A stretch of DNA of 64,000 nt. Source: Candidatus Micrarchaeia archaeon. GTDB taxonomy: Bacteria > Chloroflexota > Dormibacteria > Aeolococcales > Bog-877. The notes under the pieces were generated by a model, which saw only the letters and a list, made by a program, of their open reading frames with translations, had not been told where the DNA came from and searched no databases. This document shows, piece after piece, positions 1 through 64,000 of this stretch (positions are counted from its first letter, which is position 1; each line of letters begins with the position of its first letter). A program made the translations under genes and the position numbers. The DNA is taken from NCBI GenBank assembly GCA_035533215.1, contig DATLUG010000006.1:3958-67957 (forward strand), in the 5' to 3' direction.

Positions 1-357
1 CTGGCCCAGCTCGGCGACGCCCACGGCGTCGCCGTCGCCCTCGGCCTGGGGCTCTGTGAACTGGCGATCGCGGCCGCGGTCTGGTCGCCCCGCCTGCGCC
101 CGACAGCGCTGGCGGCGGGATCGGTCGCGACGCTCTTGTTCTGGGTGGTCGGCCAGGCGATGGGGGGAGCCCTCACCGGCCTCAGCACCGATCTCAGCAC
201 CGCGCCCATGGTCCTGCTCGTCACCGTGGCGCTCATCCCGACGACCGGGGGGCGCATCAGGGCAGCCGCGCCGAACCTCCCGACCGGGGCCGATCGGGAG
301 CCGGCGACCGGTGACAGCGCGGGTCGCGCCGGAGTCCTGTCCAGCCCGCCCGGCTGA
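1..357 (+). CDS. C-terminal part of a hypothetical multi-pass membrane protein (5' end outside window)
   Basis: Frame 1 is open from base 1 (LAQLGDAHGVAVALGLGLCELAIAAAVW...LLFWVVGQAMGGALTGLSTDLSTAPMVLLV) to TGA at 355-357, with several hydrophobic helices. Confidence 0.6.
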   Translation: MAQLGDAHGVAVALGLGLCELAIAAAVWSPRLRPTALAAGSVATLLFWVVGQAMGGALTGLSTDLSTAPMVLLVTVALIPTTGGRIRAAAPNLPTGADREPATGDSAGRAGVLSSPPG

Positions 358-599
358 GCCCCGCTCGCCGGGCCGCAGCCCCGCGCCTTGCCGGCGCTGC
401 TCCTGAGCGCTGACGGCAGACGCGCGGGCCCCGAGCCCCGCCGGACGGCGCGCCGGGCCGGCCCCGAGCCCCGTTGCCAAAGACGTGTGCCTTCGGCCGG
501 CATCGAGTCGGGGGGGCACGAGGGGGCGCACGGGGTGACCGCGGCGGAGCGGGCAGCCGTGAGGCGGCGATCCAGCCCTGTTCCTCGACGTCGACCATC

Positions 600-623
600 G
601 GGGATGGCGCCGCCGCCATCCCC
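600..623. terminator. Perfect 10-bp GC-rich hairpin between convergent genes, possible terminator
   Basis: GGGGATGGCG-ccgc-CGCCATCCCC; no U-tract. Confidence 0.3.
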
Positions 624-1125
624 GCCTGCCGATCGAAATCGGCCCCCGGCGCGTGCTCATCACGGAGCCACCCCACGGCCCTGGGTGCCTCAGACCGTGA
701 GCCAGCCCCGATGTCGTCGGCCGCCGGCAGGCACGACGGCCGGGGCGGAGGCGGTGTTCGCGCAGGCCGTCCTCGCGCTGAGCGTGATTCCGTGCGCGCC
801 CCGTCGCGCCCGCCTGGTCGGTGCGTGCGCCCGGGTCTGGGAGCGCCTCCGGCTGGCCCCGCTGCGCGGACCCGGCGCGCGGGCCGCCCGGAGGGTGGTC
901 CAGGCTTGCCAGACGCAGGCGAACGCTTGTGAGTGCGAGGCCGCAGGGAGTGCCCGCACCCGTGAGCGGAGCGCTGGACGAGCCTTGACGCGATGCCAGC
1001 AGGTGGCGCGGGCGTGGGGCGCGACCGCGAGGCTGGCTGGGGCCCGCGGGCGGCCCCACCGTCGGGAGGGAGGGAGACGACCGCGACCCACCCGCCGGAT
1101 GGAGTCGACGCGACGGATCCGGGCC

Positions 1126-1728
1126 TCAGACCGGCCGTCGCCCGCTCAGGGCCTGGGCGACCGTCCGCTCGTCGGCGTAGGCGAGCTCGCCCCCCACCGG
1201 CAGCCCGTGGGCCGGCCGGGTGAGGATGACGCCCAGCGGGCCGAGGACCGACGCCAGGTAGGAGGCGGTCGCCTCCCCCTCGACGTCGGCGTCGGTCGCG
1301 ACGATGACCTCGCGGACCCCGCCCTCCCGGACCCTGGTGATCAGGCCGTCGACGCGGAGCGAATCCGGCCCGACCCCGTCGATCGGCGACAGGGTGCCCC
1401 CGAGCACGTGGTACAGGCCGCGGTATCCGCCCGACCGCTCGATCGCGAGGACGTCGGTGGCGCCGGCCACGACGCAGACCAGACCGGCGTCCCGCCCGGC
1501 CGCCCGGCAGATCGCGCACCGATGCCCGGACTCGGCGATGAAGCCGCAGGCGGCGCACCGGCCCACCCCGTCGCGGACCTCCGCCAGCGCCTGCTCCAGC
1601 CGCCGGCTCTGCTCCGGGGCCCAGCCGACGACGTGGAGCGCGAGCCGCTGGGCCGTCTTGGGACCGACGCCGGGCAACCGCCCCAGCTCCTGGGTGAGGC
1701 GCTCCAGCCCGTCCGGGAGCAGGGGCAT
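1126..1728 (-). CDS. recR: Recombination mediator RecR
   Basis: HhH LPGVGPKTAQRLA, C4 zinc finger CAACG...CAIC, Toprim YHVLGGTLSPIDGVGP, EGEATA. Confidence 0.97.
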   Translation of the reverse strand: MPLLPDGLERLTQELGRLPGVGPKTAQRLALHVVGWAPEQSRRLEQALAEVRDGVGRCAACGFIAESGHRCAICRAAGRDAGLVCVVAGATDVLAIERSGGYRGLYHVLGGTLSPIDGVGPDSLRVDGLITRVREGGVREVIVATDADVEGEATASYLASVLGPLGVILTRPAHGLPVGGELAYADERTVAQALSGRRPV

Positions 1729-1752
1729 GGTGCCGGGCCGCGCCGCGCCGGT

Positions 1753-2085
1753 TCAGCGCCCGCCGAGCCCGCCGGCGCCGCCGAGTCCGCCCAGGCCCGG
1801 CGGCAGGAGCTGGGACATCGAGCGGGCGGCGAGCGCGCGGGAGTGGGTGAGGGCGTCGTTGGCGGCGGCCAGCACGAGGTCCGCGACCAGCTCGGCGCCC
1901 TCGGTCAGGACCTGGGGGTCGAGCTCGACCGCGACCAGCTCCTGCTGTCCGTTGCAGCGGACGGTGACCGCGCCACCGCCGGCGGTTCCGGTGACCTCCT
2001 GGGCGGCGAGGTCGGCCTGGGCAGCCTCCACCTGCTTCAGCATCGCCTGCTGGAGCTGGCGAAGCTGCTTCGGACTGCGACCCAT
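1753..2085 (-). CDS. ybaB: YbaB/EbfC nucleoid-associated protein
   Basis: QADLAAQEVTGTAGGGAVTVRCNG...DLVLAAANDAL; GGGAGG RBS upstream; directly upstream of recR. Confidence 0.93.
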   Translation of the reverse strand: MGRSPKQLRQLQQAMLKQVEAAQADLAAQEVTGTAGGGAVTVRCNGQQELVAVELDPQVLTEGAELVADLVLAAANDALTHSRALAARSMSQLLPPGLGGLGGAGGLGGR

Positions 2086-2120
2086 CACGAGCGACTTCCC
2101 TCCCCGACCCGGCCGGTGCC

Positions 2121-2126
2121 ATTGTA
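2121..2126 (-). promoter_or_regulatory. Putative sigma70 -10 element (TACAAT) for ybaB-recR
   Basis: ATTGTA on + strand about 35 nt upstream of the ybaB ATG; conspicuous in a GC-rich background. Confidence 0.55.
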
Positions 2127-2789
2127 GGTGGGCGGGACGCACCGCCCCGGCCGGCACCCCGGCCGCCGACCTGCCCGGGCCGGGCCCCTCCGATCACCTC
2201 GACACCGTGCGGCGGCGCCGGACCTGCGTTCGCGTTGCCATCGAGCCCGGAAGCCGACGGGTGAGCCTCGAGGATGGCGGCCCACACTGGCGCGGAGGCG
2301 GTGCTGACCGTCGGCATCGTCCGGGACCTCCGCCGTCGGGCCGCATGGACGGCGCTCGCGCACGATGCAGCGCATCCGCGCTCCCCCCTGCTGACGACCG
2401 CACGGGAGCAGAGCATCCCGTCGGGGTCGAGCGCCGCGTCGACGCCAGCGGCCCGCCAGAGCGCCCAGGTGTGGGCAAGGGGGTGGTGGATGCAGACCAT
2501 GTCGACGGCATCCGCAAACGTCTGCCGACCGGCAGGGCTGTTGCGCTGGCACCTTGCCAACTCGGGGGATGCTGAGAGACTCGCTGCCGGCGATCCCCGA
2601 GGCGACGGGGCCGGCGTCGCCCGAAGGGAAGGAGGTGCAGGCGGCGAGCAGGGCGCCAGCACCGGCTCCGCCAGGTGGCGGACGATGTCTCGGGTGGCCC
2701 AGTCGACGGATGGCGACCGGTTCCTCCAGCAGCCGCGGGCGCAGTATACGCCTGGGCCGTGGACGTCGCGGCCACGCTGCGCAGCGATT

Positions 2790-3045
2790 GAATACGCCAC
2801 GGGGGCCGTCACCCGCGAGGGCTCCCGGCATGATGCCCGCTGCCTCGAGGCGCGAGCCTGGGACGCACCGTGGACGAGGCATTCGCCAACTTCCGGGAGG
2901 CGCTCGAGCTCCACGCCCAACGCGCGTCCGGGTGAGTTCGCAGAACCAGCGCTCGACCACGTTCAACGACGACGGCTCGGCGGCTCGACGTGGAGATGCA
3001 AGCGGGGGTGCTTCGCCAGCCACGCCCGCACGATCTCGTGACAGG
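2790..3045 (-). mobile_element. IS630-family transposase remnant (frameshifted C-terminal DDE fragment)
   Basis: HEIVRAWLAKHPRLHLHVEPPS in one frame, then SSLNVVERWFCELTRTRVGRG in another, matching the IS630 signature WLxxHPRFHLHFTPxxxSWLNxVERWFxxLT. Confidence 0.8.
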
Positions 3046-3127
3046 ACCACCGCGGCAGGGCTGCGCTACCTTTCCAGCGGCGTTCGACAGAAGTCCGCGG
3101 CCGGGCGCTCGCACGGGGCTGGCCGGA

Positions 3128-3508
3128 CTACGCGATCGGACTCCGCCATCTCATCCCCTGTTGGCCAGAGATCGGATCCGTGAAGACACTGGCGTCCGTG
3201 AGTTGGGCCTCCGACGGAAGCGGGTCATATGCCATCAAGATACCCACCTCCTCCATGCCCGGCTCCTCCACAACGCTTCCTGTCGGACCTGCACGCAAGA
3301 ACCACGCCAGGGGCGCCCGTTTGCGGGTGCGCGGCCGGTACCGCACTCCGAGTCCGACCTCAGGTCCATTGACCACGATGACGACGTCTTCGACGACGAA
3401 GCCCCAACTCTTGAGGGCTTGAGTGGTCTCAGCTCATCTCAGATCGGTCTCCAGCTCCGCTCGCTCACGTTCGAGCTGCTCTCGGATGCCGTTGGCCATC
3501 TCACGCAT
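3128..3508 (-). pseudogene. Small hypothetical gene with an in-frame TGA at codon 25; possible orphan immunity-type gene
   Basis: GAGGGG RBS, ATG at 3508, MREMANGIREQLERERAELETDLR*AETTQALKSWGFVVEDVVIVVNGPEVGLG...; TGA at 3434-3436; visibly lower GC than flanks. Confidence 0.45.
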
Positions 3509-3649
3509 GGCGCCCCTCGATGTGCATATCGACCCTGCGCGCCCAGCCCGCCCAGGGACGCATCGTGGGCCAGCAAGGATGACGCGTCCGCTCCGGTCGG
3601 GAGCACGGCAGCCGCGAGAGTCGGCGGAGACAGTTGACGCCTTTAGGTT

Positions 3650-4954
3650 TCAAGGCCGCCACCGACGACCTCCACACGGAACGTCGCCCAACGCCCTCCA
3701 GCGAATCTGTTCGCCCGGGGGTGGCAGATCATGGCCGCGATCTGAACAGCGGGGTCGCCGAGGCCGCCGAACGCGATACTGGGCGCTGTCGTCGGCGAAG
3801 GTGGTGACCCCGCCGGCCGCGTCGGTCAGGCTGGTGAGGTTCCCGCTCCCGTCGTACGCCCGGTGGACCGAGCGCCCGAGCGGGTCGGTCGCGGCGGTCA
3901 GCTGCCTCCCCCCGTAGGCGAAGGTGAGCGCCCGCCCGGCCGAGTCCGTCACCTGCGTCAGCTGGCGACCGGTGTAGGTGCAGGTCGTCGGGTAGCCGTT
4001 GGCGTCGGTCTCCGACAGGAGCTGCCCCGACGCGCTGAGGTCGTAGCTCCACTGGTCGTTCAGCTCGGCGAAGGGGTCGGTGCCATCCTGGTTGGCCGTG
4101 CGGGTCGCCTGGGCCCGGGCCGGCGGCGTGACGGTCGAGCCGCTCTGGGCGAAGGGGACCGTGGCCCCGCCGGCCTGGGTGACCGTCGCCGTCCCGGCCG
4201 AGGGGTCGACGGTCACCGTCATCCCGTACGGCTCGCTCCAGCCGTCTCCGACCACCGCGGCCGAGTCGGTCGCGCCGTTCACCGCGCAGCGTCCGTGGGT
4301 GCAGGAGCGGAGCTCCTTCGCCGCAGGGGTGACGGTGCCGTCCTGGGTGGACGGCGCCAGCGGGTTGCCGATCAGCGTCCACGGATGGGACTCGTTCCGG
4401 GGCGGACACCCGGTTCCGCCGAGGTCGATCCCGCCGGTGTCGAGGATCTGAGTGCGGTCGGTGTGCGGATACGCCGTGCCGCCGGTCGTGCTGGTCACGG
4501 TGGGGATGAGCCCGTCCGGCGTGCAGCCCGGGACGCCGACGTCGGAGCTGTCGAAGTTCTCCCCGTCCGTCTGCGCCAGGATGCGGTTCCCGTTGGCCGG
4601 CACCGTCACGGCCGTGCCCCAGAGGTCGAAGGTGGCCGTCCCGATCTGCACCGACACGTCGGTCACCGCGATCGGCGAGCGGGTGGTGTCGCTCGGCTCG
4701 ATCGCCCCGCTGTCGTAGGTCGGTCCCGGGCCCACGACGGTCATGTTCGGCGCCCCGTCCCACGGGTTGGGGAAGAGCGGGCTGGCCCGCAGGGTGTCCG
4801 CGTAGCCCACCGACACGACGAGGGCCGCCGGGGCGGCCTGGACCGCCGCACCCATGACGCCCTGGCCGTGGCCCGCGACCGTTCCCCCGACCATGGCGAG
4901 CGCCATGACCGCGGCGGGGGGACAGAGCCGGTGGGGGCGGCGCGTGGCGGCCAT
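3650..4954 (-). pseudogene. Truncated secreted RHS/YD-repeat protein
   Basis: GGAGG RBS, signal-like N-terminus, then GDGW and YD-like repeats (YDLSASGQLLSETDANG, YTGRQLTQVTDSAGR, YDGSGNLTSLTDAAG) ending abruptly with no RHS core or toxin tip. Confidence 0.75.
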
Positions 4955-5318
4955 GGTCAGGCCTCCGCCGGGCGCTCGGCCGCGGGCGGGCCCACCCCGT
5001 CTCGGACGCTGGCCCCCGGCTTCGACCCGGCGCGGCTGGAGGGCAGGCCCGCCTTGCGGCGTGGGCACCCCCCTGCGACCGATCGCGGCGCCGGTGCGAC
5101 AGGGGTGTCAGGCCACGGCGGGGAAAGGGAAGTCCCGGCTCGTGGCCAGCGCCAGGAGGGCCGGCAGCGAGCGCAGGGCTCCGAGCACCGTTGGCCGCTG
5201 CAGGGAGAACGAGCTCGGGTCACGACGAGAACGCAGCTGGACCGTCGGCGCCGCACGCATCCTCACCCCTCCCGCCAGCGTCAGCCTCGTCCGCGGAGCA
5301 TGAGCCGGGGCGGCCCGC

Positions 5319-7028
5319 TCAGCGGTCACGGAACTGCGACCGGGCGACCCGGCTGCCGGGGAAGACGTCGAGCGCGGTCCGGAGGGAGGCACCCGAGGCC
5401 GCGGCCGGCAGCGGAGGGGCCGCCGGCTCGGACCGGACCAGGTCCACCGTCACCGGCCGTCCCACCACCTCGGCGCAGGCGTCCTCCAGGAGCCGGCGGG
5501 TCCCCGGCTCGCCGATCTGCTGGAGGTGGAAGGCGTGGGCGACCGCGATGGTCAGCCGGCCCTCCTCATACGCCACCGGCACCGCCGCCTTGAGCAGGGC
5601 CTGGGTGGGGACATGGCGACGCCGCACCTGCTCCAGGACGTCGACCCAGCGCACCTCCCAGCCAGCGACCGGCGGCACCGCGGGCGGGTCGTCGGGCGAA
5701 GCCGGGGCGGGCGCGGGCGCGGCGTCCGGTCCGGGGACGGCGCCGAGTCCCGGGGCGGGGTCGGCCGCGGAGATGGGCACCGGCAACCCTGGGGGCGCCT
5801 CCTCGGCGGCGGGGGCCGCCGCCGCCGCGGGGATCGGGGGGCGGCTCGGGAAAGGGGGTGCGGCGGCGAGCGGGACCGGGGCCGCGCTCGGGGGCGTCGC
5901 CGCGGCTCCCCCTCCCCGCGCCCGTCGCACCGGTGGGGGAGGCGCCGCCGCGCCCTCGCCGCCGGAATCGCCCAGGGCGAGGCGGAGCAGGACCACCTCC
6001 AGGGCCAGCCGGGGGTCGTCGGCCCGGCGCACCAGCACCATCCCCTCGGCGCACGCCGCCAGCATCTGGGCCCAGAACCCCGCGGGCGGCCGGCCCCCGG
6101 TGTCGGCCTTTGGCGACGCGACCGGCGCCAGCCCGCTGGCCGGGTCCCCGGCGAGGGTCGAGCGAGCGACCTCGGCCAGCGCCCGCAGGAGCTGGCGGGG
6201 GTCCGCCCCGCGGGCGTGCAGCCCCTCCAGCTCGCGCAGGACCCGGCCGGGGTCACCGCCGGCGAGCACCAGTGCCAGCCGGCCGACCGCGCCCGGGTCC
6301 ACCAGCCCGAGCGCCTCGCTCACCTGGGCGCCGGTGACCGCCGGCTCGCCGAGGCCGATGACCCGGTCGAGCAGGGAGATGGCGTCGCGCATCGAGCCCT
6401 GGGCGGCGTCGGCGATCAGGGCCAGCCCGTCGGCCTCCCCCGTCACCCCCTCCCGCTCGCAGAGGACGGCCAGCCAGGCCGCGATCGCGGCCTGGTCGAT
6501 GCGCAGGAAGTCGTACCGCTGGCAGCGCGAGAGCACCGTCTCCACCAGCTTGTGCGGCTCGGTAGTGGCGAGGATGAAGCAGACGTGCGGGGGCGGCTCC
6601 TCCAGGGTCTTGAGGAAGGCGTTGGCGGCGGCGTCGGTGAGCATGTGGGCCTCGTCGACGATGTAGACCTTGCGGCGGAGGTGGGCGGGCAGGAAGCGCA
6701 CCCGCTCGCGCAGGTCCCGGATCTCGTCGATGCCGCGGTTGGTGGCGGCGTCGATCTCGATCACGTCGAGGGAGCTGCCGTCCAGGCACTCCTGGCAGGC
6801 CTCGCAGCGGTTGCAGGGCTCGCCCGTGTCCGGCTCCAGGCAGTTGACGGCGCGGGCCAGGATCCGCGCCGCCGAGGTCTTGCCGGTGCCGCGGATGCCG
6901 GTGAAGAGGTAGGCGTGGCTGACCCGGCCGTCGCGCACCGCGGCCCGCAGGGTGCGGGCGATCGCTCCCTGGCCGACCAGCTCGGCGAAGGTGCGCGATC
7001 GGTACTTGCGGTAGAGGGTCTCGCTCAT
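5319..7028 (-). CDS. dnaX: DNA polymerase III subunit gamma/tau
   Basis: LYRKYRSRTF, Walker A GIRGTGKTS, CNRCEAC, EIDAATNRGIDEIR, DEAHML, LKTLEEPP, SRC; Pro/Ala-rich linker. Confidence 0.97.
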   Translation of the reverse strand: MSETLYRKYRSRTFAELVGQGAIARTLRAAVRDGRVSHAYLFTGIRGTGKTSAARILARAVNCLEPDTGEPCNRCEACQECLDGSSLDVIEIDAATNRGIDEIRDLRERVRFLPAHLRRKVYIVDEAHMLTDAAANAFLKTLEEPPPHVCFILATTEPHKLVETVLSRCQRYDFLRIDQAAIAAWLAVLCEREGVTGEADGLALIADAAQGSMRDAISLLDRVIGLGEPAVTGAQVSEALGLVDPGAVGRLALVLAGGDPGRVLRELEGLHARGADPRQLLRALAEVARSTLAGDPASGLAPVASPKADTGGRPPAGFWAQMLAACAEGMVLVRRADDPRLALEVVLLRLALGDSGGEGAAAPPPPVRRARGGGAAATPPSAAPVPLAAAPPFPSRPPIPAAAAAPAAEEAPPGLPVPISAADPAPGLGAVPGPDAAPAPAPASPDDPPAVPPVAGWEVRWVDVLEQVRRRHVPTQALLKAAVPVAYEEGRLTIAVAHAFHLQQIGEPGTRRLLEDACAEVVGRPVTVDLVRSEPAAPPLPAAASGASLRTALDVFPGSRVARSQFRDR

Positions 7029-7090
7029 CGCTCCTCGCCGGCCGTCGTCCCCCTGGGGCGCCAGGGTCGAGCCGCCCCCCCACCAGGGAC

Positions 7091-7359
7091 AGTCGCGCAC
7101 CCCCCGTCGTGAAGACGCCCCCGGCGCGGGTCCGGTGGACGGGCTCGGGTCGGGGTGCCCGACGGCACCCCCGGCGCCCCGCGGACCGCTGCTTCCTTCC
7201 GGACCTGACGGGATTGGCGGGACCGGGTTGCGTCGGATCCGGCCGTCAACGCTCGAACCATCGGGGCTGCCCGACGACGCCTCCCCTCGGGGGGGAGTTC
7301 GACCCCGCTATAGCGGTTTGCGGGTACAGGGCACCGCTACCTCCCCGTCTAGCGCGACC
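7091..7359 (-). ncRNA. ffs: Signal recognition particle RNA, large bacterial (Alu-domain) type
   Basis: 5' Alu-like GCTAGACGGGGAGGTAGCGGTGCCCTGTACCCGCAAACCGCTATAGCGGG; helix 8 TCAGGTCCGGAAGGAAGCAGC; terminal stem GTCGCGC/GCGCGAC; sits upstream of dnaX; TACAAT at 7366-7371. Confidence 0.95.
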
Positions 7360-8033
7360 GCGCCCATTGTATCGGCGCCGGAGGGCGGCGGTGGGGCGGT
7401 CCCGGACGGGACCGCCCCGGTGACCCCGGGCGGCGGGGCGGGGTCGCCGAGCCGGTGCTCGGCGCCGCCCAGCAGGCGGGCGATGTTGCCGCGGTGGCGC
7501 AGCACCAGCAGCCCCGCCGCGAAGCAGGTGTAGGCGCGCACCGCCCCCGCGATCCGGGGGGAGCGGAAGGACGCCGCGGCCGCGGTCCCCGCCCCCGCCA
7601 AGGACCCCAGCGAGACGTAGCGGGTGGCGGCGATGACCGGGAGGCCGCCGATCAGGGCCAGCCCCGCCGTGCCCGGCTCCAGGGCCAGCAGCGAGCCGAT
7701 CGTGACCATGACGCTGCGGCCGCCCCGGAACCCGGCCAGGCACGGCCAGCTGTGGCCGACGCCGGCGCCGGCGGCGGCCGCGGCCTGCGCCAGGGCGCCC
7801 CCGCCCAGCTGGCGGACCACCGCCGGTGCCACGTACCCCTTCGCCGCGTCCAGGCAGAGGGTGGCGACGCCGGCCCCCGTCCCGGCGGTCCGGAGCACGT
7901 TGGTGGCGCCGCTGCTGTGGCTGCCGTAGCGACGGACGTCGACGCCGGCGAGCAGGCGCCCGACCGCGACCCCGGTCGGGATGGACCCGACCAGGTACCC
8001 CAGCGTCGCCGCCGCGATCGTGCCCCCACGCAT
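7308..8033 (-). CDS. plsY: Glycerol-3-phosphate acyltransferase PlsY
   Basis: GYLVGSIP, GSHSSGATNVLR, LDAAKG, GHSWP, RYVSLGS, HRGNIARL. Confidence 0.92.
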   Translation of the reverse strand: MRGGTIAAATLGYLVGSIPTGVAVGRLLAGVDVRRYGSHSSGATNVLRTAGTGAGVATLCLDAAKGYVAPAVVRQLGGGALAQAAAAAGAGVGHSWPCLAGFRGGRSVMVTIGSLLALEPGTAGLALIGGLPVIAATRYVSLGSLAGAGTAAAASFRSPRIAGAVRAYTCFAAGLLVLRHRGNIARLLGGAEHRLGDPAPPPGVTGAVPSGTAPPPPSGADTMGAVALDGEVAVPCTRKPL

Positions 8034-8140
8034 GGTGGGATCGAGTCTGACAGCTTGCCCCGGCCGGGTGGGGCCGTCGCCGCGGCCGCCCGGGGGGGGG
8101 CCGGCGCGACACGGCGGCGTCCTCGGTGTACGCTCGGACC

Positions 8141-9082
8141 ATGACGACCACCGCCCTCCCCCAGGCCGCCGCCAGCGCCCCCTCCCGCCCCCGTGTGCGG
8201 CTCGACGACCTCGACCTCCCCACCGGCAAGCGGGCCCGCCTCCACACCCTCCTCCACGACCACGGCCCCGGCAACGGCACCCTCCTGCTCCTGCCCATCG
8301 ACCAGGGGCTGGAGCACGGCCCGGTCGACTTCTTCGTCAACCCGCCCGCGCTCGATCCCGACTTCCAGTGCCAGCTGGCGCTCCGCGGCGGCTTCTCGGG
8401 GATCGCCCTCCAGGTGGGGCTCGCCACCCGCTACCTGCGCCCGTACGCGGGCCGGGTGCCGCTGGTGCTGAAGGTCAACGGCAAGACCAACGTCCCGTCC
8501 GGGGACGACCCCATCTCGCCGCTGACGGCGTCGGTCGAGGACGCCGTCCGCCTGGGCGCCTCGGCGGTCGGCTACACCCTCTACGTCGGGTCCCCGGCCC
8601 AGGACCGCGACCTCCGCCAGATGAACGAGGTTCGCCAGGCCTGCGACCGCACCGGGATGCCGCTGATCTGCTGGGCGTACCCGAGGGGCGCGGCGATCGA
8701 GCGCCGGGGCGGCCAGAACAGCCTCTACGCCATCGACTACGCCGCCCGGGTGGCGGCCGAGATGGGCGCCGACGTGATCAAGCTCAACGTCCCGCAGGAG
8801 CACGGTGCCGCGGACGGGGCGTCCCCGGCGCCGTACGACACCCTCGCCGAGGACCGCCGCAGCATGCTGGCCCGGGTGATCCGCTCGGCCGGTCGGAGCC
8901 TGGTGATCTTCGCCGGCGGCAGCAAGCTGGCCGACGAGGCCCTGCTGGGGCGCATCCACGACGCGATGGCGGCCGGGGCGACCGGCTTCATCTTCGGCCG
9001 CAACATGTGGCAGCGGCCGATCGACGAGGCGCTGGCGATGACGGCGCAGGTACGCGAGCTGCTGGCCGCCTCCGGCGGCTGA
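8141..9082 (+). CDS. fbaB: Class I fructose-bisphosphate aldolase (DhnA/FbaB type)
   Basis: LPIDQGLEHGP, AVGYTLYVGS, WAYPRG, GADVIK (Schiff-base Lys), FAGG, GRNMWQR. Confidence 0.9.
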   Translation: MTTTALPQAAASAPSRPRVRLDDLDLPTGKRARLHTLLHDHGPGNGTLLLLPIDQGLEHGPVDFFVNPPALDPDFQCQLALRGGFSGIALQVGLATRYLRPYAGRVPLVLKVNGKTNVPSGDDPISPLTASVEDAVRLGASAVGYTLYVGSPAQDRDLRQMNEVRQACDRTGMPLICWAYPRGAAIERRGGQNSLYAIDYAARVAAEMGADVIKLNVPQEHGAADGASPAPYDTLAEDRRSMLARVIRSAGRSLVIFAGGSKLADEALLGRIHDAMAAGATGFIFGRNMWQRPIDEALAMTAQVRELLAASGG

Positions 9083-9101
9083 GCCGGCCGCCAGGGGCCG
9101 G

Positions 9102-10544
9102 TCAGAAGCCGAGGAAGAGCGGCCGCGCCGCCCGCTGGGCCAGCCCGATCAGGGGGCCCGCGACCGGGCCGCCGAGGACGAGGGCGAGCCCGCACAGCCC
9201 CAGCCCGCACGCCACCAGCGGCTCCGGCCAGGAGACCTCGTCGCCCTCGGCGTCCGGGTCCAGCAGCACCGCGGCCCAGCGCAGCCCCGCCGCCCCGGCC
9301 AGCACCAGCGCCAGCGCCGCCACCCAGGCGACCCACCCGTAGCCGGCCGCGACCGCCGCGCCCAGGACGCTGAACCAGCTGAGGAAGCCGGCCAGCGGCG
9401 GCAGCCCGACGAGGGCGACGAGGACCAGCACCAGCGCCGCGCACGGCCCCGGCGAGCGTCCCCAGAGCCCGCGCAGCCGCTCCCGTCCGCTCCGCTCCTC
9501 GCCCACCCAGAGCACCACCCCGAGGCTGCCGGCGGCGAGGGGGGCCAGCAGCAGGGTGGCGAAGAGGGCCGCCGCCGCGCCGTGGCGGCTCTGCGCCGGC
9601 AGGGCGGTGAGCACCAGCGCCCCGTCCCCCGCGAGCAGGAGCAGGACCAGCTGGCGCAGGGTGCCGGCGCGGAGCGCCAGGGCCGCCGCGACCAGGGCGG
9701 TGCCGCTCCCCAGCACCGCCACCAGCACCGTCCAGGCGGCCGGGACGTGGGGGAAGCCGGCCTCGAGGACGCGCACCAGGGCGGCGAGGTCGGCGGTCCC
9801 CCCCACGACGCACACCGCCAGCACCGCGGCCAGCGGCGCCCGCCCGGCGCCGCTGGCGCGCCAGCCCAGGAACGGCCCCAGCCCCAGCAGCGCGCCGCCC
9901 CCCATCACCAGCGCGGTCGCCGCCAGCACCTGGGCCGGGTGGGGATGGGCGAGGGCGCGGGCGACCACCGCCAACCGGGTGGAGCCGGTCAACCCGTAGG
10001 TGACGACCACCCCCAGGAGGAGGCAGGCCACACCGGCGGCCAGCAGGCAGAAGGTCTGGAGTGCGGCGGCCGCCGCGGCCCCGTCCAGCTTGCGCAGCCC
10101 GACCAGAAGGCTCGCCGCCACCGCCGCCACCGTCAGGCCGACCGCGATCGTGACCAGATCCTGGCTGGCGGCGGTGACCATGCCGCCGAGGGTGAGGAGG
10201 AGGACCAGCGCGGTGAACTCCCCCTGCAGCGGCCAGAGGTCGCGGGCGGCCGCGGCGGTGCAGCAGAGCACCGCCACCGTCCCCGCCAGCAGGACGGCGT
10301 GGAGGAAGAGCGCGTAGCGGTCGACGAGGAAGCTGCCGTGCTCGATGTCGGGCACCGCCGGGCCCAGCGAGGGGTGCCAGAGCAGGACGCTGTCGGCGAA
10401 GGCGAAAAGGCAGGCGGCGATCCCGATCGCGGTCACCACGGAGGCGGGGTGCTCCCCGCGCCGACGCCCGGCGGCGAGGGCCGCCGCCGCGCCCAGCAGG
10501 ATCACCCCCTCGGGGCCGAGGTCGGCGAGGAAGCCCAGGGTCAC
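9102..10544 (-). CDS. NuoN-like antiporter-family membrane subunit, highly divergent
   Basis: FLVDRYALF, GEFTALVLL, YGLTGS, LRGLWGRSP, LVGLPPLAGF; GTG start overlaps the upstream TGA. Confidence 0.8.
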   Translation of the reverse strand: MTLGFLADLGPEGVILLGAAAALAAGRRRGEHPASVVTAIGIAACLFAFADSVLLWHPSLGPAVPDIEHGSFLVDRYALFLHAVLLAGTVAVLCCTAAAARDLWPLQGEFTALVLLLTLGGMVTAASQDLVTIAVGLTVAAVAASLLVGLRKLDGAAAAAALQTFCLLAAGVACLLLGVVVTYGLTGSTRLAVVARALAHPHPAQVLAATALVMGGGALLGLGPFLGWRASGAGRAPLAAVLAVCVVGGTADLAALVRVLEAGFPHVPAAWTVLVAVLGSGTALVAAALALRAGTLRQLVLLLLAGDGALVLTALPAQSRHGAAAALFATLLLAPLAAGSLGVVLWVGEERSGRERLRGLWGRSPGPCAALVLVLVALVGLPPLAGFLSWFSVLGAAVAAGYGWVAWVAALALVLAGAAGLRWAAVLLDPDAEGDEVSWPEPLVACGLGLCGLALVLGGPVAGPLIGLAQRAARPLFLGF

Positions 10545-12160
10545 CGAGGGCCCCCGCCCGCCGCCAGGACCAGCGCCGCGCCCACCACCGGCAGCGCCGG
10601 CACCGCCGGCACGATCGCAGCGGGCGCCTCGGCGGCGAGACGCCCGGAGACCAGGTCGGTGCCGTTGACCATGTAGGGCAGGAAGCGGCCCGACCCGAGC
10701 CCGAACAGGAGCAGGAAGGCGGTGAGGACCGCCCCCGCGTAGAGCTCCGAGCCCTCGGCGTCGCGCAGCCGGGGCACGTTCTCCCCCGGCGGCCCCAGGA
10801 ACACCCGGCTCCCGGCCCGCCACAGGGCCGCCCCCAGGACCAGGATCGCCAGGCAGCCCGCGGCCACCCCGTAGCGATGGGCCGGGAAGGTGCCCACGAA
10901 GACCTGGAGGAGGGCCGGGAAGCCCGCCAGCAGCGGGATCCCCACCACCCCCCCGGCCCCCACCACCCACAGCAGGCTGAGCCGGGGCGCCGGCTGGCCG
11001 CAGCCGCCCAGGTCGCTGAGCCGGCGGGCCCGGAGGCGCTCGGTGAGCGCGCCCGCGACCAGCAGCAGGAGCGGGAGGGCGAGGCTGGCCGCGAGGAGCA
11101 GGTAGAGGGCGCCGGCGATCGAGGTCTCGGAGGAGCCCACCATGCCGAGGACCACCAGGCCGCCCACGCACACCACCACGTAGCCGATCAGCCGGCGCAG
11201 CTCCTGGACGGCGTAGGCGCCGAAGGCGCCCCAGAGCATGGTGAGCACGGCCAGGCCCAGCAGGGGGGTGGCGAGGTGGTCGGCCCCCCGGGGGGCGGCG
11301 TCCAGCGCCACCCGGGCCAGGGTGTAGCCGCCGGTGAGCAGGCCGGTCGCGACCGTCAGCATCGCGATCGGCGGTCCCGAGGAGGAGACGGCGTCGATCA
11401 CCGGCAGGTGGCCCGGCACCAGCCCCATCCGCAGGATGCACGCCGCCACCACCAGCGCGAAGACCCCGGTCGAGACCCCGTGGGGCAGGGTCAGCTGGGT
11501 GGACAGGGTCCCGAGGTCGAGGCCCCGCTGGCCGGCGCGGCCCGAGAGCAGCAGCGCCGCACAGACCAGCAGGCCCGAGCCGAGCAGCCAGCTGGTGAGG
11601 AGGCGGCGGGCGGCGCGGGCGGCCCGGGGGCCGCCCCCGAGGCGGACCAGGAGGGCGACCGGGGCCACCGGCCAGAGGAAGAACAGGATGAGGAGGCCGA
11701 GGTCGTAGGCGGCGAGGCATCCCAGCAGCCCCACCCCGCTGAACAGGAGGAGGCCGAAGTGGAGACGGGTGCGCTCGCGCACCCGCCACGAGGCCAGCAC
11801 CACGACCACCAGCAGGATGGTGGCGACGAAGAGGAGCGGGAAGTTCAGGCCGTCGCCGCCGAGGTGGTAGCCCACCGGGACCGGCACCCCGGGGACCCAG
11901 CCGGCGCGGACCGCGGGCTGGGCCAGCCCGCCCTGGCCGGCGTTGGCGAGGACCCCGAAGAAGTCGAAGCCCGCGAACACGAACGAGACGAGGGCCGCCC
12001 CCAGGGCGGTCACCCGAACCCGGAAGCGCTGGAGGTCGGTCGCCACCGGAAGGCAGGCGATGATCCCCGCCCCCACCAGCGGCGCGAACACGATGATCGA
12101 GAGGGTGACGTCGGGCGGCGCCGCCGACCCCGCCAGCGCGACCAGGGCCGAGGCGATCAC
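10541..12160 (-). CDS. NuoM-like antiporter-family membrane subunit, divergent
   Basis: YHLGGDGL, AAYDLGLL, ELRRLIGY, LTERLRARRLSDLGG, GIPLLAGF, RVFLGP; GTGA coupling. Confidence 0.85.
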   Translation of the reverse strand: MIASALVALAGSAAPPDVTLSIIVFAPLVGAGIIACLPVATDLQRFRVRVTALGAALVSFVFAGFDFFGVLANAGQGGLAQPAVRAGWVPGVPVPVGYHLGGDGLNFPLLFVATILLVVVVLASWRVRERTRLHFGLLLFSGVGLLGCLAAYDLGLLILFFLWPVAPVALLVRLGGGPRAARAARRLLTSWLLGSGLLVCAALLLSGRAGQRGLDLGTLSTQLTLPHGVSTGVFALVVAACILRMGLVPGHLPVIDAVSSSGPPIAMLTVATGLLTGGYTLARVALDAAPRGADHLATPLLGLAVLTMLWGAFGAYAVQELRRLIGYVVVCVGGLVVLGMVGSSETSIAGALYLLLAASLALPLLLLVAGALTERLRARRLSDLGGCGQPAPRLSLLWVVGAGGVVGIPLLAGFPALLQVFVGTFPAHRYGVAAGCLAILVLGAALWRAGSRVFLGPPGENVPRLRDAEGSELYAGAVLTAFLLLFGLGSGRFLPYMVNGTDLVSGRLAAEAPAAIVPAVPALPVVGAALVLAAGGGPR

Positions 12161-14238
12161 GGGGCCGCCCCGCCGGCGTGGTGGAGCCCGACCCAGAGGG
12201 CGAAGCCGGCCACCGCCAGGACGAAGGTGGCCACCGTTGCCGCCGCGGCCGCCTCGCGGCGCCACAGGCACACCCGGTCGAGCCATCCGGCCGCCCCCCG
12301 CACCGCGTCCCCCACCGCTTGGAAGCCCGCCCCCTCGATCCTGGCGTCGACCGCCAGCAGCGCGCGTCCGGGCGCGGTGAGCAGCACCCGCTCAGCCGCC
12401 CCGAGCCCGCCGAGGGCGAGCGCCGCCGCCGCCGGCCTCGCCGGGTCCGGTCCGCCGCCGAGCTCGACGGAAGGGGGGCGGAGCCCATCCGTCTGCCCCA
12501 CGGGCGGTCGGGCGGGGCCGAGCCGGCCGCGCCAGCCGACCCAGGCGGCCGCCGCCGGCAGGGCCAGGGTCAGGAGCAGCGCCGCCCCGTTCACGGGAAG
12601 GCCCGGACCGCCGGGCGGGGTGGCGACGAAGGCCCCCAGGCTCGGCCCCACCCCGGGCAGGACCGCCAGCCCGCTGACCAGCGCGAGGCCGGCCGCCCCC
12701 AGCAGGGCCGGCGCGAGGGTCCGCCCGCCGCGGTCGGGCCGGGCGTGGGGCCGGCGGGGGTGGCGCCGCGGCGACGCCGGCTGCGGCTCGGGGATGGGGG
12801 CCAGCCCCCGCGCCACCGCGGCGGCGGCGGCGGCGCCGGCCACCACGACCCCGACCCCGGCCAGCAGCCGGGCCACCGGGTCGATCGCGGTCCCGGCCGG
12901 CAGCCGGGCGGCCCAGGCCGCGCCGAGGATGGCGGAACGGGCGAAGAACGCGCCCATCCCGACCCCGCCCCCGAGGGCGAGGCACCCGAGGAGGCAGGCC
13001 CACCCCACCGGCCCCTGGGACCGCATCGCCAGCCAGGACGGGCGGGGACCGCCGCCGCGGGCCGCCATCACCCCCAGCGCTCCGAGGACGGCGGGCGTCG
13101 CCAGCGCCACCGTGGCCGCCAGCGCGGCGGCGCCGGCCACCGTCCCCAGCCCGACGCCGACGACCGCGGTGGCCAGGCCGCTGGCGGCGAGCCAGAGCAC
13201 CCGGCGGTCCAGCGGACCGGTGCGGAACGCCAGCACGGCGAAGCCGGCGGCGGCGGCGGCGGCGGCGACCACCACCGCCGGGAGCACGTGGGTCGCGACC
13301 TCCAGCAGGACCACGGTGCGGCTGAGCACCGCCACCCCGCCCAGGCCCAGGCCGACGACCGCGATCCAGGCCGTGGCCACGCCCGCCGCCGACGTGGCCC
13401 GGCGCGAGACCGCGGTGAGGGCGACCGCCGCCACCAGGACGGCGGCCGCGGCCAGCTCCAGCACCGCGGCGAGGACCAGGGAGCGCGCCCCCACCCCGGT
13501 GACGGTGCCGTGCGGCGCCGCCAGCCAGCGGCCGGCGAGCGCCACGAAGCTGAAGCCGTCGGCGTAGGTGGCCGAGGGGTGGCGTCCGGAGGTGGCGGCG
13601 GCCTCGATCGCGCCCGAGAACTTGGCGTCCAGGAAGACCGCCGCCAGGACCAGGCCCACCGCGGCCAGCCAGCCGGCCAGGAACAGCCGGCGCGCCGCGA
13701 TCCGAAGGCCGACGGTGTGGGCGTCGTCGGCGGCGGCGAGGTAGCCGGCCAGAGCCAGGAGCCCCACCGCCGCGGCCGCCTGCACATACCCCGGTGCCAG
13801 CACCAGCCCCAGCGCCGCCGCCGTCGCGAGCGCCACCGCCCGGTGGAGGACCACGGTCTGGCCGGCGGCCCTGGAGGTGGAGAGGAGGAAGCACTGGAGG
13901 GTGAGCGCCGACACCGAGACCGCGAGGGCGAGGGTCACGCTGAGGGGGTCGACCAGGATCCCGACCGAGGGCTGGAGGGTCGCCGCCAGCAGGGTCCTGG
14001 TGGCGGCATTGAAGGGGGTCTGGATCACCGGGTAGGTGAAGACCGGCACCGTGTTCTGGTACGTGGGCCGACCCTGGGCGAGCTCGAAGCCGAGGAGGAG
14101 GACCGCGGCGACGACCACCAGCATCGCCCCCACGGTGAGGGTGACCGCGATCGCCCGGCGGGTCTCGACCGCATAGCTGAGGACGATGAAGGCGAGGGGG
14201 AGGAAGCAGACCGCCCACCCCAGGTTCAGCAGGGTCAC
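12157..14238 (-). CDS. NuoL-like antiporter-family membrane subunit, highly divergent
   Basis: About 693 aa, hydrophobic; GILVDPLSVTL, LGLVLAPGY, GAFFARSAIL; C-terminal amphipathic region AVDARIEG; J-K-L-M-N gene order. Confidence 0.75.
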   Translation of the reverse strand: MTLLNLGWAVCFLPLAFIVLSYAVETRRAIAVTLTVGAMLVVVAAVLLLGFELAQGRPTYQNTVPVFTYPVIQTPFNAATRTLLAATLQPSVGILVDPLSVTLALAVSVSALTLQCFLLSTSRAAGQTVVLHRAVALATAAALGLVLAPGYVQAAAAVGLLALAGYLAAADDAHTVGLRIAARRLFLAGWLAAVGLVLAAVFLDAKFSGAIEAAATSGRHPSATYADGFSFVALAGRWLAAPHGTVTGVGARSLVLAAVLELAAAAVLVAAVALTAVSRRATSAAGVATAWIAVVGLGLGGVAVLSRTVVLLEVATHVLPAVVVAAAAAAAGFAVLAFRTGPLDRRVLWLAASGLATAVVGVGLGTVAGAAALAATVALATPAVLGALGVMAARGGGPRPSWLAMRSQGPVGWACLLGCLALGGGVGMGAFFARSAILGAAWAARLPAGTAIDPVARLLAGVGVVVAGAAAAAAVARGLAPIPEPQPASPRRHPRRPHARPDRGGRTLAPALLGAAGLALVSGLAVLPGVGPSLGAFVATPPGGPGLPVNGAALLLTLALPAAAAWVGWRGRLGPARPPVGQTDGLRPPSVELGGGPDPARPAAAALALGGLGAAERVLLTAPGRALLAVDARIEGAGFQAVGDAVRGAAGWLDRVCLWRREAAAAATVATFVLAVAGFALWVGLHHAGGAAP

Positions 14239-14615
14239 GCCGCGGGTCCCCCCCCGTCCACGGTGGCGGCCGCGGGCACCGCCTCCGCCCGGGGCCCCGG
14301 GGGCGGGTCGGGGAGGGCCAGGTCCGCCTGGGCCAGGCTCTCCAGCGCGCGCCGGCGGGCGACGACGGCGAGCGCGGCGCCGGCGCCGACCACCGCGGTC
14401 GCGCAGACCAGCACCACCAGCGCCAGCACCGCGCCGGTCGCCGCCCGCCCGGGGTCGGCGAGGCCGAAGCCACTCGCGCCCAGCATCACGCCGCTGAAGA
14501 GGATCGCGATCCCCACCAGCTGGCCCAGGGCGTCGCGGCGGGCGATGACCCCGTAGCCGCCCACGGCGACGAGGCCGGCGGCGAGGCCGAGGGCGACCGC
14601 GGCGGCCGCGGTCAC
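14235..14615 (-). CDS. NuoK-like subunit, divergent
   Basis: Three TM helices, GGYGVIARRDALGQLVGI resembles G..G...RRN; position between the J-like and L-like genes. Confidence 0.75.
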   Translation of the reverse strand: MTAAAAVALGLAAGLVAVGGYGVIARRDALGQLVGIAILFSGVMLGASGFGLADPGRAATGAVLALVVLVCATAVVGAGAALAVVARRRALESLAQADLALPDPPPGPRAEAVPAAATVDGGGPAA

Positions 14616-15199
14616 GGGCGCAGCCCCCGCCGGGCGGCGCGGGCGGCGGCGCGCTGGGCGGCCCGGGCCCGCTGGGCCGCGACCCGGCGCCGGTGCGCCT
14701 CGACGGCGGCGACCTCGGCCGCCTCGCGATGGTCGCGGACCGCCACCGCCGCCCCGATCGCCGCCACCATCGCCACCAGCACCACCGCCAGCTCCACCGG
14801 GACGGCATAGCCGAGCAGGAGGGTGTGCCCGACCGACGGGCCGGGTCCGGGCCGATGGACCCACGCCCTCCCGGTGCTGACCCCGATGCCGACCAGCAGA
14901 CCGCAGAGCCCCACCGCCGCCCCGGCGGCCGGCCCCGATCGGGCCCAGCCGCGGGTCGGCTCGCCCCCCTCCGTGCCGGGATCGGCGAGCGGTGCGAGCA
15001 GGAGCAGCTGGGCCACCAGCCCCAGCAGCAGCTGGGCGACCGCCACCACGACCAGCCCGGCGACGAGGAGCGCCAGCCCGAGCGCGAGCTGGCACAGCCC
15101 GAACGCCGCCAGCGTCGCACCGCGGCCCTGGCGGAGGGCCGCGGTGCCGGCCGCCCCCAGCGCCACCCCGCCGAGGGCCGCCACGGCGACGGCCGTCAT
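14612..15199 (-). CDS. NuoJ-like subunit, divergent (alternative GTG start at 15289)
   Basis: Five hydrophobic segments; VGHTLLLGYAVPVELAVVLVAMVAAIGA matches the NuoJ C-terminal G..L...Y..PFE motif. Confidence 0.75.
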   Translation of the reverse strand: MTAVAVAALGGVALGAAGTAALRQGRGATLAAFGLCQLALGLALLVAGLVVVAVAQLLLGLVAQLLLLAPLADPGTEGGEPTRGWARSGPAAGAAVGLCGLLVGIGVSTGRAWVHRPGPGPSVGHTLLLGYAVPVELAVVLVAMVAAIGAAVAVRDHREAAEVAAVEAHRRRVAAQRARAAQRAAARAARRGLRP

Positions 15200-15298
15200 C
15201 GGCGGGAGCGGGGCGCGGCGCGCCGGCGACGCGCGGCCGGTCGTGGCCCCGGCCGCCGGGCGGCGGGGCGCGAGAGGGCCGTCGCGCACATCCGCGCC

Positions 15299-15304
15299 AT
15301 TGTA
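15299..15304 (-). promoter_or_regulatory. Putative -10 element (TACAAT) for the nuoJKLMN-like operon
   Basis: ATTGTA on + strand in the gap between the polyprenyl synthase and the nuoJ-like gene. Confidence 0.55.
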
Positions 15305-15384
15305 GGGAGGGCGGCCGGGGGCCACCGGCGGGCGACCGGGGAGGCGACGGGGGCCCCTGCCCCCCCGCGGTCCCGCCGGCCCCG

Positions 15385-16881
15385 TCAGCGGTCGCGGACC
15401 ACCAGGCGGTCGGTGTAGGCGGCGAGGCGCCGCCGGGCCCGATCCGGCAGCGGCGCCAGCGCGGCCAGGGCCTCCGCCGACCACTCGTCGGCGAGGGCCC
15501 GGGCCGCGGCCAGCGCCCCGCTCTGCCGCACCAGCCCCACCACCTGCAGGCTGGCCGCCTCCGCCGCCGGGCCCGGGTCGGCGGCGTCGAGCCGGCGCAG
15601 GGCCGAGAGGACGTCGGCGCGAGCCGCCCCCCGCAGCGCGCAGATCAGCGGCAGGGTGCACAGCCCCTGGGCCAGGTCCAGCCCGGCCGGCTTGCCGGTC
15701 AGCAGCGGGTCGGCGAAGTCCAGGCAGTCGTCGATCCCCTGGAACGAGAGCCCGAGGAGGTGGGCGTAGCGGAGCAGGGCGCGCCGCTGGGGCCAGGGGG
15801 TGCGGCTGAGCCGGGCCCCGGTCTCCACGCAGGCGCCCAGGAGGGCGCCGGTCTTGCCCGCCGCCACCTGCCGGTAGCCACCGAGCTGGGCGGTCCAGCG
15901 GCGGCGTCCGTCCAGCTCCCGCAGCTGGGCCTCCGCGATCCGCACCAGGGAGCGGGTGATCGCCCGGGCGATCGCGGGGTCGCCGAGGCCGCAGAGCAGC
16001 TCGGCCGATCGGCCGAGGTAGTGGTCCCCGACCGCGAGCGCTGTCAGCGCCCCGCGATCGCTGGCGACCGTCGGGGCCCCGCGGCGCGAGGCCGCCCCGT
16101 CGACCAGATCGTCGTGGCAGAGGGTGGCGGCGTGGAGGAGCTCGATGGCGGCGGCGCCGACCACGGCCCGCTCGGGGTCGTAGCGGGGCCCGACCTCAGC
16201 GGCGAGGAGGACCAGCCCGGCCCGCAGCCGCTTGCCGCCCGCCCCCAGCAGGAGCGCCATCGGGCCCGCCAGCCCCGGGGGGTCCTGGAGCAGGCGGCCG
16301 CCCAGCCATCGCTGCACCGGGTCCCGGGAGGCGCGCAGCCGGTCCAGCGCCGGGGTGTCGGCCGGGGCAGGCCCCAGGGCGGCGCCGCCGCCCGCGAGCG
16401 CCGCCCCGGCGCGCCACCACCTGGCCTGCGCCGTCCCCGGAAGCCGCGCCGCCGACGCCCCGGCGAGGCCGCAGGCGGGAAGGAGCTGGCGGGCCGCCCG
16501 GGCCGCCTCGTCGCCGGCGGCGAGGGCGCCGGCGGCCGCCGCCACCCCGCGGGCGAAGGCCGCCTGCACGACCAGGTCGGAGTGGCCCGACAGCGCCTGG
16601 GAGGCGCGGGCCAGGCAGTAGTCGCCGGCCAGGGTGGCGAGTCCGACCGGCTCCTCCCGGGTGGCGGCGGCGTGGTGCCACTCCAGCGCCCGCTCCACCA
16701 GCTCGGCGGCAGCGGCGGCGTGGACCGCGCCCGCCCCGGCCCGCTCCCCGGACGCCGCCGCCCGCAGGGTGAGCCGGGCCGGCAGGCCCAGGCTGGGGCG
16801 AGCGCGGCCGAGACCGCGGGACCAGGCGAGGCGCGACACCACCGCCTGGGTCTCGGTCAGCATCGGCGCCGCGATCGCCAT
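15385..16881 (-). CDS. Long-chain trans-polyprenyl diphosphate synthase with an N-terminal degenerate synthase-like domain
   Basis: C-terminal GGKRLR, ELLHAATLCHDDLVD (FARM), RRG, KTGAL, FQGIDDCLD (SARM); N-terminal AELVERALEWH and LAGDYCLARA lack DDxxD. Confidence 0.85.
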   Translation of the reverse strand: MAIAAPMLTETQAVVSRLAWSRGLGRARPSLGLPARLTLRAAASGERAGAGAVHAAAAAELVERALEWHHAAATREEPVGLATLAGDYCLARASQALSGHSDLVVQAAFARGVAAAAGALAAGDEAARAARQLLPACGLAGASAARLPGTAQARWWRAGAALAGGGAALGPAPADTPALDRLRASRDPVQRWLGGRLLQDPPGLAGPMALLLGAGGKRLRAGLVLLAAEVGPRYDPERAVVGAAAIELLHAATLCHDDLVDGAASRRGAPTVASDRGALTALAVGDHYLGRSAELLCGLGDPAIARAITRSLVRIAEAQLRELDGRRRWTAQLGGYRQVAAGKTGALLGACVETGARLSRTPWPQRRALLRYAHLLGLSFQGIDDCLDFADPLLTGKPAGLDLAQGLCTLPLICALRGAARADVLSALRRLDAADPGPAAEAASLQVVGLVRQSGALAAARALADEWSAEALAALAPLPDRARRRLAAYTDRLVVRDR

Positions 16882-16947
16882 CGCCCTCCATGCGACCGAA
16901 CCCGGCGGCCGTGTGTCAAGTGTGCGGAGTCGGAGGGGCGGGGCGGC

Positions 16948-17247
16948 TCAGCGGCCGCGGCCGCCGGAGCCGGGCCACGCCCGCCCGAGCGCCGCCGCGC
17001 CGCCCAGCCCCACCAGCGCCGCCACCACCGCGAGAACGAAGAGCGGGGTGGGGTGGGCGCCCCCGAGGGCGGGGACCGCGGCCACCAGGACCGTCAGCGC
17101 GACCAGCCCCAGCCATGCGATGGGTCCCGGGAGCCGGAGGCGGCCGAGGCCGGAGGCAAGGGCCCCGAGGCCGCGGTCGGGCCACCAGGCCGTGACCCCC
17201 GCCGCCGCCGCCGCCGCGACGATCGCCGCCGCCGCCGCGGCGATCAC
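16948..17247 (-). CDS. Small 3-TM membrane protein, possibly a degenerate NuoA
   Basis: 99 aa, three hydrophobic segments, GTG start overlapping the upstream TGA. Confidence 0.5.
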   Translation of the reverse strand: MIAAAAAAIVAAAAAAGVTAWWPDRGLGALASGLGRLRLPGPIAWLGLVALTVLVAAVPALGGAHPTPLFVLAVVAALVGLGGAAALGRAWPGSGGRGR

Positions 17248-17564
17248 CGGGTCCCGTCCTTGGTCGCGGCGACCGCCCCCAGCGGCCCGGCGGGCGCCGA
17301 GGTGGTGATCACGAAGGCGAGGAGGAGGAAGGCGACCGTCGCCGCCAGGAGGGTGACCACCGAGACCCCGCCCGCCACCACCGGGCCCTCGCCGGCGTTC
17401 AGCTGGGCCAGCTGGGCCCCCCCCGCGACCGCCAGCGCCAGGGCCACCCCCCACAGCGCCGCGCGCCGGCGCTGCCACGCCGCCCGGACCGCCACCACCA
17501 CGGCGAAGCACCCGAGGCCGGCGAAGCAGAGGAGGACCACCCCGATGATCCAGGAGAACTTCAC
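17244..17564 (-). CDS. Small 3-TM hypothetical membrane protein
   Basis: VKFSWIIGVVLLCFAGLGCFAVVV...; GTGA overlap with the mnmA stop. Confidence 0.6.
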   Translation of the reverse strand: MKFSWIIGVVLLCFAGLGCFAVVVAVRAAWQRRRAALWGVALALAVAGGAQLAQLNAGEGPVVAGGVSVVTLLAATVAFLLLAFVITTSAPAGPLGAVAATKDGTR

Positions 17565-18766
17565 GCCGCCAGCGTGCCCCCGGCGACGACCCGGTCGCCG
17601 CGGTAGCAGACCGCCGACTGGCCGGGGGCGACCAGCGGCTCCGGCTCTTCGAACCGGACCCGGGCGCAGCCGTCCGAGCCGGGCTCCCAGGTCGCCGCCA
17701 CCGCCCCGCCATGGGCGCGCAGCTGGACCTCGGCGCGGATCGGGCCGGCCGGGGGCCGGCCGTCGAGGTAGACGCACCCCTCGACGACCGCCTGGCGGAC
17801 GCAGAGCGCCTCCCGCGGGCCGACCACCAGCCGGTTGTGCTGGGGGTCGAGCCGGAGCACGTACAGGGGGCGCTGCGAGGGCCCCACCGCCGAGAGCCCC
17901 AGGCCCGAGCGCTGGCCAACGGTGTATCCCGCCAGACCGGTGTGGCCCCCGACCACGGTGCCGTCGACGCTCACGATCGGCCCCGGACGCGCCCGCGACC
18001 CCAGCCGCTGCCGCAGCCAGGCCCGGTGGTCGCCGCCGACGAAGCAGAGCTCCTGGGAGTCCGGTTTGGCAGCGACGCCGAGGCCGAGGCCGGCGGCGAT
18101 CCGGCGGACCAGGACCTTCTCGACCTCGCCCAGGGGCAGGCAGACCGCGGCCAGGGTCCCCGGGCCGCAGTGGTAGAGCGTGTAGGACTGGTCCTTGCGC
18201 ACATCGAGGGCGCGGTGGAGGGTGCAGCGCCCGTCCGCCCCCGCGCGCACCCTGGCGTAGTGGCCGGTGGCGAGGTGGGTGGCGCCGACCGCGCGGACCC
18301 GCTCGAGCAGGGCCGAGAACTTGATCCACTGGTTGCAGCGCACGCAGGGGTTGGGCGTCCGCCCCGAGCCGGCGGTGTCGACGAAGTCGCGCACCACCGT
18401 GTCCGCGAAGGGGCCCGAGAGGTCCAGCACGTAGTGGGCCATCCCCAGCCTGGTCGCGGCCCGCCGCGCGTCCTCGACGGCGTCCACCGAGCAGCAGCCG
18501 CCGCCGTCGGTGGGGACCTCGCCCCACAGCCGCATGGTGACGCCGAAGGCGGGCAGCCCGGCGGCCACCACCAGGGCGGCGGCCACCGCGCTGTCCACCC
18601 CACCGCTCATCGCCACCGCGACGACGCTGCCCGCCGGCAGCCGGCGACCGCCGACGGTCTGCGGCCGGATCGGGCGGCCGCCGGCGCGGGCCGCCGCCCG
18701 GGCGATCGCGGCGGCCGCGAGCGGGGCCGCGCGGCGGCCGCCCGGCCGCTCAGACGGCGAGGTCAC
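17561..18766 (-). CDS. mnmA: tRNA 2-thiouridine synthase MnmA (start uncertain)
   Basis: AMSGGVDS PP-loop, GRTPNPCVRCN, ATGHYAR, KDQSY, KPDSQELCF, YTVGQR, APGQ. Confidence 0.95.
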   Translation of the reverse strand: MTSPSERPGGRRAAPLAAAAIARAAARAGGRPIRPQTVGGRRLPAGSVVAVAMSGGVDSAVAAALVVAAGLPAFGVTMRLWGEVPTDGGGCCSVDAVEDARRAATRLGMAHYVLDLSGPFADTVVRDFVDTAGSGRTPNPCVRCNQWIKFSALLERVRAVGATHLATGHYARVRAGADGRCTLHRALDVRKDQSYTLYHCGPGTLAAVCLPLGEVEKVLVRRIAAGLGLGVAAKPDSQELCFVGGDHRAWLRQRLGSRARPGPIVSVDGTVVGGHTGLAGYTVGQRSGLGLSAVGPSQRPLYVLRLDPQHNRLVVGPREALCVRQAVVEGCVYLDGRPPAGPIRAEVQLRAHGGAVAATWEPGSDGCARVRFEEPEPLVAPGQSAVCYRGDRVVAGGTLAA

Positions 18767-18989
18767 CCTCGACCGGGTCGACCCGGACGCCGAGCTCCTC
18801 GCAGAAGCGGAGCCCGCGGTCGATCTCGTCCGGCTCACCCAGGACCTCCAGCATCACCCAGCCCTCGTCGCGGCTGACATCCGCCCGGCGGATGTTGGTG
18901 ACCACGCTGAACTCGTGGCCCAGCCGATGGATGACGGGCTCGCCGACCAGGTCCGGCGAGAAGTGGAGGGTCACCCGGCGCCGGGCCAA
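18750..18989 (-). CDS. Stand-alone NIL domain protein
   Basis: LHFSPDLVGEPVIHRL...VVTNIRRADV..DEGWVMLEVLG; TTG start. Confidence 0.85.
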   Translation of the reverse strand: MARRRVTLHFSPDLVGEPVIHRLGHEFSVVTNIRRADVSRDEGWVMLEVLGEPDEIDRGLRFCEELGVRVDPVEGDLAV

Positions 18990-18993
18990 CGGG

Positions 18994-19272
18994 TCAGCCG
19001 CCCCCGGCGACCGCCGGCACGATCGAGAGGTCGTCCCCGTCGACGAGGGCAGTGCCGAGCCCATCCGCGAACCGGATGTCCTCGTCGTTGCGGTAGAGGC
19101 TGACGAACGGCTTCAGCTGGCCGTCCGGCTCGTGGAGCCTGGCGGCGAAGCCCGGGTAGCGCCCGTCCAGGTTGCTGAGCGCCTCGGCCACGGTCCCGCC
19201 GTCGATCTCCACCTCGGCGGCGCCGCCGGTCAGGCTGCGCAGGGGTCCCGGCACCCTGACCGTCACCGCCAC
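18994..19272 (-). CDS. MoaD/ThiS/CysO-family ubiquitin-like sulfur carrier
   Basis: VRVPGPLRSLTGG...NDEDIRFADGLGT...IVPAVAGGG*; GAGGAG RBS and TATACT -10 upstream. Confidence 0.92.
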   Translation of the reverse strand: MAVTVRVPGPLRSLTGGAAEVEIDGGTVAEALSNLDGRYPGFAARLHEPDGQLKPFVSLYRNDEDIRFADGLGTALVDGDDLSIVPAVAGGG

Positions 19273-19285
19273 CGCGAACGACTCC

Positions 19286-20617
19286 TCACGAGGTCGAAGT
19301 ATAGGGGCGATCCGCACGGGGCCGAGGCGCGCCCCGGAGCGCGCCCGCGGCGGCACGGCCGGCGCGCTCGCCGCTCACGACGGCGCCCTCGATGGTGGGA
19401 TTGACCAGGTAGTCGCCGGCGAGCACCACCGGCATGACGCCGCGGCCGGCCGCCAGCCGCCGCCGCTCGTCGAGGCTGGCGGCGAGCCGGCGGTAGTGGC
19501 CGGGGGCGAACAGGGTCACCGCCTGCGGCCATCCCCAGCTGAGGCCGGCCGCCGCGGTCCCGGGGTCGAGCCGCCCCGCCGTGCGGGCGTGCAGGAGCAC
19601 GGCGAGCCGCTCCTGCGCCGGCGGCGGCAGCGGTCCCGCCTCGGCGCCGGGGCCGAGGACGTGGTCGGCAAGCTCCGCCCACGCCGCCGCGGCGACCAGC
19701 CGGCGCCCGTCGCCGCCCCCAGCCGCGACGAGGAGCGGGCCCCCGCCGTCGTCCCACCGCCAGCCGGCGGCCCCCGGGCCCGGCACCTCGCAGACGAGGC
19801 GGACGAGGCGCGAGTGGGCGACCTCCCGGAGCAGGCGCCGGAGCTCCCCGGCGGCCGGCAGGCTCGGACCGAGGAGGCGGAGCGTCTCGCCCGCGGGGGC
19901 GGCCAGGATCAGCGCCGCCCCGCGCCAGCGCGACCCGTCCGCGCACAGGACCTCGGCGCCGCCGGACGCCGCCGCTCGGACCGCGACCGCCCGGCCCGCC
20001 GGGCCCACCACGACCGGGAGCGCCGCGGCGAGGCGGCGCGGCAGCTGCCCGAGGCCGCCGCTGAGGCGGAGCGGCCGGGCCCGCCAGACCAGCCGACCGG
20101 CCAGCAGCATCAGCGCCCGGCTCATCGACTCGGCCGGGCTGAAGGCGTTCCACTCGAACGCCGGGCGGACCGCGTCGCGGAGGAAGCGCTCGCCCAGGCG
20201 GCGCCGCGCGTAGGCGGCGATGGACTCGGTGTCGAGGGGGGCGAGACGCTCCGGCTCCGCCAGCCTGAGCCGGGGGAGGCTGGAGAGGACGTCGGCGGCG
20301 CAGAGGACCAGGCCGCCCAGCTCCCGTCCGCGCAGGGGCCACCGGGCGGCGGGAGCGGTCGGCGCCCGGAGCTGGCCACCGAGCCCGAGCCGGTCCAGCC
20401 AGGCCCGGGTGCGGCGGTAGAACGGGTAGCAGTGGCCGGCGCCGAGCTCGACCACCGGGCCGGCCGGACCGCCGAGGGGAACGCTGAGGCACCGGCCCCC
20501 GACCCGCCCCGCCTCCAGGACCACGACCTCCCGCCCGAGGTCACGGACCACGGTGGCGGCGACCAGGCCGGCGACGCCCGCGCCGACGACCACCACCGGC
20601 ACCGGGCGGGGCTCCAC
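19286..20617 (-). CDS. FAD-dependent oxidoreductase (HemY/amine oxidase-like); possible CTG start at 20650
   Basis: VVVGAGVAGL Rossmann motif, LEAGRVGGR, VELGA, LAGDY...TIEGAVVSGERA. Confidence 0.8.
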   Translation of the reverse strand: MEPRPVPVVVVGAGVAGLVAATVVRDLGREVVVLEAGRVGGRCLSVPLGGPAGPVVELGAGHCYPFYRRTRAWLDRLGLGGQLRAPTAPAARWPLRGRELGGLVLCAADVLSSLPRLRLAEPERLAPLDTESIAAYARRRLGERFLRDAVRPAFEWNAFSPAESMSRALMLLAGRLVWRARPLRLSGGLGQLPRRLAAALPVVVGPAGRAVAVRAAASGGAEVLCADGSRWRGAALILAAPAGETLRLLGPSLPAAGELRRLLREVAHSRLVRLVCEVPGPGAAGWRWDDGGGPLLVAAGGGDGRRLVAAAAWAELADHVLGPGAEAGPLPPPAQERLAVLLHARTAGRLDPGTAAAGLSWGWPQAVTLFAPGHYRRLAASLDERRRLAAGRGVMPVVLAGDYLVNPTIEGAVVSGERAGRAAAGALRGAPRPRADRPYTSTS

Positions 20618-20646
20618 CGCGGCGGGCGGCTGGGCCCCGGCGGCGG

Positions 20647-21930
<1,284 letters not shown>

Positions 21931-21964
21931 GCGGCGGTCCTGGGGGCGGGCGGGGCGGGCCTGA

Positions 21965-22699
21965 TCATGTCGATGGTGCCCCGAGTGTACGGGGGCCGAC
22001 CGGCGCCGACGGCTCGTCCGGGACCGCCGGCAGGGTGAGCCGCCAGGCCGGCCGCGGGGGCGGCTCCAGCTCCCCGGCGACGAGGGCGTCGTGGACGAGC
22101 TGGGACCACGACTCGAGCTGCAGGTAGCGGCTGCGCACCGCCGGCGGCGGCAGCACCTCCCCCTCCAGCTTGCGCCGCTCGCGGACCGCGACCACGGCGG
22201 CGCCCGCCTCCACCAGCAGGACCAGGCCCAGGTGGACCCGGCCCACGGCGGCGGTGTCGTCCTTGAGCAGGCCGACCAGGGTCGCCGGGACCGGCACCGC
22301 GCAGACCACCTCCTCGCGCCACTCCCTCACCGTCCCCGCCACCACCGGGTCGCCGCCCCCATCGGCGTCCTGCCGGTTGATGTGACCACCCACCCCGAGC
22401 GTGTACTGGTGGCGCAGGCGCGCCTCGCTGGAGGCGGTCAGCCGGCGCATCACCAGCAGCCCCTGGTCCGACCGCACCACCATATGGGGGATGATCTGCT
22501 GCCAGCTGGGGTCCTCCTCGACGTCGGCGCGGGGGCGGAACTCGCCCGCGCCCGCGATCGCGCGGAGGGCCTCCGCCAGCCCCGCCGTGCGCACCCCGTG
22601 CCAGGTGCCGTCGGGCAGGAGCTCGCGCCGGGCCACGACCAGCACCGCCTCCCGCCCGGCGGCCCCCGGGCGAAGCGGACCGCGGACGGCGGCTGGCAT
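21965..22699 (-). CDS. NUDIX-like phosphoesterase (YmaB/COG4112-like)
   Basis: RADVEEDPSWQQIIPH, EARL, LGVGGHIN, REWREEV, VGRVHLG, LESWS. Confidence 0.8.
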   Translation of the reverse strand: MPAAVRGPLRPGAAGREAVLVVARRELLPDGTWHGVRTAGLAEALRAIAGAGEFRPRADVEEDPSWQQIIPHMVVRSDQGLLVMRRLTASSEARLRHQYTLGVGGHINRQDADGGGDPVVAGTVREWREEVVCAVPVPATLVGLLKDDTAAVGRVHLGLVLLVEAGAAVVAVRERRKLEGEVLPPPAVRSRYLQLESWSQLVHDALVAGELEPPPRPAWRLTLPAVPDEPSAPVGPRTLGAPST

Positions 22700-22749
22700 C
22701 GCAGGCCAGGATACGGGCGCCGTCGCCGCCGGCCCGGCGGTCTGACCCG

Positions 22750-23979
22750 ATGGCACGACGCCCGACCACCGTGATCGCGGGCGCCGGCCTGGCCGGCGGC
22801 CGCGCCGCCGAGACCCTGCGCGCCCAGGGCTACGACGGGCGCCTGGTCCTGATCGGCAGCGAGCCCGACCGACCGTACGAGCGCCCTCCCCTCTCCAAGG
22901 CGTACCTGGAGGGACGCCTCGCCCGCGAGCGGGTGTTCCTGCGCACCGCCGCCTGGTACCGGGAGCAGGCGATCACGCTGCGGCTGGGGACCACCGTCAC
23001 CGGCGTCGACTGCCGGCGCCGCCAGGTCCAGCTCGATCGCGGCCGGCCGATCGGGTACGACCGCCTGCTCCTCGCCCCCGGCGCCCGCCCCCGCCGCCTC
23101 CTGGTCCCCGGCGCCCAGCTGGAGGGGGTGGTCGCGCTGCGCACGCTGGCGGATGCGGAGCGACTGCGGGCCGCCTTCGCGGGCCGTCCCCGGGTCGTCA
23201 TCGTCGGCGCCGGCTTCATCGGCTGCGAGGTCGCCGCCGCCGCCCGCCGCCAGGGCTGCCCGGTGACCCTCCTGGAGGTCGGGGCCGCCCCCCTGGCGCC
23301 GGCGCTCGGCCCCCTGGCCGGCGCCTTCGTGGCCCGCCTCCACCGGGACCACGGGGTCGACCTTCGCACCGGCGAGAGCCTGGTCAGCCTGCACGGCGCG
23401 GAGCGGGTCGAGGCGGTGGTCACCACCTCCGGCCGGCTCCTCGACGCGGACCTGGTGCTGATCGCGGTGGGGGCGGAGCCCCGGACCGAGCTGGCGGAGG
23501 CGGCGGGCCTCGCCTGCGACGGCGGGATCGTGGTCGACGAGTGCTGCCGCACCTCCGCTGCGGACGTGTTCGCGGCCGGCGATGCCGCCAGGTGGTGGCA
23601 CCCCGGCCTGGCCCGGCGGCTGCGGGTGGAGCACTACGACAACGCCCAGAACCAGGGGGTCGCGGCGGCCCTGTCGCTGCTGGGCCGGGGCGCCCCCTAC
23701 GCCCCCATCCCGTACGTGTGGTCGGAGCAGTACGACGCCACCCTGCAGTGGGTCGGGGACGCCGAGGGGGCCGACCGCACCGTCACCCGCGGCGACCCGG
23801 CATCGGGCGTGTTCAGCGCCTTCCACCTCAGGGAGGGCCGGGTGATCGCGTGCCTGGCGGTCAACCGCTTCCGGGACCTGGCCGGGGCGCGCCGCCTGAT
23901 CGCCGGCGGCCAGGCGGTCGGGCTCGCCCAGCTCGCCGATCCGGACACCAGCCTGCGCGACCTGCTCCGGGCCGGCTGA
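22750..23979 (+). CDS. NAD(P)H-dependent ferredoxin reductase (glutathione-reductase family)
   Basis: IAGAGLAG, PYERPPLSK, IVGAGFIGCE, VFAAGD, RVEHYDNA, VWSEQY. Confidence 0.9.
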   Translation: MARRPTTVIAGAGLAGGRAAETLRAQGYDGRLVLIGSEPDRPYERPPLSKAYLEGRLARERVFLRTAAWYREQAITLRLGTTVTGVDCRRRQVQLDRGRPIGYDRLLLAPGARPRRLLVPGAQLEGVVALRTLADAERLRAAFAGRPRVVIVGAGFIGCEVAAAARRQGCPVTLLEVGAAPLAPALGPLAGAFVARLHRDHGVDLRTGESLVSLHGAERVEAVVTTSGRLLDADLVLIAVGAEPRTELAEAAGLACDGGIVVDECCRTSAADVFAAGDAARWWHPGLARRLRVEHYDNAQNQGVAAALSLLGRGAPYAPIPYVWSEQYDATLQWVGDAEGADRTVTRGDPASGVFSAFHLREGRVIACLAVNRFRDLAGARRLIAGGQAVGLAQLADPDTSLRDLLRAG

Positions 23980-24014
23980 GCCGGCCCGGCTGAGCCGGCC
24001 CGGTCGGACCGCGG

Positions 24015-24950
24015 GTGCCGGCCGCGGTCGATCTTGAGGGCCCCTCGCCCTCCGCGCCTCGCTGGAGCGGCTCCGGCGCCACGGCGACGACGGCCGGGAC
24101 CGCTGGGACGGGCGCACCCTGGTCCGGACCGGCGACGAGGGCGGGCGTCCCCTCGCCTTCGCGGCGACCGTCGTCGGCACCGTGGGCCGGCCCCGGTTCC
24201 GGTCGCGGTCGCCGGCGCGGCCGACCGCGACCGGTCCGCGGCGTGGCTGCGGGCCAGCGTCGTCGCCACCGCGCCAGGGCTGTCCCTCCTGCTCCGGTCC
24301 GACCCGGTGCTGGCGGGTCAGGAGCAGCTGGAGCCGTGGGTGCGTCCATCCGCGTCCGGGACCCCCTGGCGGCCCTGGTCCGCAGCGCCAGCGCCCAGCA
24401 GGTGAACCTGGCCTGGGCCGCGACCACCCGCCGCCGCCCCGCCGAGACGTTGGGGGAGCGTCGTCTGGTGGGGGGATGGACCGTGCGCCGGCTGGTGCCC
24501 GAGCGGCTCGCCGAGGCCGGCCCGGAGGGGCTCCGCCGGCTCCAGATCCCCCGCCAGAAGGCGCGGGCGGTGGTGGGCCTCGCCGAGGCCCAGCTGGGGC
24601 GCCGGCTGGCGCTGGCGGAGCTGGAGCGGCTGGGCGACGACCAGCTGGGGGCGCGGCCGGGCTCCCTGCACGGGATCGGCGGCGGGAGCGCGGCCGGGCT
24701 TCGCGATCGGACGCTGGGCCGGCCCCGGGCGGTGGCCGGCGACCTCGGGGTGCGCACCGCGGTCGGGCGCGCCTACCTGGGCCAGGCGCGCCCGGCCGAG
24801 GACGACGTGCGCCGGGCCGTGCGCCACTGGGACCAGGCCGCCCTGGTGGCACCGGCGGTGCTGCTCCACGGCCTCGCCCGCGGCCGGCTGCCCCAGCCGC
24901 CGGCCGGGGGGGGCGGCCCGGTCAGCGGCAGACGGCCCGGAGCTGGGTGA
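24015..24950 (+). pseudogene. alkA: AlkA-like DNA-3-methyladenine glycosylase II with three frameshifts
   Basis: DPLAALVRSASAQQVN, KARAV, degenerate HhH LHGIGGGSA, GDLGVR; homologous-looking N-terminal segments lie in the other two frames. Confidence 0.7.
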
Positions 24951-26229
24951 AGAAGCCGGGGAAGGAGACGGCGACGCACTCCGCCCCGTCGATCTCGCTG
25001 GCGCCCTCCGCCAGGCAGGCGGCGACCGCCAGCGCCATCGCGATCCGGTGGTCGCCCTCCGACCGCACCACAGCCCCCCGGAGCCGGACCGGCCCCCGCA
25101 CCGCCAGGCCGTCGCTGGTGGTCTCGACGGCGGCGCCCATCGCCCGCAGCCCGGCGGCGATCGCCTCCACCCGGTCCGACTCCTTCACCCGCAGCTCGGC
25201 CGCGTCGCGGATCTCGGTCCAGCCCTCGGCCTGGGTGGCCAGCACCGCCGCCAGCGGGAGCTCATCGATGGCCCGGGGGATCTGGCCGCCGCCGACGACG
25301 GTCGCCCGCAGGCCGTGGGAGCGGATGGCGACCGCGCCCCAGGGCTCGTCCGACTCCCCCCGGTCCCCGGGCTCGGTGGCGCAGGCGGCGCCCATCGCCC
25401 ACAGGACGTCGAGCAGGCCGGTGCGCAGGGGGTTGAGCCCGACCGCCTCGCAGCGCAGCTCGGCGTCGGGATGGGCCGCCGCCAGGGCCAGGAACGGGGC
25501 CGCCGAGGAGAGGTCGCCGGGCACAGTCAGGCCGAACGGCTGCGGCTCGCCCGGCTCCACCGTCACCCGCCGCGGCCCCCCCGCGGTCCCGTCGCCGGAG
25601 ACCCGGCACACGATCCCGGCCCGGGGCAGGAGCCGCTCGGTGTGGTCCCGGGTGGCCACCCCCTCCTCCACCGTGACCGGGCCGTTGGCGCTGATCCCGG
25701 CCAGCAGCACCGCGGTCTTGAGCTGTGCGCTGGCCACCGGCGGGCGCACCGTGACCCCCCCGTGGAGGGTGGCGCGGCCCCGCACCTCCACCGGGGGCCG
25801 GCCCTCGCCGCCGAGGCAGACGACGTCCGCGCCCAGCGGGGCCAGCACCGCCCGCAGCCTCGCCATCGGGCGCCGGCGGAGCGAGGCGTCGCCGTCGAGG
25901 CGGACCACCAGCGGGTGGCCGGCGAGGGCGCCCGCCCCCATCCGCATGGTGCTGCCCGAGTTGGCGCAGTCGATCGGATGCGGGGGCGCCAGCCAGCGAC
26001 CGCGGCCGGTCCCCAGGACCGCCACCCGCCCCGGCCCGCGCTCGAAGGTGGCCGCCCCCACCTGCTCCAGGAGGCCGCGCGTCGCGGCCACGTCGGCGGC
26101 ATCGCTGCAGTTGCCGAGGTAGCTGCGGCCGGGGGCGAGGCCGGCGACGAGGAGGGCGCGATGGGAGATCGACTTGTCGCCGGGGACCCGCACCGTCCCC
26201 CGCACCCGCGCCGCCGGCTCAACCCGCAT
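24922..26229 (-). CDS. aroA: EPSP synthase
   Basis: [55 protein letters not shown]. Confidence 0.97.
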
Positions 26230-27184
26230 CGACGGGCGCCTCCGCCAGCAGCTCGCCGCGGGCGGAGCCTGCCGCCGCGAACCAGCTCCGGAGCCCCAGG
26301 ACGGCCGCCCCGAGCGGGGCCGGGCCCCGCTCCAGGTCCTGGGCCGCGTCCCCCTGCGGGTTCGGGTCCCCGAGGTCGCGCAGCCCCCGCCGCAGCCGGG
26401 CCAGCTCGGCCTCCGCCGCCGCCAGGGCCCGGTCGAGGTCGCGGGCATTGCTGGCGGCGATGTGGGCGGACATGGTGGGATCGCCGGCCGCCATCCGGGC
26501 CACGTCGCGAAACCCGCTCCCCACCAGGCGGCGGGCGAGCGGGTCCTCGGCGGCCCCGGCCGCCGCCGCCGCGGCGCAGACGTGGGCCAGCACCAGGGGC
26601 AGATGGCTGGTGCGGGCCACCAGGCGGTCGTGCCGCTCCGCCGTCACGAGGAGGGGGCGCGCCCCCAGCTGCTCGACGCAGTGGAGCCACGGCCCGAAGG
26701 GCAGGAGGGCGTCCGGGTCGTGCGGGTCGGAGGGGGTCAGCGCCCAGGTGCGGCCGTCGAAGAGGGTGGCGGTGGCGGCGGCGAAGCCGCTGCGCTCCCG
26801 CCCCGCCATCGGGTGGCCGCCCAGGAACGCCCCCGGGCCGAACCAGCGCCTGCCCCACCGGCAGACCAGCCGCTTGGTGCTGGCGGTGTCGGTGACCACA
26901 GGGGGGCGGTCGCCGGCGGCGGCCGCCAGCTCGGCGAGGGCGGGGCGGACGTCCAGCACCGGCACCGCCAGGACGACGCAGTCGGCCTCCGCCGCCGCCG
27001 CCAGCGTCACCGCGTGGTCGATGGCGCCGGCGGCACGCGCCGCCAGGAGGGCGGCGGGGTCGCGGTCCACCCCGAGGAGCCGGACCCGGGGGAGGGCCCG
27101 CCGCAGTCCCAGCGCGACCGACCCGCCGATGCAGCCGAGGCCGACGACCGCGACGGTGGCCGGGGGCGGCCCCGGCCGGCTCAC
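26219..27184 (-). CDS. tyrA: Prephenate dehydrogenase
   Basis: [47 protein letters not shown]. Confidence 0.93.
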
Positions 27185-28272
27185 CCGCGGGAGGCGGCGC
27201 CGGTGGCGGTGCCGCCGCCGGCGGCGGGGCCCTCCGGTGCCCTGGCCCCGGCCCGGGCCAGCGGTCGGCCGACCACCTCGGCGACCGCGGCGACCTGGCG
27301 CATCAGCGCCTCGAAGGCGGGGAACGCCAGCGACTGGGGGCCGTCGGACCACGCCTCCTGGGGGTGGGGATGGACCTCGATCATGAGGGCGTCGGCCCCC
27401 GCCGCCACCGCCGCCAGCGCCATCGGCGTGACCAGAGGGCTGCGCCCGGTGCCGTGGCTGGGGTCGACCACCACCGGCAGGTGGGTCCACTCCTTCAGCA
27501 GCGGCACGCAGGAGAGGTCGAGGGTGTTGCGGGTGGCGGTCTCGAAGGTGCGGATCCCGCGCTCGCACAGCATCACCGCGTAGTTGCCCCGGGAGAGGAT
27601 GTACTCGGCCGAGAGCAGCCATTCCTCCAGGGTGTTGCTGGCCCCCCGCTTGAGCAGGGCCGGCAGCCGGGTCTCGCCGACCGCCGCCAGCAGGTTGAAG
27701 TTCTGCATGTTGCGGGCGCCGATCTGGAGGATGTCGGCGCTGGCCGCCACCAGCTCGACATCGCCGGGGGTCATCACCTCGGTCACGACCGGGAGCCCGG
27801 TGGCGGCGCGCGCCTGCTCCAGGATGCGCAGGCCCTCCGCGCCCAGGCCCTGGAAGGTGTAGGGGGAGGTGCGCGGCTTGAAGGCCCCGCCGCGCAGGAT
27901 GGTGGCCCCGGCCGCCCGCACCGCCGTCGCCGTCTCCATCAGCATGGCCTGGTTCTCGACCGCGCAGGGCCCCGCCATCACCACCAGCTCGGGACCGCCG
28001 ACCACCGCCTCCCCGACCGGGATCTCGGTGTCCTGACGGCGGAACTGGCGCCCGGCCAGCTTGTAGGGACGGGTGATGCGGACCACGTCCTCCACCCCGG
28101 CCAGGTTCTGGAAGCCGGCCCGCAGGTCCTCGCTGATCTCGTGGCCGATGACCCCGATCACGGTGCGGTCCTCGCCCGCCGAGAGGTGCCCGTGGAGGCC
28201 GTGGTGCTCCACGAAGGTCACCACGTCGGCGATCTGCTCGGGGGTGGCCCCCGGCTCCATCACCACGATCAT
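27181..28272 (-). CDS. aroF: DAHP synthase type I-beta with N-terminal regulatory domain
   Basis: [51 protein letters not shown]. Confidence 0.96.
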
Positions 28273-28667
28273 CGCGGCTGGTTCTCCCGGTAGCGGTCGA
28301 GGTCGCGCCGGATCGCCGCCGCGCCGTGCAGATAGCGATGCCGCATCGCAGCCGCGGGGCGGTCGGTGTTGACGAGGAGCAGGATACGGACGCAGCGGGC
28401 CACCGCCCGCTGATTGTCGTCGGGGACCGCCATCTCGTGGCCGCAGAGCAGCGGCACGTCGACCCACCCCATCCGCCGCGCCGCCACCGCCGGGAACTCC
28501 GCCCGGAGGTCCTCGGTGGTGGTGAACCAGGCCGCGGCGACCGCCTCCGGCTCGATCGCGTTGTCGTCGACCAGCGCCTGCAGCAGCTCCAGGGTGGCGG
28601 CCACGATCAGCTCCGGGCGGTCGGCCTCCACGGTGGTCGCCCCGCGGATGCCGCGCACCGCCGTCAC
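28269..28667 (-). CDS. aroH: Chorismate mutase, AroH class
   Basis: [40 protein letters not shown]. Confidence 0.95.
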
Positions 28668-28797
28668 CCACCCTCCTCCGAGCCTGACCGGCCCCGCAAC
28701 GGCCCGGCGCCCCGGCCCCCCGCCGGCGGTCCCCGACGTTCAGCCCCGAGCGTACACGAACCGGCCGCGCCGGCCGCCACGTTCCGCCCCCGCCGGC

Positions 28798-29586
28798 TCA
28801 GCGGCCGGCGAGCTCGGCGACCGCCGCGCGGGTGGCGGAGACGGGGTCCGGCGCCGTCCCGATCCGGTCCAGCAGCGCGGAGGCGACCACCGCCCCCTCG
28901 GCCAGGCCGCGCAGGCCGGACACGTGCTCGCGCCGGGAGAGGCCGAAGCCGAGCACCCGGGGGAGCCGGGTCACCGCTCCCACCCGCTGGAGCAGGTCCA
29001 GCGCCTCCGGCGGCACCGACGCGCGGGCGCCGGTGACGCCGACCCGGGCGACGCAGTAGACGAACCCCGTCGCCAGGGCGGCGGCGGCGGCGATCCGCTC
29101 CGGGGTCGAGGTGGGGGCGACCATGGTGACGTAGCCGAGGCCGGCGGCGGCCGCCGCCGCCGCCACCGGGCCGGCCTCGTCGACCGGGAGGTCGGGGACC
29201 AGGAGGCCGTCGACGCCGGCGGCGGCGGCGGCCCCGCAGTAGCGCTCCGGGCCGTACTGGAGGATGGGGTTGAGGTAGGTCATGGTGGCCACCGGGATGA
29301 CCAGGCCCGCCCGCCTCGCCTCCCCCACCATCCCCAGCGCCCGCGCCACCGTCATGCCCTGCTCCAAGGCCACCTGACCGGCCCGCTGGATCGTGGGCCC
29401 GTCGGCCAGCGGGTCCGAGAACGGGAGCCCCAGCTCCACCGCGGCGGCGCCGCCCTCCTGGGTCGCCAAGAGGCACCCCGCGGTCGCGGCCGGGGAGGGG
29501 AACCCGGCCATCACGTACGGGACCAGCGCCACCTCGCCGCCGGCGGGGAGGGCGGCCGCCCAGGCGGCGGCGCCCGCTGCCCTCAC
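28798..29586 (-). CDS. trpA: Tryptophan synthase alpha chain
   Basis: [35 protein letters not shown]. Confidence 0.96.
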
Positions 29587-30806
29587 GAGAGCTCGGGAGC
29601 GGGCGCGGCCAGGACCGTCTCCAGGTCCTTGTCCCCCCGTCCGCTGAACGAGACCAGGACCCGTGCGGACGCCGGCAGCCCGCCGGCCAGGTCACCGGCG
29701 GCGGCCAGGGCATGCGCCGTCTCCAGCGCGGGCAGGATCCCCTCCAGCCGGGCGCAGCGATGGAAGGCCTCCAGGGCGCGCCCGTCCTCGACCGCCAGGT
29801 ACCGGGCCCGGCCCGACTCCTTCAGCTGGCTGTGCTCGGGACCCACCCCGGGGTAGTCGAGCCCGGCGGAGATGCTGTGGGTGGCGCGCACCTGGCCCTC
29901 GGCGTCCTGGAGCAGGTACGAGAACGCGCCGTGGAGGACGCCGGGGCGGCCCCCGCTGAGCGAGGCGGCGTGCTCGGCGGACGCGAGCCCGCGCCCGCCC
30001 GCCTCGACGCCGAGCAGCCGCACCCCGTCGTCACCGAGGAACCCCGCGAAGATCCCGATCGCGTTGCTGCCGCCGCCGACGCAGGCCACCACCGTGTGGG
30101 GCAGCCCCCCGGCCTCGTCCAGCATCTGGCGACGGGCCTCGACCCCGATCACGGCCTGGAAGGTGCGGACCAGCCACGGGTAGGGGTGGGGTCCCACCAC
30201 CGACCCGATCACGTAGTGGGTGTCGGCGACGTGGGTGACCCAATCCCGGATCGCGGCCGAGGTGGCGTCCTTGAGGGTCGCGGTGCCGCTCGCCACCGCC
30301 TCCACCGTCGCGCCCAGGAGCCGCATCCGGCTGACGTTGACCGCCTGCCGCTCCATGTCCTCCACCCCCATGTAGACGACGCAGGGAAGGTCGAAGCGGG
30401 CGCAGGCGGTGGCCGTCGCCACCCCGTGCTGGCCGGCGCCGGTCTCGGCGACGATCCGGCGCTTGCCCATCCGGCGGGCCAGGAAGACCTGGCCGAGGGC
30501 GTTGTTGAGCTTGTGGGCCCCGGTGTGGAGGAGGTCCTCGCGCTTCAGCCAGAGCTGGGCGCCCTGGTGGTGGGCGGTGAGCCGCTCGGCGAAGTAGGTC
30601 GGGGTGGGACGCCCGGCGTAGGTCCGCAGCAGCCGGCCCAGCTCGGCCTGGAACGCCGGGTCGGCGAGGGCGGCGGGGGCGGCTTCGGCGAGCTCGTCCA
30701 GGGCGGGCATCACGGTCTCGGGGACGAAGCGGCCGCCGTAGGCGCCGAAGCGCCCGCCCGGGGGCGGCGGCAGCAGCACCGGGGCGGCCTGGTCGCGGTC
30801 AGCCAC
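29583..30806 (-). CDS. trpB: Tryptophan synthase beta chain
   Basis: [51 protein letters not shown]. Confidence 0.98.
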
Positions 30807-31491
30807 GGGGGCACCCCCCTGCCCGGGCGGCGGTGCGAGCGGCGGCGACGAAGGCCCGCACCAGCAGGGGGTCCTTCACCCCGGGGGCGCTCTCCAGGCG
30901 GCTGGAGGCGTCCACCCCCGTCGCGGCGACGCGCTCCAGCGCCGCGGCCACCGTCGCCGGCCCCAGCCCGCCCGCGAGCCAGACCGGACGGTGGCACGCG
31001 ACCACCGCGGCCGCGTCCCAATCCGCCCGCTCCCCGGTGCCGCCGGGCCGCTCCGGCGTGCCGGCGTCGACGAGGATCGGCTCGGACGGCCACCAGGCGA
31101 GGAGCGGGGCGAGGTCGGGCGCCGGCTCGCGGAGGCTGAACGCCGGGATCAGGGGCCGGTCCACGCAGGTGACGATCGCGGGGTCCACCTGCCCGTCGGT
31201 GCGGTGCAGCTGGAGCGCGTGCAGCCCGACCCGGTCAGCGGTCCGATTGAGCTGGTCGGCGTCGGCGTCGACGAAGACCCCGATGCAGTCGACCCGGCTG
31301 CCGACCGCGGCCACCAGCTCCCGGGCGGTGCGGTCGTCGATCCAGCGGGGGCTGCGACGGTCGAAGACGAGTCCGATCGCGGTGGCCCCGGCGTCCACCG
31401 CCACCTCGGCGGTGGCGAGGTCGCGCACCCCGCACACCTTCACCCACAGGGGCGTCCCCCCGGCCGCGGCCGCCCGCCCTCCCGCCCTCAT
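30799..31491 (-). CDS. trpF: Phosphoribosylanthranilate isomerase
   Basis: [35 protein letters not shown]. Confidence 0.94.
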
Positions 31492-32321
31492 CGGCGGCCC
31501 GCCGTCCCGCTCGCCCGCAGGGCGGCCGCCACCAGCACCCGGCAGGCGTCGCCGGGGTCGGCCGCGCGCAGCAGCCCCTCGCCGATCAGGACGGCGTCGG
31601 CCCCGGCCGCCTCCATCCGGCCCAGGTCGGCGGCGTCCCGGATCCCCGACTCCGCCACCACCACCACCCCGGCCGGCACCAGTGGGCGCAGCCGCTCGGT
31701 GACGGCGAGGTCGGTGGTCAGCCGGTCGAGGTCGCGGTTGTTGATCCCGAGGCACCCGGCCCCGGCCCCCAGGGCGGTCTCCACCTCCCTTTCCGTGTGA
31801 ACCTCGACCACGGCGCCCATCCCCAGCTCGCCGGCCGCCCGCAGGCACGCCACCAGCACCGGCAGGGCCACCGCGGCGACGATCAGGAGGACCGCGTCGG
31901 CGCCGGCGGCGCGGGCCTCCGCCACCTGATACGGGTCGACGACGAAGTCCTTGCGCAGGCAGGCGAGCCCGCTCGCCTCCCGAGCCGCGCCGAGGTCCTC
32001 CAGCCGGCCCCCGAACTGCTCCGGCTCGGTGAGGACGGACAGGGCGCCGGCGCCGCCCGCGGCGTAGGCGCGGCCGAGGGCGGCCGGGTCGAGGTCCGGC
32101 CGCAGGCTCCCCCCCGACGGCGAGCGGCGCTTGATCTCCGCGATCACGGTCAGCCCCGGCTCCCCCAGCCGGGCCGCGAAGGGGCGGGGCGGGTCGGTCG
32201 CCGCCCGGGCCCGGGCGTGGTCCCAGAGGACCGCCGACGGCCGGGCGAGGCGCGCCGCCTCGAGCCGGCGGCGGGCGCCGTCGAGGAGCGGGCCCAGCGC
32301 ACCGCCGGTGGGCCCGCTCAC
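31488..32321 (-). CDS. trpC: Indole-3-glycerol phosphate synthase
   Basis: IAEIKRRSPS, SVLTE, LRKDF, GINNRDL, AESGI, LIGE. Confidence 0.96.
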   Translation of the reverse strand: MSGPTGGALGPLLDGARRRLEAARLARPSAVLWDHARARAATDPPRPFAARLGEPGLTVIAEIKRRSPSGGSLRPDLDPAALGRAYAAGGAGALSVLTEPEQFGGRLEDLGAAREASGLACLRKDFVVDPYQVAEARAAGADAVLLIVAAVALPVLVACLRAAGELGMGAVVEVHTEREVETALGAGAGCLGINNRDLDRLTTDLAVTERLRPLVPAGVVVVAESGIRDAADLGRMEAAGADAVLIGEGLLRAADPGDACRVLVAAALRASGTAGRR

Positions 32322-32917
32322 CCGAGCGCCCCGCTCTGGCCGCGCCAGGCGGCGGCCAGGGCGAGGAAGTTGCGGACCAGGCTGGGGCCCTCCAGGGTGA
32401 GGATCGACTCCGGGTGGAACTGCACCCCGAAGCTGGGGTGCGCCCGGTGCCGCAGGGCCATGATCACGCCGTCGTCCGCGGTGGCAGTCACGAGGAGCTC
32501 CTGCGGCAGCCCCTGCGGGTCGACCACCAGCGAGTGGTAGCGGGTGGCCGCGAACCGCAGGGGCAGCCCCTGGAAGAGCCCGTCGCCCCCGTGCTCGATC
32601 GCGCTCACCTTGCCGTGCATGACCCGGGACGCCCGCACCACCCGGCCGCCGTAGGCGACGCCGATGGCCTGGTGCCCGAGGCAGACCCCGAGGATCGGGA
32701 CCCGGCCGCCGAGACGGCGGACCAGCTCGACGGAGATGCCGGCGTCCTCGGGGATGCCCGGGCCGGGCGAGATCACGATCGCCTCCGGGCCCGAGGCCAG
32801 GACCCCCGCCACATCGACCTGGTCGTTGCGGACGACGGTGGTGGTCTCGCCCAGCGCCTGCAGCAGCTGGACCAGGTTGTAGGTGAAGGAGTCGTAGTTG
32901 TCGAGGACCAGGATCAC
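32318..32917 (-). CDS. trpG: Anthranilate synthase component II (glutamine amidotransferase)
   Basis: DNYDSFTYNL, SPGPG, GVCLGHQ, RYHSL, GVQFHPES. Confidence 0.95.
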   Translation of the reverse strand: MILVLDNYDSFTYNLVQLLQALGETTTVVRNDQVDVAGVLASGPEAIVISPGPGIPEDAGISVELVRRLGGRVPILGVCLGHQAIGVAYGGRVVRASRVMHGKVSAIEHGGDGLFQGLPLRFAATRYHSLVVDPQGLPQELLVTATADDGVIMALRHRAHPSFGVQFHPESILTLEGPSLVRNFLALAAAWRGQSGALG

Positions 32918-32951
32918 GGGGGCGCCAGCAGCGGCCGGGGCCGCGGAAGGG

Positions 32952-34466
32952 TCACGGCCCCGGCTGCAGGCCGGCGTTGGCCATCGCCACCGCCCGGAGC
33001 TGCGCCGACACCTTGTTGTCGATCTCGAGCGCCTCCTGGTCGGGGTCGCTGTCGGCCACGATGCCCGCCGAGGCCTGGGCGTAGGCCACCCCGTCCTTCA
33101 CCACGATGGTGCGGATGACGATGGCGAAGTCCAGGGCCCGGCCCCCGAACGCGACGTGGCCGACCGTCCCGGCGTAGACGCCGCGGGCCTCCGGCTCCAG
33201 CTCGGCGATCAGCTCCATCGCCCGGATCTTCGGCGCCCCGGTGACGGTGCCGGCGGGGAAGCACTCGCGCAGCACCCGCAGGGCGGAGACCCCGGGCGGG
33301 AGCTGGGCCTCCACCTGGCTGACCAGGTGCATCACGTGGGAGTAGCGCTCCACCACCATCAGGTCGGTCACCCGGACGCTGCCCGCGACGGCGACCCGGC
33401 CCAGGTCGTTGCGGCCGAGGTCCACCAGCATGACATGCTCGGCCCGCTCCTTCTCGCTGGCGGCCAGCTCGGCCTCCAGCGCCAGGTCCCGCTCCGGGGT
33501 GTCACCCCGGCGACGGGTGCCGGCGATCGGACGGTAGGTGGCGAGGCGGTCCTCGACCCGCACCAGCGGCTCCGGGCTGGCCCCGATCACGTGGAGGTCG
33601 GGCAGGGCCAGGTGGAACATGTAGGGGCTGGGGTTGATGTGCCGGAGGGCGCGGTAGAGGTCGAAGGGGGGGCAGCGCAGCGGCACCGAGAAGCGCCGCC
33701 CGATCTGCACCTGGAAGATGTCGCCGGCCAGGATGTGGGCCTTGGCCTCCGCCACCGCGGCCAGGAAGTCGGCGCGCGACCAGTTGGGGGTCGCCGGCAG
33801 CGGCGCGCCCCGGCTCGCGGCGACGGAGGCGAGCCCTGGCGGGCGGGGCCGCTGGAGGCGGCGGTGGAGCTGCTCCAGGCGCGACACCGCCAGCCGGTAC
33901 CCGTTCTCCACCTTGCGGTGCTGGCGGGTGTCGACGTGGGTGACGAGCAGGAGCCGCTGGGCGAGGTGGTCGAACACGAGCAGGGTCTCGGCGATGCCGA
34001 ACCAGGCGTCGGGCACCAGGAGGCGGTCCTGCCGCGGCGGCGGCAGCCGCTCGTACCACCGGCTCGCCTCGTACGCCAGGTAGCCGATCGCGCCGCCGTG
34101 GAAGCGGGGTGGCAGCCCCGCGACCGCGGCCACCACCCGGTCGCCGATCAGGCGGTCCACCACCGCCAGCGGGTCGTCGTAGGGGAGCTCGGTGGTCTGG
34201 CCGCGGACCGTGTGGCGGCAGACGCCGTCCCGGAAGGACAGGGTCTGGACGAAGTCGCGGCCGAGGACCGAGTAGCGGGCCCAGCGCTCCCCGCCCTCGA
34301 CGCTCTCCAGAAGGAAGGCCGGCGGCTCCGCCCCCAGCCGCAGCAGGGCGGAGACCGGGGTGTCGCAGTCGGCGAGGAGCTCGACCACCACCGGGATGAG
34401 GTCGTGGTCCCGGGCCAGCACCCGCACCTCCTCCAGCGACGGGCGCGGGGTCGGCAGGGCGGCCAC
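32952..34466 (-). CDS. trpE: Anthranilate synthase component I
   Basis: FLLES, NPSPYM, PIAGT, KERAEH.MLVDLGRND, PAGTVTGAPKIRAM. Confidence 0.95.
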   Translation of the reverse strand: MAALPTPRPSLEEVRVLARDHDLIPVVVELLADCDTPVSALLRLGAEPPAFLLESVEGGERWARYSVLGRDFVQTLSFRDGVCRHTVRGQTTELPYDDPLAVVDRLIGDRVVAAVAGLPPRFHGGAIGYLAYEASRWYERLPPPRQDRLLVPDAWFGIAETLLVFDHLAQRLLLVTHVDTRQHRKVENGYRLAVSRLEQLHRRLQRPRPPGLASVAASRGAPLPATPNWSRADFLAAVAEAKAHILAGDIFQVQIGRRFSVPLRCPPFDLYRALRHINPSPYMFHLALPDLHVIGASPEPLVRVEDRLATYRPIAGTRRRGDTPERDLALEAELAASEKERAEHVMLVDLGRNDLGRVAVAGSVRVTDLMVVERYSHVMHLVSQVEAQLPPGVSALRVLRECFPAGTVTGAPKIRAMELIAELEPEARGVYAGTVGHVAFGGRALDFAIVIRTIVVKDGVAYAQASAGIVADSDPDQEALEIDNKVSAQLRAVAMANAGLQPGP

Positions 34467-34552
34467 CTCGAACGCCAGGGCTCAGCCGCGGCCGGGGGTG
34501 CGGCGACGGCGGCTCGGGCGGACGGGAGCGGCGGCCGAGCCGAGGCCCCCGC

Positions 34553-34867
34553 TCACCCCACCACCCGGAACGTCGTGAGGGGGCTGTCGATCGGCAGGTC
34601 CCGCCGCTCCACCTGCGTCACCTCGGCGGCGGCCGGCCCCCGAGCGATCCGGCGCTCCACCCGGTCCACCGCGTCCGCCGGCCCCTCCACCACCGCCTCC
34701 ACCTCGCCGGCGTCGGTGTTGCGCACCCAGCCGCCCACCCCGTGCTGCTCGGCCACCCGGGCGGCGAACACCCGGAAGCCCACCATCTGCACCCGCCCGC
34801 GGACGGTGAGCTGACGCCGGACCCGATCCGGCCCTGGGCCGGGCGCAGGCGGATGATCCCTTCCCAT
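34553..34867 (-). CDS. acyP: Acylphosphatase
   Basis: VRGRVQMVGFR, GWVRN, VEAVVEG. Confidence 0.92.
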   Translation of the reverse strand: MGRDHPPAPGPGPDRVRRQLTVRGRVQMVGFRVFAARVAEQHGVGGWVRNTDAGEVEAVVEGPADAVDRVERRIARGPAAAEVTQVERRDLPIDSPLTTFRVVG

Positions 34868-34915
34868 CGTGGGAGGGTAGCGAAACCGGGGCCGGCGACG
34901 CGTCGCGCCGGTCCC

Positions 34916-35455
34916 TCACTTGAGGGTGGTCGCCGGCCCCTCCTCGACCCGGGCGAGCATGAAGAGGAGGTCGGAGAGACGGTTGAGGTAGCGGAGGACC
35001 TCGCGGTTGCCGAGCTCGCCCGCCCGCTCGACGCTCACCGCCCGGCGCTCGGCCCGCCGCACCACCGTGCGGGCCAGGTCGAGCGCCGCGGCCGCGGTCG
35101 TTCCCCCCGGGAGGACGAAGCTCGCCGGCAGGGGATGCCGTGCCTCCAGCTCGTGGACCTGCGCCTCCAGGCGGTCGGCGGCGTCGGGGCCGAGGGTCGG
35201 GAAGTGGGCGAGGAGACGGTCGCGCGCGTCCTTCCCGGTGGCCAGCTCGGCGCCCACCGTGAAGGCCTCCCGCTGGAGCGCGAGCAGCAGCGCCCGCGTC
35301 TCCTCGCGGGTGCTGAGGGCGCGGGCCAGCCCCATCGCGGAGATCGCCTCGTCGAGCGCGCCGTAGGCCTCGGTGCGGCGGTCGTCCTTGGCCACCCGCC
35401 CGCCATACAGGAGCTGGGTCTCGCCGCGGTCGCCGCCGCGGGTGACGATGCTCAT
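34916..35455 (-). CDS. pduO: PduO-type ATP:cob(I)alamin adenosyltransferase
   Basis: TRGGDRGET, EAYGALDE, FVLPGG, ARTVVRRAER, YLNRLSDLLF. Confidence 0.92.
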   Translation of the reverse strand: MSIVTRGGDRGETQLLYGGRVAKDDRRTEAYGALDEAISAMGLARALSTREETRALLLALQREAFTVGAELATGKDARDRLLAHFPTLGPDAADRLEAQVHELEARHPLPASFVLPGGTTAAAALDLARTVVRRAERRAVSVERAGELGNREVLRYLNRLSDLLFMLARVEEGPATTLK

Positions 35456-36405
35456 CCGGCGGCGGCCCGCGGGGCCTGCTCCTCCTCCACGTACTTGGTC
35501 GCGGCCACCGCCGCGGTGGTGGCGTCACCGACCGCGGTGGTGATCTGGCGGGTGAGCTGGGCGCGGACGTCGCCGGCGGCGAAGATCCCAGCGACGCTGG
35601 TCTGCATGACGTCGTCGGTGCGGTAGTAGCCCTGCCCGTCGTGGTCGACGTGGGCGGCGACCAGCCCGGTGTTGGGCAGGAAGCCCACGAAGACGAACAC
35701 GCCGCCGACGGCGAGCTCGCGCGGCGCCTGGCTGTGCACGTCGCGCAGGCGCAGCCCGGTGACCCGCTGGCCGTCGCCCAGCACCGCCTCGACCACATGG
35801 TCCAGCACGAAGTCGATCTTCTCGTTGGCGCGCGCGCGCGCCACCAGCAGGGGCTGGGCACGGAACTGGTCGCGGCGGTGGATCACCGTCACCCGCGAGG
35901 CGTAGCGGGTGAGGAAGCCCGCCTCCTCCAGGGCGGCATCGCCGCCGCCGACCACGGCGAGGTGCTCTCCGCGGAAGAAGGCGCCGTCGCAGATCGCGCA
36001 GTACGACACCCCGCGGCCGGCGTAGGGCTGCTCGCCGGGGACCTCCAGTTTGCGCGGCACCCCGCCGGCGGTGATGATCACCGCATCGGCGGTGGCGGGC
36101 GGCCCCTCCTCGACCTCGATCCGGTGCCGCCCGTCCGGCAGCGGGACCACCTGGGTCACCCGGGCCTGGACCAGCTCGGCCCCGAAGCGCAGGCTGTGGT
36201 CGGCCATCCGCTGGGCGAGCTCGACCCCCTTGATGCTCTCGAACCCCGGGTAATCCTCGATCAGCTCGGTGTTGAGGAGCTCGCCGCCGGGCACCTTGGC
36301 CTCGAACAGGGCGGTCCGCTTGAGCGCTCGGGCGGCGTACATGGCCGCGGTCATGCCGGCGGGACCGGCCCCGATCACCGCGACGTCGTAGTGGCGCTCG
36401 TCCAT
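35452..36405 (-). CDS. trxB: Thioredoxin-disulfide reductase
   Basis: GAGPAG, GVSYCAICDG (CxxC), VGGGDAA, HRRD, FAAGD. Confidence 0.95.
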   Translation of the reverse strand: MDERHYDVAVIGAGPAGMTAAMYAARALKRTALFEAKVPGGELLNTELIEDYPGFESIKGVELAQRMADHSLRFGAELVQARVTQVVPLPDGRHRIEVEEGPPATADAVIITAGGVPRKLEVPGEQPYAGRGVSYCAICDGAFFRGEHLAVVGGGDAALEEAGFLTRYASRVTVIHRRDQFRAQPLLVARARANEKIDFVLDHVVEAVLGDGQRVTGLRLRDVHSQAPRELAVGGVFVFVGFLPNTGLVAAHVDHDGQGYYRTDDVMQTSVAGIFAAGDVRAQLTRQITTAVGDATTAAVAATKYVEEEQAPRAAAG

Positions 36406-36417
36406 CGTGCCTTCATG

Positions 36418-37341
36418 CTACCCAGCCCGGGCCCCCGGCCAACCCCGCCAGCGGCCCACGTCCCGCCGCAGGATGGCGACCGGGATGGCGAAGGCGCCGG
36501 TGCCGGAGCGGGCGGCCAGGGTCAGGACCCCGACCACCTGGCCCCGCTCGGTGAGCACCGGCCCGCCGCTGTTGCCGGGAAAGATCCGGGAGGGCATGCG
36601 CAGGAGGCCGCGGTAGTCCCGGTTCCCGCCGCGGTCGCCGCCGACCACGGTGGCCGCCTCGTCGAGCCCCACGATCCGGGACTCGGTCACCGGCCGCCGC
36701 CCGGTCGCCCCCTCGGCGGCCAGCACCACCACCGGCTCGCCCAGCGGTGCCGCCGAGGGGGCGAGGGGGAAGGCAGGCTCGTCCAGCCCGAACACGTGCA
36801 GCAGGGCGAGGTCCCGGCGGGGATCGGCCCGCGCCACCACCGCGGTGTACTCCCGCTGGTCGGCCGCGAGCACGTGGATGGTGACCCCGCTGCGGACGAC
36901 ATGGTCGTTGGTGATGAAGTCGCCCCGGCCGTCGATCGGCCAGGCGGTGCCGAGCTCCTCGGTGCTGCGTCCGAGCGCCACCACCGTCACCACCTCGGGG
37001 AGGTCGCCGGACGCCACCCGCGCCAGGACCCGGAGGGCGGCGACGCTGGGCGCGGCGGCGAGGTCGGCCGCGCCGGCGCGGTGGAGCGCCCAGACGGCGG
37101 TGCCCAGGGTCGCGCCCACGGCTCCCAGGACGACCAGGGCCACCGCCGTCCCCGCCCGTCGCCAGGCGCGCCCCCGCCGGCCGGCGGGGGCCGGCGGGGT
37201 GTCGACCGGTGCCGGGGGCGCCGGCGACGCCGCGGCGGCCGCGACCCAGGGCAGGGGCGCTCCCTGCGGCGGAGGGTCCGCCGGGTCGGCCGGGCCCTCG
37301 CCCGGCACCGCCGCCGCTCCCGCTCCCCGGAGGCTGGTCAT
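36418..37341 (-). CDS. Membrane-anchored S1C (HtrA-like) serine protease without PDZ domain
   Basis: One TM helix; triad motifs TNDHVV, DLALL, PGNSGGP. Confidence 0.87.
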   Translation of the reverse strand: MTSLRGAGAAAVPGEGPADPADPPPQGAPLPWVAAAAASPAPPAPVDTPPAPAGRRGRAWRRAGTAVALVVLGAVGATLGTAVWALHRAGAADLAAAPSVAALRVLARVASGDLPEVVTVVALGRSTEELGTAWPIDGRGDFITNDHVVRSGVTIHVLAADQREYTAVVARADPRRDLALLHVFGLDEPAFPLAPSAAPLGEPVVVLAAEGATGRRPVTESRIVGLDEAATVVGGDRGGNRDYRGLLRMPSRIFPGNSGGPVLTERGQVVGVLTLAARSGTGAFAIPVAILRRDVGRWRGWPGARAG

Positions 37342-37397
37342 GGCATTCCACTCCCGTCGGTGCGGACGGCGTCCCGCTCCGATCGTCTGGGCCGACC

Positions 37398-37484
37398 TGG
37401 TGCCGGGAGCGGGACTCGAACCCGCACGCACTGACGTGCACAGCGCCCTGAACGCTGCGTGTCTACCAGTTCCACCATCCCGGC
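37398..37484 (-). tRNA. tRNA-Leu(CAG)
   Basis: GCCGGGATGGTGGAACTGGTAGACACG-CAGCG TTCAGGG CGCTG-long variable arm-GGTTCGAGTCC-CCCGGCACCA; 87 nt. Confidence 0.97.
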
Positions 37485-37527
37485 CGGTGCTCCGAGATGC
37501 TATCGCAGCGCCGGGGGGCCGGGCGGC

Positions 37528-37758
37528 TCAGCTGATCCGGATCTGGATCAGGGCGATGACCGCGAACGCGAAGCCGAGGGCGATCGACACGTGGAAGAGC
37601 GTGCGCTCCAGCCCGCGACGGGTGCGATAGCCGCCGCCGCCGTCGGAGCCGCCCCCGATGGTCCCACCGAGGCCGCTGGCCTTGGGGGTCTGGAGCAGGA
37701 TGGTGGCCATGATCACGATGGCGATGGCCACGTCCAGAGCGCCGAACAGGGTCTTCAT
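37528..37758 (-). CDS. secG: Preprotein translocase subunit SecG
   Basis: ILLQ..K.SGLGG.IGG...YRTRRGLERTL; two TM helices; followed by tRNA-Leu. Confidence 0.93.
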   Translation of the reverse strand: MKTLFGALDVAIAIVIMATILLQTPKASGLGGTIGGGSDGGGGYRTRRGLERTLFHVSIALGFAFAVIALIQIRIS

Positions 37759-38291
37759 CCTCGCTCCACCGTCATGTCAGCCGGGAGTATAGCCCCGCCC
37801 GCAGGCGCTCCCGGTCCCGGCCCGTCCTGCCCCGGGGGACCACCCGTGCCCGGCGGCCCGGGGACCGCCACCTCCGGCACCATCGGGACGGCGTCGAAGC
37901 GGCGGGCGGGCTCGTCCAGGACCCAGGCGGTGGCCGCCGCCACCCGGCCCCGCTCGACCGCGATGACGACGTAGTGGTAGCCGGGCCAGGCGCGCTCGGT
38001 GTCGAACGGGCTCGGTCTGGCGGGGTGGTCGGGGTGGGTGTGGTAGAAGCCGACCACCTCCAGGCCGCGCTGGCGGGCGAGGCGGTCGGCGCGCAGGATG
38101 TCGGCGGGGTCGAGCTCGTAGCGGTCCAGCCGGCGCTCCTGGACCAGGTTGCGTCCCTCGACCACCACCGTCACCCGGGTCACATCGCCCGCCGCCGCCC
38201 CGACCAGGACCCCGCACCCCTCCTCGGGATAGGCGGCGGCGGCGAGGCGCCAGAGACGCCCGGCCTCGCCCTCCTCGACCACCAGGGTCAT
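37755..38291 (-). CDS. mec: M67/JAMM metallopeptidase (Mec-like)
   Basis: YPEEGCG and YHTHPDHPARPSPFD (HxH-x7-S-xx-D). Confidence 0.88.
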   Translation of the reverse strand: MTLVVEEGEAGRLWRLAAAAYPEEGCGVLVGAAAGDVTRVTVVVEGRNLVQERRLDRYELDPADILRADRLARQRGLEVVGFYHTHPDHPARPSPFDTERAWPGYHYVVIAVERGRVAAATAWVLDEPARRFDAVPMVPEVAVPGPPGTGGPPGQDGPGPGAPAGGAILPADMTVERG

Positions 38292-39244
38292 CGGCCCGCG
38301 GCCCCGAAGAGCCCGGAGCTGAGGTAGCGATCGCCGCGGTCGCTGAAGATGACGACGACCACGCCATCGGTGAGCCCCTCTCGGATCAGCGCGCGCACCC
38401 CCCACAGGGCCAGCCCGGAGGAGTGCCCGGCCAGGATCCCCTCGCGCAGGGCCAGCTCGCGGCCGAGCGCATAGGCGTCGCCGGTGGGCCCGTACAGGCG
38501 CCGGTCGGCGAGGGCGGGGTCGTAGATGCCGGGGACGATCGCCGCGGCCATGAACTTGAGGCCCTCCAGACCGTGGAAGGCGTCGTCCGGCTCCAGGCTG
38601 ATGCACTGCACCTTGCGGTTGTAGGCACGCAGCCGCCGGGTGCAGCCGACGAAGGTCCCGCTGGTCCCGAGGCCCGCCAGGAAGTGGGTGACGGTCCCCC
38701 GCGTCTGCTCCCAGATCTCCACCCCGGTGGTGTCGTAATGGGCCTGCCAGTTGGCGGGGTTGTTGTACTGGTCGGGGACGAAGTAGGCGTCGGGGTTGGC
38801 GTCGTGGACCTCGCGGCAGCGCAGGATGGCACCGTCGCTGCCCTCCTGCGGGTCGCTGAAGACGATGGTGGCCCCGTACGCCTCGCACAGCTGGCGCCGC
38901 TCCTCGCTGACGTTGGCCGGCATCACGAGGGTCACCCGGTGGCCGAACGCCGCCCCCAGCATCGCGTAGGCCACCCCGGTGTTGCCGCTGGTGCTGTCGA
39001 GGATCACCCGATCCCTGGTCAGCGCCCCGGTCCGCTCGCCCTCGCGGAGCATCCGCAGCGCGGGACGGTCCTTCACCGAGCCGCCCGGGTTCATGAACTC
39101 GGCCTTGGCGTAGACCGCCAGCCCGGGCGCCTCCCGCTCGAACAGGCGGATGCGCAGGAGGGGGGTGTTGCCGACACAGTCGGCGATCCCGCGACCGCGC
39201 TCGGGCAGCACCAGACGCAGCGGCGAGGCGGACGACGGCACCAT
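38288..39244 (-). CDS. cysM: Cysteine synthase, CysM-type
   Basis: VGNTPL, KAEFMNPGGSVKDR, STSGNTG, QYNN, GLGTSGT, DRGDRYLS. Confidence 0.88.
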   Translation of the reverse strand: MVPSSASPLRLVLPERGRGIADCVGNTPLLRIRLFEREAPGLAVYAKAEFMNPGGSVKDRPALRMLREGERTGALTRDRVILDSTSGNTGVAYAMLGAAFGHRVTLVMPANVSEERRQLCEAYGATIVFSDPQEGSDGAILRCREVHDANPDAYFVPDQYNNPANWQAHYDTTGVEIWEQTRGTVTHFLAGLGTSGTFVGCTRRLRAYNRKVQCISLEPDDAFHGLEGLKFMAAAIVPGIYDPALADRRLYGPTGDAYALGRELALREGILAGHSSGLALWGVRALIREGLTDGVVVVIFSDRGDRYLSSGLFGAAGR

Positions 39245-39261
39245 ATTCCCGAGTCTACCAG

Positions 39262-40674
<1,413 letters not shown>

Positions 40675-40687
40675 CTACCCTCGATCG

Positions 40688-41182
40688 ATGACCGTCCGAC
40701 GCCCCCGCCTCACCGGCTCGCAATGGGTGCTGCTCGGCGTCGTCGTCTTCGTCGTGGCCGCGGTCGGCGGCGACGTGCTCAGCAGCCTGCCCAGCAGCCT
40801 TGCCTCCGGCGCGGGCGCCCCCCGGGCGCAGCTCAACGGACGGCTGCCGGGGCGACCGCTGGTGGTCGGCCGGACCGCCACCCTCGACCTCGCCCTGGAC
40901 CTCACCGCCGGCGGCGCCATGAGCCCCGCCTGCGTCGCCGGCAACCTCACCCCGGTCTTCCGGGTGGTGCGGGTGACCGTGCTCGACACCAGGTCGGGGG
41001 CCTGGCGCAGCGGCGAGAGCTGTGGGGGGATCCTGGAGGCGCGGGCGGTGGTGCCGGTGGTGATCACGGTGGTGCCGCGCTTTCCCGGTCGGTACGCCAT
41101 CCACCTGGTCCCCGCGGTCCGGCACCGGCGGGTCGGCAGCGGGACCAGCGGGCTGGTGACGATCGTCGCCGGCGGCGGGTGA
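40688..41182 (+). CDS. Hypothetical single-pass membrane or secreted protein
   Basis: N-terminal basic stretch plus TM helix, beta-rich C-terminus with two Cys; TACCCT 6 nt before the ATG. Confidence 0.65.
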   Translation: MTVRRPRLTGSQWVLLGVVVFVVAAVGGDVLSSLPSSLASGAGAPRAQLNGRLPGRPLVVGRTATLDLALDLTAGGAMSPACVAGNLTPVFRVVRVTVLDTRSGAWRSGESCGGILEARAVVPVVITVVPRFPGRYAIHLVPAVRHRRVGSGTSGLVTIVAGGG

Positions 41183-41195
41183 GGTCGCCCCTCCC

Positions 41196-42032
41196 CTACC
41201 CCATCCCGGCGGCGCGCGCCGCCACGAGCAGCTCGGCGTGGACGGGCGGGCTGCCGGCGAGGACGTCCCCGCTCGCGAGGGCACGAGCCGCGTCGCCGCC
41301 GCCCCAGTCGCCCGCCCGGCCGCCCGCCTCCAGCACGAGGAGGATGCCCGCCGCGATGTCCCAGGGACGCAGTCCCAGCTCGAAGAAGCCGTCGAAGACC
41401 CCCTCCGCCGTCAGGGCCAGGTCGACCGACGCCGCGCCCGCCCGCCGTCCGTCCTCCACCCGGCCGAGGACCTCGGCCAGCATGCGCAGGTATCCCGCCC
41501 GGCGCGTGGGCGCCTTGAACGGGAAGCCGGTCGCCACCACCGCCTCGCCCGGCGGCCTGGTCCCCACCTGGAGCCGGGCCCCCGACTCGTCGTGGGCCCC
41601 GCCGCCGAGGTATCCCCGCCAGCTCCGCCCCAGGAACGGCGCGCAGACGGCCCCGGCGACCGGGACCCCGCCCTCCAACAGGGCCACCGAGACCCCGACC
41701 ACGGGGAACCCGCGGCTGAAGTTGGTGGTCCCGTCCAGGGGGTCGACCAGCCAGCCGTCACGCGGGGGGGGACGGCCGTCGGGGTCGCCGGGGTCCACCT
41801 CCTCGGCCACGATGGCAAGGTCGGGGGTGGCGGCGGCGAGCACGGCGACGATGACCCGCTGGGCCTCGCGGTCCGTCGCGGTCACGTAGTCACCCGGTCC
41901 CTTGCGCTCGGTCGCCTGGCCGGAGCCCCCGGCCGCCCGCACCACCGCGGCCCCGGCTGCGGCCGCGTAGCGGGCGATCGCCGCCGCTCGACGCCAGCGC
42001 TGAGCGGCGCCGGTGTCCCGGTCGACGCTCAG
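41196..42032 (-). CDS. suhB: Inositol monophosphatase family protein (SuhB-like); probable CTG start
   Basis: DYVTATD, AEE, WLVDPLDGTTNF, RRAGAAS, PWDIAAG; first helix lies upstream of the first GTG (41945). Confidence 0.88.
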   Translation of the reverse strand: MSVDRDTGAAQRWRRAAAIARYAAAAGAAVVRAAGGSGQATERKGPGDYVTATDREAQRVIVAVLAAATPDLAIVAEEVDPGDPDGRPPPRDGWLVDPLDGTTNFSRGFPVVGVSVALLEGGVPVAGAVCAPFLGRSWRGYLGGGAHDESGARLQVGTRPPGEAVVATGFPFKAPTRRAGYLRMLAEVLGRVEDGRRAGAASVDLALTAEGVFDGFFELGLRPWDIAAGILLVLEAGGRAGDWGGGDAARALASGDVLAGSPPVHAELLVAARAAGMG

Positions 42033-42190
42033 CGTCGACCCCGCCCCCGCGGTGGCTCCCGGGACACCTTCTTCTTGTGCTTCTTGTCCTTGCGCTGGGG
42101 CTGGACCTGCCCGAGGGGAGGCGCCGCGGGGACGCTGGGGGGAGCCGGAGGCGGCGGCGGCGGGGCGGGCGTGCTGGGCTCCTGGCTCAC
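42029..42190 (-). CDS. Putative 53-aa small protein, Pro-rich then Lys/Arg-rich
   Basis: GAGGA RBS, GTG start, [53 protein letters not shown]; fills the sodX-suhB gap; AAG-rich run. Confidence 0.55.
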   Translation of the reverse strand: MSQEPSTPAPPPPPPAPPSVPAAPPLGQVQPQRKDKKHKKKVSREPPRGRGRR

Positions 42191-42194
42191 CCCG

Positions 42195-42683
42195 TCATCC
42201 TCGCAGATCGGCCCGGCCGGTGGGCGCGCCCCGGCGCCGGATGGCGTTCGGGTCGGCGCCGAGCCAGGTCGGCGGGAGGGGACGGAGCCGCAGTCGGGCG
42301 ACCGCCCGCAGGTGGTGCGCCGCCACCGGCCCGAACTCGTCGCTGTCGGTGCTGTGCAGGGGGTCGTCGCCGCCGAGCCAGTAGGCGGAGCCGTCCCTCG
42401 TCCGGGCGACGACGCGCTTGATCACCTCCAGCTCGGGCCGCTTCGGGTGGACGGCCACCACCACCATCCCCAGCCGGACCCCCCGCCTGGGCGGCGTCGA
42501 CACCACCACCCAGGCCCCTGCGGGGAGGAGGGGCGCCATGCTGGGGCCGAGCACCCGCACCCACGACGGCCGCCAGCGCCACCCGCCCCACCCCGCCAGG
42601 GTGAGGAGTGCCACCGCCGGGACCCGTCCGATCCCCCATCCGCGGCGGCCACCGCGGATGGGGGCGGGTGTGCCGCTCGTCAT
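42195..42683 (-). CDS. sodX: Nickel-SOD maturation protease (S26 family)
   Basis: GPSMAP (Ser), VIKRV (Lys), WLGGDD...STDSDEFGPV; divergent from sodN. Confidence 0.88.
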   Translation of the reverse strand: MTSGTPAPIRGGRRGWGIGRVPAVALLTLAGWGGWRWRPSWVRVLGPSMAPLLPAGAWVVVSTPPRRGVRLGMVVVAVHPKRPELEVIKRVVARTRDGSAYWLGGDDPLHSTDSDEFGPVAAHHLRAVARLRLRPLPPTWLGADPNAIRRRGAPTGRADLRG

Positions 42684-42735
42684 CGGCGAATGGTACGGTT
42701 CGACCAGCGTCCGAGGGAGACAGGAGGCTCATCCC

Positions 42736-43155
42736 ATGCTGACCGCGCTGCGTGCACGGCTCTCGCCGCGCCGCGTCGTCCATGCCCACTGCGACATCCC
42801 CTGCGGGATCTACGACCCCCACGAGGCCCAGCTGGCGGCGCAGACGGTGGAGACCATGGTCACCAAGCTGCAGGCCCTGCCCAACGACAACTCGGAGTCG
42901 GCGCGCAACAGCTTCACCCGCATGGTGGCGGTCAAGGAGGCCCACGCCGAGCGGGTCAAGCGCGAGGTGCTGATCATCTGGGGCGACTACATGAAGCCCG
43001 AGCACCTCGCCGCCGCTCCCGACCTGCACGACATGGTGTGGAAGACGGTCAAGCTGGCGTCCGCCTGCAAGCAGTCGATCGATGCCGGCACGGCGGCGGA
43101 GCTGCGGCGCGCGGTGGACGAGTTCGCCCGGGTGTTCGCGGCGACCAAGAAGTAG
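42736..43155 (+). CDS. sodN: Nickel superoxide dismutase precursor
   Basis: 17-aa propeptide then Ni-hook HCDIPCGIYDP; WGDYMKP; AGGAGG RBS. Confidence 0.97.
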   Translation: MLTALRARLSPRRVVHAHCDIPCGIYDPHEAQLAAQTVETMVTKLQALPNDNSESARNSFTRMVAVKEAHAERVKREVLIIWGDYMKPEHLAAAPDLHDMVWKTVKLASACKQSIDAGTAAELRRAVDEFARVFAATKK

Positions 43156-43194
43156 CGGCGGCGGCGGTCGCCGGTCCCGGCTCCCGCGGCGGCC

Positions 43195-44478
43195 TCAGCC
43201 GATCGGCACCGGGGACCAGCTGCCGCCCCCGTCGCCGGTTCGGTAGACGACGGCCGCCGCGCTGCCGCCGGGCAGGCTGACGCCGTTGGCGATCGCCCAC
43301 CCGGAGCCGGCGACGAAGGTCACCCGGAGGATCCCGGAGCCGGCCGCCACCGCTCCCGCGGCGATCGCCGGGGTCCAGCTGCGGCCGCCGTCACGGCTGA
43401 CGACGAGGGTGCCGCGGCCGAGGGCCATCCAGCCGACCCCGGGGCCGGTCAGCGCCAGCTGGTCGAGGTAGCCGCCCGCGGGCACCCGCCCCTGGGCGGC
43501 CGGCACCCCGGCGGCGGCGGGGCCGCTCGACCCCGCCAGCGTCCAGCTGCTGCCGCCGTCGGCAGAGGTGTAGATCGCCTTGGCCTGGCTGCCCGCCGCC
43601 TCCTGGCCAACACACCCCAGCCAGACCGTGGCCGACCCGTAGGCGGCGAGCGGATCGGCGCTGCCGGCGGGCGGTGTCGGGCAGGGGTCGGCCCGTCGCA
43701 CCCACGTGCTCCCGCCGTCCGCGGTCGCGTAGATGAGGAGCGCGGTGCCGCTCCCGCCCGCGGTGGGGACGACGGCCTCGATCCAGGCGTCGCCGCCCCC
43801 GGTGGCGGTGAGAGCGGCCGCCATGCCGTCGACCGACGGCAGGCCCGCCACCGGGCTCCAGCTCCCGCCCCCCAGCGGCGCGCTCTCCAGCACCAGCGGG
43901 CACGCCCCCCCGGCACCCGCCCCGCCGCAGTCGGCCTGGACCGCCCACACGTCGGCGCCCACCGCGGCCAGCGCCAGCACCGGCCCGGTCGTGGCGACCC
44001 GGGTCCAGGTGGCGGCGCCGTCGCTGGTGGCGAAGAGCCCGGGCCCCCACAGCCAGCCGTCCTGCGGGTTGGCGAACGTGATCCGGGACACGCTGTCCGC
44101 CGACTCGCCGGGGACGGCGCTGACCGACGTGCTGCCGACGGCGGCCACCGGCGCCGGTGCCGCCCGCCAGTGGCCGCCTCCGTCGGCGGTGGCGAGCGTG
44201 ACCGCCAGGCAGCTCTGGGCCGCCCGACAGTTCTCGCCGAGGGCGAACCCCAGCGTGGGCGAGACGAAGCTGACGTCGGTGAGCTGGATCCCGGCCGGGA
44301 TCGTGGCGCTCGCGGTCGGGGTGGGGCGGGGCCGGGTCGGCGTCGGCGTGGCGGTGGCGCGAGCGGTCGCGTGCGGGGTGGGCGCCGGTCGGCGGGCGGG
44401 GGCGGCGCCGCAGGCGGCGAGCGCGACCACGGCGGCGGCGAGCGCGGCAGCGTCGCGGAAACGAACCGGGTGGCCCAC
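43195..44478 (-). CDS. Lipoprotein with BNR/Asp-box beta-propeller repeats
   Basis: Lipobox LAAC, Pro/Thr linker, six xxDGGxxW-type repeats (ATADGGGHW, ATSDGAATW, ATADGGSTW, TSADGGSSW, VSRDGGRSW, RTGDGGGSW). Confidence 0.8.
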   Translation of the reverse strand: MGHPVRFRDAAALAAAVVALAACGAAPARRPAPTPHATARATATPTPTRPRPTPTASATIPAGIQLTDVSFVSPTLGFALGENCRAAQSCLAVTLATADGGGHWRAAPAPVAAVGSTSVSAVPGESADSVSRITFANPQDGWLWGPGLFATSDGAATWTRVATTGPVLALAAVGADVWAVQADCGGAGAGGACPLVLESAPLGGGSWSPVAGLPSVDGMAAALTATGGGDAWIEAVVPTAGGSGTALLIYATADGGSTWVRRADPCPTPPAGSADPLAAYGSATVWLGCVGQEAAGSQAKAIYTSADGGSSWTLAGSSGPAAAGVPAAQGRVPAGGYLDQLALTGPGVGWMALGRGTLVVSRDGGRSWTPAIAAGAVAAGSGILRVTFVAGSGWAIANGVSLPGGSAAAVVYRTGDGGGSWSPVPIG

Positions 44479-44559
44479 CTTGACGACTCCCAACCCCGAA
44501 GACCGGCGACGGCGAGGCAGCGGCCGTCGATCCTCCACCTCGGTCCGTAGACTGACAGC

Positions 44560-45207
44560 ATGACCCCTCCCACCGCGGCCGTGACCGAGCACGTTCGGTT
44601 CCACGTCGACCCCCTCTGCCCGTGGGCGTGGGTGACCTCGCGGTGGATCGTCAGGGTCGCAGCCCAGGAGCCGGTCCGGGTCGACTGGGCGCTCTTCGCC
44701 CTCTCCGAGATCAACCGGGACAACGAGGCGACGGCCGCCCGCCAGCGGGCGGCGAGCGGCCGCGCCCTCCAGCTCCTCGCGCTCGTCCGCGAGACCGGCG
44801 GGCAGCCCGCGATCGGCCGCCTGTACACGGCGCTCGGCGAGGCCCGCCACACCCGTGGGGAGGCGCTCGCGGACGACCAGACCCTCAGCGCCGCCCTCGC
44901 CGAGGCTGGGCTCGGTGCCGCCCTGCTGGGCCGTGCCGACCGCGAGGCCGACCGTCTCTGGGAGATCGTCCTCGAAGACCACCGGGCGGCGGTCGATCGC
45001 TGCGGGGCGTTCGGCGTGCCGACTCTCATCCTCGACGGGGGGGCCGGTCCCGGGATGTTCGGCCCCGTGGTCAGCCCGGTGCCCGACGACGCCGAGTCGG
45101 TGGAGCTCTTCCGGGATGTGGTTCGCTGCCTGCGCCGCCCGTACCTCTTCGAGCTCAAGCGCGAGCGCGGCGAGACCAGGGCCCTCGTGTCCGACCCCTC
45201 GGGGTAG
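44560..45207 (+). CDS. DsbA-family thioredoxin-fold protein (Rv2466c-like)
   Basis: FHVDPLCPWAWVTSRW, FGVPTL, FGPV, FELKR. Confidence 0.82.
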   Translation: MTPPTAAVTEHVRFHVDPLCPWAWVTSRWIVRVAAQEPVRVDWALFALSEINRDNEATAARQRAASGRALQLLALVRETGGQPAIGRLYTALGEARHTRGEALADDQTLSAALAEAGLGAALLGRADREADRLWEIVLEDHRAAVDRCGAFGVPTLILDGGAGPGMFGPVVSPVPDDAESVELFRDVVRCLRRPYLFELKRERGETRALVSDPSG

Positions 45208-45283
45208 GCAGGAGGGCCGGGCTCCTCCGATCCCGCGCGCCAGGGTCGCGCGGCCGGTTCGCGTATTGCCGCACCCGGCTCGC

Positions 45284-45530
45284 TCAGGCCGCCAGACGCG
45301 CTGGCGCCGGCGTGGGGACGACCGGCACCGGGATCTCCGCCCGCCTCGCCCACGGTCGGGTGACGGACCCCAGGAGGAACGCCCGGGCGTCCCGATCAGC
45401 CAGCCCGGCAGCGGCGGCGCCCCCGGAGCGCCGGCCCGATGGGCGGGAGGTCCGGACGTGGGCGCCAGTCAGACAGCCGGCGACTCGGCGGAGCGGCCGT
45501 GACAGCGCAGCGCGCCTCCCGCGCCAGCCG
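45284..45530 (-). pseudogene. Remnants of a tandem universal stress protein (USP)
   Basis: RLAREARCAVTAAP right after the lipid kinase stop and AFLLGSVTRPWARRAEIPVPVVP before TGA 45284-45286; both resemble the USP C-terminal LGSV...A.CPV.VV motif. Confidence 0.5.
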
Positions 45531-46511
45531 TCAGGACGCCCCTCCGAGGGTCGAGCTCGCCCCGCCGGACTCGACGCAGACGGTGAGCACCCGGGGCCGG
45601 ATGGTGACGGTCAGCCGATCGGAGGGCGCGATCAGATCGCCGTCGACCTCGCGGGGCTGGACATGGTCGGCGACCAGTTGCACCTCGGCGGCCGCGAAGG
45701 TCTCGACCGGTGGCGCACCGGGGCGGCGCACCACCGCCGCCAGCAGGCGGACCCAGTCGCGCAGTCCGTGCGGCGCGATCAGGACCACGTCCAGCCGCCC
45801 GTCATCCGGACGCGCACCCGGCACCAGGGCCAGGCCGCCCGGAAGGCGCCCGACGTTGGCAACGACGACCGCCCGGACGCGCCGGACGATGGTGGTCGTG
45901 CGATCCAGGGTCAGCGACACGGCGAAGTGGGGCTCGTGCAGGTGGCGGAGCACCGCGAGACCGTACGCCGGCCAACCGATCAGCCGCTTCACCCTGGAGG
46001 ACGTGACCGCGAGCATCTGGGCGTCGAGGCCGATCCCGGCGGCGACGGTGAACGCCTGACCGTCCGCGACGCCGAGGTCGATGCGGCGACGGCCGCCCCT
46101 CGTCGCGAGCCGCACCAACGCGGTGACGTCGCGGGGCAGGCCGAGGTTGCGGGCGAGGACGTTGCCGGCTCCGAAGGGAAGCGCCGCCAGGACGGTCTCG
46201 GTGTCGGCCAGCTCGGCTGCCACCGCGCCAATCGTGCCGTCACCGCCGCCGACGAAGACCACCTCGGCACCGGCGTCGATCGCGAGGCGGGCCTGGCTGC
46301 CGCCCGGGTCCTCGACGCTCGTCTCCAGCCATACCGGCTCGGGCCAGCCGTCCTGGGCGAGCACGGTCTGGACCAGCCGCCGGAGCGCCGCCGGATCTGC
46401 CACCCGGGCGGGGTTGATCACGACCGCGCTCGTCCGTGGGACCACGTGGCGGCCCGCCCCGGATGTGGCGCGCCGACCGGGCGACCGGCGCGCGCCGGGG
46501 TCGATGGTCAC
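45531..46511 (-). CDS. Diacylglycerol/lipid kinase family protein (DAGK_cat); start uncertain
   Basis: VVINP, GGGDGTI, PFGAGNVLARNL, AGIGLDA, DDGRLD, EVDGD. Confidence 0.88.
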   Translation of the reverse strand: MTIDPGARRSPGRRATSGAGRHVVPRTSAVVINPARVADPAALRRLVQTVLAQDGWPEPVWLETSVEDPGGSQARLAIDAGAEVVFVGGGDGTIGAVAAELADTETVLAALPFGAGNVLARNLGLPRDVTALVRLATRGGRRRIDLGVADGQAFTVAAGIGLDAQMLAVTSSRVKRLIGWPAYGLAVLRHLHEPHFAVSLTLDRTTTIVRRVRAVVVANVGRLPGGLALVPGARPDDGRLDVVLIAPHGLRDWVRLLAAVVRRPGAPPVETFAAAEVQLVADHVQPREVDGDLIAPSDRLTVTIRPRVLTVCVESGGASSTLGGAS

Positions 46512-46813
46512 GGATTGCCACCCCGGGGGCGCCCACGCCCGAAGGACAGCGGAGACGGCCCGACGTGATGGATGCCCCGTGCCTCCTCCGCCCGTCCCTG
46601 CTTCCGCCCCGGCGCAGGGTGCTCCCGGCCCGCCCCGATCGCGCCGCGCGCCGGCTCGATGCGGGGCCGTCGTCCGATCGGCGGTCGCGAGCCAGATGCG
46701 AGGCCGCCGCGGCGACCCGGCGGTCGCCGGAATCCCATGGTCGTGGTGCTCGACCGAACGATGGTGGGCTCGGCCGCGGTCGTTCCGGCGCGCGAGTCGC
46801 CGGCCGACCTGGG

Positions 46814-47430
46814 TCAGTGCACCGAGTACCAGACCCACGGCCGCGGGAGTGGGGCCTGCGGCGGCCGACGGTCGCGCGGGCGTCGCGCCACCCCTTCGGC
46901 CCCGCCCACGGCTGCGAGCATCCGCGACGCCGCCGCCGGCGGTCCCTCCCGTCGGGTCAGCTGAGCCAGCACGGTCCGCTGCGCATCGAACACGGCATCC
47001 TGCAGCCGGCTGATGCTCGGGCGCCTGAGAGCGGTCGTCGCCGCCAGGCTGACGGCCACCCACCTCACCTCCTCCGTCCGCAGGCGCTCGATCACGTGCA
47101 TCGGAGCCCGTTCCAGCCCGGCCAGTCGAGCCTCCTCCAACTCGGACAGGACGAGGTCCAGATGGAGCAGCGCTCGCCGACACCATCTGTGCCATACGTC
47201 GGTCCCCGCGGTGGCGGCCGCCACCGCGGGACGCTCGGCGGGAGCCCGGCCGGTCAGCCCGGCCGGCGGGTGGCCGCCCCAGCCCGACGAGGTCCCGGCG
47301 GCCCCGTCGGCCGCCGGGAGGGAGGACGGCGGAGAGCTGGCGCGAGCCGCCCCAGCATCGATGACCGGAGCGCCCACGGGCCGGTGCAGCGGCCGGGGGA
47401 GCGTCAGCCACGGGGTCGGGTCGGGTCGCA
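46814..47430 (-). CDS. Hypothetical protein (start uncertain)
   Basis: Plausible helical segment WCRRALLHLDLVLSELEEARLAG...SISRLQDAVFDAQRTVL with non-shadow composition. Confidence 0.4.
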
Positions 47431-47568
47431 TCGCCACCCTCCACCCGCAGCGCCGGAGAAGCCGAACCACTTGCCACAGCGGGCCAGACAACCCGATACT
47501 ACCGGCCGGATCGGCCGTGGTCGGTACGGTGGCGAACGGATGACCGGCCGGGGCGGACGGAGGCTGGA

Positions 47569-48294
47569 ATGGCACGGAACGGAACGTCGGGCGCGGTGGC
47601 GGAGCGCGGCAACCGGATCCTCCAGGCCCTGGATCCACATGACCGGGTCGAGCTGGAGGCGCGCCTTGCCGCCGTGTTCCTCAAGGTGAAGACGGTCCTC
47701 TACGAACCGGGCGAGCCGGTGGACTCTGTGTGCTTCCCGATCGATGCCGTGATCTCGCTGGTCACCCCGCTCGAGGACGGGGCGATCGTGGAGGTGGCCA
47801 CCGTGGGCAACGAGGGGTTGGTCGGCGTCCCGGCGGTGCCGGGGGGAGCGTTCGCGGTCCGGGCCATCACCCAGGTGGCGGGGCGGGCGCTCACCATGGG
47901 CATCAGCCCCTTCCTCGATTCCATCAAGCGCACCCCGCCTCTCGCCGCGCTGGTGGATCGCTACGTGCAGGCCCTCTTCGGCCAGATCTCCCAGGCAGCG
48001 GCGTGCAATCGCCTCCATTCCAACGAGGAGCGCCTCAGCCGCTGGCTGCTGATGAGTCACGATCGGGTCGGGGTGGATTCGTTCCTCATCACCCAGGAGT
48101 TCCTCGGCCAGATGCTGGGCTCGCGGCGGGCGACCGTCACGCTGTCGGCGGGCATCCTTCAGCGGGCCGGACTCATCCGATACCACCGCGGCCACGTCGA
48201 GATCGTCAATCGCGACGGGCTGGAGGCGACCGCGTGCGAGTGCTACCAGGTGATCCAGTCGGAGCTGTCCCGGGTCACACCGGCGCTCGCCTGA
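47569..48294 (+). CDS. Crp/Fnr family transcriptional regulator
   Basis: EVATVGNEG, AACNRLHS.EERLSRWLL, TQEFLGQMLG.RRATVT HTH, LEATACECY. Confidence 0.92.
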   Translation: MARNGTSGAVAERGNRILQALDPHDRVELEARLAAVFLKVKTVLYEPGEPVDSVCFPIDAVISLVTPLEDGAIVEVATVGNEGLVGVPAVPGGAFAVRAITQVAGRALTMGISPFLDSIKRTPPLAALVDRYVQALFGQISQAAACNRLHSNEERLSRWLLMSHDRVGVDSFLITQEFLGQMLGSRRATVTLSAGILQRAGLIRYHRGHVEIVNRDGLEATACECYQVIQSELSRVTPALA

Positions 48295-48981
48295 CGGGGC
48301 CAGCTCCGGGAGCTGGGGTGGACCGCGCCGAGGCCCTCACCTCTGGACGACCTCCGGCCTCGCGGGCCGGCTCCCCCCGGTCCGGCCGGACCGCATGACC
48401 AGGGGGCCGCGTCTCCAGGCCCGTCTCAGCGCCGACCCCGCCGGCGCGGTGGGCGCGGACTCGGGGCCGGCGATCGCGAGGGCGGCTCACCGACTGCGGC
48501 CACGCCGAGCACGTGATCTCGCGGCGCGGGGCCGACCCGCATCGAGATCGACCCTCGGCGCGCTCGTCCGGGAGTGAGGCGCTGGCGTCGGGCGGCGCGA
48601 TCCAGGCGCAGGCCGACGCCGGCGGGGACTCCGAGACCGGTCGGCGCGAGGGGCGAGCGGGTCACCGGGCACCGGGCACACCCGCCGTCGCGGTGCCCGC
48701 CATCCTCGGCGCCGGGATCCTGGCGTCGCCTGCGGTCCGCGGGGTCGGCGCCGAGGCTGCGATCGCCTCCACCCTCGCCGCGTGCGGATCGAGCCGCGCG
48801 ACGACCCCCGGCCGATCCCGGACCGGCACCAGCGGGGCGACTCGTCGGCAGTCGCACCCCGTCGCCCATCTCCCGACCACCGCGGTCCCCGTGAGGGCAC
48901 GGCGCCGCCTGCCGTCGGGCCGCCATCACCGGCACCGCCGCCTTCTCTCCGCTTCGCCACGCGCGGCGGGCCGCCGAGACC

Positions 48982-50694
48982 TCAGGGAGCTGGGGGCGGA
49001 ACGCCGCCGTAGGCGACCGTGAAACCGAGGACACCGCTGGAGTTCCCCGCCAGCGTGGATGGCGTCGAGACCTGGGCACCGCCCTGGACCATGACCACCT
49101 CCTGCCAGGCCGCCACCGGCCCTCCCAGCCGAAGGTTGCTGAACGTCACAGCCGGAGCATAGTCGCCCACCGTACTCTGCGCGCCGTTGACGTTCGGCGC
49201 CTCCAGGATCCACTCGGCCGATGTGAGTGGGCCGCCGTACGTCTGGTCGATGGTGAAGCTCTGACCGGTGGTGTTGTCGGAAACGGCGATCTGCCACACG
49301 GATCCGCTCACCTGGTCGATGGCGACCGTCACCGTGTCGTTCGGAGCAACCACCATCGTCGGGATCGGAGTGGATGGGGCCGGGAGGATCTCCCACCACG
49401 GCCAGATCGTGTACATGTTCGTACTGGCGACGTACGCCTCGGTGACGCCGGCCTGGATCAGGGCGGAGTCCGAGCACGGTCCCGTGACCCCGACGCAGTC
49501 GCCATCGATGCCGACCCACTCCGCCGTGTCCGTGTTCGTGGGGGAGGAGTAGATCGATGGAACGTTGAACGTCCCGGCGACGTGGGTGTAGGGACCGTCA
49601 CCCACAGCATAGCCAGACCAGTTGGAGCTCTGGAGCGTGGAGACCGTTCCCCCGGGCATCGGGGGCGTGGTGGCTGCCGGCGTCGGCGTCGGTGTCGCGA
49701 CCGGCGTCAGGGTCGGGGTCGGGGTCAGGGTCGGCGTCGGCGTCGCCGCGGGCGTCGGCGGCGGCGGCGCGGCGGGCGTCGGAGTGGAGGTCGGCGCCAC
49801 CGGCCTCCATGTCACCGTCACCGGCTGGGTCGCTGGCTCGAGCCGGCGACCGGAGGCGGCGTGCAGATAGGCCGCGAGCCGCCAGGTCCCCGGCGAACGC
49901 CCGGGGGACGAGATCATCCACTGGCAGTTCGCCGTGCACCGCTGGCTCGGCGTCGGAGTGAGGCTGACCCGGTCGGTCAGATCCCACAAGACGGCGTAGG
50001 CTCCAGCGGGCCAGCCCGAGCCATCGATACTGATTCCAGCGCGCCGACCAGCAGGGATCTCCTGGCTCGCAGGGCGGAGCCCAACCGTCAGTGCCACCGG
50101 CGGCGGGAGAATCCTCACCCGAGCTCGCTTGGTCGTCAGCCACCATGGCCGTCCGTTGGACGCGCGCGTGAGGGTCGCCCGCCGGAAGGCCGCGTACGTG
50201 AGCCGATCCCGGTGCGAGTCTGTCGCGGCGGCCTCCCACCAGCCGGCGGCGGTGCGCACCAGCGGGGCCACGAGCATGATCGCCCCCGCCGCGGAGTCGC
50301 GAAGCGAGTGGCAGCGGTACGTCATCGGCCGGCCGGCCACCGACATCCTCGATGGTTCGAATTGGCACGGGAGCCAACCGGCGGTGGGGCCCAGGAACAG
50401 CGCCACCCGGGTCGTGTGCGACGCGCGCTGGCCGAGCGCCGGCCACCAGGTCCCGTGGTCCTGCCAGTCGCGCGGAAGCGCTGCGCCGGGCAGCGTTCTG
50501 ACGGCCACCGACATCCGCGCCTGGCCCGAGGCACCGTGGTGCCGCTGGGCGGTCGTCGGCCCTCGGGGCGGCGGGGCCGTGGACCGAGTCGCCGCCAGCG
50601 CCAGCCCGGCTGTGGTTCCGGCCAAGCCGACGGACGCGGCCGCGGCCAGGGTGAGGAGTCGGCGGGTGGCCTGGGTCATGGGCATGCTCCGAGG
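48982..50694 (-). CDS. Secreted multidomain G1 glutamic peptidase (eqolisin family)
   Basis: Signal peptide (TRRLLTL...), unknown N-terminal domains, PT-repeat linker, SSNWSGY, WVGIDG, LIQAG, SAEWILEAP. Confidence 0.85.
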   Translation of the reverse strand, partial: PRSMPMTQATRRLLTLAAAASVGLAGTTAGLALAATRSTAPPPRGPTTAQRHHGASGQARMSVAVRTLPGAALPRDWQDHGTWWPALGQRASHTTRVALFLGPTAGWLPCQFEPSRMSVAGRPMTYRCHSLRDSAAGAIMLVAPLVRTAAGWWEAAATDSHRDRLTYAAFRRATLTRASNGRPWWLTTKRARVRILPPPVALTVGLRPASQEIPAGRRAGISIDGSGWPAGAYAVLWDLTDRVSLTPTPSQRCTANCQWMISSPGRSPGTWRLAAYLHAASGRRLEPATQPVTVTWRPVAPTSTPTPAAPPPPTPAATPTPTLTPTPTLTPVATPTPTPAATTPPMPGGTVSTLQSSNWSGYAVGDGPYTHVAGTFNVPSIYSSPTNTDTAEWVGIDGDCVGVTGPCSDSALIQAGVTEAYVASTNMYTIWPWWEILPAPSTPIPTMVVAPNDTVTVAIDQVSGSVWQIAVSDNTTGQSFTIDQTYGGPLTSAEWILEAPNVNGAQSTVGDYAPAVTFSNLRLGGPVAAWQEVVMVQGGAQVSTPSTLAGNSSGVLGFTVAYGGVPPPAP

Positions 50695-51261
50695 GCGGGG
50701 CGACGGCACGGCTGCCCCACTCACTTGTAGGCGCGTGCCGCTCGGCCACCGGTCACATGCCGGTCACGAGGCAGGTACGGCGTTCGGTCGCGCCCGTCAT
50801 GCCCACACGCGCAGCGGGCGGCGATCGCCGGAGGCACGCGCTGGGCGAGGGCCCCGCCACCCCGGCGGCGGCCCGCCCGGATCTCGGCGGCCGTCGAAGG
50901 GCACGGGCAGCGGGCCACGGCCAGGAGCCCGGCGGGCGGGCGGGGGATCGGGAGACAGGCACCGCCGGCACCAGGACTGGTCGGCGCCGACCTCGGTCGG
51001 CCTCGGGCGCGGGCCCCGGTGGAGGCCGTGACCGGCTCGGTGCGCTCCCAACCCTGGTGGCTGGGGGTGGGCGGTCCTGGGACCGGGGGTGGCGAACCGC
51101 CGCCATCCGTCCGCCGCGGCTGGGGAGCCGCGCCGGGGTGGCGCGTTGGTGCCCCCTACACGGTCCGGGTCAGCCCCGATGGGAGAATCGCAGGCCCGCG
51201 CCTCGCCTCCGCGACCCAGGCCCTTGACGCAGCATCCCCATCTTTGCGATCTCGGGTCGCG

Positions 51262-51335
51262 TGGAGGCGACTCCGGGAATCGAACCCGGGATCGCGGTTT
51301 TGCAGACCGCTGCCTTACCACTTGGCTAAGTCGCC
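51262..51335 (-). tRNA. tRNA-Cys(GCA)
   Basis: GGCGACTTAGCCAAGTGGTAAGGCAGCGGTCTGCAAAACCGCGATCCCGGGTTCGATTCCCGGAGTCGCCTCCA; TACAAT upstream. Confidence 0.97.
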
Positions 51336-51517
51336 CGGCGCCCGGCTGGCCCGGGCAGCGCCGCCCGATTGTACCCAGCCGGCACGGGTGGGCCGGAGCC
51401 GAGACCCGCCGCCGGCGCGCCCGGGCGGGTCTCGGCCGGCCTACGATGCCCGGCAACGGGGCGGCGCCGGGGACGGGGCCCAGGGCCGGACGGCGCAGCC
51501 ACCACAGGAGGCTGCGC

Positions 51518-52330
51518 GTGGGCGAGACCCAGCACCGCCCTCGATCGGACGCCGACCTGGTGGTCGAGACCCAGGGCGCGGTGACCAGGCTCCGGCTCAA
51601 CCGGCCGGAGCGGCTGAACGCCCTCACCCTGGCGCTGCTGACCGATATCCACCGCCGCGTGGTCGAGATCGCGCACACCGGCACCTGCCGCTGCCTCGTC
51701 ATCACCGGGACCGGTCGAGGCTTCTGCGCCGGGCAGTCGCTCGAGGAGGTCCGTGAGGCAGCGAACCTCGGCGATCGAGTCCGCACCATCCTCCAGCAGG
51801 GCTACCTCCCGCTCGTCAGCGCCCTGGTCGGGCTGGAGCTCCCGGTGGTGGCCGCCATCAACGGGGTGACCGCCGGCTCGGGACTCTCGCTCGCGCTGGC
51901 CTGCGACCTGCGCGTCGCCAGCGACGAGGCCACCTTCACCTGCGCGTTCAGCCGGGTCGGCCTGGTCCCCGATGCCGGCGCCACCCTGCTGCTGCCCCGT
52001 GCCGTTGGCTGGTCGGCCGCAGCCGACCTCGCCCTCACCGGCCGCCGGGTCGACGCCGACGAGGCGCTCCACCTCGGCCTCGTCCATCGGGTCTTCCCGG
52101 CGGCGACGTTCGCGGCGGGCGCGGCAGCCGCCGCGGCCGAGCTCGCGGCGGGTCCCACCCGAGCGCTCGGTCTCACCAAGCGGGCGCTCAGCCGGTCCTG
52201 GACGGCGAGCCTCGAGGAGCAGCTCGCGATCGAGACCGACCTCCAGGTCGAGGCGTCAGGGACGGCTGACGGGCGCGAGGGCATCGCTGCCTTCGTGGCC
52301 GGGCGCCGCCCCACCTTCCGCGGCTCCTGA
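51518..52330 (+). CDS. Enoyl-CoA hydratase/isomerase (PaaG-like)
   Basis: LNRPERLNA, GRGFCAGQ, AAINGVTAGSG, GLVPDAG, DGREG; AGGAGG RBS. Confidence 0.88.
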   Translation: MGETQHRPRSDADLVVETQGAVTRLRLNRPERLNALTLALLTDIHRRVVEIAHTGTCRCLVITGTGRGFCAGQSLEEVREAANLGDRVRTILQQGYLPLVSALVGLELPVVAAINGVTAGSGLSLALACDLRVASDEATFTCAFSRVGLVPDAGATLLLPRAVGWSAAADLALTGRRVDADEALHLGLVHRVFPAATFAAGAAAAAAELAAGPTRALGLTKRALSRSWTASLEEQLAIETDLQVEASGTADGREGIAAFVAGRRPTFRGS

Positions 52331-52387
52331 CCGTGCGGCGCTACGCTTGATCTCAGCGGTCGGCTTCGATCCGCAGGAGGCTCCCTG

Positions 52388-52918
52388 ATGGCGCGGGTCT
52401 GGATGCAGTTCCCCAACCCGGTGAACGAGGTCGCGGCCCGGGTGGTCGCGGGGGGTGTCGCGGTCGTGGCCGTGCTCGCGATCGCCCTCGACCAACCCTG
52501 GCTCAGCGCGGTGCTCGCCTACGGCTTCCTCGCCCGGGTGGCCGCCGGCCCGACCCTCAGCCCCCTCGGCCAGCTGGCGACCCGGGTGGTGGCGCCCCGC
52601 CTCTCCCCACGGCCCCGGCTGGTGGCGGGACCCCCGAAGCGCTTCGCGCAGGCGATCGGCGCGGTCCTGACGGTGGCCGCCACCGTCGCCTTCTTCGGCT
52701 TCGGCGCCACCACCGTCACCGAGGTGCTGCTGGGCGTGCTGGTCGCGGCCGCGACCCTGGAATCGGCGCTCGGCCTCTGCCTGGGCTGCCGCATCTTCGC
52801 CGTGCTGATGCGGTGGGGATGGGTGCCGGCGGAGGTCTGCGCCGCCTGTGCCGACCTCGGCGGCCCGGCGGCGCAGGCGCGTCGGGCGGCGGCCACCCCG
52901 GTCGGCGGCGGCCGCTGA
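52388..52918 (+). CDS. DUF4395-family membrane protein
   Basis: FPNPVNE.AAR, GPPKRFAQAIG, LES.LGLCLGC. Confidence 0.8.
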   Translation: MARVWMQFPNPVNEVAARVVAGGVAVVAVLAIALDQPWLSAVLAYGFLARVAAGPTLSPLGQLATRVVAPRLSPRPRLVAGPPKRFAQAIGAVLTVAATVAFFGFGATTVTEVLLGVLVAAATLESALGLCLGCRIFAVLMRWGWVPAEVCAACADLGGPAAQARRAAATPVGGGR

Positions 52919-52948
52919 CCAGGGCGGCGTCCCCGACCCGGCTCCAGC

Positions 52949-53749
52949 CTACCGGTGGAGCGGGTGGCGCACGATCAGGATGCTCAGCTCGTACAGGACG
53001 ATGAGCGCGGTCGAGAGCAGCGCCGGCGTGAACGGGTCCGCCCCGGGGGTGATGACGAGCGCGACGGCCACGATGCTGAAGATCGCCGGACGGCGCCACC
53101 GGCGCAGCGTGGCGCTGCTGACGACACCCAGCGCCCCCAACAGGCTGACCACCACCGGCATCTCGAAGGTGACCCCGAAGACCACCATCACCAGGGTGAA
53201 GAACGAGAGGTAGGCGTTGAGGTCGGGCAGATAGACGGCATCGGTGCCGAGGAAGCCGGCCAGGAAGCTGAGCCCGACCGGCATGACCAGGTAGGCGAAG
53301 GTGGCACCGACGGCGAAGCAGACCACGCTGCCCGCGATGAACGGCCCCGCCAGCCGGCGCTCGGCCCGCCGCAGCCCGGGCGCGACGAACGTGAAGGCCT
53401 GCCAGGCGACGATCGGCAGCGCCCCCGCCAGCCCGGCCAGGACCGCCACCTTGAACGGGATCGAGAGCCCCTCGATCGGGCTGGTGACGATGACCGTGCT
53501 GCCGAAGGGCGAGGGGCCGCGATGGAGCAGGGCCAGCTTCAGGGGACGCTCGAGCAGCTGGATCAGCGCGTGGTTGAAGATGAATGCCAGGGCGGTCGTC
53601 CCCGCCCAGGCGATCAGGCAGACGATGAGGACCCGGCGGAGGTCCTCCAGGTGCTCCACCACCGTCTGGCCCGGAGCGGGGTCCTCGTCGCCGGCCCCCG
53701 CCCCCGACATCGGGGGAACGAGGGTCTCGGCGATGGAGCGGGTGGCCAT
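52949..53749 (-). CDS. tatC: Twin-arginine translocase TatC
   Basis: EHLEDLRR, FVAPGL...E, FEMP, ITPGADP, LYELSI. Confidence 0.95.
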   Translation of the reverse strand: MATRSIAETLVPPMSGAGAGDEDPAPGQTVVEHLEDLRRVLIVCLIAWAGTTALAFIFNHALIQLLERPLKLALLHRGPSPFGSTVIVTSPIEGLSIPFKVAVLAGLAGALPIVAWQAFTFVAPGLRRAERRLAGPFIAGSVVCFAVGATFAYLVMPVGLSFLAGFLGTDAVYLPDLNAYLSFFTLVMVVFGVTFEMPVVVSLLGALGVVSSATLRRWRRPAIFSIVAVALVITPGADPFTPALLSTALIVLYELSILIVRHPLHR

Positions 53750-53773
53750 CGTGGGTCGCCTCCCTGGGGGCGG

Positions 53774-54067
53774 TCAGCGACCGGCGGCGTCGCCGGCTGG
53801 GGTGCTGGCCGGCACCGGGCCGGCGCCGTTCGCCATCGGCACCGCCGCCGTGACGGGCTGGGTGGTGGCGGTGGTCGTGGTCGTCGAGGCGCCCGCGAGG
53901 TCGGTGACCTCGGTCATGTGATGGGCGGCCTGGGCGGAGGCGTGCTTGAACTCCTGGATGGCGCGGCCGACGCTGTGGCCGAGCTCCGGCAGCCGCTTGG
54001 GGCCGAACACCACCAGGGCCAGCACGACCAGCAGGCCGAGGAGCGCGATATGGGACGGCGCGAGCAT
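53774..54067 (-). CDS. tatA: Twin-arginine translocase TatA
   Basis: TM helix, FGPKRLPELGHSVGRAIQEFK; AGGAGG RBS. Confidence 0.93.
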   Translation of the reverse strand: MLAPSHIALLGLLVVLALVVFGPKRLPELGHSVGRAIQEFKHASAQAAHHMTEVTDLAGASTTTTTATTQPVTAAVPMANGAGPVPASTPAGDAAGR

Positions 54068-54151
54068 GGGAAACCCTCCTGGATCGACGGTCGCTCGGGC
54101 GGTCCGGGGAGCGCTGCACGCCCCGGCCCGCCGGAGCCTCACACCCCGTCC

Positions 54152-54179
54152 TACGCGCCCGGCCCCGCCCCGGATCACC
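54152..54179 (-). promoter_or_regulatory. ECF sigma promoter for tatAC
   Basis: GGTGATCC-N16-CGTA on - strand. Confidence 0.7.
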
Positions 54180-54200
54180 CCGGCCGCCGCCGGTCCCCCG

Positions 54201-55043
54201 TCAGGCCAGGCTCGCCCGCAGCAGCACCGGCCCCAACGGCACCCGATCGTGGCGGGACGGCTCCAGGGTGATCGCGACGGCGGCGAACCCTCTCGGCGCG
54301 CGCGGCATCCGGAAGACCCCGGCGCGGGTCACGGCTGCGATCGGCACCGGCCGGGAGCCGCCGGCGCGGTGGCGGACGTACCACAGCATGTACACGGTCG
54401 AGCCCCGGACTGGACGGACGCCGGTGACGACGAGGTAGGCGGCCCCGGCCCTCGGGCGCATGACCAGGGCGGCGCCACCCGGGGCCCGCCCGGTCGCCTG
54501 CAGCGCCACCACGGTGGCGCCCCCGCTCAGCAGTCCCGTGATCCCCACCACGCCGGGGCCGCCCGCGCCGGGCGCCGCCGGCGGCCGCTGCAGGTGCTCG
54601 GCCACCCCCCAGCCCAGGCCGCTCAGCGCCAGGACGGCGGCGGCCGCCGCCGCCGTCCAGCCCGCCTGGGAGCGGGCCCACCACCGCGCGCCCGGGGCCC
54701 GATCCGGGACCGGCCCCGCCGCCGGCGGTGGCACCAACGGCAGCGCTGCGGGGACGGGGGGCGCCGGCGCGGCGGCTCCCCCCTCGACCCGCGCCGCCGC
54801 CAGCACCCGAGCGCGCAGAGCGGGGGGAGGCGCGACCGGGGGCACGGACATCGCCAGGCAGGCCGCCACCCCTCGGAACGCCCGCTCCTCGGCGGCGCAG
54901 TCCGCGCAGCCCTGCAGATGCTCGGTCACCGCCGCCGCCTCGTCCGGCTCCAGGCCGTCGAGCACATGGGCGCCCAGCAGGTCACGCACCGAGTCGCAGC
55001 CCGAGCCCGGGCCGCCGGCGGTGCCGGGGGGACCGCCCATCAC
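54201..55043 (-). CDS. RskA-like anti-sigma factor with ZAS zinc motif
   Basis: HLQGCADC (HxxxCxxC), PPPALRARVL, one TM, YMLW, AVAITLEP; GTGA coupling to the sigma gene. Confidence 0.9.
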   Translation of the reverse strand: MMGGPPGTAGGPGSGCDSVRDLLGAHVLDGLEPDEAAAVTEHLQGCADCAAEERAFRGVAACLAMSVPPVAPPPALRARVLAAARVEGGAAAPAPPVPAALPLVPPPAAGPVPDRAPGARWWARSQAGWTAAAAAAVLALSGLGWGVAEHLQRPPAAPGAGGPGVVGITGLLSGGATVVALQATGRAPGGAALVMRPRAGAAYLVVTGVRPVRGSTVYMLWYVRHRAGGSRPVPIAAVTRAGVFRMPRAPRGFAAVAITLEPSRHDRVPLGPVLLRASLA

Positions 55044-55636
55044 CACTCCCCCACCTCGGCCGCGGCGCTGCCCCGGAGGACCCGGCGGAGGTGGTCGAGG
55101 GCCAGACGGGTGCGGCTCTTCACGGTGCCCAGGGCGAGGCCGGTGCGGACCGCGATCTCCCGCTGCGACAGTCCCGCGAAGTAGGCCCACTCCAGGATCT
55201 GCCGCTGGGTCGCGGGCAGCTCGGTGATCGCCCGCCGGACGGCAGCCGCCCGGACCCCCTCGGTCACGGCCAGCCAGGTGTCGCTGGCCGCCACCAGCTC
55301 CGGGCCGTCATCGAGGGGGACGGCCGATCCGGCGCCGACCCGACGCCGGAGCCGGTCCACCGCCCGGTTGCGGACGATGGTCAGCAGCCAGGTCCGAAGG
55401 CTGGTCCGCTCCGGCTGGTAGACGTCAGCCCGTCGCCAGAGCGCGAGGAAGGCGTCCTGGACCACCTCCTCGGCGGTCGCCTGGTCGCGCAGCATCCGGA
55501 GCGCGAGGCCGTAGGCGGCGCTGGCGTGGCGATCGTAGAGCGCCCCCAAGGCGTCCTCGTCGCGCCTCCGCAGCCGCCACATCAGGCGCTCGTCGCCGTC
55601 GGTCTGCTGGGGCGGGGCGGGGGCAGCGGCGAGCAT
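55040..55636 (-). CDS. ECF sigma factor (SigK-like)
   Basis: LYDRH, AEEVVQDAFLALW, WLLTIVRNRAVD, AYFAGLSQREIA, LGTVKSR. Confidence 0.93.
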   Translation of the reverse strand: MLAAAPAPPQQTDGDERLMWRLRRRDEDALGALYDRHASAAYGLALRMLRDQATAEEVVQDAFLALWRRADVYQPERTSLRTWLLTIVRNRAVDRLRRRVGAGSAVPLDDGPELVAASDTWLAVTEGVRAAAVRRAITELPATQRQILEWAYFAGLSQREIAVRTGLALGTVKSRTRLALDHLRRVLRGSAAAEVGEW

Positions 55637-55651
55637 CTCCTCGTCCGCTCC

Positions 55652-55679
55652 TTCGCGAGGGGGACCGTCTCGGATCACC
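55652..55679 (-). promoter_or_regulatory. Autoregulatory ECF promoter for the sigma/anti-sigma operon
   Basis: GGTGATCC-N16-CGAA on - strand. Confidence 0.7.
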
Positions 55680-55848
55680 GGACCATCATCGGGCACCGTG
55701 GGGCGGGAGGGAGGGCACCGGCGGGGTCCTGGCTCGGAGGGCGGGGCGGCACCGGCGCCGACCGATCGGCGCGCCGATCGGGATGGCCGGCTCCGTTCCG
55801 GTGGGCATCCCGCCGACCCGGGCCCGGCTCCCCCGCCGCGGGACGGGA

Positions 55849-55877
55849 GGTGATCCGCTCCGGCCCGACTGCTCGTA
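55849..55877 (+). promoter_or_regulatory. ECF promoter for the Tat-peptide/DUF4331 operon
   Basis: GGTGATCC-N17-CGTA on + strand. Confidence 0.7.
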
Positions 55878-55938
55878 TGCGCTGACGAGCCCCCGAGGCG
55901 GGCTCCATCCAGACCCGGCGGACTCGGAGGCACACGGC

Positions 55939-56229
55939 ATGCAGAAGATCACTCGGCGGACGTTCCTCACCCGGACCTCGCTCGGCGTCGCCGCCGCCGG
56001 GGCGATGGCGACGATCCCGGGAGCCGGGGTCCTGGCGGCCACCCGCCGCAAGGGCCAGGCGGCGCCCCTCGGCGCGGCGATCGCCGCCGGTCACCTCACC
56101 CGCTCGGGTCCGCTGGTGATCACCATCCCCGACCCGCGCGACGGCAGCCTCTCCTTCTTCTCCGGCGAGAGCGAGGTGACCCGCCACGACCCGCAGCTGG
56201 TGGCGAACCTCCTCCGCAGCCTCGCCTGA
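55939..56229 (+). CDS. Small twin-arginine signal protein
   Basis: MQKITRRTFL plus hydrophobic h-region; short mature domain PLVITIPDPRDGSLSFFSGESEVTRHDPQLV; GGAGG RBS. Confidence 0.82.
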   Translation: MQKITRRTFLTRTSLGVAAAGAMATIPGAGVLAATRRKGQAAPLGAAIAAGHLTRSGPLVITIPDPRDGSLSFFSGESEVTRHDPQLVANLLRSLA

Positions 56230-56271
56230 TCCACCGTCCTCAGTTCCAGACCACCCCACCGAGGTATCCGC

Positions 56272-57723
56272 ATGTCCTCCCACCGTGAGGCGCCCGCGAT
56301 CTCCAAGGACCCCGCCGCCGACAGCACTGACGTCTACGCGTTCGTCAGCCCCGACCGGCCCGACACGGTGACCCTGATCGCCAACTACGTCCCCCTCCAG
56401 GACCCCGCCGGCGGGCCGAACTTCTTCGAGTTCGGCGACGACGTCATGTACCAGATCCTGGTCGACAACGACGGCGACGGCAAGGCCGACGTCTGGTATC
56501 AGTTCCGGTTCTGGACCGAGGTCGAGGACCGCAACACCTTCCTCTACAACACCGGTCCGATCACTTCGCTCACCAGCTCCACCTGGAACCGGCGCCAGTA
56601 CTACCGGGTCACCCGGGTGACCCCGGGCACGAGCGAGGTCCTGGCGGCCAAGCTGGGCTGCCCCCCGTGCAACATCGGCCCGCTGTCCACCCCCAACTAC
56701 GCGGGCCTGGCCGGCCAGGCGATCCACCCACTCCCGGGCGGCCGCCGGGTGTTCGCCGGCCAGCGCGCGGACGGCTTCTACGTCGACCTCGGCTCGGTCT
56801 TCGACCTCCTCGACCTGCGTCCCTTCCAGAACCTCAACATCGCCCCCCGCCCGGCGGCGGCGGGCGTCAACGGGCTCGCCGGACTCAACGTCCACAGCAT
56901 CGCCCTCCAGGTCCCCAAGAGCGACCTGACCCGGGGCGGCGCGGCTGGGACCGACGCCACCAGCCCCACCTCGGTGATCGGGGTCTGGACCTCTGCCAGC
57001 CGGCAGCGGGCCCGGGTCTGGGACAGCAAGGACGGAGCCAACCTCAACATCGGTCCCTGGGTGCAGGTCTCGCGGATGGGCAACCCGCTCGTCAACGAGG
57101 TGATCAACCCGCTCGGGGTCAAGGACGCCTGGAACTCGTATCCGCCCGCGGGCGACTCCCGCTACCTCCAGTACGTCGAGCACCCCGAGCTGGCGGGCCT
57201 CCTGCCCGTCCTCTACCCAACGGTGTTCCCCAACCTCGCCGCGGTCGTCAAGGCCGGAACCGCCCGGGCCGACCTGGTGGCGGTGCTCCTGACCGGCATC
57301 CCGGCCGGCATCATCAAGGGCTTCCAGAACTACACCGGCACAGTCCAGGCGGACATGCTCCGCCTCAACTGCGCCGTCTCCCCCACCGCCAAGCCGAGCC
57401 TGCTCGGGCTCCTGGGCGGCGACGCCGCCGGCTTCCCCAACGGACGCCGGGTCTTCGATGACGTGACCACCATCGAGCTCCGGGCCGTGGCCGGAGCCAC
57501 CCTTCCCCTCGTCGACCCCTCGTTCAAGCCCGACGCCGCGGTCAGCCTGGTCTACGACGATGTCGACCCCGCCAAGCACACCCCCCAGTCGCTGGCCAGC
57601 ACCCTGGGCGTCAGCTACCTGTCCAGCTTCCCCTACCTCGGCACCCCCTACGACGGCTTCGACGCGGTGACCGGGACCAGGGCCGCGAACGCCCACGGCG
57701 CCCCCCGCTCGTCGGCCGCCTGA
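56272..57723 (+). CDS. DUF4331-family protein without a signal peptide
   Basis: MSSHREAP, DSTDVYAF, FAGQRADGFYVDLG, QVSRMGNPLVNE, GFPNGRR..DDV, FPYL. Confidence 0.85.
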   Translation: MSSHREAPAISKDPAADSTDVYAFVSPDRPDTVTLIANYVPLQDPAGGPNFFEFGDDVMYQILVDNDGDGKADVWYQFRFWTEVEDRNTFLYNTGPITSLTSSTWNRRQYYRVTRVTPGTSEVLAAKLGCPPCNIGPLSTPNYAGLAGQAIHPLPGGRRVFAGQRADGFYVDLGSVFDLLDLRPFQNLNIAPRPAAAGVNGLAGLNVHSIALQVPKSDLTRGGAAGTDATSPTSVIGVWTSASRQRARVWDSKDGANLNIGPWVQVSRMGNPLVNEVINPLGVKDAWNSYPPAGDSRYLQYVEHPELAGLLPVLYPTVFPNLAAVVKAGTARADLVAVLLTGIPAGIIKGFQNYTGTVQADMLRLNCAVSPTAKPSLLGLLGGDAAGFPNGRRVFDDVTTIELRAVAGATLPLVDPSFKPDAAVSLVYDDVDPAKHTPQSLASTLGVSYLSSFPYLGTPYDGFDAVTGTRAANAHGAPRSSAA

Positions 57724-57755
57724 GCACCCCCACCAACACCAGAGGACCAGCCGCC

Positions 57756-58061
57756 ATGGACCACCCCGCCATCCCCACCCAGCCGGTCGGTCCGGTGATG
57801 ATCGACATCGGCGCCACCCACGGCGCCGTCGTCGTGCGGGCTCCCGGCCTCGCCGGCCGGGAGATCGAGATCAGCCCGAAGGAGACACCCCAGCGCCGCC
57901 AGCACGTGGCGGTCCTCCCCAGGGCGCTCCCCGCGGGGCCGGTCCACGCGGCGGTCTTCGCCAGCCTGCCGGCGGGCCCCTACCTGCTCTGGGACCCGGC
58001 CGGCGGGCCCCCCCGCCCGGTGCTCGTCCGGGCGTCGACGGTCACCGACCTCGACTGGTAG
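57756..58061 (+). CDS. Small beta-rich hypothetical protein co-transcribed with DUF4331
   Basis: VMIDIG..HGAVVV, GREIEISP, HVAV, AAVFASLPAGPYLLW; GAGGA RBS. Confidence 0.7.
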   Translation: MDHPAIPTQPVGPVMIDIGATHGAVVVRAPGLAGREIEISPKETPQRRQHVAVLPRALPAGPVHAAVFASLPAGPYLLWDPAGGPPRPVLVRASTVTDLDW

Positions 58062-58114
58062 GCGGCGGCCCCGCCGGGCGGGCCCGGATCGGCGGCGGTG
58101 GGACAATCGCCGCC

Positions 58115-59080
58115 ATGCCGACCCCGGGCGCCGCCGGCCCGTGCCACGATGTCGCCGCCCCCGCGGCGGCGGCCCTCGACGGTCGCCGGCTGGCGCGGCG
58201 CCTGGGCCCGGTCGGCGTCTCCTTGGGCCAGCTCGCGCTCGCCGACGCTGCCACCCTCCGCCAGGGGGTGCGCACCATCGAGCAGCTCGGCTTCGGCGCC
58301 ATCTGGTGCGGTGAGGCCTCCGGCCGGGAGGCCCTCACCCAGGCGGCGATCGTCCTCGCCGCGACCGAGCGGATCGTCGTCGCGACCGGGATCGCCAACA
58401 TCTGGGCCCGCGATCCGGTGGCGATGGCCAACGGGGCGCGGGCGCTCGCCGAGGCCTGGCCCGGGCGCTTCGTCCTCGGGCTGGGCGCCAGCCACGCGCG
58501 CCTGGTCGAGCCCCGCGGCCACCGCTACCTGCCGCCGCTGGCGGCGATGCGGCGGTACCTGACCCAGCTCGCCGCCGCCCCCTACACCGCCCCCCTGCCG
58601 GAGCCGCCGCCGGCGACGGTGCTGGCGGCGCTGGGTCCGCGGATGCTGCACCTGGCCGGCGACAGCGCCGACGGCGCCCACACCTACTTCGTGCCGGTGG
58701 GCCACACCCGCTGGGCCCGCCAGCTCCTCGGCCCCTCCCCGCTGCTGGCGCCCGAGCAGGGATGCGTCGTGGCCCCCGACCGCGCGGCCGCCCGTGCCGT
58801 CGCGGACGCTCACCTGCGCACCTACCTCGGGCTGCCCGCCTACCGGCGCAACCTGGAGCGCCTCGGCTGGTCCCCGGCCGACTGCGAGGGGGGCGGCAGC
58901 GACAGGCTCTTCGACGCGCTGATCGGCTGGGGCTCCGCAGACGCCATCGCCGAGCGGGTCCGCACCCAGCTCGACGCGGGAGCCGACCACGTCGCGGTGC
59001 AGGTGCTCACCCCCGGGCGCGACGCTCCGCTCCTGGACCAGCTGCGGCCGATCGCCGGCCCGCTCCTGCAGTCCCGCTGA
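58115..59080 (+). CDS. LLM-class (probably F420-dependent) oxidoreductase
   Basis: VATGIANIW, GRFVLGLGASH, LAALGPRML, DGAHTY, AGADHV. Confidence 0.88.
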   Translation: MPTPGAAGPCHDVAAPAAAALDGRRLARRLGPVGVSLGQLALADAATLRQGVRTIEQLGFGAIWCGEASGREALTQAAIVLAATERIVVATGIANIWARDPVAMANGARALAEAWPGRFVLGLGASHARLVEPRGHRYLPPLAAMRRYLTQLAAAPYTAPLPEPPPATVLAALGPRMLHLAGDSADGAHTYFVPVGHTRWARQLLGPSPLLAPEQGCVVAPDRAAARAVADAHLRTYLGLPAYRRNLERLGWSPADCEGGGSDRLFDALIGWGSADAIAERVRTQLDAGADHVAVQVLTPGRDAPLLDQLRPIAGPLLQSR

Positions 59081-59517
59081 GCCCTTCCTCGCCGCCCCGC
59101 GGGCCCCTCCGCGACCAGCCGGCGCGCCCTGAGGGCGACCGGGCCCGGCGGCCGCTCCGCCCCTGGCGGGCGGCCTTCCGCGACGCCGGCCGCGGGGTCG
59201 CATGGGCCGCCCGCCACGAGCGCCACATGCGGGTCCACCTGGCGGCGGCGGCGGCGGTGGTGGCGGCCGGGCTCGGGATCGGGATCCCCCCGGCGGCCTG
59301 GGCGGCCCTGGTCTTCGCGATCGCCCTGGTGGTGGTGGCGGAGCTGGTCAACACCGCGGTCGAGACCCTGAGCGACCTCGCCCACCCGGCTCCCGACCCC
59401 GCCATCGGCCGGCTCAAGGACCTCGCCGCGGGCACGGTCCTGGTCGCCGCCACCGCGGCCGCGGTGGTGGGCCTGCTGGTGCTGGTGCCGGCCCTCCTCC
59501 ACCGGCTCGGCCACTGA
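59077..59517 (+). CDS. dgkA: DgkA/UdpK-family membrane kinase; probable CTG start
   Basis: F..A..G...ERHMRVH, AELVNTAVE, KDLAAG. Confidence 0.87.
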   Translation: MSPSSPPRGPLRDQPARPEGDRARRPLRPWRAAFRDAGRGVAWAARHERHMRVHLAAAAAVVAAGLGIGIPPAAWAALVFAIALVVVAELVNTAVETLSDLAHPAPDPAIGRLKDLAAGTVLVAATAAAVVGLLVLVPALLHRLGH

Positions 59518-59563
59518 CCGGGCCGGCGCCGGGATCCAGGGCGCGCCATCGGCAACGCCCTCG

Positions 59564-60820
59564 TCAGCCGTGCAGCAGGCGCCAGCGCAGACCGGGGTGG
59601 CGGACGGCACCGGTCGCGGTCAGCGGGAGGGTGAAGCGGCGCGCGCCGATGGTGAGGACCTCCTGCCCCACCCGCTCGCCGCGGCGGAGGGTCGTCCCCA
59701 GCCGGCGCGCCAGCAGCCGCCCCCGCACCCGAAGGCCGCTCCAGCCGACCACCGTCACCGCCCGGGTGCTCACCGCCGCCACCTGGGTGCCCCACGGCAC
59801 CGCGACCCGGCCGAGGACGGCGCCCACCCCGACCGCGGGCACCAGCTGCAGTCGCGGGGTGACGGCGTCGAGCAGGTGCAGGCTGGCGGTCAGCGCCGCC
59901 GGCAGGGGCCGCTGACCGCCCTGGCCGAGCACGGCCCCCACCACCAGCACCGGTCGTCCGGCGACCAGCCGCCGGGCCGCGAAGACCAGGCAGCCGCCGG
60001 CCTGGGCGGTGTAGCCGGTCTTCACCCCGACGATGCCGTCGTGGGTGACCAGCGCGTTGACGTTGTAGACGGTGCCGGCCACCGGCAGGGTCGCCTGCGG
60101 CATCGCCACCACCTGGGCGAACACCGGGATCCCCATCGCCCTCTCCGCCAGCGCGATCTCGTCCGGGGCGGTGCTGGTGGTGGCGCTGGAGACCCCGCTG
60201 GCGTCGGCGTAGTGGGTGCCGGAGAGCCCCATCCGCCGGGCGGTGCGGTTCATGCGAGCGACGAAGGCCGCGAGCGACCCGGCGTCCCACCCGGCGAGGG
60301 TGGTGGCGAGGTTGTTGCCCGACGGGAGCAGGAGCCCGACCAGCAGCTGGTACTCGCTGAGGCGCTCGCCGACGGCGACAGGCACCACCGACTGGCCCCC
60401 CGCCCGGTCGGCCCGGTAGCGGGTGACGTCGGCCGCGCTCATGGTCACGATCGGGCCGGACGCCCCCAGCGGCAGCGGGTGGTCGCGCAGGACGAGATAG
60501 GCGGTCATGATCTTGGCGAGGCTGCCGATCGCCTGCGGCCGGTCCGGGCCGGCGCGGCCGATGAGGCCGATCCCGTCCACCCCCACCGCGGACTGGCCCC
60601 CGGCCGGCCACGGCGTCGCCGACCGAGGGCCCCGGACGGTGAAGGTGAGCGATCGCGCCGCCGCCAGCTGCAGCCGGGGGAGCGGGCGCAGGAGCTGGAC
60701 CGCCCCCAGCACCACCACGGCGACCACGATCGACGCCAGCCCCAGGGCCAGCCATCGAACCGGGTGGCGGCCGCCGCCCTGGGGGCGCTGGGAGAGAGCG
60801 GAGCGTCCCCGGGGCATCAC
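59564..60820 (-). CDS. D-alanyl-D-alanine carboxypeptidase (S11)
   Basis: N-terminal TM; SLAK (SxxK), SGN (SxN), KTG. Confidence 0.9.
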   Translation of the reverse strand: MMPRGRSALSQRPQGGGRHPVRWLALGLASIVVAVVVLGAVQLLRPLPRLQLAAARSLTFTVRGPRSATPWPAGGQSAVGVDGIGLIGRAGPDRPQAIGSLAKIMTAYLVLRDHPLPLGASGPIVTMSAADVTRYRADRAGGQSVVPVAVGERLSEYQLLVGLLLPSGNNLATTLAGWDAGSLAAFVARMNRTARRMGLSGTHYADASGVSSATTSTAPDEIALAERAMGIPVFAQVVAMPQATLPVAGTVYNVNALVTHDGIVGVKTGYTAQAGGCLVFAARRLVAGRPVLVVGAVLGQGGQRPLPAALTASLHLLDAVTPRLQLVPAVGVGAVLGRVAVPWGTQVAAVSTRAVTVVGWSGLRVRGRLLARRLGTTLRRGERVGQEVLTIGARRFTLPLTATGAVRHPGLRWRLLHG

Positions 60821-60887
60821 TCCCTACAACGCCCGCGCCCGGGCATCCGTTCCGATCGCCAGCCCGCGTCCCCCGACGGTCACCGGC

Positions 60888-62276
60888 TCAGGAGTCGAAG
60901 CCGATCCCGAGGCGGTCCAGGGTGGTGAGGAGCCATCCGCGGCGGCCGGTGCGGTCGGCCTTGGTCATGGCGCCCTGGACCAGGGCCAGCGCCGCCGTCC
61001 GGAGCGGCTCCGGCGGGAAGGGCAGGGGCGGCTGGCGCACCAGCCGCAGGCGCAGGATCGGCGACGCCGGGGCCAGCAGGCGGTCGGTGAGCACCCGGGC
61101 GGCGAAGCGGGTGGCGGCGACCCCGAGCCCGGTGTACCCGAGCGCGTACGTGAGCCGGCCGCCGAAGGCGGAGCCGAAGGTGCAGGTGAAGCGGGTGGTG
61201 GAGGCGATCGCCCCGCCCCAGCGGTGGGGGAAGCGGAGGTCCGCCAACGCCGGGAACATCGCCCGGAACTGGGACTCGAGCAGGCGGTAGGTCTGGGGGC
61301 GATGGTCGTACCCGGGCCCGACCCGCCCCCCGAAATGGTAGATCGCGTCGTAGCCGCCCCAGAGGATGCGGTCGTCGGCGGTGAGACGGAAGTAGTGGAA
61401 GTGATTGCCGCGGTCGGCGACCCCCTCCCGGTGCGCCCAGCCCACCCGCTCCCGCTGCGGCGGGGTCAGCGGGTCGGAGACCAGGACGTAGTCGTAGACC
61501 GGCACGAACCGGCGTCGCAGGCGAGCGAGGAGCTGGCCGCTGTAGGCGTTGGTGGCCAGCACCACCCGGCGGGCGCGGACCGCGCCCTCGGCGGTGCGCA
61601 GCTCGATCCCGGCCGCCCGCGGGAGCATCCGCGTGACCCGGCTCTGCTCGTGCACCGCGGCGCCCTGCTCCCGGGCCACCCGCGCCAGCCCGCGTGCGAG
61701 CCGGGCCGGGTTGACCAGGGCGGAGCCGGCGGTGCTCCGCAGCCCGGCCGTGAGCAGGGGCGAGCGCAGGTGGCTCGCCAGCGCCTCCCCCTCCAGCCAC
61801 CTGACGTCCTCCCCCCGGCGACCGCGCGCCTCGTGCTCCAGGCGGAGCGCCTCGGCCTGGGCCGCAGAGGTCGCCACCTCCAGCAGCCCGGTCGTCTCCA
61901 GGTCGCAGGCGATGGCGTGGTCCCGCACGAAGTCGCAGAGTCCCTGGAAGTTCTCCTGGCCGAGCCGCTCCAGCTCCTCGATCTCGTCCGGGAAGTGGCG
62001 CAGCCCGTTGGCGAACCCGTGGGTCAGCGAGGCCTCGCAGAATCCCCCGTTGCGCCCGCTGGCCCCGTAGCCGACCACCCCCTGCTCCAGCACCACCACC
62101 CGCAGGTGGGGCGCGCGCCGGCGGAGCTCGATCGCCGTCCACAGGCCGGTGAACCCCGCGCCCACCACGGCCACGTCGGCCAGGTGGCGGCCGACGAGCC
62201 GGGGACCGGGCCGCCAGGGGTCCTGCCGGAGCCAGAAGCTCGGGCCGGGGTCGACCCAGGGTGCCGCCGCGCTCAG
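60888..62276 (-). CDS. FAD-dependent oxidoreductase (DAO/PuuB-like); probable CTG start
   Basis: SFW, VVGAGFTGL, GASGRNGG, LATNAY, RILWGG, GYTGLGV. Confidence 0.85.
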   Translation of the reverse strand: MSAAAPWVDPGPSFWLRQDPWRPGPRLVGRHLADVAVVGAGFTGLWTAIELRRRAPHLRVVVLEQGVVGYGASGRNGGFCEASLTHGFANGLRHFPDEIEELERLGQENFQGLCDFVRDHAIACDLETTGLLEVATSAAQAEALRLEHEARGRRGEDVRWLEGEALASHLRSPLLTAGLRSTAGSALVNPARLARGLARVAREQGAAVHEQSRVTRMLPRAAGIELRTAEGAVRARRVVLATNAYSGQLLARLRRRFVPVYDYVLVSDPLTPPQRERVGWAHREGVADRGNHFHYFRLTADDRILWGGYDAIYHFGGRVGPGYDHRPQTYRLLESQFRAMFPALADLRFPHRWGGAIASTTRFTCTFGSAFGGRLTYALGYTGLGVAATRFAARVLTDRLLAPASPILRLRLVRQPPLPFPPEPLRTAALALVQGAMTKADRTGRRGWLLTTLDRLGIGFDS

Positions 62277-63610
62277 CCCTCCACCGCCCGGTCGGTGATG
62301 GCGAGGGCCTGGTCGAGGGTGTCGAACCCCTCCGCCAGCTCGGCCTCCGTGATGCAGAGCGGGGGATTGGTCATCACCGTGTTCCAGCGCACCATCGTGT
62401 AGAGGCCGTGCTCGAGCAGGAATCGGTTCAGCTCCACCATCGCCGGATGGGAGCCGTTGAAGGGGGCGAGCGGGGCCATCGTGGCTCGGCTGCGGACCAG
62501 CTCCAGGACGCCGAAGAGACCGAGGTTGCGGGTCAGGCCGACGCTGGGGTGGCGCGCCCGCAGGGCGGCATGGTGGCGCGTCATCACCGCGCCCAGGCGG
62601 CGGGCGTTGCCGACCAGGTCGTCCTGCTCGTAGACCTCCAGGGTGGCGAGGGCCGCGGCGCACGACACCGGGTGGCTGTTGTAGGTGAGGCCGGCGGGGA
62701 ACATGTGGGTCCGGAAGTGCTCGACGATGGGGCGGCGCAGCGCCACCGCCCCCAGGGGCACGTAGCTGCTGGTGATCCCCTTGGCCATGGTGAGGAGGTC
62801 GGGCACGACGTTCCAGTGGTTGACCGCGAACCACTCCCCGGTGCGCCCGAACCCGGTCATCACCTCGTCGGCGATCATGACGATGCCGTAGCGGTCGCAG
62901 AGCGTCCGCACCCCCTGGAGGTAGCCGTCGGGCGGGATCAGGATCCCGTTGGTGCCGGTGACCGGCTCCAGGATGAAGGCGGCGATCGTGTCCGGCCCCT
63001 CCAGCTGGATCGTCTCCTCGAGGCGGGCGAGCGCGGTCTCGGCCGAGTCCTGGGGCCGGTCGGTGCCGTGGTAGGGGTCGAGGACGTGGACGACCCCCGG
63101 GATCCCCGGCTCGCTGGGCCAGCGGCGGGGGTCACCGGTGAGGCTGATCGCCCCCGCGGTGGCCCCGTGGTACGAGCGGTAGCGGGCGAGCACCTTCTGG
63201 CGACCGGTGTAGAGGCGGGCCATGCGGACGGCGTTCTCGTTGGCCTCGGCCCCGCCCAGGGTGAAGAAGACCTGGTCCAGGTCCCCGGGCAGCAGCCCCA
63301 CCAGCTTCTGGCCCAGCAACGCCCGCGGGGCGTGGGCGAAGAACGGGCTGACATAGGCCAGCTCCGCGGCCTGGCGGGCGATGGCCGCGGCCACCCGGGG
63401 GTCGCCGTGGCCGATGCTGACCGACATCAGCTGGCTGTTGAAGTCGAGGTAGCGCCTGCCGTCCGGGGTCCAGAAATAGACCCCCTTGGCCCCCGCCACC
63501 GGGATCGGGTGGACGTCCTGCTGCACCGACCAGTCGTAGAGGGTGTAGCGGCGGCAGAGCTCGACGGTCGCCTCCGCGGTGAGCGCGGCCTTCTCGGTGG
63601 TGACGGTCAT
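62273..63610 (-). CDS. Class III aminotransferase
   Basis: YLDFNSQL, GGAEANE, SYHG, EPVTG, DEVMTGFGRTG, AKG (PLP Lys); GGAGG RBS. Confidence 0.93.
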   Translation of the reverse strand: MTVTTEKAALTAEATVELCRRYTLYDWSVQQDVHPIPVAGAKGVYFWTPDGRRYLDFNSQLMSVSIGHGDPRVAAAIARQAAELAYVSPFFAHAPRALLGQKLVGLLPGDLDQVFFTLGGAEANENAVRMARLYTGRQKVLARYRSYHGATAGAISLTGDPRRWPSEPGIPGVVHVLDPYHGTDRPQDSAETALARLEETIQLEGPDTIAAFILEPVTGTNGILIPPDGYLQGVRTLCDRYGIVMIADEVMTGFGRTGEWFAVNHWNVVPDLLTMAKGITSSYVPLGAVALRRPIVEHFRTHMFPAGLTYNSHPVSCAAALATLEVYEQDDLVGNARRLGAVMTRHHAALRARHPSVGLTRNLGLFGVLELVRSRATMAPLAPFNGSHPAMVELNRFLLEHGLYTMVRWNTVMTNPPLCITEAELAEGFDTLDQALAITDRAVEG

Positions 63611-63894
63611 GATGGGTCGGGCCTCCGTGGGTGTCCCGGGTCGGCGCCGTCGACGTCGACGGCGGCGGCTCCCCGCCACCAGGGGCCAGGCTACGACCGC
63701 CGGACCCCGCGGGCAAGGGACAGAGTGTCCAGCCGGCACCGCGCGACGACGCCCCGGCGGTGGGCGGCGACGCCACCGACGCTGATGACGGCTCGAAACG
63801 GCCGGTGAACGGCGGCCCGCTGGCGCTCGGCCCCGCCTGTCACCCTGGCGGCCATCCCAGCCCCGCCGGCGCCCCGCCGGCTGGAGGTCCACCT

Positions 63895-64000
63895 GTGGTG
63901 CGCGCTCCCCGTCCCCGGATGGCCCGTCTGGCGGCCTTTGCGCTGGCCATCGTCGCCGGCGGGTGGGCGCCGAGCGGGGCGGCGGTCCGGCCCGCGGCCC
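63895..64000 (+). CDS. 5' end of a putative secreted protein (runs off window)
   Basis: GGAGG at 63883-63887, GTG at 63895, MVRAPRPRMARLAAFALAIVAGGWAP signal-like sequence. Confidence 0.45.
   Translation, partial: MVRAPRPRMARLAAFALAIVAGGWAPSGAAVRPAA

Follow-up and report, generated by a model that had tools for sequence, protein, structure and literature searches.

Why would a genome keep the membrane arm of respiratory complex I when both the redox partners of the arm and its proton path are gone? This question is raised by a locus in a 64,000-nt stretch of DNA (hereafter, the window) from a member of the Dormibacteria (assembly GCA_035533215.1, contig DATLUG010000006.1). A GC3 frame plot combined with start and stop mapping located five intact genes in the order NuoJ-K-L-M-N on the minus strand, from 15199 (or 15289) to 9102. 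The features of the locus are as follows.

15279..15307, minus strand: upstream block of approximately 29 nt containing TACAAT (15304..15299), identical in G000 and G001
14612..15199, minus strand: NuoJ-like gene, 195 aa from ATG 15199 (225 aa if from GTG 15289)
14235..14615, minus strand: NuoK-like gene, 126 aa
12157..14238, minus strand: NuoL-like gene, 693 aa
10541..12160, minus strand: NuoM-like gene, 539 aa
9102..10544, minus strand: NuoN-like gene, 480 aa

ATG 15199 is the more likely start of the J-like gene, because the coding signal begins at approximately 15208 and the orthologues start at a matching Met or Val. Read on the coding strand, GTGA is present at all four J/K/L/M/N junctions. 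These 4-nt overlaps are not distinctive, because the canonical nuo operon of the same organism likewise has them at its I/J, J/K, K/L, L/M, and M/N junctions. Outside the TACAAT block, the spacer differs between the two genomes compared, G000 (the genome of the window) and its congener G001. TACAAT lies approximately 100 nt ahead of ATG 15199 and is a candidate -10 element with a putative promoter role. A sigma-70 consensus scan of positions 8900-15600 found no promoter-like site, Rfam gave no match in the J leader (the only matches in the window, an SRP RNA and a tRNA, lie elsewhere), and the single terminator-like site within the M-like gene is no more than expected by chance (0.7 sites). 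A convergent deoC gene immediately follows the N-like gene, and the operon comprises the five genes only. A small gene encoding three transmembrane helices (17244-17564, after mnmA) was considered as a module subunit and rejected; in G026, it is likewise linked to mnmA, upstream of an NDH-2 gene and a full operon. The five full-length ORFs, the GTGA stop/start overlaps, and the upstream TACAAT element reported in a preliminary description of this DNA are thus all present.

Of the five proteins, the M-like one is the best conserved and the J-like one has diverged most. In Pfam, the K-like protein matches PF00420 (30.1 bits; cut-off, 26.1), and the M- and N-like proteins match PF00361 (80 and 67.6 bits, respectively; cut-off, 21.5). 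The scores against the curated NCBIfam models are below the cut-offs for both M (TIGR01972, 188.1 bits; cut-off, 263.8) and N (TIGR01770, 125.7 bits; cut-off, 332.6). Weak matches of the M-like protein to MrpD models were also obtained, and the NuoM/NuoN models outscore the Mrp models. Pfam gave no match for the J-like protein (PF00499 included) or the L-like protein (PF00662 and PF00361 included). The L-like protein aligns with NuoL by hhalign with a probability of 100% (E = 1.9e-56, 621 columns). Its AlphaFold2 model (pLDDT 77, pTM 0.81) retrieved only NuoL, ND5, and NdhF chains among the 50 Foldseek matches listed. In this model, residues 603-649 form a long C-terminal helix and residues 664-686 the last helix, and the pLDDT in the C-terminal lateral-helix region is 38-50. 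For the J-like protein, the match to NuoJ by hhalign has a probability of 96.6% (E = 6.6e-10), and that to the NCBIfam NuoJ model reaches only E = 1.3e-4. Five helices are predicted in it, in addition to a C-terminal helix of approximately 40 residues rich in Arg, Glu, and Ala; its AlphaFold2 model is poor (pLDDT 63, pTM 0.36), and the TM3 segment of canonical NuoJ with the invariant Tyr59 is not alignable and falls in an hhalign gap. Its positional orthologue, the J protein of G026, scores 131.5 bits on PF00499. The assignment of the J-like protein as a remote NuoJ homologue is supported by the hhalign comparison.

To locate the proton-path residues, we aligned the proteins with nine canonical paralogues and assigned the columns to positions in the E. 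coli chains; NuoN columns were set by alignment to NuoM, and NuoN residue names follow PMC13073174. None of the 21 key proton-path positions in the window module is canonical; 19 of these positions lie in L, M, and N. The replacements in the M-like protein are E144 to L162, K234 to R244, K265 to L275, H322 to V332, H348 to Ala, and E407 to L417. The N-like protein has T138 in place of the TM5 Glu, L219 and G249 in place of the TM7 and TM8 Lys, and W390 in place of the TM12 Lys. The L-like protein has G159 at the E144 position, A193 for D178, and L268 for K229, and its other changes are H254 to Ala, H338 to Val, K342 to Thr, K399 to Arg, and D400 to Ser. Both membrane glutamates of the K-like protein are replaced (E36 by A37 and E72 by V75, relative to E. 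coli NuoK). The only conservative changes in L, M, and N of the window are Lys to Arg at M K234 and L K399. Every substitution listed in the preliminary description, which had claimed a systematic replacement of Glu, Lys, and His in the K-, L-, M-, and N-like proteins, was reproduced in this alignment.

The key set is complete in all nine canonical operons and in all five charged operons of an 11-subunit type described below (four confirmed complete; that of G092 ends at the contig end). With invariance defined as identity of a column in all 14 charged homologues, none of 18 key residues is kept, against 86 of 222 other invariant columns (39%; Fisher p = 4.4e-4); because of this difference, the charge loss is, on the alignment, targeted. 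A similar result was obtained with the other invariant Asp, Glu, Lys, Arg, and His residues (15/34 kept versus 0/18, p = 7.7e-4). Loop Asp and Arg residues are conserved in the relic proteins. The loss is old and is common to all 10 loci examined in the family of the window, the window included. In this family, Arg is conserved at three former Lys sites, with M K234 replaced by Arg at 10/10 loci, L K399 by Arg or His at 10/10, and the N TM12 Lys by Arg at 7/9. The invariant residues of the family's L-like proteins are charges at helix ends, with none in mid-membrane, and no new proton path is apparent from these alignments and the model. Because the buried Glu/Lys/His chain is lost, the relic cannot move protons along the canonical path of complex I or Mrp. 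In E. coli NuoN, the K247A and K395A mutants are described as retaining only a minor part of the activity in NADH oxidation and pumping (PMC13073174).

The organism has a separate canonical complex I operon, the presence of which elsewhere in the genome had been left for checking by the preliminary description. Contig C39 carries nuoA, B, C, D, F, G, H, I, J, K, L, M, and N, which are fully charged, with L, M, and N scoring 218-247 bits; NuoE was not detected on C39 in the frame scanned. The NuoA, B, D, and H families have one match each in the assembly (82% complete), all on C39, and NuoC and NuoI matches occur only in the canonical operon there. None of NuoA, B, C, D, H, and I is encoded at the relic locus, in agreement with the earlier statement that nuoB-I partners are missing from the window, and no CupA- or DabA-type partner enzyme is encoded near the module. 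A second Q-module could lie in a gap of the 82%-complete assembly. In our best explanation, the organism respires through this separate, complete nuoA-N operon.

M-like orthologues (E <= 2e-51) are present in the same chromosomal slot in 39 of the 41 genomes of the order, and all 18 related loci examined have the gene order MnmA ... J-K-L-M-N ... DeoC/PlsY/DnaX. The module is absent from the remaining two genomes (G027 and G029) and is therefore dispensable in some lineages. Frames, lengths, and 4-nt overlaps are intact for L and M at 19/19 loci and for N at 18/19 (window included), across divergence down to 31-36% identity; the N-like gene of G007 has one possible frameshift, and the M-like match of G016 contains internal stops. 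Between G000 and G001, the dN/dS values (NG86) of the relic genes (L 0.37, M 0.27, and N 0.36) are close to those of the canonical genes (L 0.34, M 0.24, and N 0.29), and the same relic alignments in shifted frames yield 1.4-2.5; dS is compressed at GC3 near 0.98, so that the absolute values are soft and weight is placed only on the comparisons with the canonical genes and shifted frames. Other pairs gave relic values of 0.24-0.30 (G008 and G017) and 0.11-0.17 (G019 and G010, a pair that includes an unpublished genome), and the K-like gene has a value of 0.57. Judged from these comparisons, relic L, M, and N are under purifying selection as strong as that on canonical nuoL, nuoM, and nuoN. The J-, K-, L-, and N-like proteins evolve approximately twofold faster than their canonical counterparts (dN 0.24-0.32 versus 0.06-0.14), and Ala, Gly, Leu, and Val make up 60-68% of the relic proteins versus 47-55% of the canonical proteins, with 0-1 Lys per relic protein. 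The fast evolution and simplified composition fit a weakened constraint. The preliminary description had offered either a repurposed, non-pumping arm or an early stage of decay, to be distinguished by orthologues and dN/dS. The first of these is favored by the conservation of de-charged orthologues at one locus and by dN/dS values near the canonical ones and not near 1; an early stage of decay is not borne out, given the old loss and the intact frames.

The origin of the module is indicated by its relatives. In G026 and G147, the slot of the relic is occupied by a complete nuoABCDHIJKLMN operon with all its charges. G116 and G047 also have the 11-subunit type, and 21/21 key residues are kept in all four. 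In the M tree, the relic M proteins and those of the 11-subunit type form one group, from which the canonical M proteins are separate (SH-aLRT 96). Of the 41 genomes, only G026 has a further NuoH with a full score (349 bits). The tree of L, M, and N indicates that the A-I genes were lost at least two times. More reduced lineages have lost more of the charges, with all lost in the family of the window, and charge loss begins only in lineages without their own nuoA-I. Because the same slot carries a charged 11-subunit operon in relatives, the module is the remainder of such a nuoABCDHIJKLMN operon after in-place deletion of nuoA-I. An 11-subunit complex I-like enzyme without NuoEFG is a described type (PMC11238625, as far as its accessible text shows). 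The ancestor was a second complex I-like enzyme of this kind. In the lineage of the window, nuoA, B, C, D, H, and I, which encode the quinone module and its membrane foot, were deleted in place, and the surviving P-module (NuoJ, K, L, M, and N) would have been retained as a stand-alone, non-conducting membrane complex. Without a redox partner, the relic shed the whole buried Glu/Lys/His chain, yet the antiporter-like fold, the fold-shaping loop Asp and Arg residues, the gene order, and apparently its own promoter were kept.

The relic can be compared with several known systems. It shares with the complex I P-module the same five homologous subunits, the gene order, the 4-nt overlaps, the loop Asp and Arg residues, and, according to the L-like model, the NuoL fold. 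It differs from this module in the absence of adjoining nuoA-I, in having 0/21 key residues, in M and N scores below the NuoM and NuoN cut-offs, and in J and L proteins without a Pfam match. The 11-subunit enzyme (G026, G147, G116, and G047) is related by direct ancestry, with the slot shared in G026 and G147 and M proteins that group with the relic; A, B, C, D, H, and I are present in those operons along with 21/21 key residues, and the window module has neither. The Mrp (Mnh/Pha) antiporter is a stand-alone membrane complex of NuoL-, NuoM-, and NuoK-like subunits. The relic resembles it as a putative membrane complex of such subunits and in the weak matches of the M-like protein to MrpD models, whereas Mrp has seven genes (mrpA-G) and the five-gene locus has no MrpE/F/G-type small genes and lacks the defining Glu/Lys pairs. 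The accessible part of a report on Gilliamella and other Orbaceae describes nuoJKLMN alone as kept in 95/95 Gilliamella genomes examined, without catalytic-subunit genes (PMC11325843). These are exactly the same five genes as in the relic, a likeness of gene content and a shared pattern rather than shared descent; Gilliamella belongs to a different phylum, and the organism of the window also has a separate canonical operon. The Streptomyces nuo2 cluster, as portrayed in the accessible part of PMC9239103, lacks NuoCDEFG and NuoL; like the relic, it is a second incomplete nuo cluster beside a canonical operon, but A, B, H, I, and others are still present there. De-charged NuoM also occurs in some cultured Paenibacillaceae, where it arose separately. 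In a literature search, partly loosely targeted and with supplementary gene tables outside its scope, we came across no account of a de-charged nuoJKLMN module or a second dormibacterial nuo cluster.

The relic module probably has some job other than pumping. With middling confidence, we hold that it forms a stand-alone, non-conducting J-K-L-M-N membrane complex kept for a structural or scaffolding role. The assembly of the five proteins into one complex is suggested by homology alone, the stand-alone state and role are likewise conjectural, and the term "structural role" names no concrete mechanism. More tentatively, the J-K-L-M-N arm may be an autonomous module with its own function that needs neither a redox partner nor a proton path. 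After loss of the catalytic genes, selection would retain the arm while its charges disappear. This course would have been taken at least two times in Dormibacteria; Gilliamella would offer a similar case, and NuoM has lost its charges separately in Paenibacillaceae. Arms without charges would then represent a recurring "pseudo-pump", a membrane scaffold or conduit not described so far.

In an unlikely alternative, the relic is a second P-module that docks on the canonical NuoA-I, giving a complex I isoform that oxidizes NADH with few or no protons pumped, which might be of advantage in dormant cells or when the membrane potential is high. In solved complex I structures, NuoJ and NuoK touch NuoH and NuoA. 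The relic has homologues of both contacting subunits, the two gene sets coexist in 39/41 genomes of the order, and the relic's own conserved promoter-like block would permit separate regulation. However, the J-like protein, the most diverged of the five, has no Pfam match and cannot be aligned with NuoJ over the Tyr59 segment, and the loss of charges only after nuoA-I had gone suggests that no redox partner imposed a constraint. Complex prediction for canonical NuoH, NuoA, and the K-like protein with the J-like partner gave scores of 0.19 and 0.21 (mark, 0.32), which we weighed neither way. A comparable hybrid has been suggested for Streptomyces nuo2 (PMC9239103, accessible part). Against a hybrid enzyme here, single Lys-to-Ala changes in E. 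coli NuoN are given as cutting NADH oxidase activity to 10-17% (PMC13073174, accessible part), so that a de-charged arm might stall rather than uncouple, and the Gilliamella genes persist without catalytic subunits (PMC11325843, as above).

It is somewhat less probable that the relic is a transporter or conduit by another route, either for a hydrophobic species (quinone, polyprenyl lipid, or gas) through an apolar core or for ions through unrecognized residues. The Arg conserved at three former Lys sites would suit such a role, but arginine is a fixed charge and carries protons poorly. The M-like proteins have family-specific invariant polar residues (e.g., D17, D42, R45/47/49, and S344-E345-T346-S347), which however lie in loop-like segments of low hydropathy. 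A polyprenyl diphosphate synthase gene is directly upstream of the module in the family of the window but not in the sister family or other orders, and it is a weak lead as a functional partner; the lack of a nearby CupA or DabA partner enzyme also argues against this explanation. Least probable is a non-functional relic in slow decay that persists through too little time or harmless expression: the simplified composition, the faster evolution, the loss in G027 and G029, the possible frameshift in G007, the stops in G016, and the view of the Gilliamella authors that nuoJKLMN is a genome-reduction remnant (PMC11325843, accessible part) favor it, but L, M, and N stay intact at nearly all loci despite their divergence, dN/dS equals that of working canonical genes and is far under the out-of-frame values, and neutral decay would not discriminate the channel columns (0% kept) from the invariant non-channel columns (39% kept).

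The persistence of the module bears on how its genes are read in sequence data. Genes of this kind are routinely annotated as "NADH-quinone oxidoreductase subunit M" or "proton-conducting transporter" and are counted as respiratory capacity in metagenomes, and our results are a warning for this annotation. In complex I research, the buried Glu/Lys/His chain is taken as the membrane arm's reason for existing. In this soil member of the Dormibacteria, the whole chain is gone from four subunits at once, yet the gene order, fold, and purifying selection are kept. The related genomes preserve the steps between a fully charged and a fully stripped arm, and in this natural series the residues that are first to disappear after loss of the redox module can be identified. 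These genomes also offer a chance to test the role of the arm beyond pumping, in membrane organization, docking, or lipid handling, and the de-charged NuoM of cultured Paenibacillaceae could make this question testable at the bench.

The window has a G+C content of 72–80%, and open reading frames occur on both strands. Coding frames were therefore set by third-position G+C (0.95–0.99, in one frame at a time) together with how the low- and middle-G+C positions were ordered, which assigned the genes to the minus strand. Frames, starts, and stops were mapped as follows.

Genes of the five-gene module (frame from third-position G+C, with start/stop mapping)
15289 or 15199 to 14612, minus strand: J-like
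14615 to 14235, minus strand: K-like
14238 to 12157, minus strand: L-like
12160 to 10541, minus strand: M-like
10544 to 9102, minus strand: N-like

This mapping reproduced the layout in the preliminary description: five genes in J-K-L-M-N order, a GTGA overlap at every junction, and a TACAAT element upstream. TACAAT (15304 to 15299) lies within a 29-nt block that the congener G001 shares without a change, and the spacer around the block differs. The I/J, J/K, K/L, L/M, and M/N junctions of the canonical nuo operon of the host genome (G000) are likewise 4-nt overlaps, so such overlaps are a habit of this genome rather than a mark of the locus. The J-like gene probably starts at ATG 15199, which we prefer to GTG 15289 because the coding signal and the orthologue N-termini start there. 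Residues 154–195 of its product (14612–14740, minus strand) make up an Arg-, Glu-, and Ala-rich C-terminal helix of approximately 40 residues, with the pattern RDxREAAE...RRRR...QRxAARAA kept in all seven aligned family members. It is the only part of the J-like model with a pLDDT above 90.

In Pfam, the K-like (PF00420, 30 bits), M-like (PF00361, 80 bits), and N-like (PF00361, 68 bits) proteins were recognized, and the J-like and L-like proteins were not. NCBIfam placed the M-like protein closest to NuoM (188 bits) and the N-like protein closest to NuoN (126 bits), both under the curated cut-offs, with only traces for J-like and L-like. A profile of 19 L-like orthologues matched a profile of nine canonical NuoL over 621 columns (probability 100%, E 1.9e-56), and the J-like and NuoJ profiles also matched (probability 96.6%, E 6.6e-10). 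Foldseek with the AlphaFold2 model of the L-like protein (pLDDT 77, pTM 0.81, C-terminal 110 residues poor) found NuoL/ND5/NdhF chains only, among the 50 matches listed. Taken together, these matches indicate that the five genes, although very diverged, are genuinely homologous to nuoJ, K, L, M, and N.

A canonical nuo operon is present elsewhere in the G000 assembly (2.6 Mb, 82% complete). Contig C39 encodes nuoA, B, C, D, F, G, H, I, J, K, L, M, and N; NuoE had no match there in the frame scanned. The canonical proteins score 218–247 bits (L, M, and N on PF00361) and 398 bits (H). In all nine canonical Dormibacteria operons examined, NuoL (encoded at 11912–13921 of L006, on G000:C39, and in L045–L052) has Ser or Ala where E. 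coli NuoL has the TM5 Glu E144, and keeps D178, K229, H254, K342, and K399. The charged NuoL of the 11-subunit type (nuoABCDHIJKLMN) retains Glu at the E144 position. A third, weak NuoH-like gene (92–127 bits) occurs in many genomes of the family (G001:C18, G008:C140, G005:C102, G018:C95, and others), with further weak PF00361 matches nearby in the cases checked by eye, and perhaps belongs to a complex I-like cluster of hydrogenase or another type; the 82%-complete G000 assembly yielded no such gene. One alternative to a stand-alone membrane complex, the reading that we prefer, is a hybrid complex I in which the relic arm sits on canonical NuoA–I. The G000 assembly contains a single match for each of NuoA, B, D, and H, all on C39. 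The nuo2 cluster of Streptomyces is discussed as a partial cluster of unclear function that possibly forms hybrids (PMC9239103), and resembles the present module as an incomplete nuo cluster of unclear function.

The preferred reading, a stand-alone complex that does not conduct protons, starts from the proton path. Reference columns were the invariants of the nine canonical operons (G000 and relatives); E. coli numbering was taken from HMMER alignments to chains 3rko_L, 3rko_M, and 3rko_K, and for NuoN the key columns were taken over from its paralogue NuoM. At none of the 21 key positions do the window's proteins retain the canonical residue.

Replacements at the 21 key positions
K-like: E36 to A, E72 to V
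L-like: E144 position to G, D178 to A, K229 to L, H254 to A, H334 to L, H338 to V, K342 to T, K399 to R, D400 to S
M-like: E144 to L, K234 to R, K265 to L, H322 to V, H348 to A, E407 to L
N-like: TM5 E to T, TM7 K to L, TM8 K to G, TM12 K to W

All of the replacements first noted by eye recurred in the alignments to canonical paralogues and E. coli chains. The charge loss is selective for channel positions: among columns invariant in 14 charged homologues, 0/18 channel positions are kept versus 86/222 other columns (p = 4.4e-4) and 15/34 non-channel positions holding a charged residue or His (p = 7.7e-4). Loop residues of the M-like protein such as D103, D153, H251, R283, D467, and E472 are retained. 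The importance of the key positions is established; the E. coli NuoN variants K247A and K395A are reported to retain 10–17% of NADH oxidase activity and 6–8% of pumping (PMC13073174). Without the key residues, the module cannot use the canonical proton path.

A second alternative to a purely structural complex is that the core, now apolar, carries something other than protons. In the L-like protein, no substitute set of mid-membrane polar residues was found, and the charges invariant across the family lie at helix ends. Three former Lys sites have Arg in the window's family: M K234 is Arg at all 10 loci, L K399 is Arg or His at all 10, and N TM12 is Arg at 7/9. These residues may be fixed charges steadying the broken helices of what we read as a non-conducting arm.

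The five-gene form can be traced to an 11-subunit operon. The cluster with the closest M in G026, from the sister family, is a full nuoA-B-C-D-H-I-J-K-L-M-N operon, as are those in G147 (another order of the class) and in the more distant G116 and G047 of the same phylum; G092 has the same type, with a contig end upstream of J. The 11-subunit and five-gene clusters share one slot, between mnmA and plsY/dnaX, so the five-gene form arose by in-place deletion of nuoA–I. In the M tree, a group separate from canonical M unites the relic proteins, those of the 11-subunit type, and P0016, an unplaced metagenome protein (SH-aLRT 96). The concatenated L+M+N tree, rooted on distant genomes, gives at least two origins of the five-gene state; the true number could be higher, since fast-evolving rows may attract each other on this tree, and taxonomy labels suggest four independent deletions. 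The charged 11-subunit clusters (the four confirmed complete and G092) keep 21/21 key residues, and every five-gene cluster has lost some. G164 and G056, of one family, keep most of L and N and have Gln at M E144 and E407; roughly half remain in G031 and G033, and few in a fourth family and in the other members of the sister family. The window's family keeps no channel residues in 10/10 loci, the window included, and its sole canonical residue among the 21 positions is Glu at the L E144 position in five of the ten. Charge loss thus came after the redox partner was gone, and went stepwise.

In the place of the nuoA–I genes of G026, the window carries a polyprenyl diphosphate synthase gene (15385–16881, minus strand; PF00348 at residues 204–422), whose N-terminal extension of approximately 200 residues is coding by third-position G+C and had no family match. 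A 106-residue, three-helix membrane protein of no family (17244–17564, minus strand) follows mnmA; it is kept at mnmA in both families of the order, including in G026, where it precedes an NDH-2 gene. Between dnaX and plsY there is a bacterial large SRP RNA (7093–7357, minus strand, 147 bits), which runs into the low end of ORF 7308–8033, scanned as plsY. The window also holds a tRNA (51265–51335, minus strand) and an ORF with RHS repeats (3650–4909, minus strand; PF05593 in three stretches), where G+C falls to 0.71.

NuoM has been de-charged outside Dormibacteria as well. A profile of the family's M-like proteins was run against 1.84 billion cluster representatives, and the best 150 were scored for six NuoM key residues: 86 had all six and 39 had three or fewer, two of these being fragments. 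Four of ten low scorers looked up are named for cultured Paenibacillaceae: Paenibacillus algorifonticola, P. protaetiae, Paenibacillus sp. SYP-B4298, and Gorillibacterium sp. De-charged NuoM of Paenibacillaceae include WP_046231334.1, WP_129442768.1, WP_270166286.1, and WP_347771701.1. The de-charged homologues (proteins P0095, P0183–P0186, P0092, P0162, P0119, and P0097, none from the window) have lost five or six of the six residues, and careful realignment confirmed the replacements in well-aligned motifs. They form their own clade, with charged proteins between it and the Dormibacteria clade, and all six residues are present in 86/94 proteins of the wider Paenibacillus family; NuoM de-charging thus occurred more than once.

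An M-like orthologue (E ≤ 2e-51) is present in 39 of the 41 genomes of the order, with identities of 80–84% within the genus, 43–55% within the family, and 31–36% to the sister family; G027 and G029 have canonical M only. Eighteen related loci share the neighbourhood of mnmA, the small membrane gene, J-K-L-M-N, and then deoC, plsY, or dnaX. Counting the window, 19/19 loci have L, M, and N intact and directly adjoining, save that the N-like gene of G007 (L029, G007:C21, ~5843–7305) seems split across two frames, a possible frameshift. The G016 M-like match (G016:C6:40617–41657) is partial (residues 4–350) with two stops; both cases may be local breakage or assembly errors. By the Nei-Gojobori method, dN/dS between G000 and G001 (relic, canonical) was 0.37 and 0.34 for L, 0.27 and 0.24 for M, 0.36 and 0.29 for N, and 0.57 and 0.15 for K; out-of-frame reading of these alignments gave 1.4–2.5. 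Values were 0.24–0.30 for G008/G017 and 0.11–0.17 for G019/G010. The module is therefore vertically inherited and under purifying selection.

Unpublished genomes (G010, G013, G022, G032, and G035) enter the tallies of M orthologues and of NuoH; G010 (L033), G022 (L032), and G035 (L037) also enter the alignments, key-residue table, and trees, and G010 the G019/G010 comparison. Leaving these genomes out does not alter the main conclusions, and all other loci, among them G026, G147, and the pairs G000/G001 and G008/G017, come from genomes that carry no unpublished flag.

Of the two outcomes raised by the preliminary description, a non-pumping arm and early decay, the first is supported, as a conserved arm, and the second is not. 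Slow decay of relic genes would fit the simple composition of the proteins (60–68% A+G+L+V, 0–1 Lys each) and the roughly twofold faster evolution of relic J, K, L, and N (M excepted) relative to their canonical counterparts, both of which count against a reading without decay, but is disfavoured by the intact frames and near-canonical dN/dS. Gilliamella carries the same five genes as orphans, in all 95 genomes, and the study describing them interprets them as remnants (PMC11325843). The main texts of the literature searched described neither a conserved arm without channel residues nor a second nuo cluster in Dormibacteria.

With the same subunits in the same order, the five proteins would still assemble as in complex I; the long C-terminal helix and terminal helix in the L-like model, at low confidence, are in keeping with this assembly. 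J-K-L-M-N would then stand alone as a membrane complex that does not conduct and may now serve a structural role, a reading that we regard as the best inference and hold with middling confidence.

Follow-up and report, generated by a model that had tools for sequence, protein, structure and literature searches.

In the melC operon of Streptomyces, the copper-loading protein MelC1 is reported to double as the carrier on which the tyrosinase MelC2 hitchhikes out of the cell (PMC2758597). A TatA-TatC pair encoded beside a substrate gene and co-induced with it has been described for phoD-tatAd-tatCd of Bacillus subtilis (PMC3068169). Among ECF sigma factors, the ECF classification gives TGCATCTT / CGTA as the ECF18 promoter and 'ATC' / 'CG' as that of ECF19, describes a sigma-4 cysteine pair (a redox switch) as confined to some ECF18/19 subgroups, and places DUF4331 and an mttA/Hcf106 protein in the conserved gene neighbourhood of some of these subgroups (PMC7826278).

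We analysed a 64-kb window, by which we mean the whole stretch of DNA examined here. The gene content given for one module in an earlier sequence-only reading, namely tatAC, a sigma/anti-sigma pair, a 96-aa TRRTFL protein, a DUF4331 protein beginning at MSSHREAP, and a 101-aa protein, was confirmed, and comparison with other genomes partly bore out the interpretation offered there. The features are as follows.

52949..53749, minus strand: tatC, 266 aa (Pfam TatC, E 8.8e-57; NCBIfam TIGR00945, 167.5 bits, cut-off 132.7)
53774..54067, minus strand: tatA, 97 aa (PF02416, E 3e-13)
54152..54179, minus strand: ECF-type promoter motif GGTGATCC-N16-CGTA, 84 nt 5' of the tatA start
54201..55043, minus strand: anti-sigma, 280 aa (Pfam zf-HC2, E 8.6e-9; RskA_C, E 3.7e-10)
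55040..55636, minus strand: ECF sigma factor, 198 aa, SigK-like, ECF18/19 clade (Pfam Sigma70_r2, E 2e-20; r4_2, E 3.2e-14)
55652..55679, minus strand: ECF-type promoter motif GGTGATCC-N16-CGAA, 15 nt 5' of the sigma ATG
55849..55877, plus strand: ECF-type promoter motif GGTGATCC-N17-CGTA, 61 nt 5' of the mini-protein ATG
55939..56229, plus strand: Tat mini-protein, 96 aa, candidate carrier (TRRTFL twin-arginine signal)
56272..57723, plus strand: signal-less DUF4331 protein, 483 aa, candidate passenger (PF14224, E 3.8e-141, profile positions 1-421 of 421)
57756..58061, plus strand: p101, 101-aa beta-sandwich protein (AF2 model), third gene of the cassette
58115..59080, plus strand: luciferase-like monooxygenase gene (Pfam Bac_luciferase, E 3e-28), 54 nt 3' of p101

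We lean towards the interpretation that this locus is a sigma-controlled regulon in which the Tat mini-protein exports a metal-handling DUF4331 protein by piggy-back. A membrane anti-sigma with zinc-finger and RskA domains would hold the SigK-like sigma of the ECF18/19 clade until a presumed inducing signal leads to its release, and the freed sigma would read three (GG)TGATCC-N16/17-CG(T/A)A promoters, those of its own operon, tatA-tatC, and the three-gene cassette. The cassette would supply three products: an 80-100-residue Tat-signal protein with a conserved ~40-residue domain, a DUF4331 protein lacking a signal peptide, and a small beta-sandwich protein. The ~40-residue domain would bind folded DUF4331 in the cytoplasm, perhaps together with the beta-sandwich protein, and the Tat signal of the mini-protein would take the complex through TatAC, a piggy-back ('hitchhiker') export as with Streptomyces MelC1/MelC2. 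The exported DUF4331 would display a Ser-Ser-His N-terminus of the ATCUN (Cu/Ni-binding) form and, outside the cell, would most likely handle nickel-type metals with NicO- or HupE/UreJ-type permeases.

The best NCBIfam models for the sigma factor were PRK12519 (159.3 bits, cut-off 222) and the SigK model PRK09646 (138.9 bits, cut-off 226), and both scores were below the cut-offs. Judged from these scores, the protein is SigK-like and no SigK equivalog, as the score of the curated SigK model was missed. No cysteine was found in the 198-aa sequence, so the protein has no sigma-4 disulfide switch, unlike redox-sensing SigK. According to Pfam, it contains regions 2 and 4 only and is followed by an RskA-domain anti-sigma, which is the layout of ECF18/19 pairs. 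The anti-sigma, whose GTG start overlaps the sigma stop, scored 105.7 bits on NCBIfam NF052375 (cut-off 100) and consists of a zinc-finger (HLQGCADC) at the N-terminus, a single hydrophobic segment around residue 165, and an RskA domain at the C-terminus. The zinc-finger contains the H-x3-C-x2-C motif, in agreement with the earlier designation of this protein as a ZAS-type anti-sigma.

The motif had been noted three times, before tatAC, the sigma/anti-sigma pair, and the divergent operon, and these occurrences stand far above expectation: in the 64-kb window, GGTGATCC-N{16,17}-CGWA had three matches versus 0.02 expected, and none of 100 shuffles reached three. GGTGATCC alone was found in 10 copies in the window versus 3.3 expected (0/100 shuffles reached 10), and the CGWA half at N16/17 spacing was absent from the other seven. 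A copy inside an aldolase gene, reported earlier to lack CG(T/A)A, does lack it (8875-8882, within the DeoC-type aldolase gene 8126-9082); six further such copies had gone unmentioned. In the closest relative (L001), both motif halves (-35 and -10) were conserved islands within diverged intergenic DNA, and this conservation held at all three sites, ahead of tatA, the sigma gene, and the mini-protein gene. Across the loci, TGATCC-N15-18-CGWA was present at most 200 nt 5' of the mini-protein gene in 18 of 70, where the background rate is 0.0034 per 200 nt. The 68 motif matches within 6 kb of the cassette lay ahead of the mini-protein gene (26, a count that includes the window itself), tatA (7), sigma (3), tatC (1), or none of these (31), and seven of the eight cassette-adjacent tatA genes were preceded by the motif; the strict motif before the mini-protein gene was missing in 55 of 81 loci. 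The copy 5' of the sigma's own gene, TGATCC-N16-CGAA at 55652-55679, is a putative autoregulation site and has a group-typical form, comparable to those given in the ECF classification (PMC7826278). These results support a promoter of the ECF18/19 type, and we infer that the motif functions as one.

Both TatA and TatC, the components of a minimal TatAC translocase, were present at full length. The tatA gene starts with the ATG at 54067, with GGAGG 8 nt upstream, and this start region is kept in L001. Among 81 loci, eight had a Pfam-confirmed tatA beside the cassette and six had tatC; 73 had no tatA nearby, most loci had no tat gene nearby at all, and the arrangement of tat and cassette genes varied across lineages. 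The tat-adjacent loci were all among the 26 that bear the motif and none among the other 55 (Fisher p 5e-5 for tatA and 7e-4 for tatC, with loci that are not independent). It is possible, although we judge it the less probable case, that tatA-tatC is the organism's sole housekeeping Tat system, located beside the cassette by chance, and that the motif is a further promoter or a coincidental match. Such a role would fit the TatC score, which clears the cut-off of the general TIGR00945 model, the finding of no further tat gene within the 64-kb window, and the cassettes of five other Dormibacterota loci, which have no tat gene beside them. However, L001 conserves the tatA motif, and five Solirubrobacterales-type loci also have it ahead of tatA; in three of these (L022, L039, and L043) tatC is absent, so that tatA resembles an additional copy.

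The DUF4331 protein, the passenger in the piggy-back interpretation, starts at MSSHREAP with its own GAGG ribosome-binding site. Position 1 of the family profile corresponds to residue 2, the ORF cannot extend upstream, and the protein has no signal peptide of its own. This is not unusual: all of the 120 best DUF4331 homologs start with MSSH, and a signal-less DUF4331 is, from these starts, the norm for a large clade and no oddity. The statement in the sequence-only reading that many homologs carry a signal peptide was nevertheless sound. The 150 best cluster representatives fall into 87 with additional N-terminal sequence that stops directly ahead of SSHREAP, 31 that begin at MSSH, and 32 in which the motif is absent from the first 90 residues; with these 32 taken as fragments, a signal-like extension is present in 87 of the 118 N-terminally complete representatives, and 82 of these extensions contain a hydrophobic core. 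At the third position ahead of the His, all 87 have A, G, or S (A in 80), and the two residues preceding the His are SS (82), AS (4), or TS (1). Signal cleavage as predicted, with A, G, or S at -1, puts the His at +3 in 87/87 and yields a mature X-S-His end, which would match the N-terminus of signal-less DUF4331 after the predicted removal of Met. An RR pair was found in the signal of only 8 of the 87, so the DUF4331 family does not generally depend on Tat, a point against the piggy-back interpretation. Bacteroidota members bear T9SS sorting domains, and one DUF4331 gene lies within a type II secretion cluster; together with the signal-like extensions, these features point to an extracytoplasmic family.

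Co-occurrence of signal-less DUF4331 genes with the Tat mini-protein had been proposed as a check, and the outcome favoured the association. Of the 80 testable loci from three phyla of soil bacteria (Dormibacterota, Chloroflexota, and Actinomycetota), 79 had the mini-protein gene directly 5' of signal-less DUF4331, and p101 lay 3' of DUF4331 in 76 of 79, counts that overstate independent events since the loci come from related genomes, mostly MAGs. The lone signal-less DUF4331 gene on a plasmid had both the mini-protein gene and p101 beside it (1/1), versus none of the eight signal-bearing plasmid DUF4331 genes (0/8 for each partner). The AF2 model of p101 (pLDDT 89.4) has eight strands, residues G23, E36, H50, and G74 are invariant, no signal peptide is present, and 11 of 33 orthologs have a tail with at least three His. 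The luciferase-like gene, from which p101 is separated by no terminator-like site, was found at that position only in the window and in L001 (85% identity) and may be an additional operon gene specific to this lineage.

These data bear on an alternative that we regard as unlikely, in which DUF4331 is cytoplasmic and the mini-protein, separately exported or membrane-inserted, merely contributes to the same pathway, perhaps by sensing outside the cell or by partnering a permease, with no piggy-back. DUF4331 without a signal is consistent with this, as are one locus (L038) that retains signal-less DUF4331 with neither the mini-protein gene nor p101 adjacent, and the signal-less p101, whose frequent His-rich tails resemble those of cytoplasmic metallochaperones. 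By contrast, relatives are exported with the same predicted mature N-terminus (87/87) or with T9SS tails, the mini-protein gene is restricted to signal-less DUF4331 genes (80/81 versus 0/8), the conserved part of the mini-protein is just ~40 residues, and tat genes cluster with the cassette.

The mini-protein, the carrier in the piggy-back interpretation, matched no Pfam or NCBIfam family. It comprises an ITRRTFL signal, an Ala/Gly-rich hydrophobic region, a variable linker, and a conserved C-terminal domain. R6 and R7 were invariant in 69 aligned mini-proteins, an RR motif was found by regular expression in 77 of 79, and the family profile matched the Tat signal regions of solved proteins. 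By sequence, the two proteins are thus a carrier with a twin-arginine signal and a passenger without a signal, as is characteristic of Tat hitchhikers. In a variant of this interpretation, which we consider quite improbable, the Tat signal would stay uncleaved as a Rieske-like membrane anchor and DUF4331 would be held at the outer face beside a permease. The phyla concerned have a single membrane and could not retain a metal binder released in free form, and the mini-protein profile weakly matched the signal-anchor regions of Rieske subunits (E 0.1-0.2). Small-x-small sites follow the hydrophobic region in 72 of 72 mini-proteins, an observation that is uninformative on cleavage because these regions are Ala-rich. 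Finally, the notion of one gene broken by a stop codon, suggested by the shared frame of the mini-protein and DUF4331 ORFs in the window (a TGA and 14 codons lie between them) and by three database 'proteins' that join the two, is almost certainly wrong, since the relative frame across 79 loci was distributed 25/26/28 over the three frames, as for separate genes, DUF4331 has its own GAGG and ATG with a family profile beginning at residue 2, and the three joined proteins, parts of which are out of frame, represent read-through gene calls, which left no clean natural fusion among the database matches.

In an amino-terminal Cu/Ni (ATCUN) motif, the ligands of Cu(II) or Ni(II) are the free amine, two amides, and His3. 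DUF4331 has this sequence form, with His at mature position 3 and no Pro at position 2, given the predicted cleavage and Met removal. In the AF2 model of DUF4331 (pLDDT 84, pTM 0.87), residues 1-8 were of low confidence, which is compatible with a flexible metal-binding tail. No PDB relative of DUF4331 was found by sequence or by fold, and the predicted fold gave no functional hint. Of the 81 cassette loci, 17 contained a NicO gene and seven a Fur-family regulator; in one locus (L052), a NicO-like gene is divergent from the mini-protein gene and lies behind the same motif. Four related loci have a sequence resembling a Nur box, as judged by the consensus given in PMC2691836, beside a divergent Fur-family gene. 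A HupE/UreJ or 'nickel transporter' gene lay 3' of five of the eight signal-bearing DUF4331 genes. No NicO or Fur-family gene was found in the window's own module, and the evidence for a metal link comes from other genomes. Because NicO and HupE/UreJ genes recur beside DUF4331, we read the locus as a metal-linked export module and not as a general stress module; the gene neighbourhoods point to nickel-type metal handling in place of the stress-inducible role assigned to it earlier.

More speculatively, and rather doubtfully as a whole, DUF4331 may represent an undescribed extracytoplasmic metal-capture class with no solved fold relative, whose Ser-Ser-His (ATCUN) end would capture nickel, or else copper or cobalt, for permeases of the NicO or HupE/UreJ type. 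The signal peptide would have been lost in soil phyla with a single membrane, where the folded protein would be exported by way of the 40-residue Tat docking domain, aided by a His-tailed beta-sandwich partner, under the control of a Nur-like repressor or of an ECF sigma that also induces extra TatA(C).

In comparison with known systems, the regulatory pair resembles SigK-RskA and other ECF18/19 pairs in that a one-helix anti-sigma bearing a zinc-finger and an RskA domain is encoded after the ECF sigma, and it shares with them a CGTA-type -10 element and a small regulon, here of proteins whose export is proposed. It differs from SigK-RskA in its score on the NCBIfam SigK model (139 versus 226 bits) and its lack of cysteine, and from ECF18, as defined in the classification, in a -35 element of TGATCC and not TGCATCTT (PMC7826278). 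As described for phoD-tatAd-tatCd, a TatA-TatC pair is encoded next to a substrate gene, here a proposed one; PhoD, however, has its own Tat signal, and control there is by phosphate starvation, whereas an ECF sigma is proposed here (PMC3068169). The cassette resembles the actinobacterial melC operon, which is described as having a small Tat-signal gene upstream and a signal-less metalloprotein gene downstream (PMC2758597), with DUF4331 here a proposed metal-handling protein. Unlike in melC, the conserved part of the carrier is ~40 residues, DUF4331 is unrelated to MelC2, and p101 is nearly always added; the match between the mini-protein and MelC1 covers signal-peptide regions only (3aws_B, E 0.0037, residues 1-40), and mini-protein-DUF4331 binding is a proposal here. 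Escherichia coli PaoABC, in which one Tat-signal subunit is described as carrying two signal-less subunits, offers a model for the mini-protein, DUF4331, and p101, although the subunits of that cofactor-rich enzyme are large, whereas the carrier here is a mini-protein and export of p101 is only proposed. The signal-bearing DUF4331 operons share with the window the protein family and the predicted mature N-terminus; a nickel-type permease (HupE/UreJ or NicO-type) downstream is a further likeness to the cassette loci, and in Pseudoalteromonas the likeness extends to an ECF/anti-sigma pair upstream of the signal-bearing DUF4331 gene and TGCATCC-N16-CGTA ahead of it. They differ in that DUF4331 has its own signal peptide and the mini-protein gene and p101 are absent (0/8), the neighbouring position being filled by a TPR protein or other hypothetical proteins.

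The window is chromosomal, with a G+C content of ~77% and housekeeping genes that include recR, dnaX, the trp operon, eno, and secG. It is most closely related to Dormibacterota MAGs, and its DUF4331 protein (PF14224) shares 86% protein identity with that of L001, the nearest of them. The module consists of a co-directional run on the minus strand and a divergent operon on the plus strand, the latter opening with a small twin-arginine protein (hereafter mini) and ending with a 101-aa protein (p101), as follows:

52949-53749, minus strand, tatC, last gene of the co-directional run
53774-54067, minus strand, tatA (PF02416, E 3e-13)
54201-55043, minus strand, anti-sigma factor gene, with a GTG start overlapping the sigma stop
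55040-55636, minus strand, ECF sigma factor gene (SigK-like), first gene of the co-directional run
55939-56229, plus strand, mini (96-aa twin-arginine protein), divergent from the sigma run
56272-57723, plus strand, DUF4331, second gene of the divergent operon
57756-58061, plus strand, p101 (101-aa protein), third gene of the divergent operon

The sigma factor contains no cysteine and scored under both curated cut-offs. The anti-sigma factor has a single hydrophobic segment, an RskA_C domain, and the sequence HLQGCADC, which is the H-x3-C-x2-C pattern of the ZAS type to which the sequence-only reading had assigned it. A luciferase-like monooxygenase gene starts 54 nt past p101. A DUF4395 membrane protein gene (52388-52918, plus strand, E 1.4e-36) is convergent with tatC and was absent by tblastn from all 80 loci used for comparison. 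Elsewhere in the window, an RHS-repeat ORF (3650-5068, minus strand, E 2e-13) lies amid housekeeping genes, and the AT skew is unusually high (0.41-0.44) at 10001-14000, where one of the genes encodes an Mrp/Nuo-type membrane subunit. A tRNA gene (51265-51335, minus strand, RF00005, 69 bits) is located between peptidase-like and enoyl-CoA hydratase genes and was the only match in the Rfam search.

The putative ECF-type promoter motif, GGTGATCC-N16/17-CG(T/A)A, matched three times in the window against 0.02 matches expected by chance. All three copies were correctly oriented, 84 nt 5' of the tatA start, 15 nt 5' of the sigma start, and 61 nt 5' of the mini start, in agreement with the earlier placement of one copy each before tatAC, the sigma/anti-sigma pair, and the mini operon. 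The octamer alone occurred 10 times (3.3 expected), and the remaining seven copies lacked the second half; the copy within the aldolase gene, already described as lacking CG(T/A)A, is one of these seven. The intergenic DNA has diverged from that of L001, yet the GTGATCC and CGTA/CGAA blocks are kept in the alignments at all three sites. Scans of 52300-59300 detected neither sigma-70-like promoters nor intrinsic terminators.

The DUF4331 protein was scanned against one genome per species, giving 515 relatives, and the best 80 loci were kept (6 Dormibacterota, 14 Chloroflexia/Ktedonobacterales, 56 Actinomycetota, and 4 MAGs otherwise labelled). Mini and p101 were then searched for with profiles built from clusters of neighbouring ORFs. 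The signal-less form of DUF4331 was present in all 80 loci. Among these best 80 of 515, mini was immediately upstream of DUF4331 in 79 of 80 testable loci (the window counted), mostly with gaps of 0-130 nt, and p101 was downstream in 76 of 79. L038 (9945-11377) was the sole locus (1/80) with a signal-less DUF4331 but without mini and p101; here, TGATCC-N16-CGTA is located immediately 5' of the DUF4331 start, with a gene for a SigK-like sigma factor downstream.

Plasmid records were also searched by tblastn; 34 carried DUF4331, and nine of these were examined. Eight encoded a signal-bearing form, with extensions of 22-81 residues stopping before SSHREAP, and neither mini nor p101 was found beside any of the eight. 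The sole signal-less plasmid form, from Kitasatospora (L085), was accompanied by both. The co-occurrence of the Tat mini-protein with signal-less DUF4331, suspected from one locus, thus extends across genomes: mini was present with 80/81 signal-less and 0/8 signal-bearing forms (Fisher p 1e-10, only a rough guide because the genomes are related). One of the signal-bearing genes, on a Sulfitobacter plasmid (L084), lies within a type II secretion gene cluster.

Four parts make up the proteins of the mini family: the RR, which is invariant; a hydrophobic stretch rich in Ala and Gly; a linker that varies; and a conserved block of ~40 residues, approximately P-x-V-A-Y-V-x-D-x3-G-E-I-S-x-M-x-G-x2-E-V-V-x2-D-x2-L-V. 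The family is easily missed, since a word-based protein search returned only 6 relatives. Matches to solved structures were restricted to Tat signal regions. A small-x-small cleavage-site pattern was found in 72/72 mini-proteins, although this pattern is uninformative because Ala-rich regions match it readily. The Kitasatospora mini-protein (L085:5388-5903) has DHDHDHD in its linker, just ahead of the conserved domain. We considered whether mini and DUF4331, which share a reading frame in the window, are one split gene; their relative frames were distributed 25/26/28 across the three frames, which rules this out and leaves the shared frame as chance. We also looked for longer proteins to which the mini domain is naturally fused. 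The three matches were all frameshifted read-through gene calls, and by that search's own caveat, the failure to find fusions is weak evidence.

We compared the two forms of DUF4331. Each of the best 120 homologs (65-100% identity; 452-483 aa) starts with MSSH, indicating that the signal-less form is normal in a large clade. When cluster representatives were searched exhaustively, 5714 relatives were found. In the best 150 of these, 87 have an N-terminal extension stopping right before SSHREAP, 31 start with MSSH, and 32 lack the motif within the first 90 residues; many homologs thus carry a signal peptide, as the sequence-only reading had stated. A hydrophobic core was present in 82 of the 87 extended proteins and an RR pair in only 8, so few signal-bearing relatives look Tat-targeted. 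Bacteroidota DUF4331 proteins with T9SS sorting tails were also found among the Atlas neighbours. Three residues ahead of His, the 87 extended proteins have A (80), G (5), or S (2); five ahead, they have A, V, T, S, G, or L. With these cleavage-site residues, signal peptidase would leave X-S-His, the same end as predicted for removal of Met from M-S-S-H. The two residues ahead of His are SS (82), AS (4), or TS (1), which argues against an N-terminal nucleophile and is compatible with ATCUN, the amino-terminal Cu/Ni motif. In the alignment, His4 is invariant (80/80 sequences), and His208 occurs in 79/80. The AlphaFold model of DUF4331 had a pLDDT of 84 and a pTM of 0.87, with lower confidence for residues 1-8 and the C-terminal tail. 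Foldseek with this model gave no match at E <= 0.001 (best TM-scores 0.06-0.11), and the DUF4331 profile had no match to solved structures at E <= 1.

The p101 model is a confident eight-strand beta sandwich, and its fold search returned only generic Ig-/CBM-like beta sandwiches (TM 0.45-0.57), none at E <= 0.001. Its Atlas clusters carry no Pfam family; their automatic name, 'phospholipase family protein', was not adopted. One Glu and one His are invariant, and His-rich tails occur in 11/33 orthologs. In 15 Chloroflexota-type loci (including L002:11465-12376), the p101 domain forms the N-terminal part of a protein of ~300 aa, whose conserved C-terminal ~190 aa match no Pfam family and lack hydrophobic segments.

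The loose form of the promoter motif, TGATCC-N15-18-CGWA, was found in the 200 nt 5' of the mini start in 18/70 loci, compared with a background of 0.0034 per 200 nt (39 matches in 2.33 Mb). When all loci are counted, it is found before mini 26 times, before tatA 7 times, before the sigma gene 3 times, and before tatC once. The other 31 of 68 matches precede none of these genes; in the part of them inspected, one precedes a NicO-like gene and one a tautomerase gene, and the rest precede genes without a Pfam family. Pfam-confirmed tatA adjoins the cassette of mini, signal-less DUF4331, and p101 in 8/81 loci (window, L001, L022, L037, L039, L043, L052, and L060), and Pfam-confirmed tatC does so in 6/81 (window, L001, L035, L037, L052, and L060). 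Every tat-bearing locus falls among the 26 motif-bearing loci, with none among the other 55. The arrangement varies by lineage: tatA may diverge from mini or lie upstream in the same direction, tatC may be immediately 5' of mini, or tatA-tatC may follow p101. Because the arrangements differ and three loci have tatA without tatC, these results suggest that extra Tat components were recruited repeatedly. A Solirubrobacterales locus (L037) has the same design as the window; its sigma, tatC, tatA, and mini genes are each preceded by the motif.

In a published ECF classification (PMC7826278), ECF18 promoters are given as TGCATCTT / CGTA and those of ECF19 as 'ATC' / 'CG or TG'. The context table in its supplement places DUF4331 at +2 of ECF18s13 and also in ECF214s1, with an mttA/Hcf106 protein at -1 of ECF19s27. 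The gene association is therefore already tabulated there, without interpretation. On a Pseudoalteromonas plasmid, an ECF/anti-sigma pair is followed by a signal-bearing DUF4331 gene with TGCATCC-N16-CGTA in front.

Regarding function, a NicO-family (PF03824) permease gene is located downstream of p101 in 17/81 loci, and HupE/UreJ or an annotated nickel transporter follows 5/8 signal-bearing plasmid DUF4331 genes. In L052, a NicO-like gene (Pfam 27.9 bits, cut-off 27.7) is divergent from mini behind a second motif copy. A Fur-family regulator was found in 7 loci, all without the ECF motif (0/26 vs 7/55, p 0.09). In four related Thermoleophilia loci (L058, L063, L071, and L080), the Fur-family gene is divergent from mini, and the spacer contains TTGCAG-N5-TTGCAC (~9590-9620). 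This sequence resembles the Nur box, given as tTGCaa-N5-ttGCAA in PMC2691836. The module in the window contains no NicO or Fur-family gene; a Ni-superoxide dismutase gene (PF09055, E 4e-43; 42418-43155, plus strand) 13 kb from it indicates that the organism uses nickel. From the permease and regulator neighbours and the His features of p101, we infer that the module is most likely metal-linked, with nickel the likeliest metal. The sequence-only reading had called the module stress-inducible; the gene neighbourhoods point to metal, probably nickel, rather than to general stress.

The best reading of these gene arrangements is piggy-back Tat export of DUF4331 by mini. The small domain of mini would dock on folded DUF4331, possibly together with p101, and its Tat signal would carry the complex across via TatAC, with tatA-tatC induced by the same sigma factor that drives the cassette. 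If so, a very small carrier (~40 conserved residues and a Tat signal) serves one large uncharacterised family in at least three phyla, and in some lineages, the sigma factor of the cassette also drives extra Tat components. The cassette would allow passenger acceptance by Tat to be studied in a compact natural system and would give a family of thousands a testable function, namely metal handling (probably of nickel). For the little-studied Dormibacterota, it would also define a set of targets of an ECF18/19-type sigma factor.

Neither 'DUF4331' nor 'SHREAP' had a main-text mention in the literature searched, which leaves out ~1.7 million articles of PubMed Central and the majority of subscription journals, and the only mention of DUF4331 found was the context table in the ECF classification supplement (PMC7826278). 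No description of the combination, of the mini-carrier family, or of the cassette appears to exist in the literature searched. Taken singly, the components belong to known kinds, namely ECF regulons, Tat hitchhikers, and substrate-linked Tat pairs. A handful of enzyme complexes are known to use piggy-back Tat export. For the proposed mechanism, the closest precedents are MelC1/MelC2 of Streptomyces and the ternary PaoABC, and for a co-induced Tat pair adjoining the gene of its substrate, phoD-tatAd-tatCd of B. subtilis.
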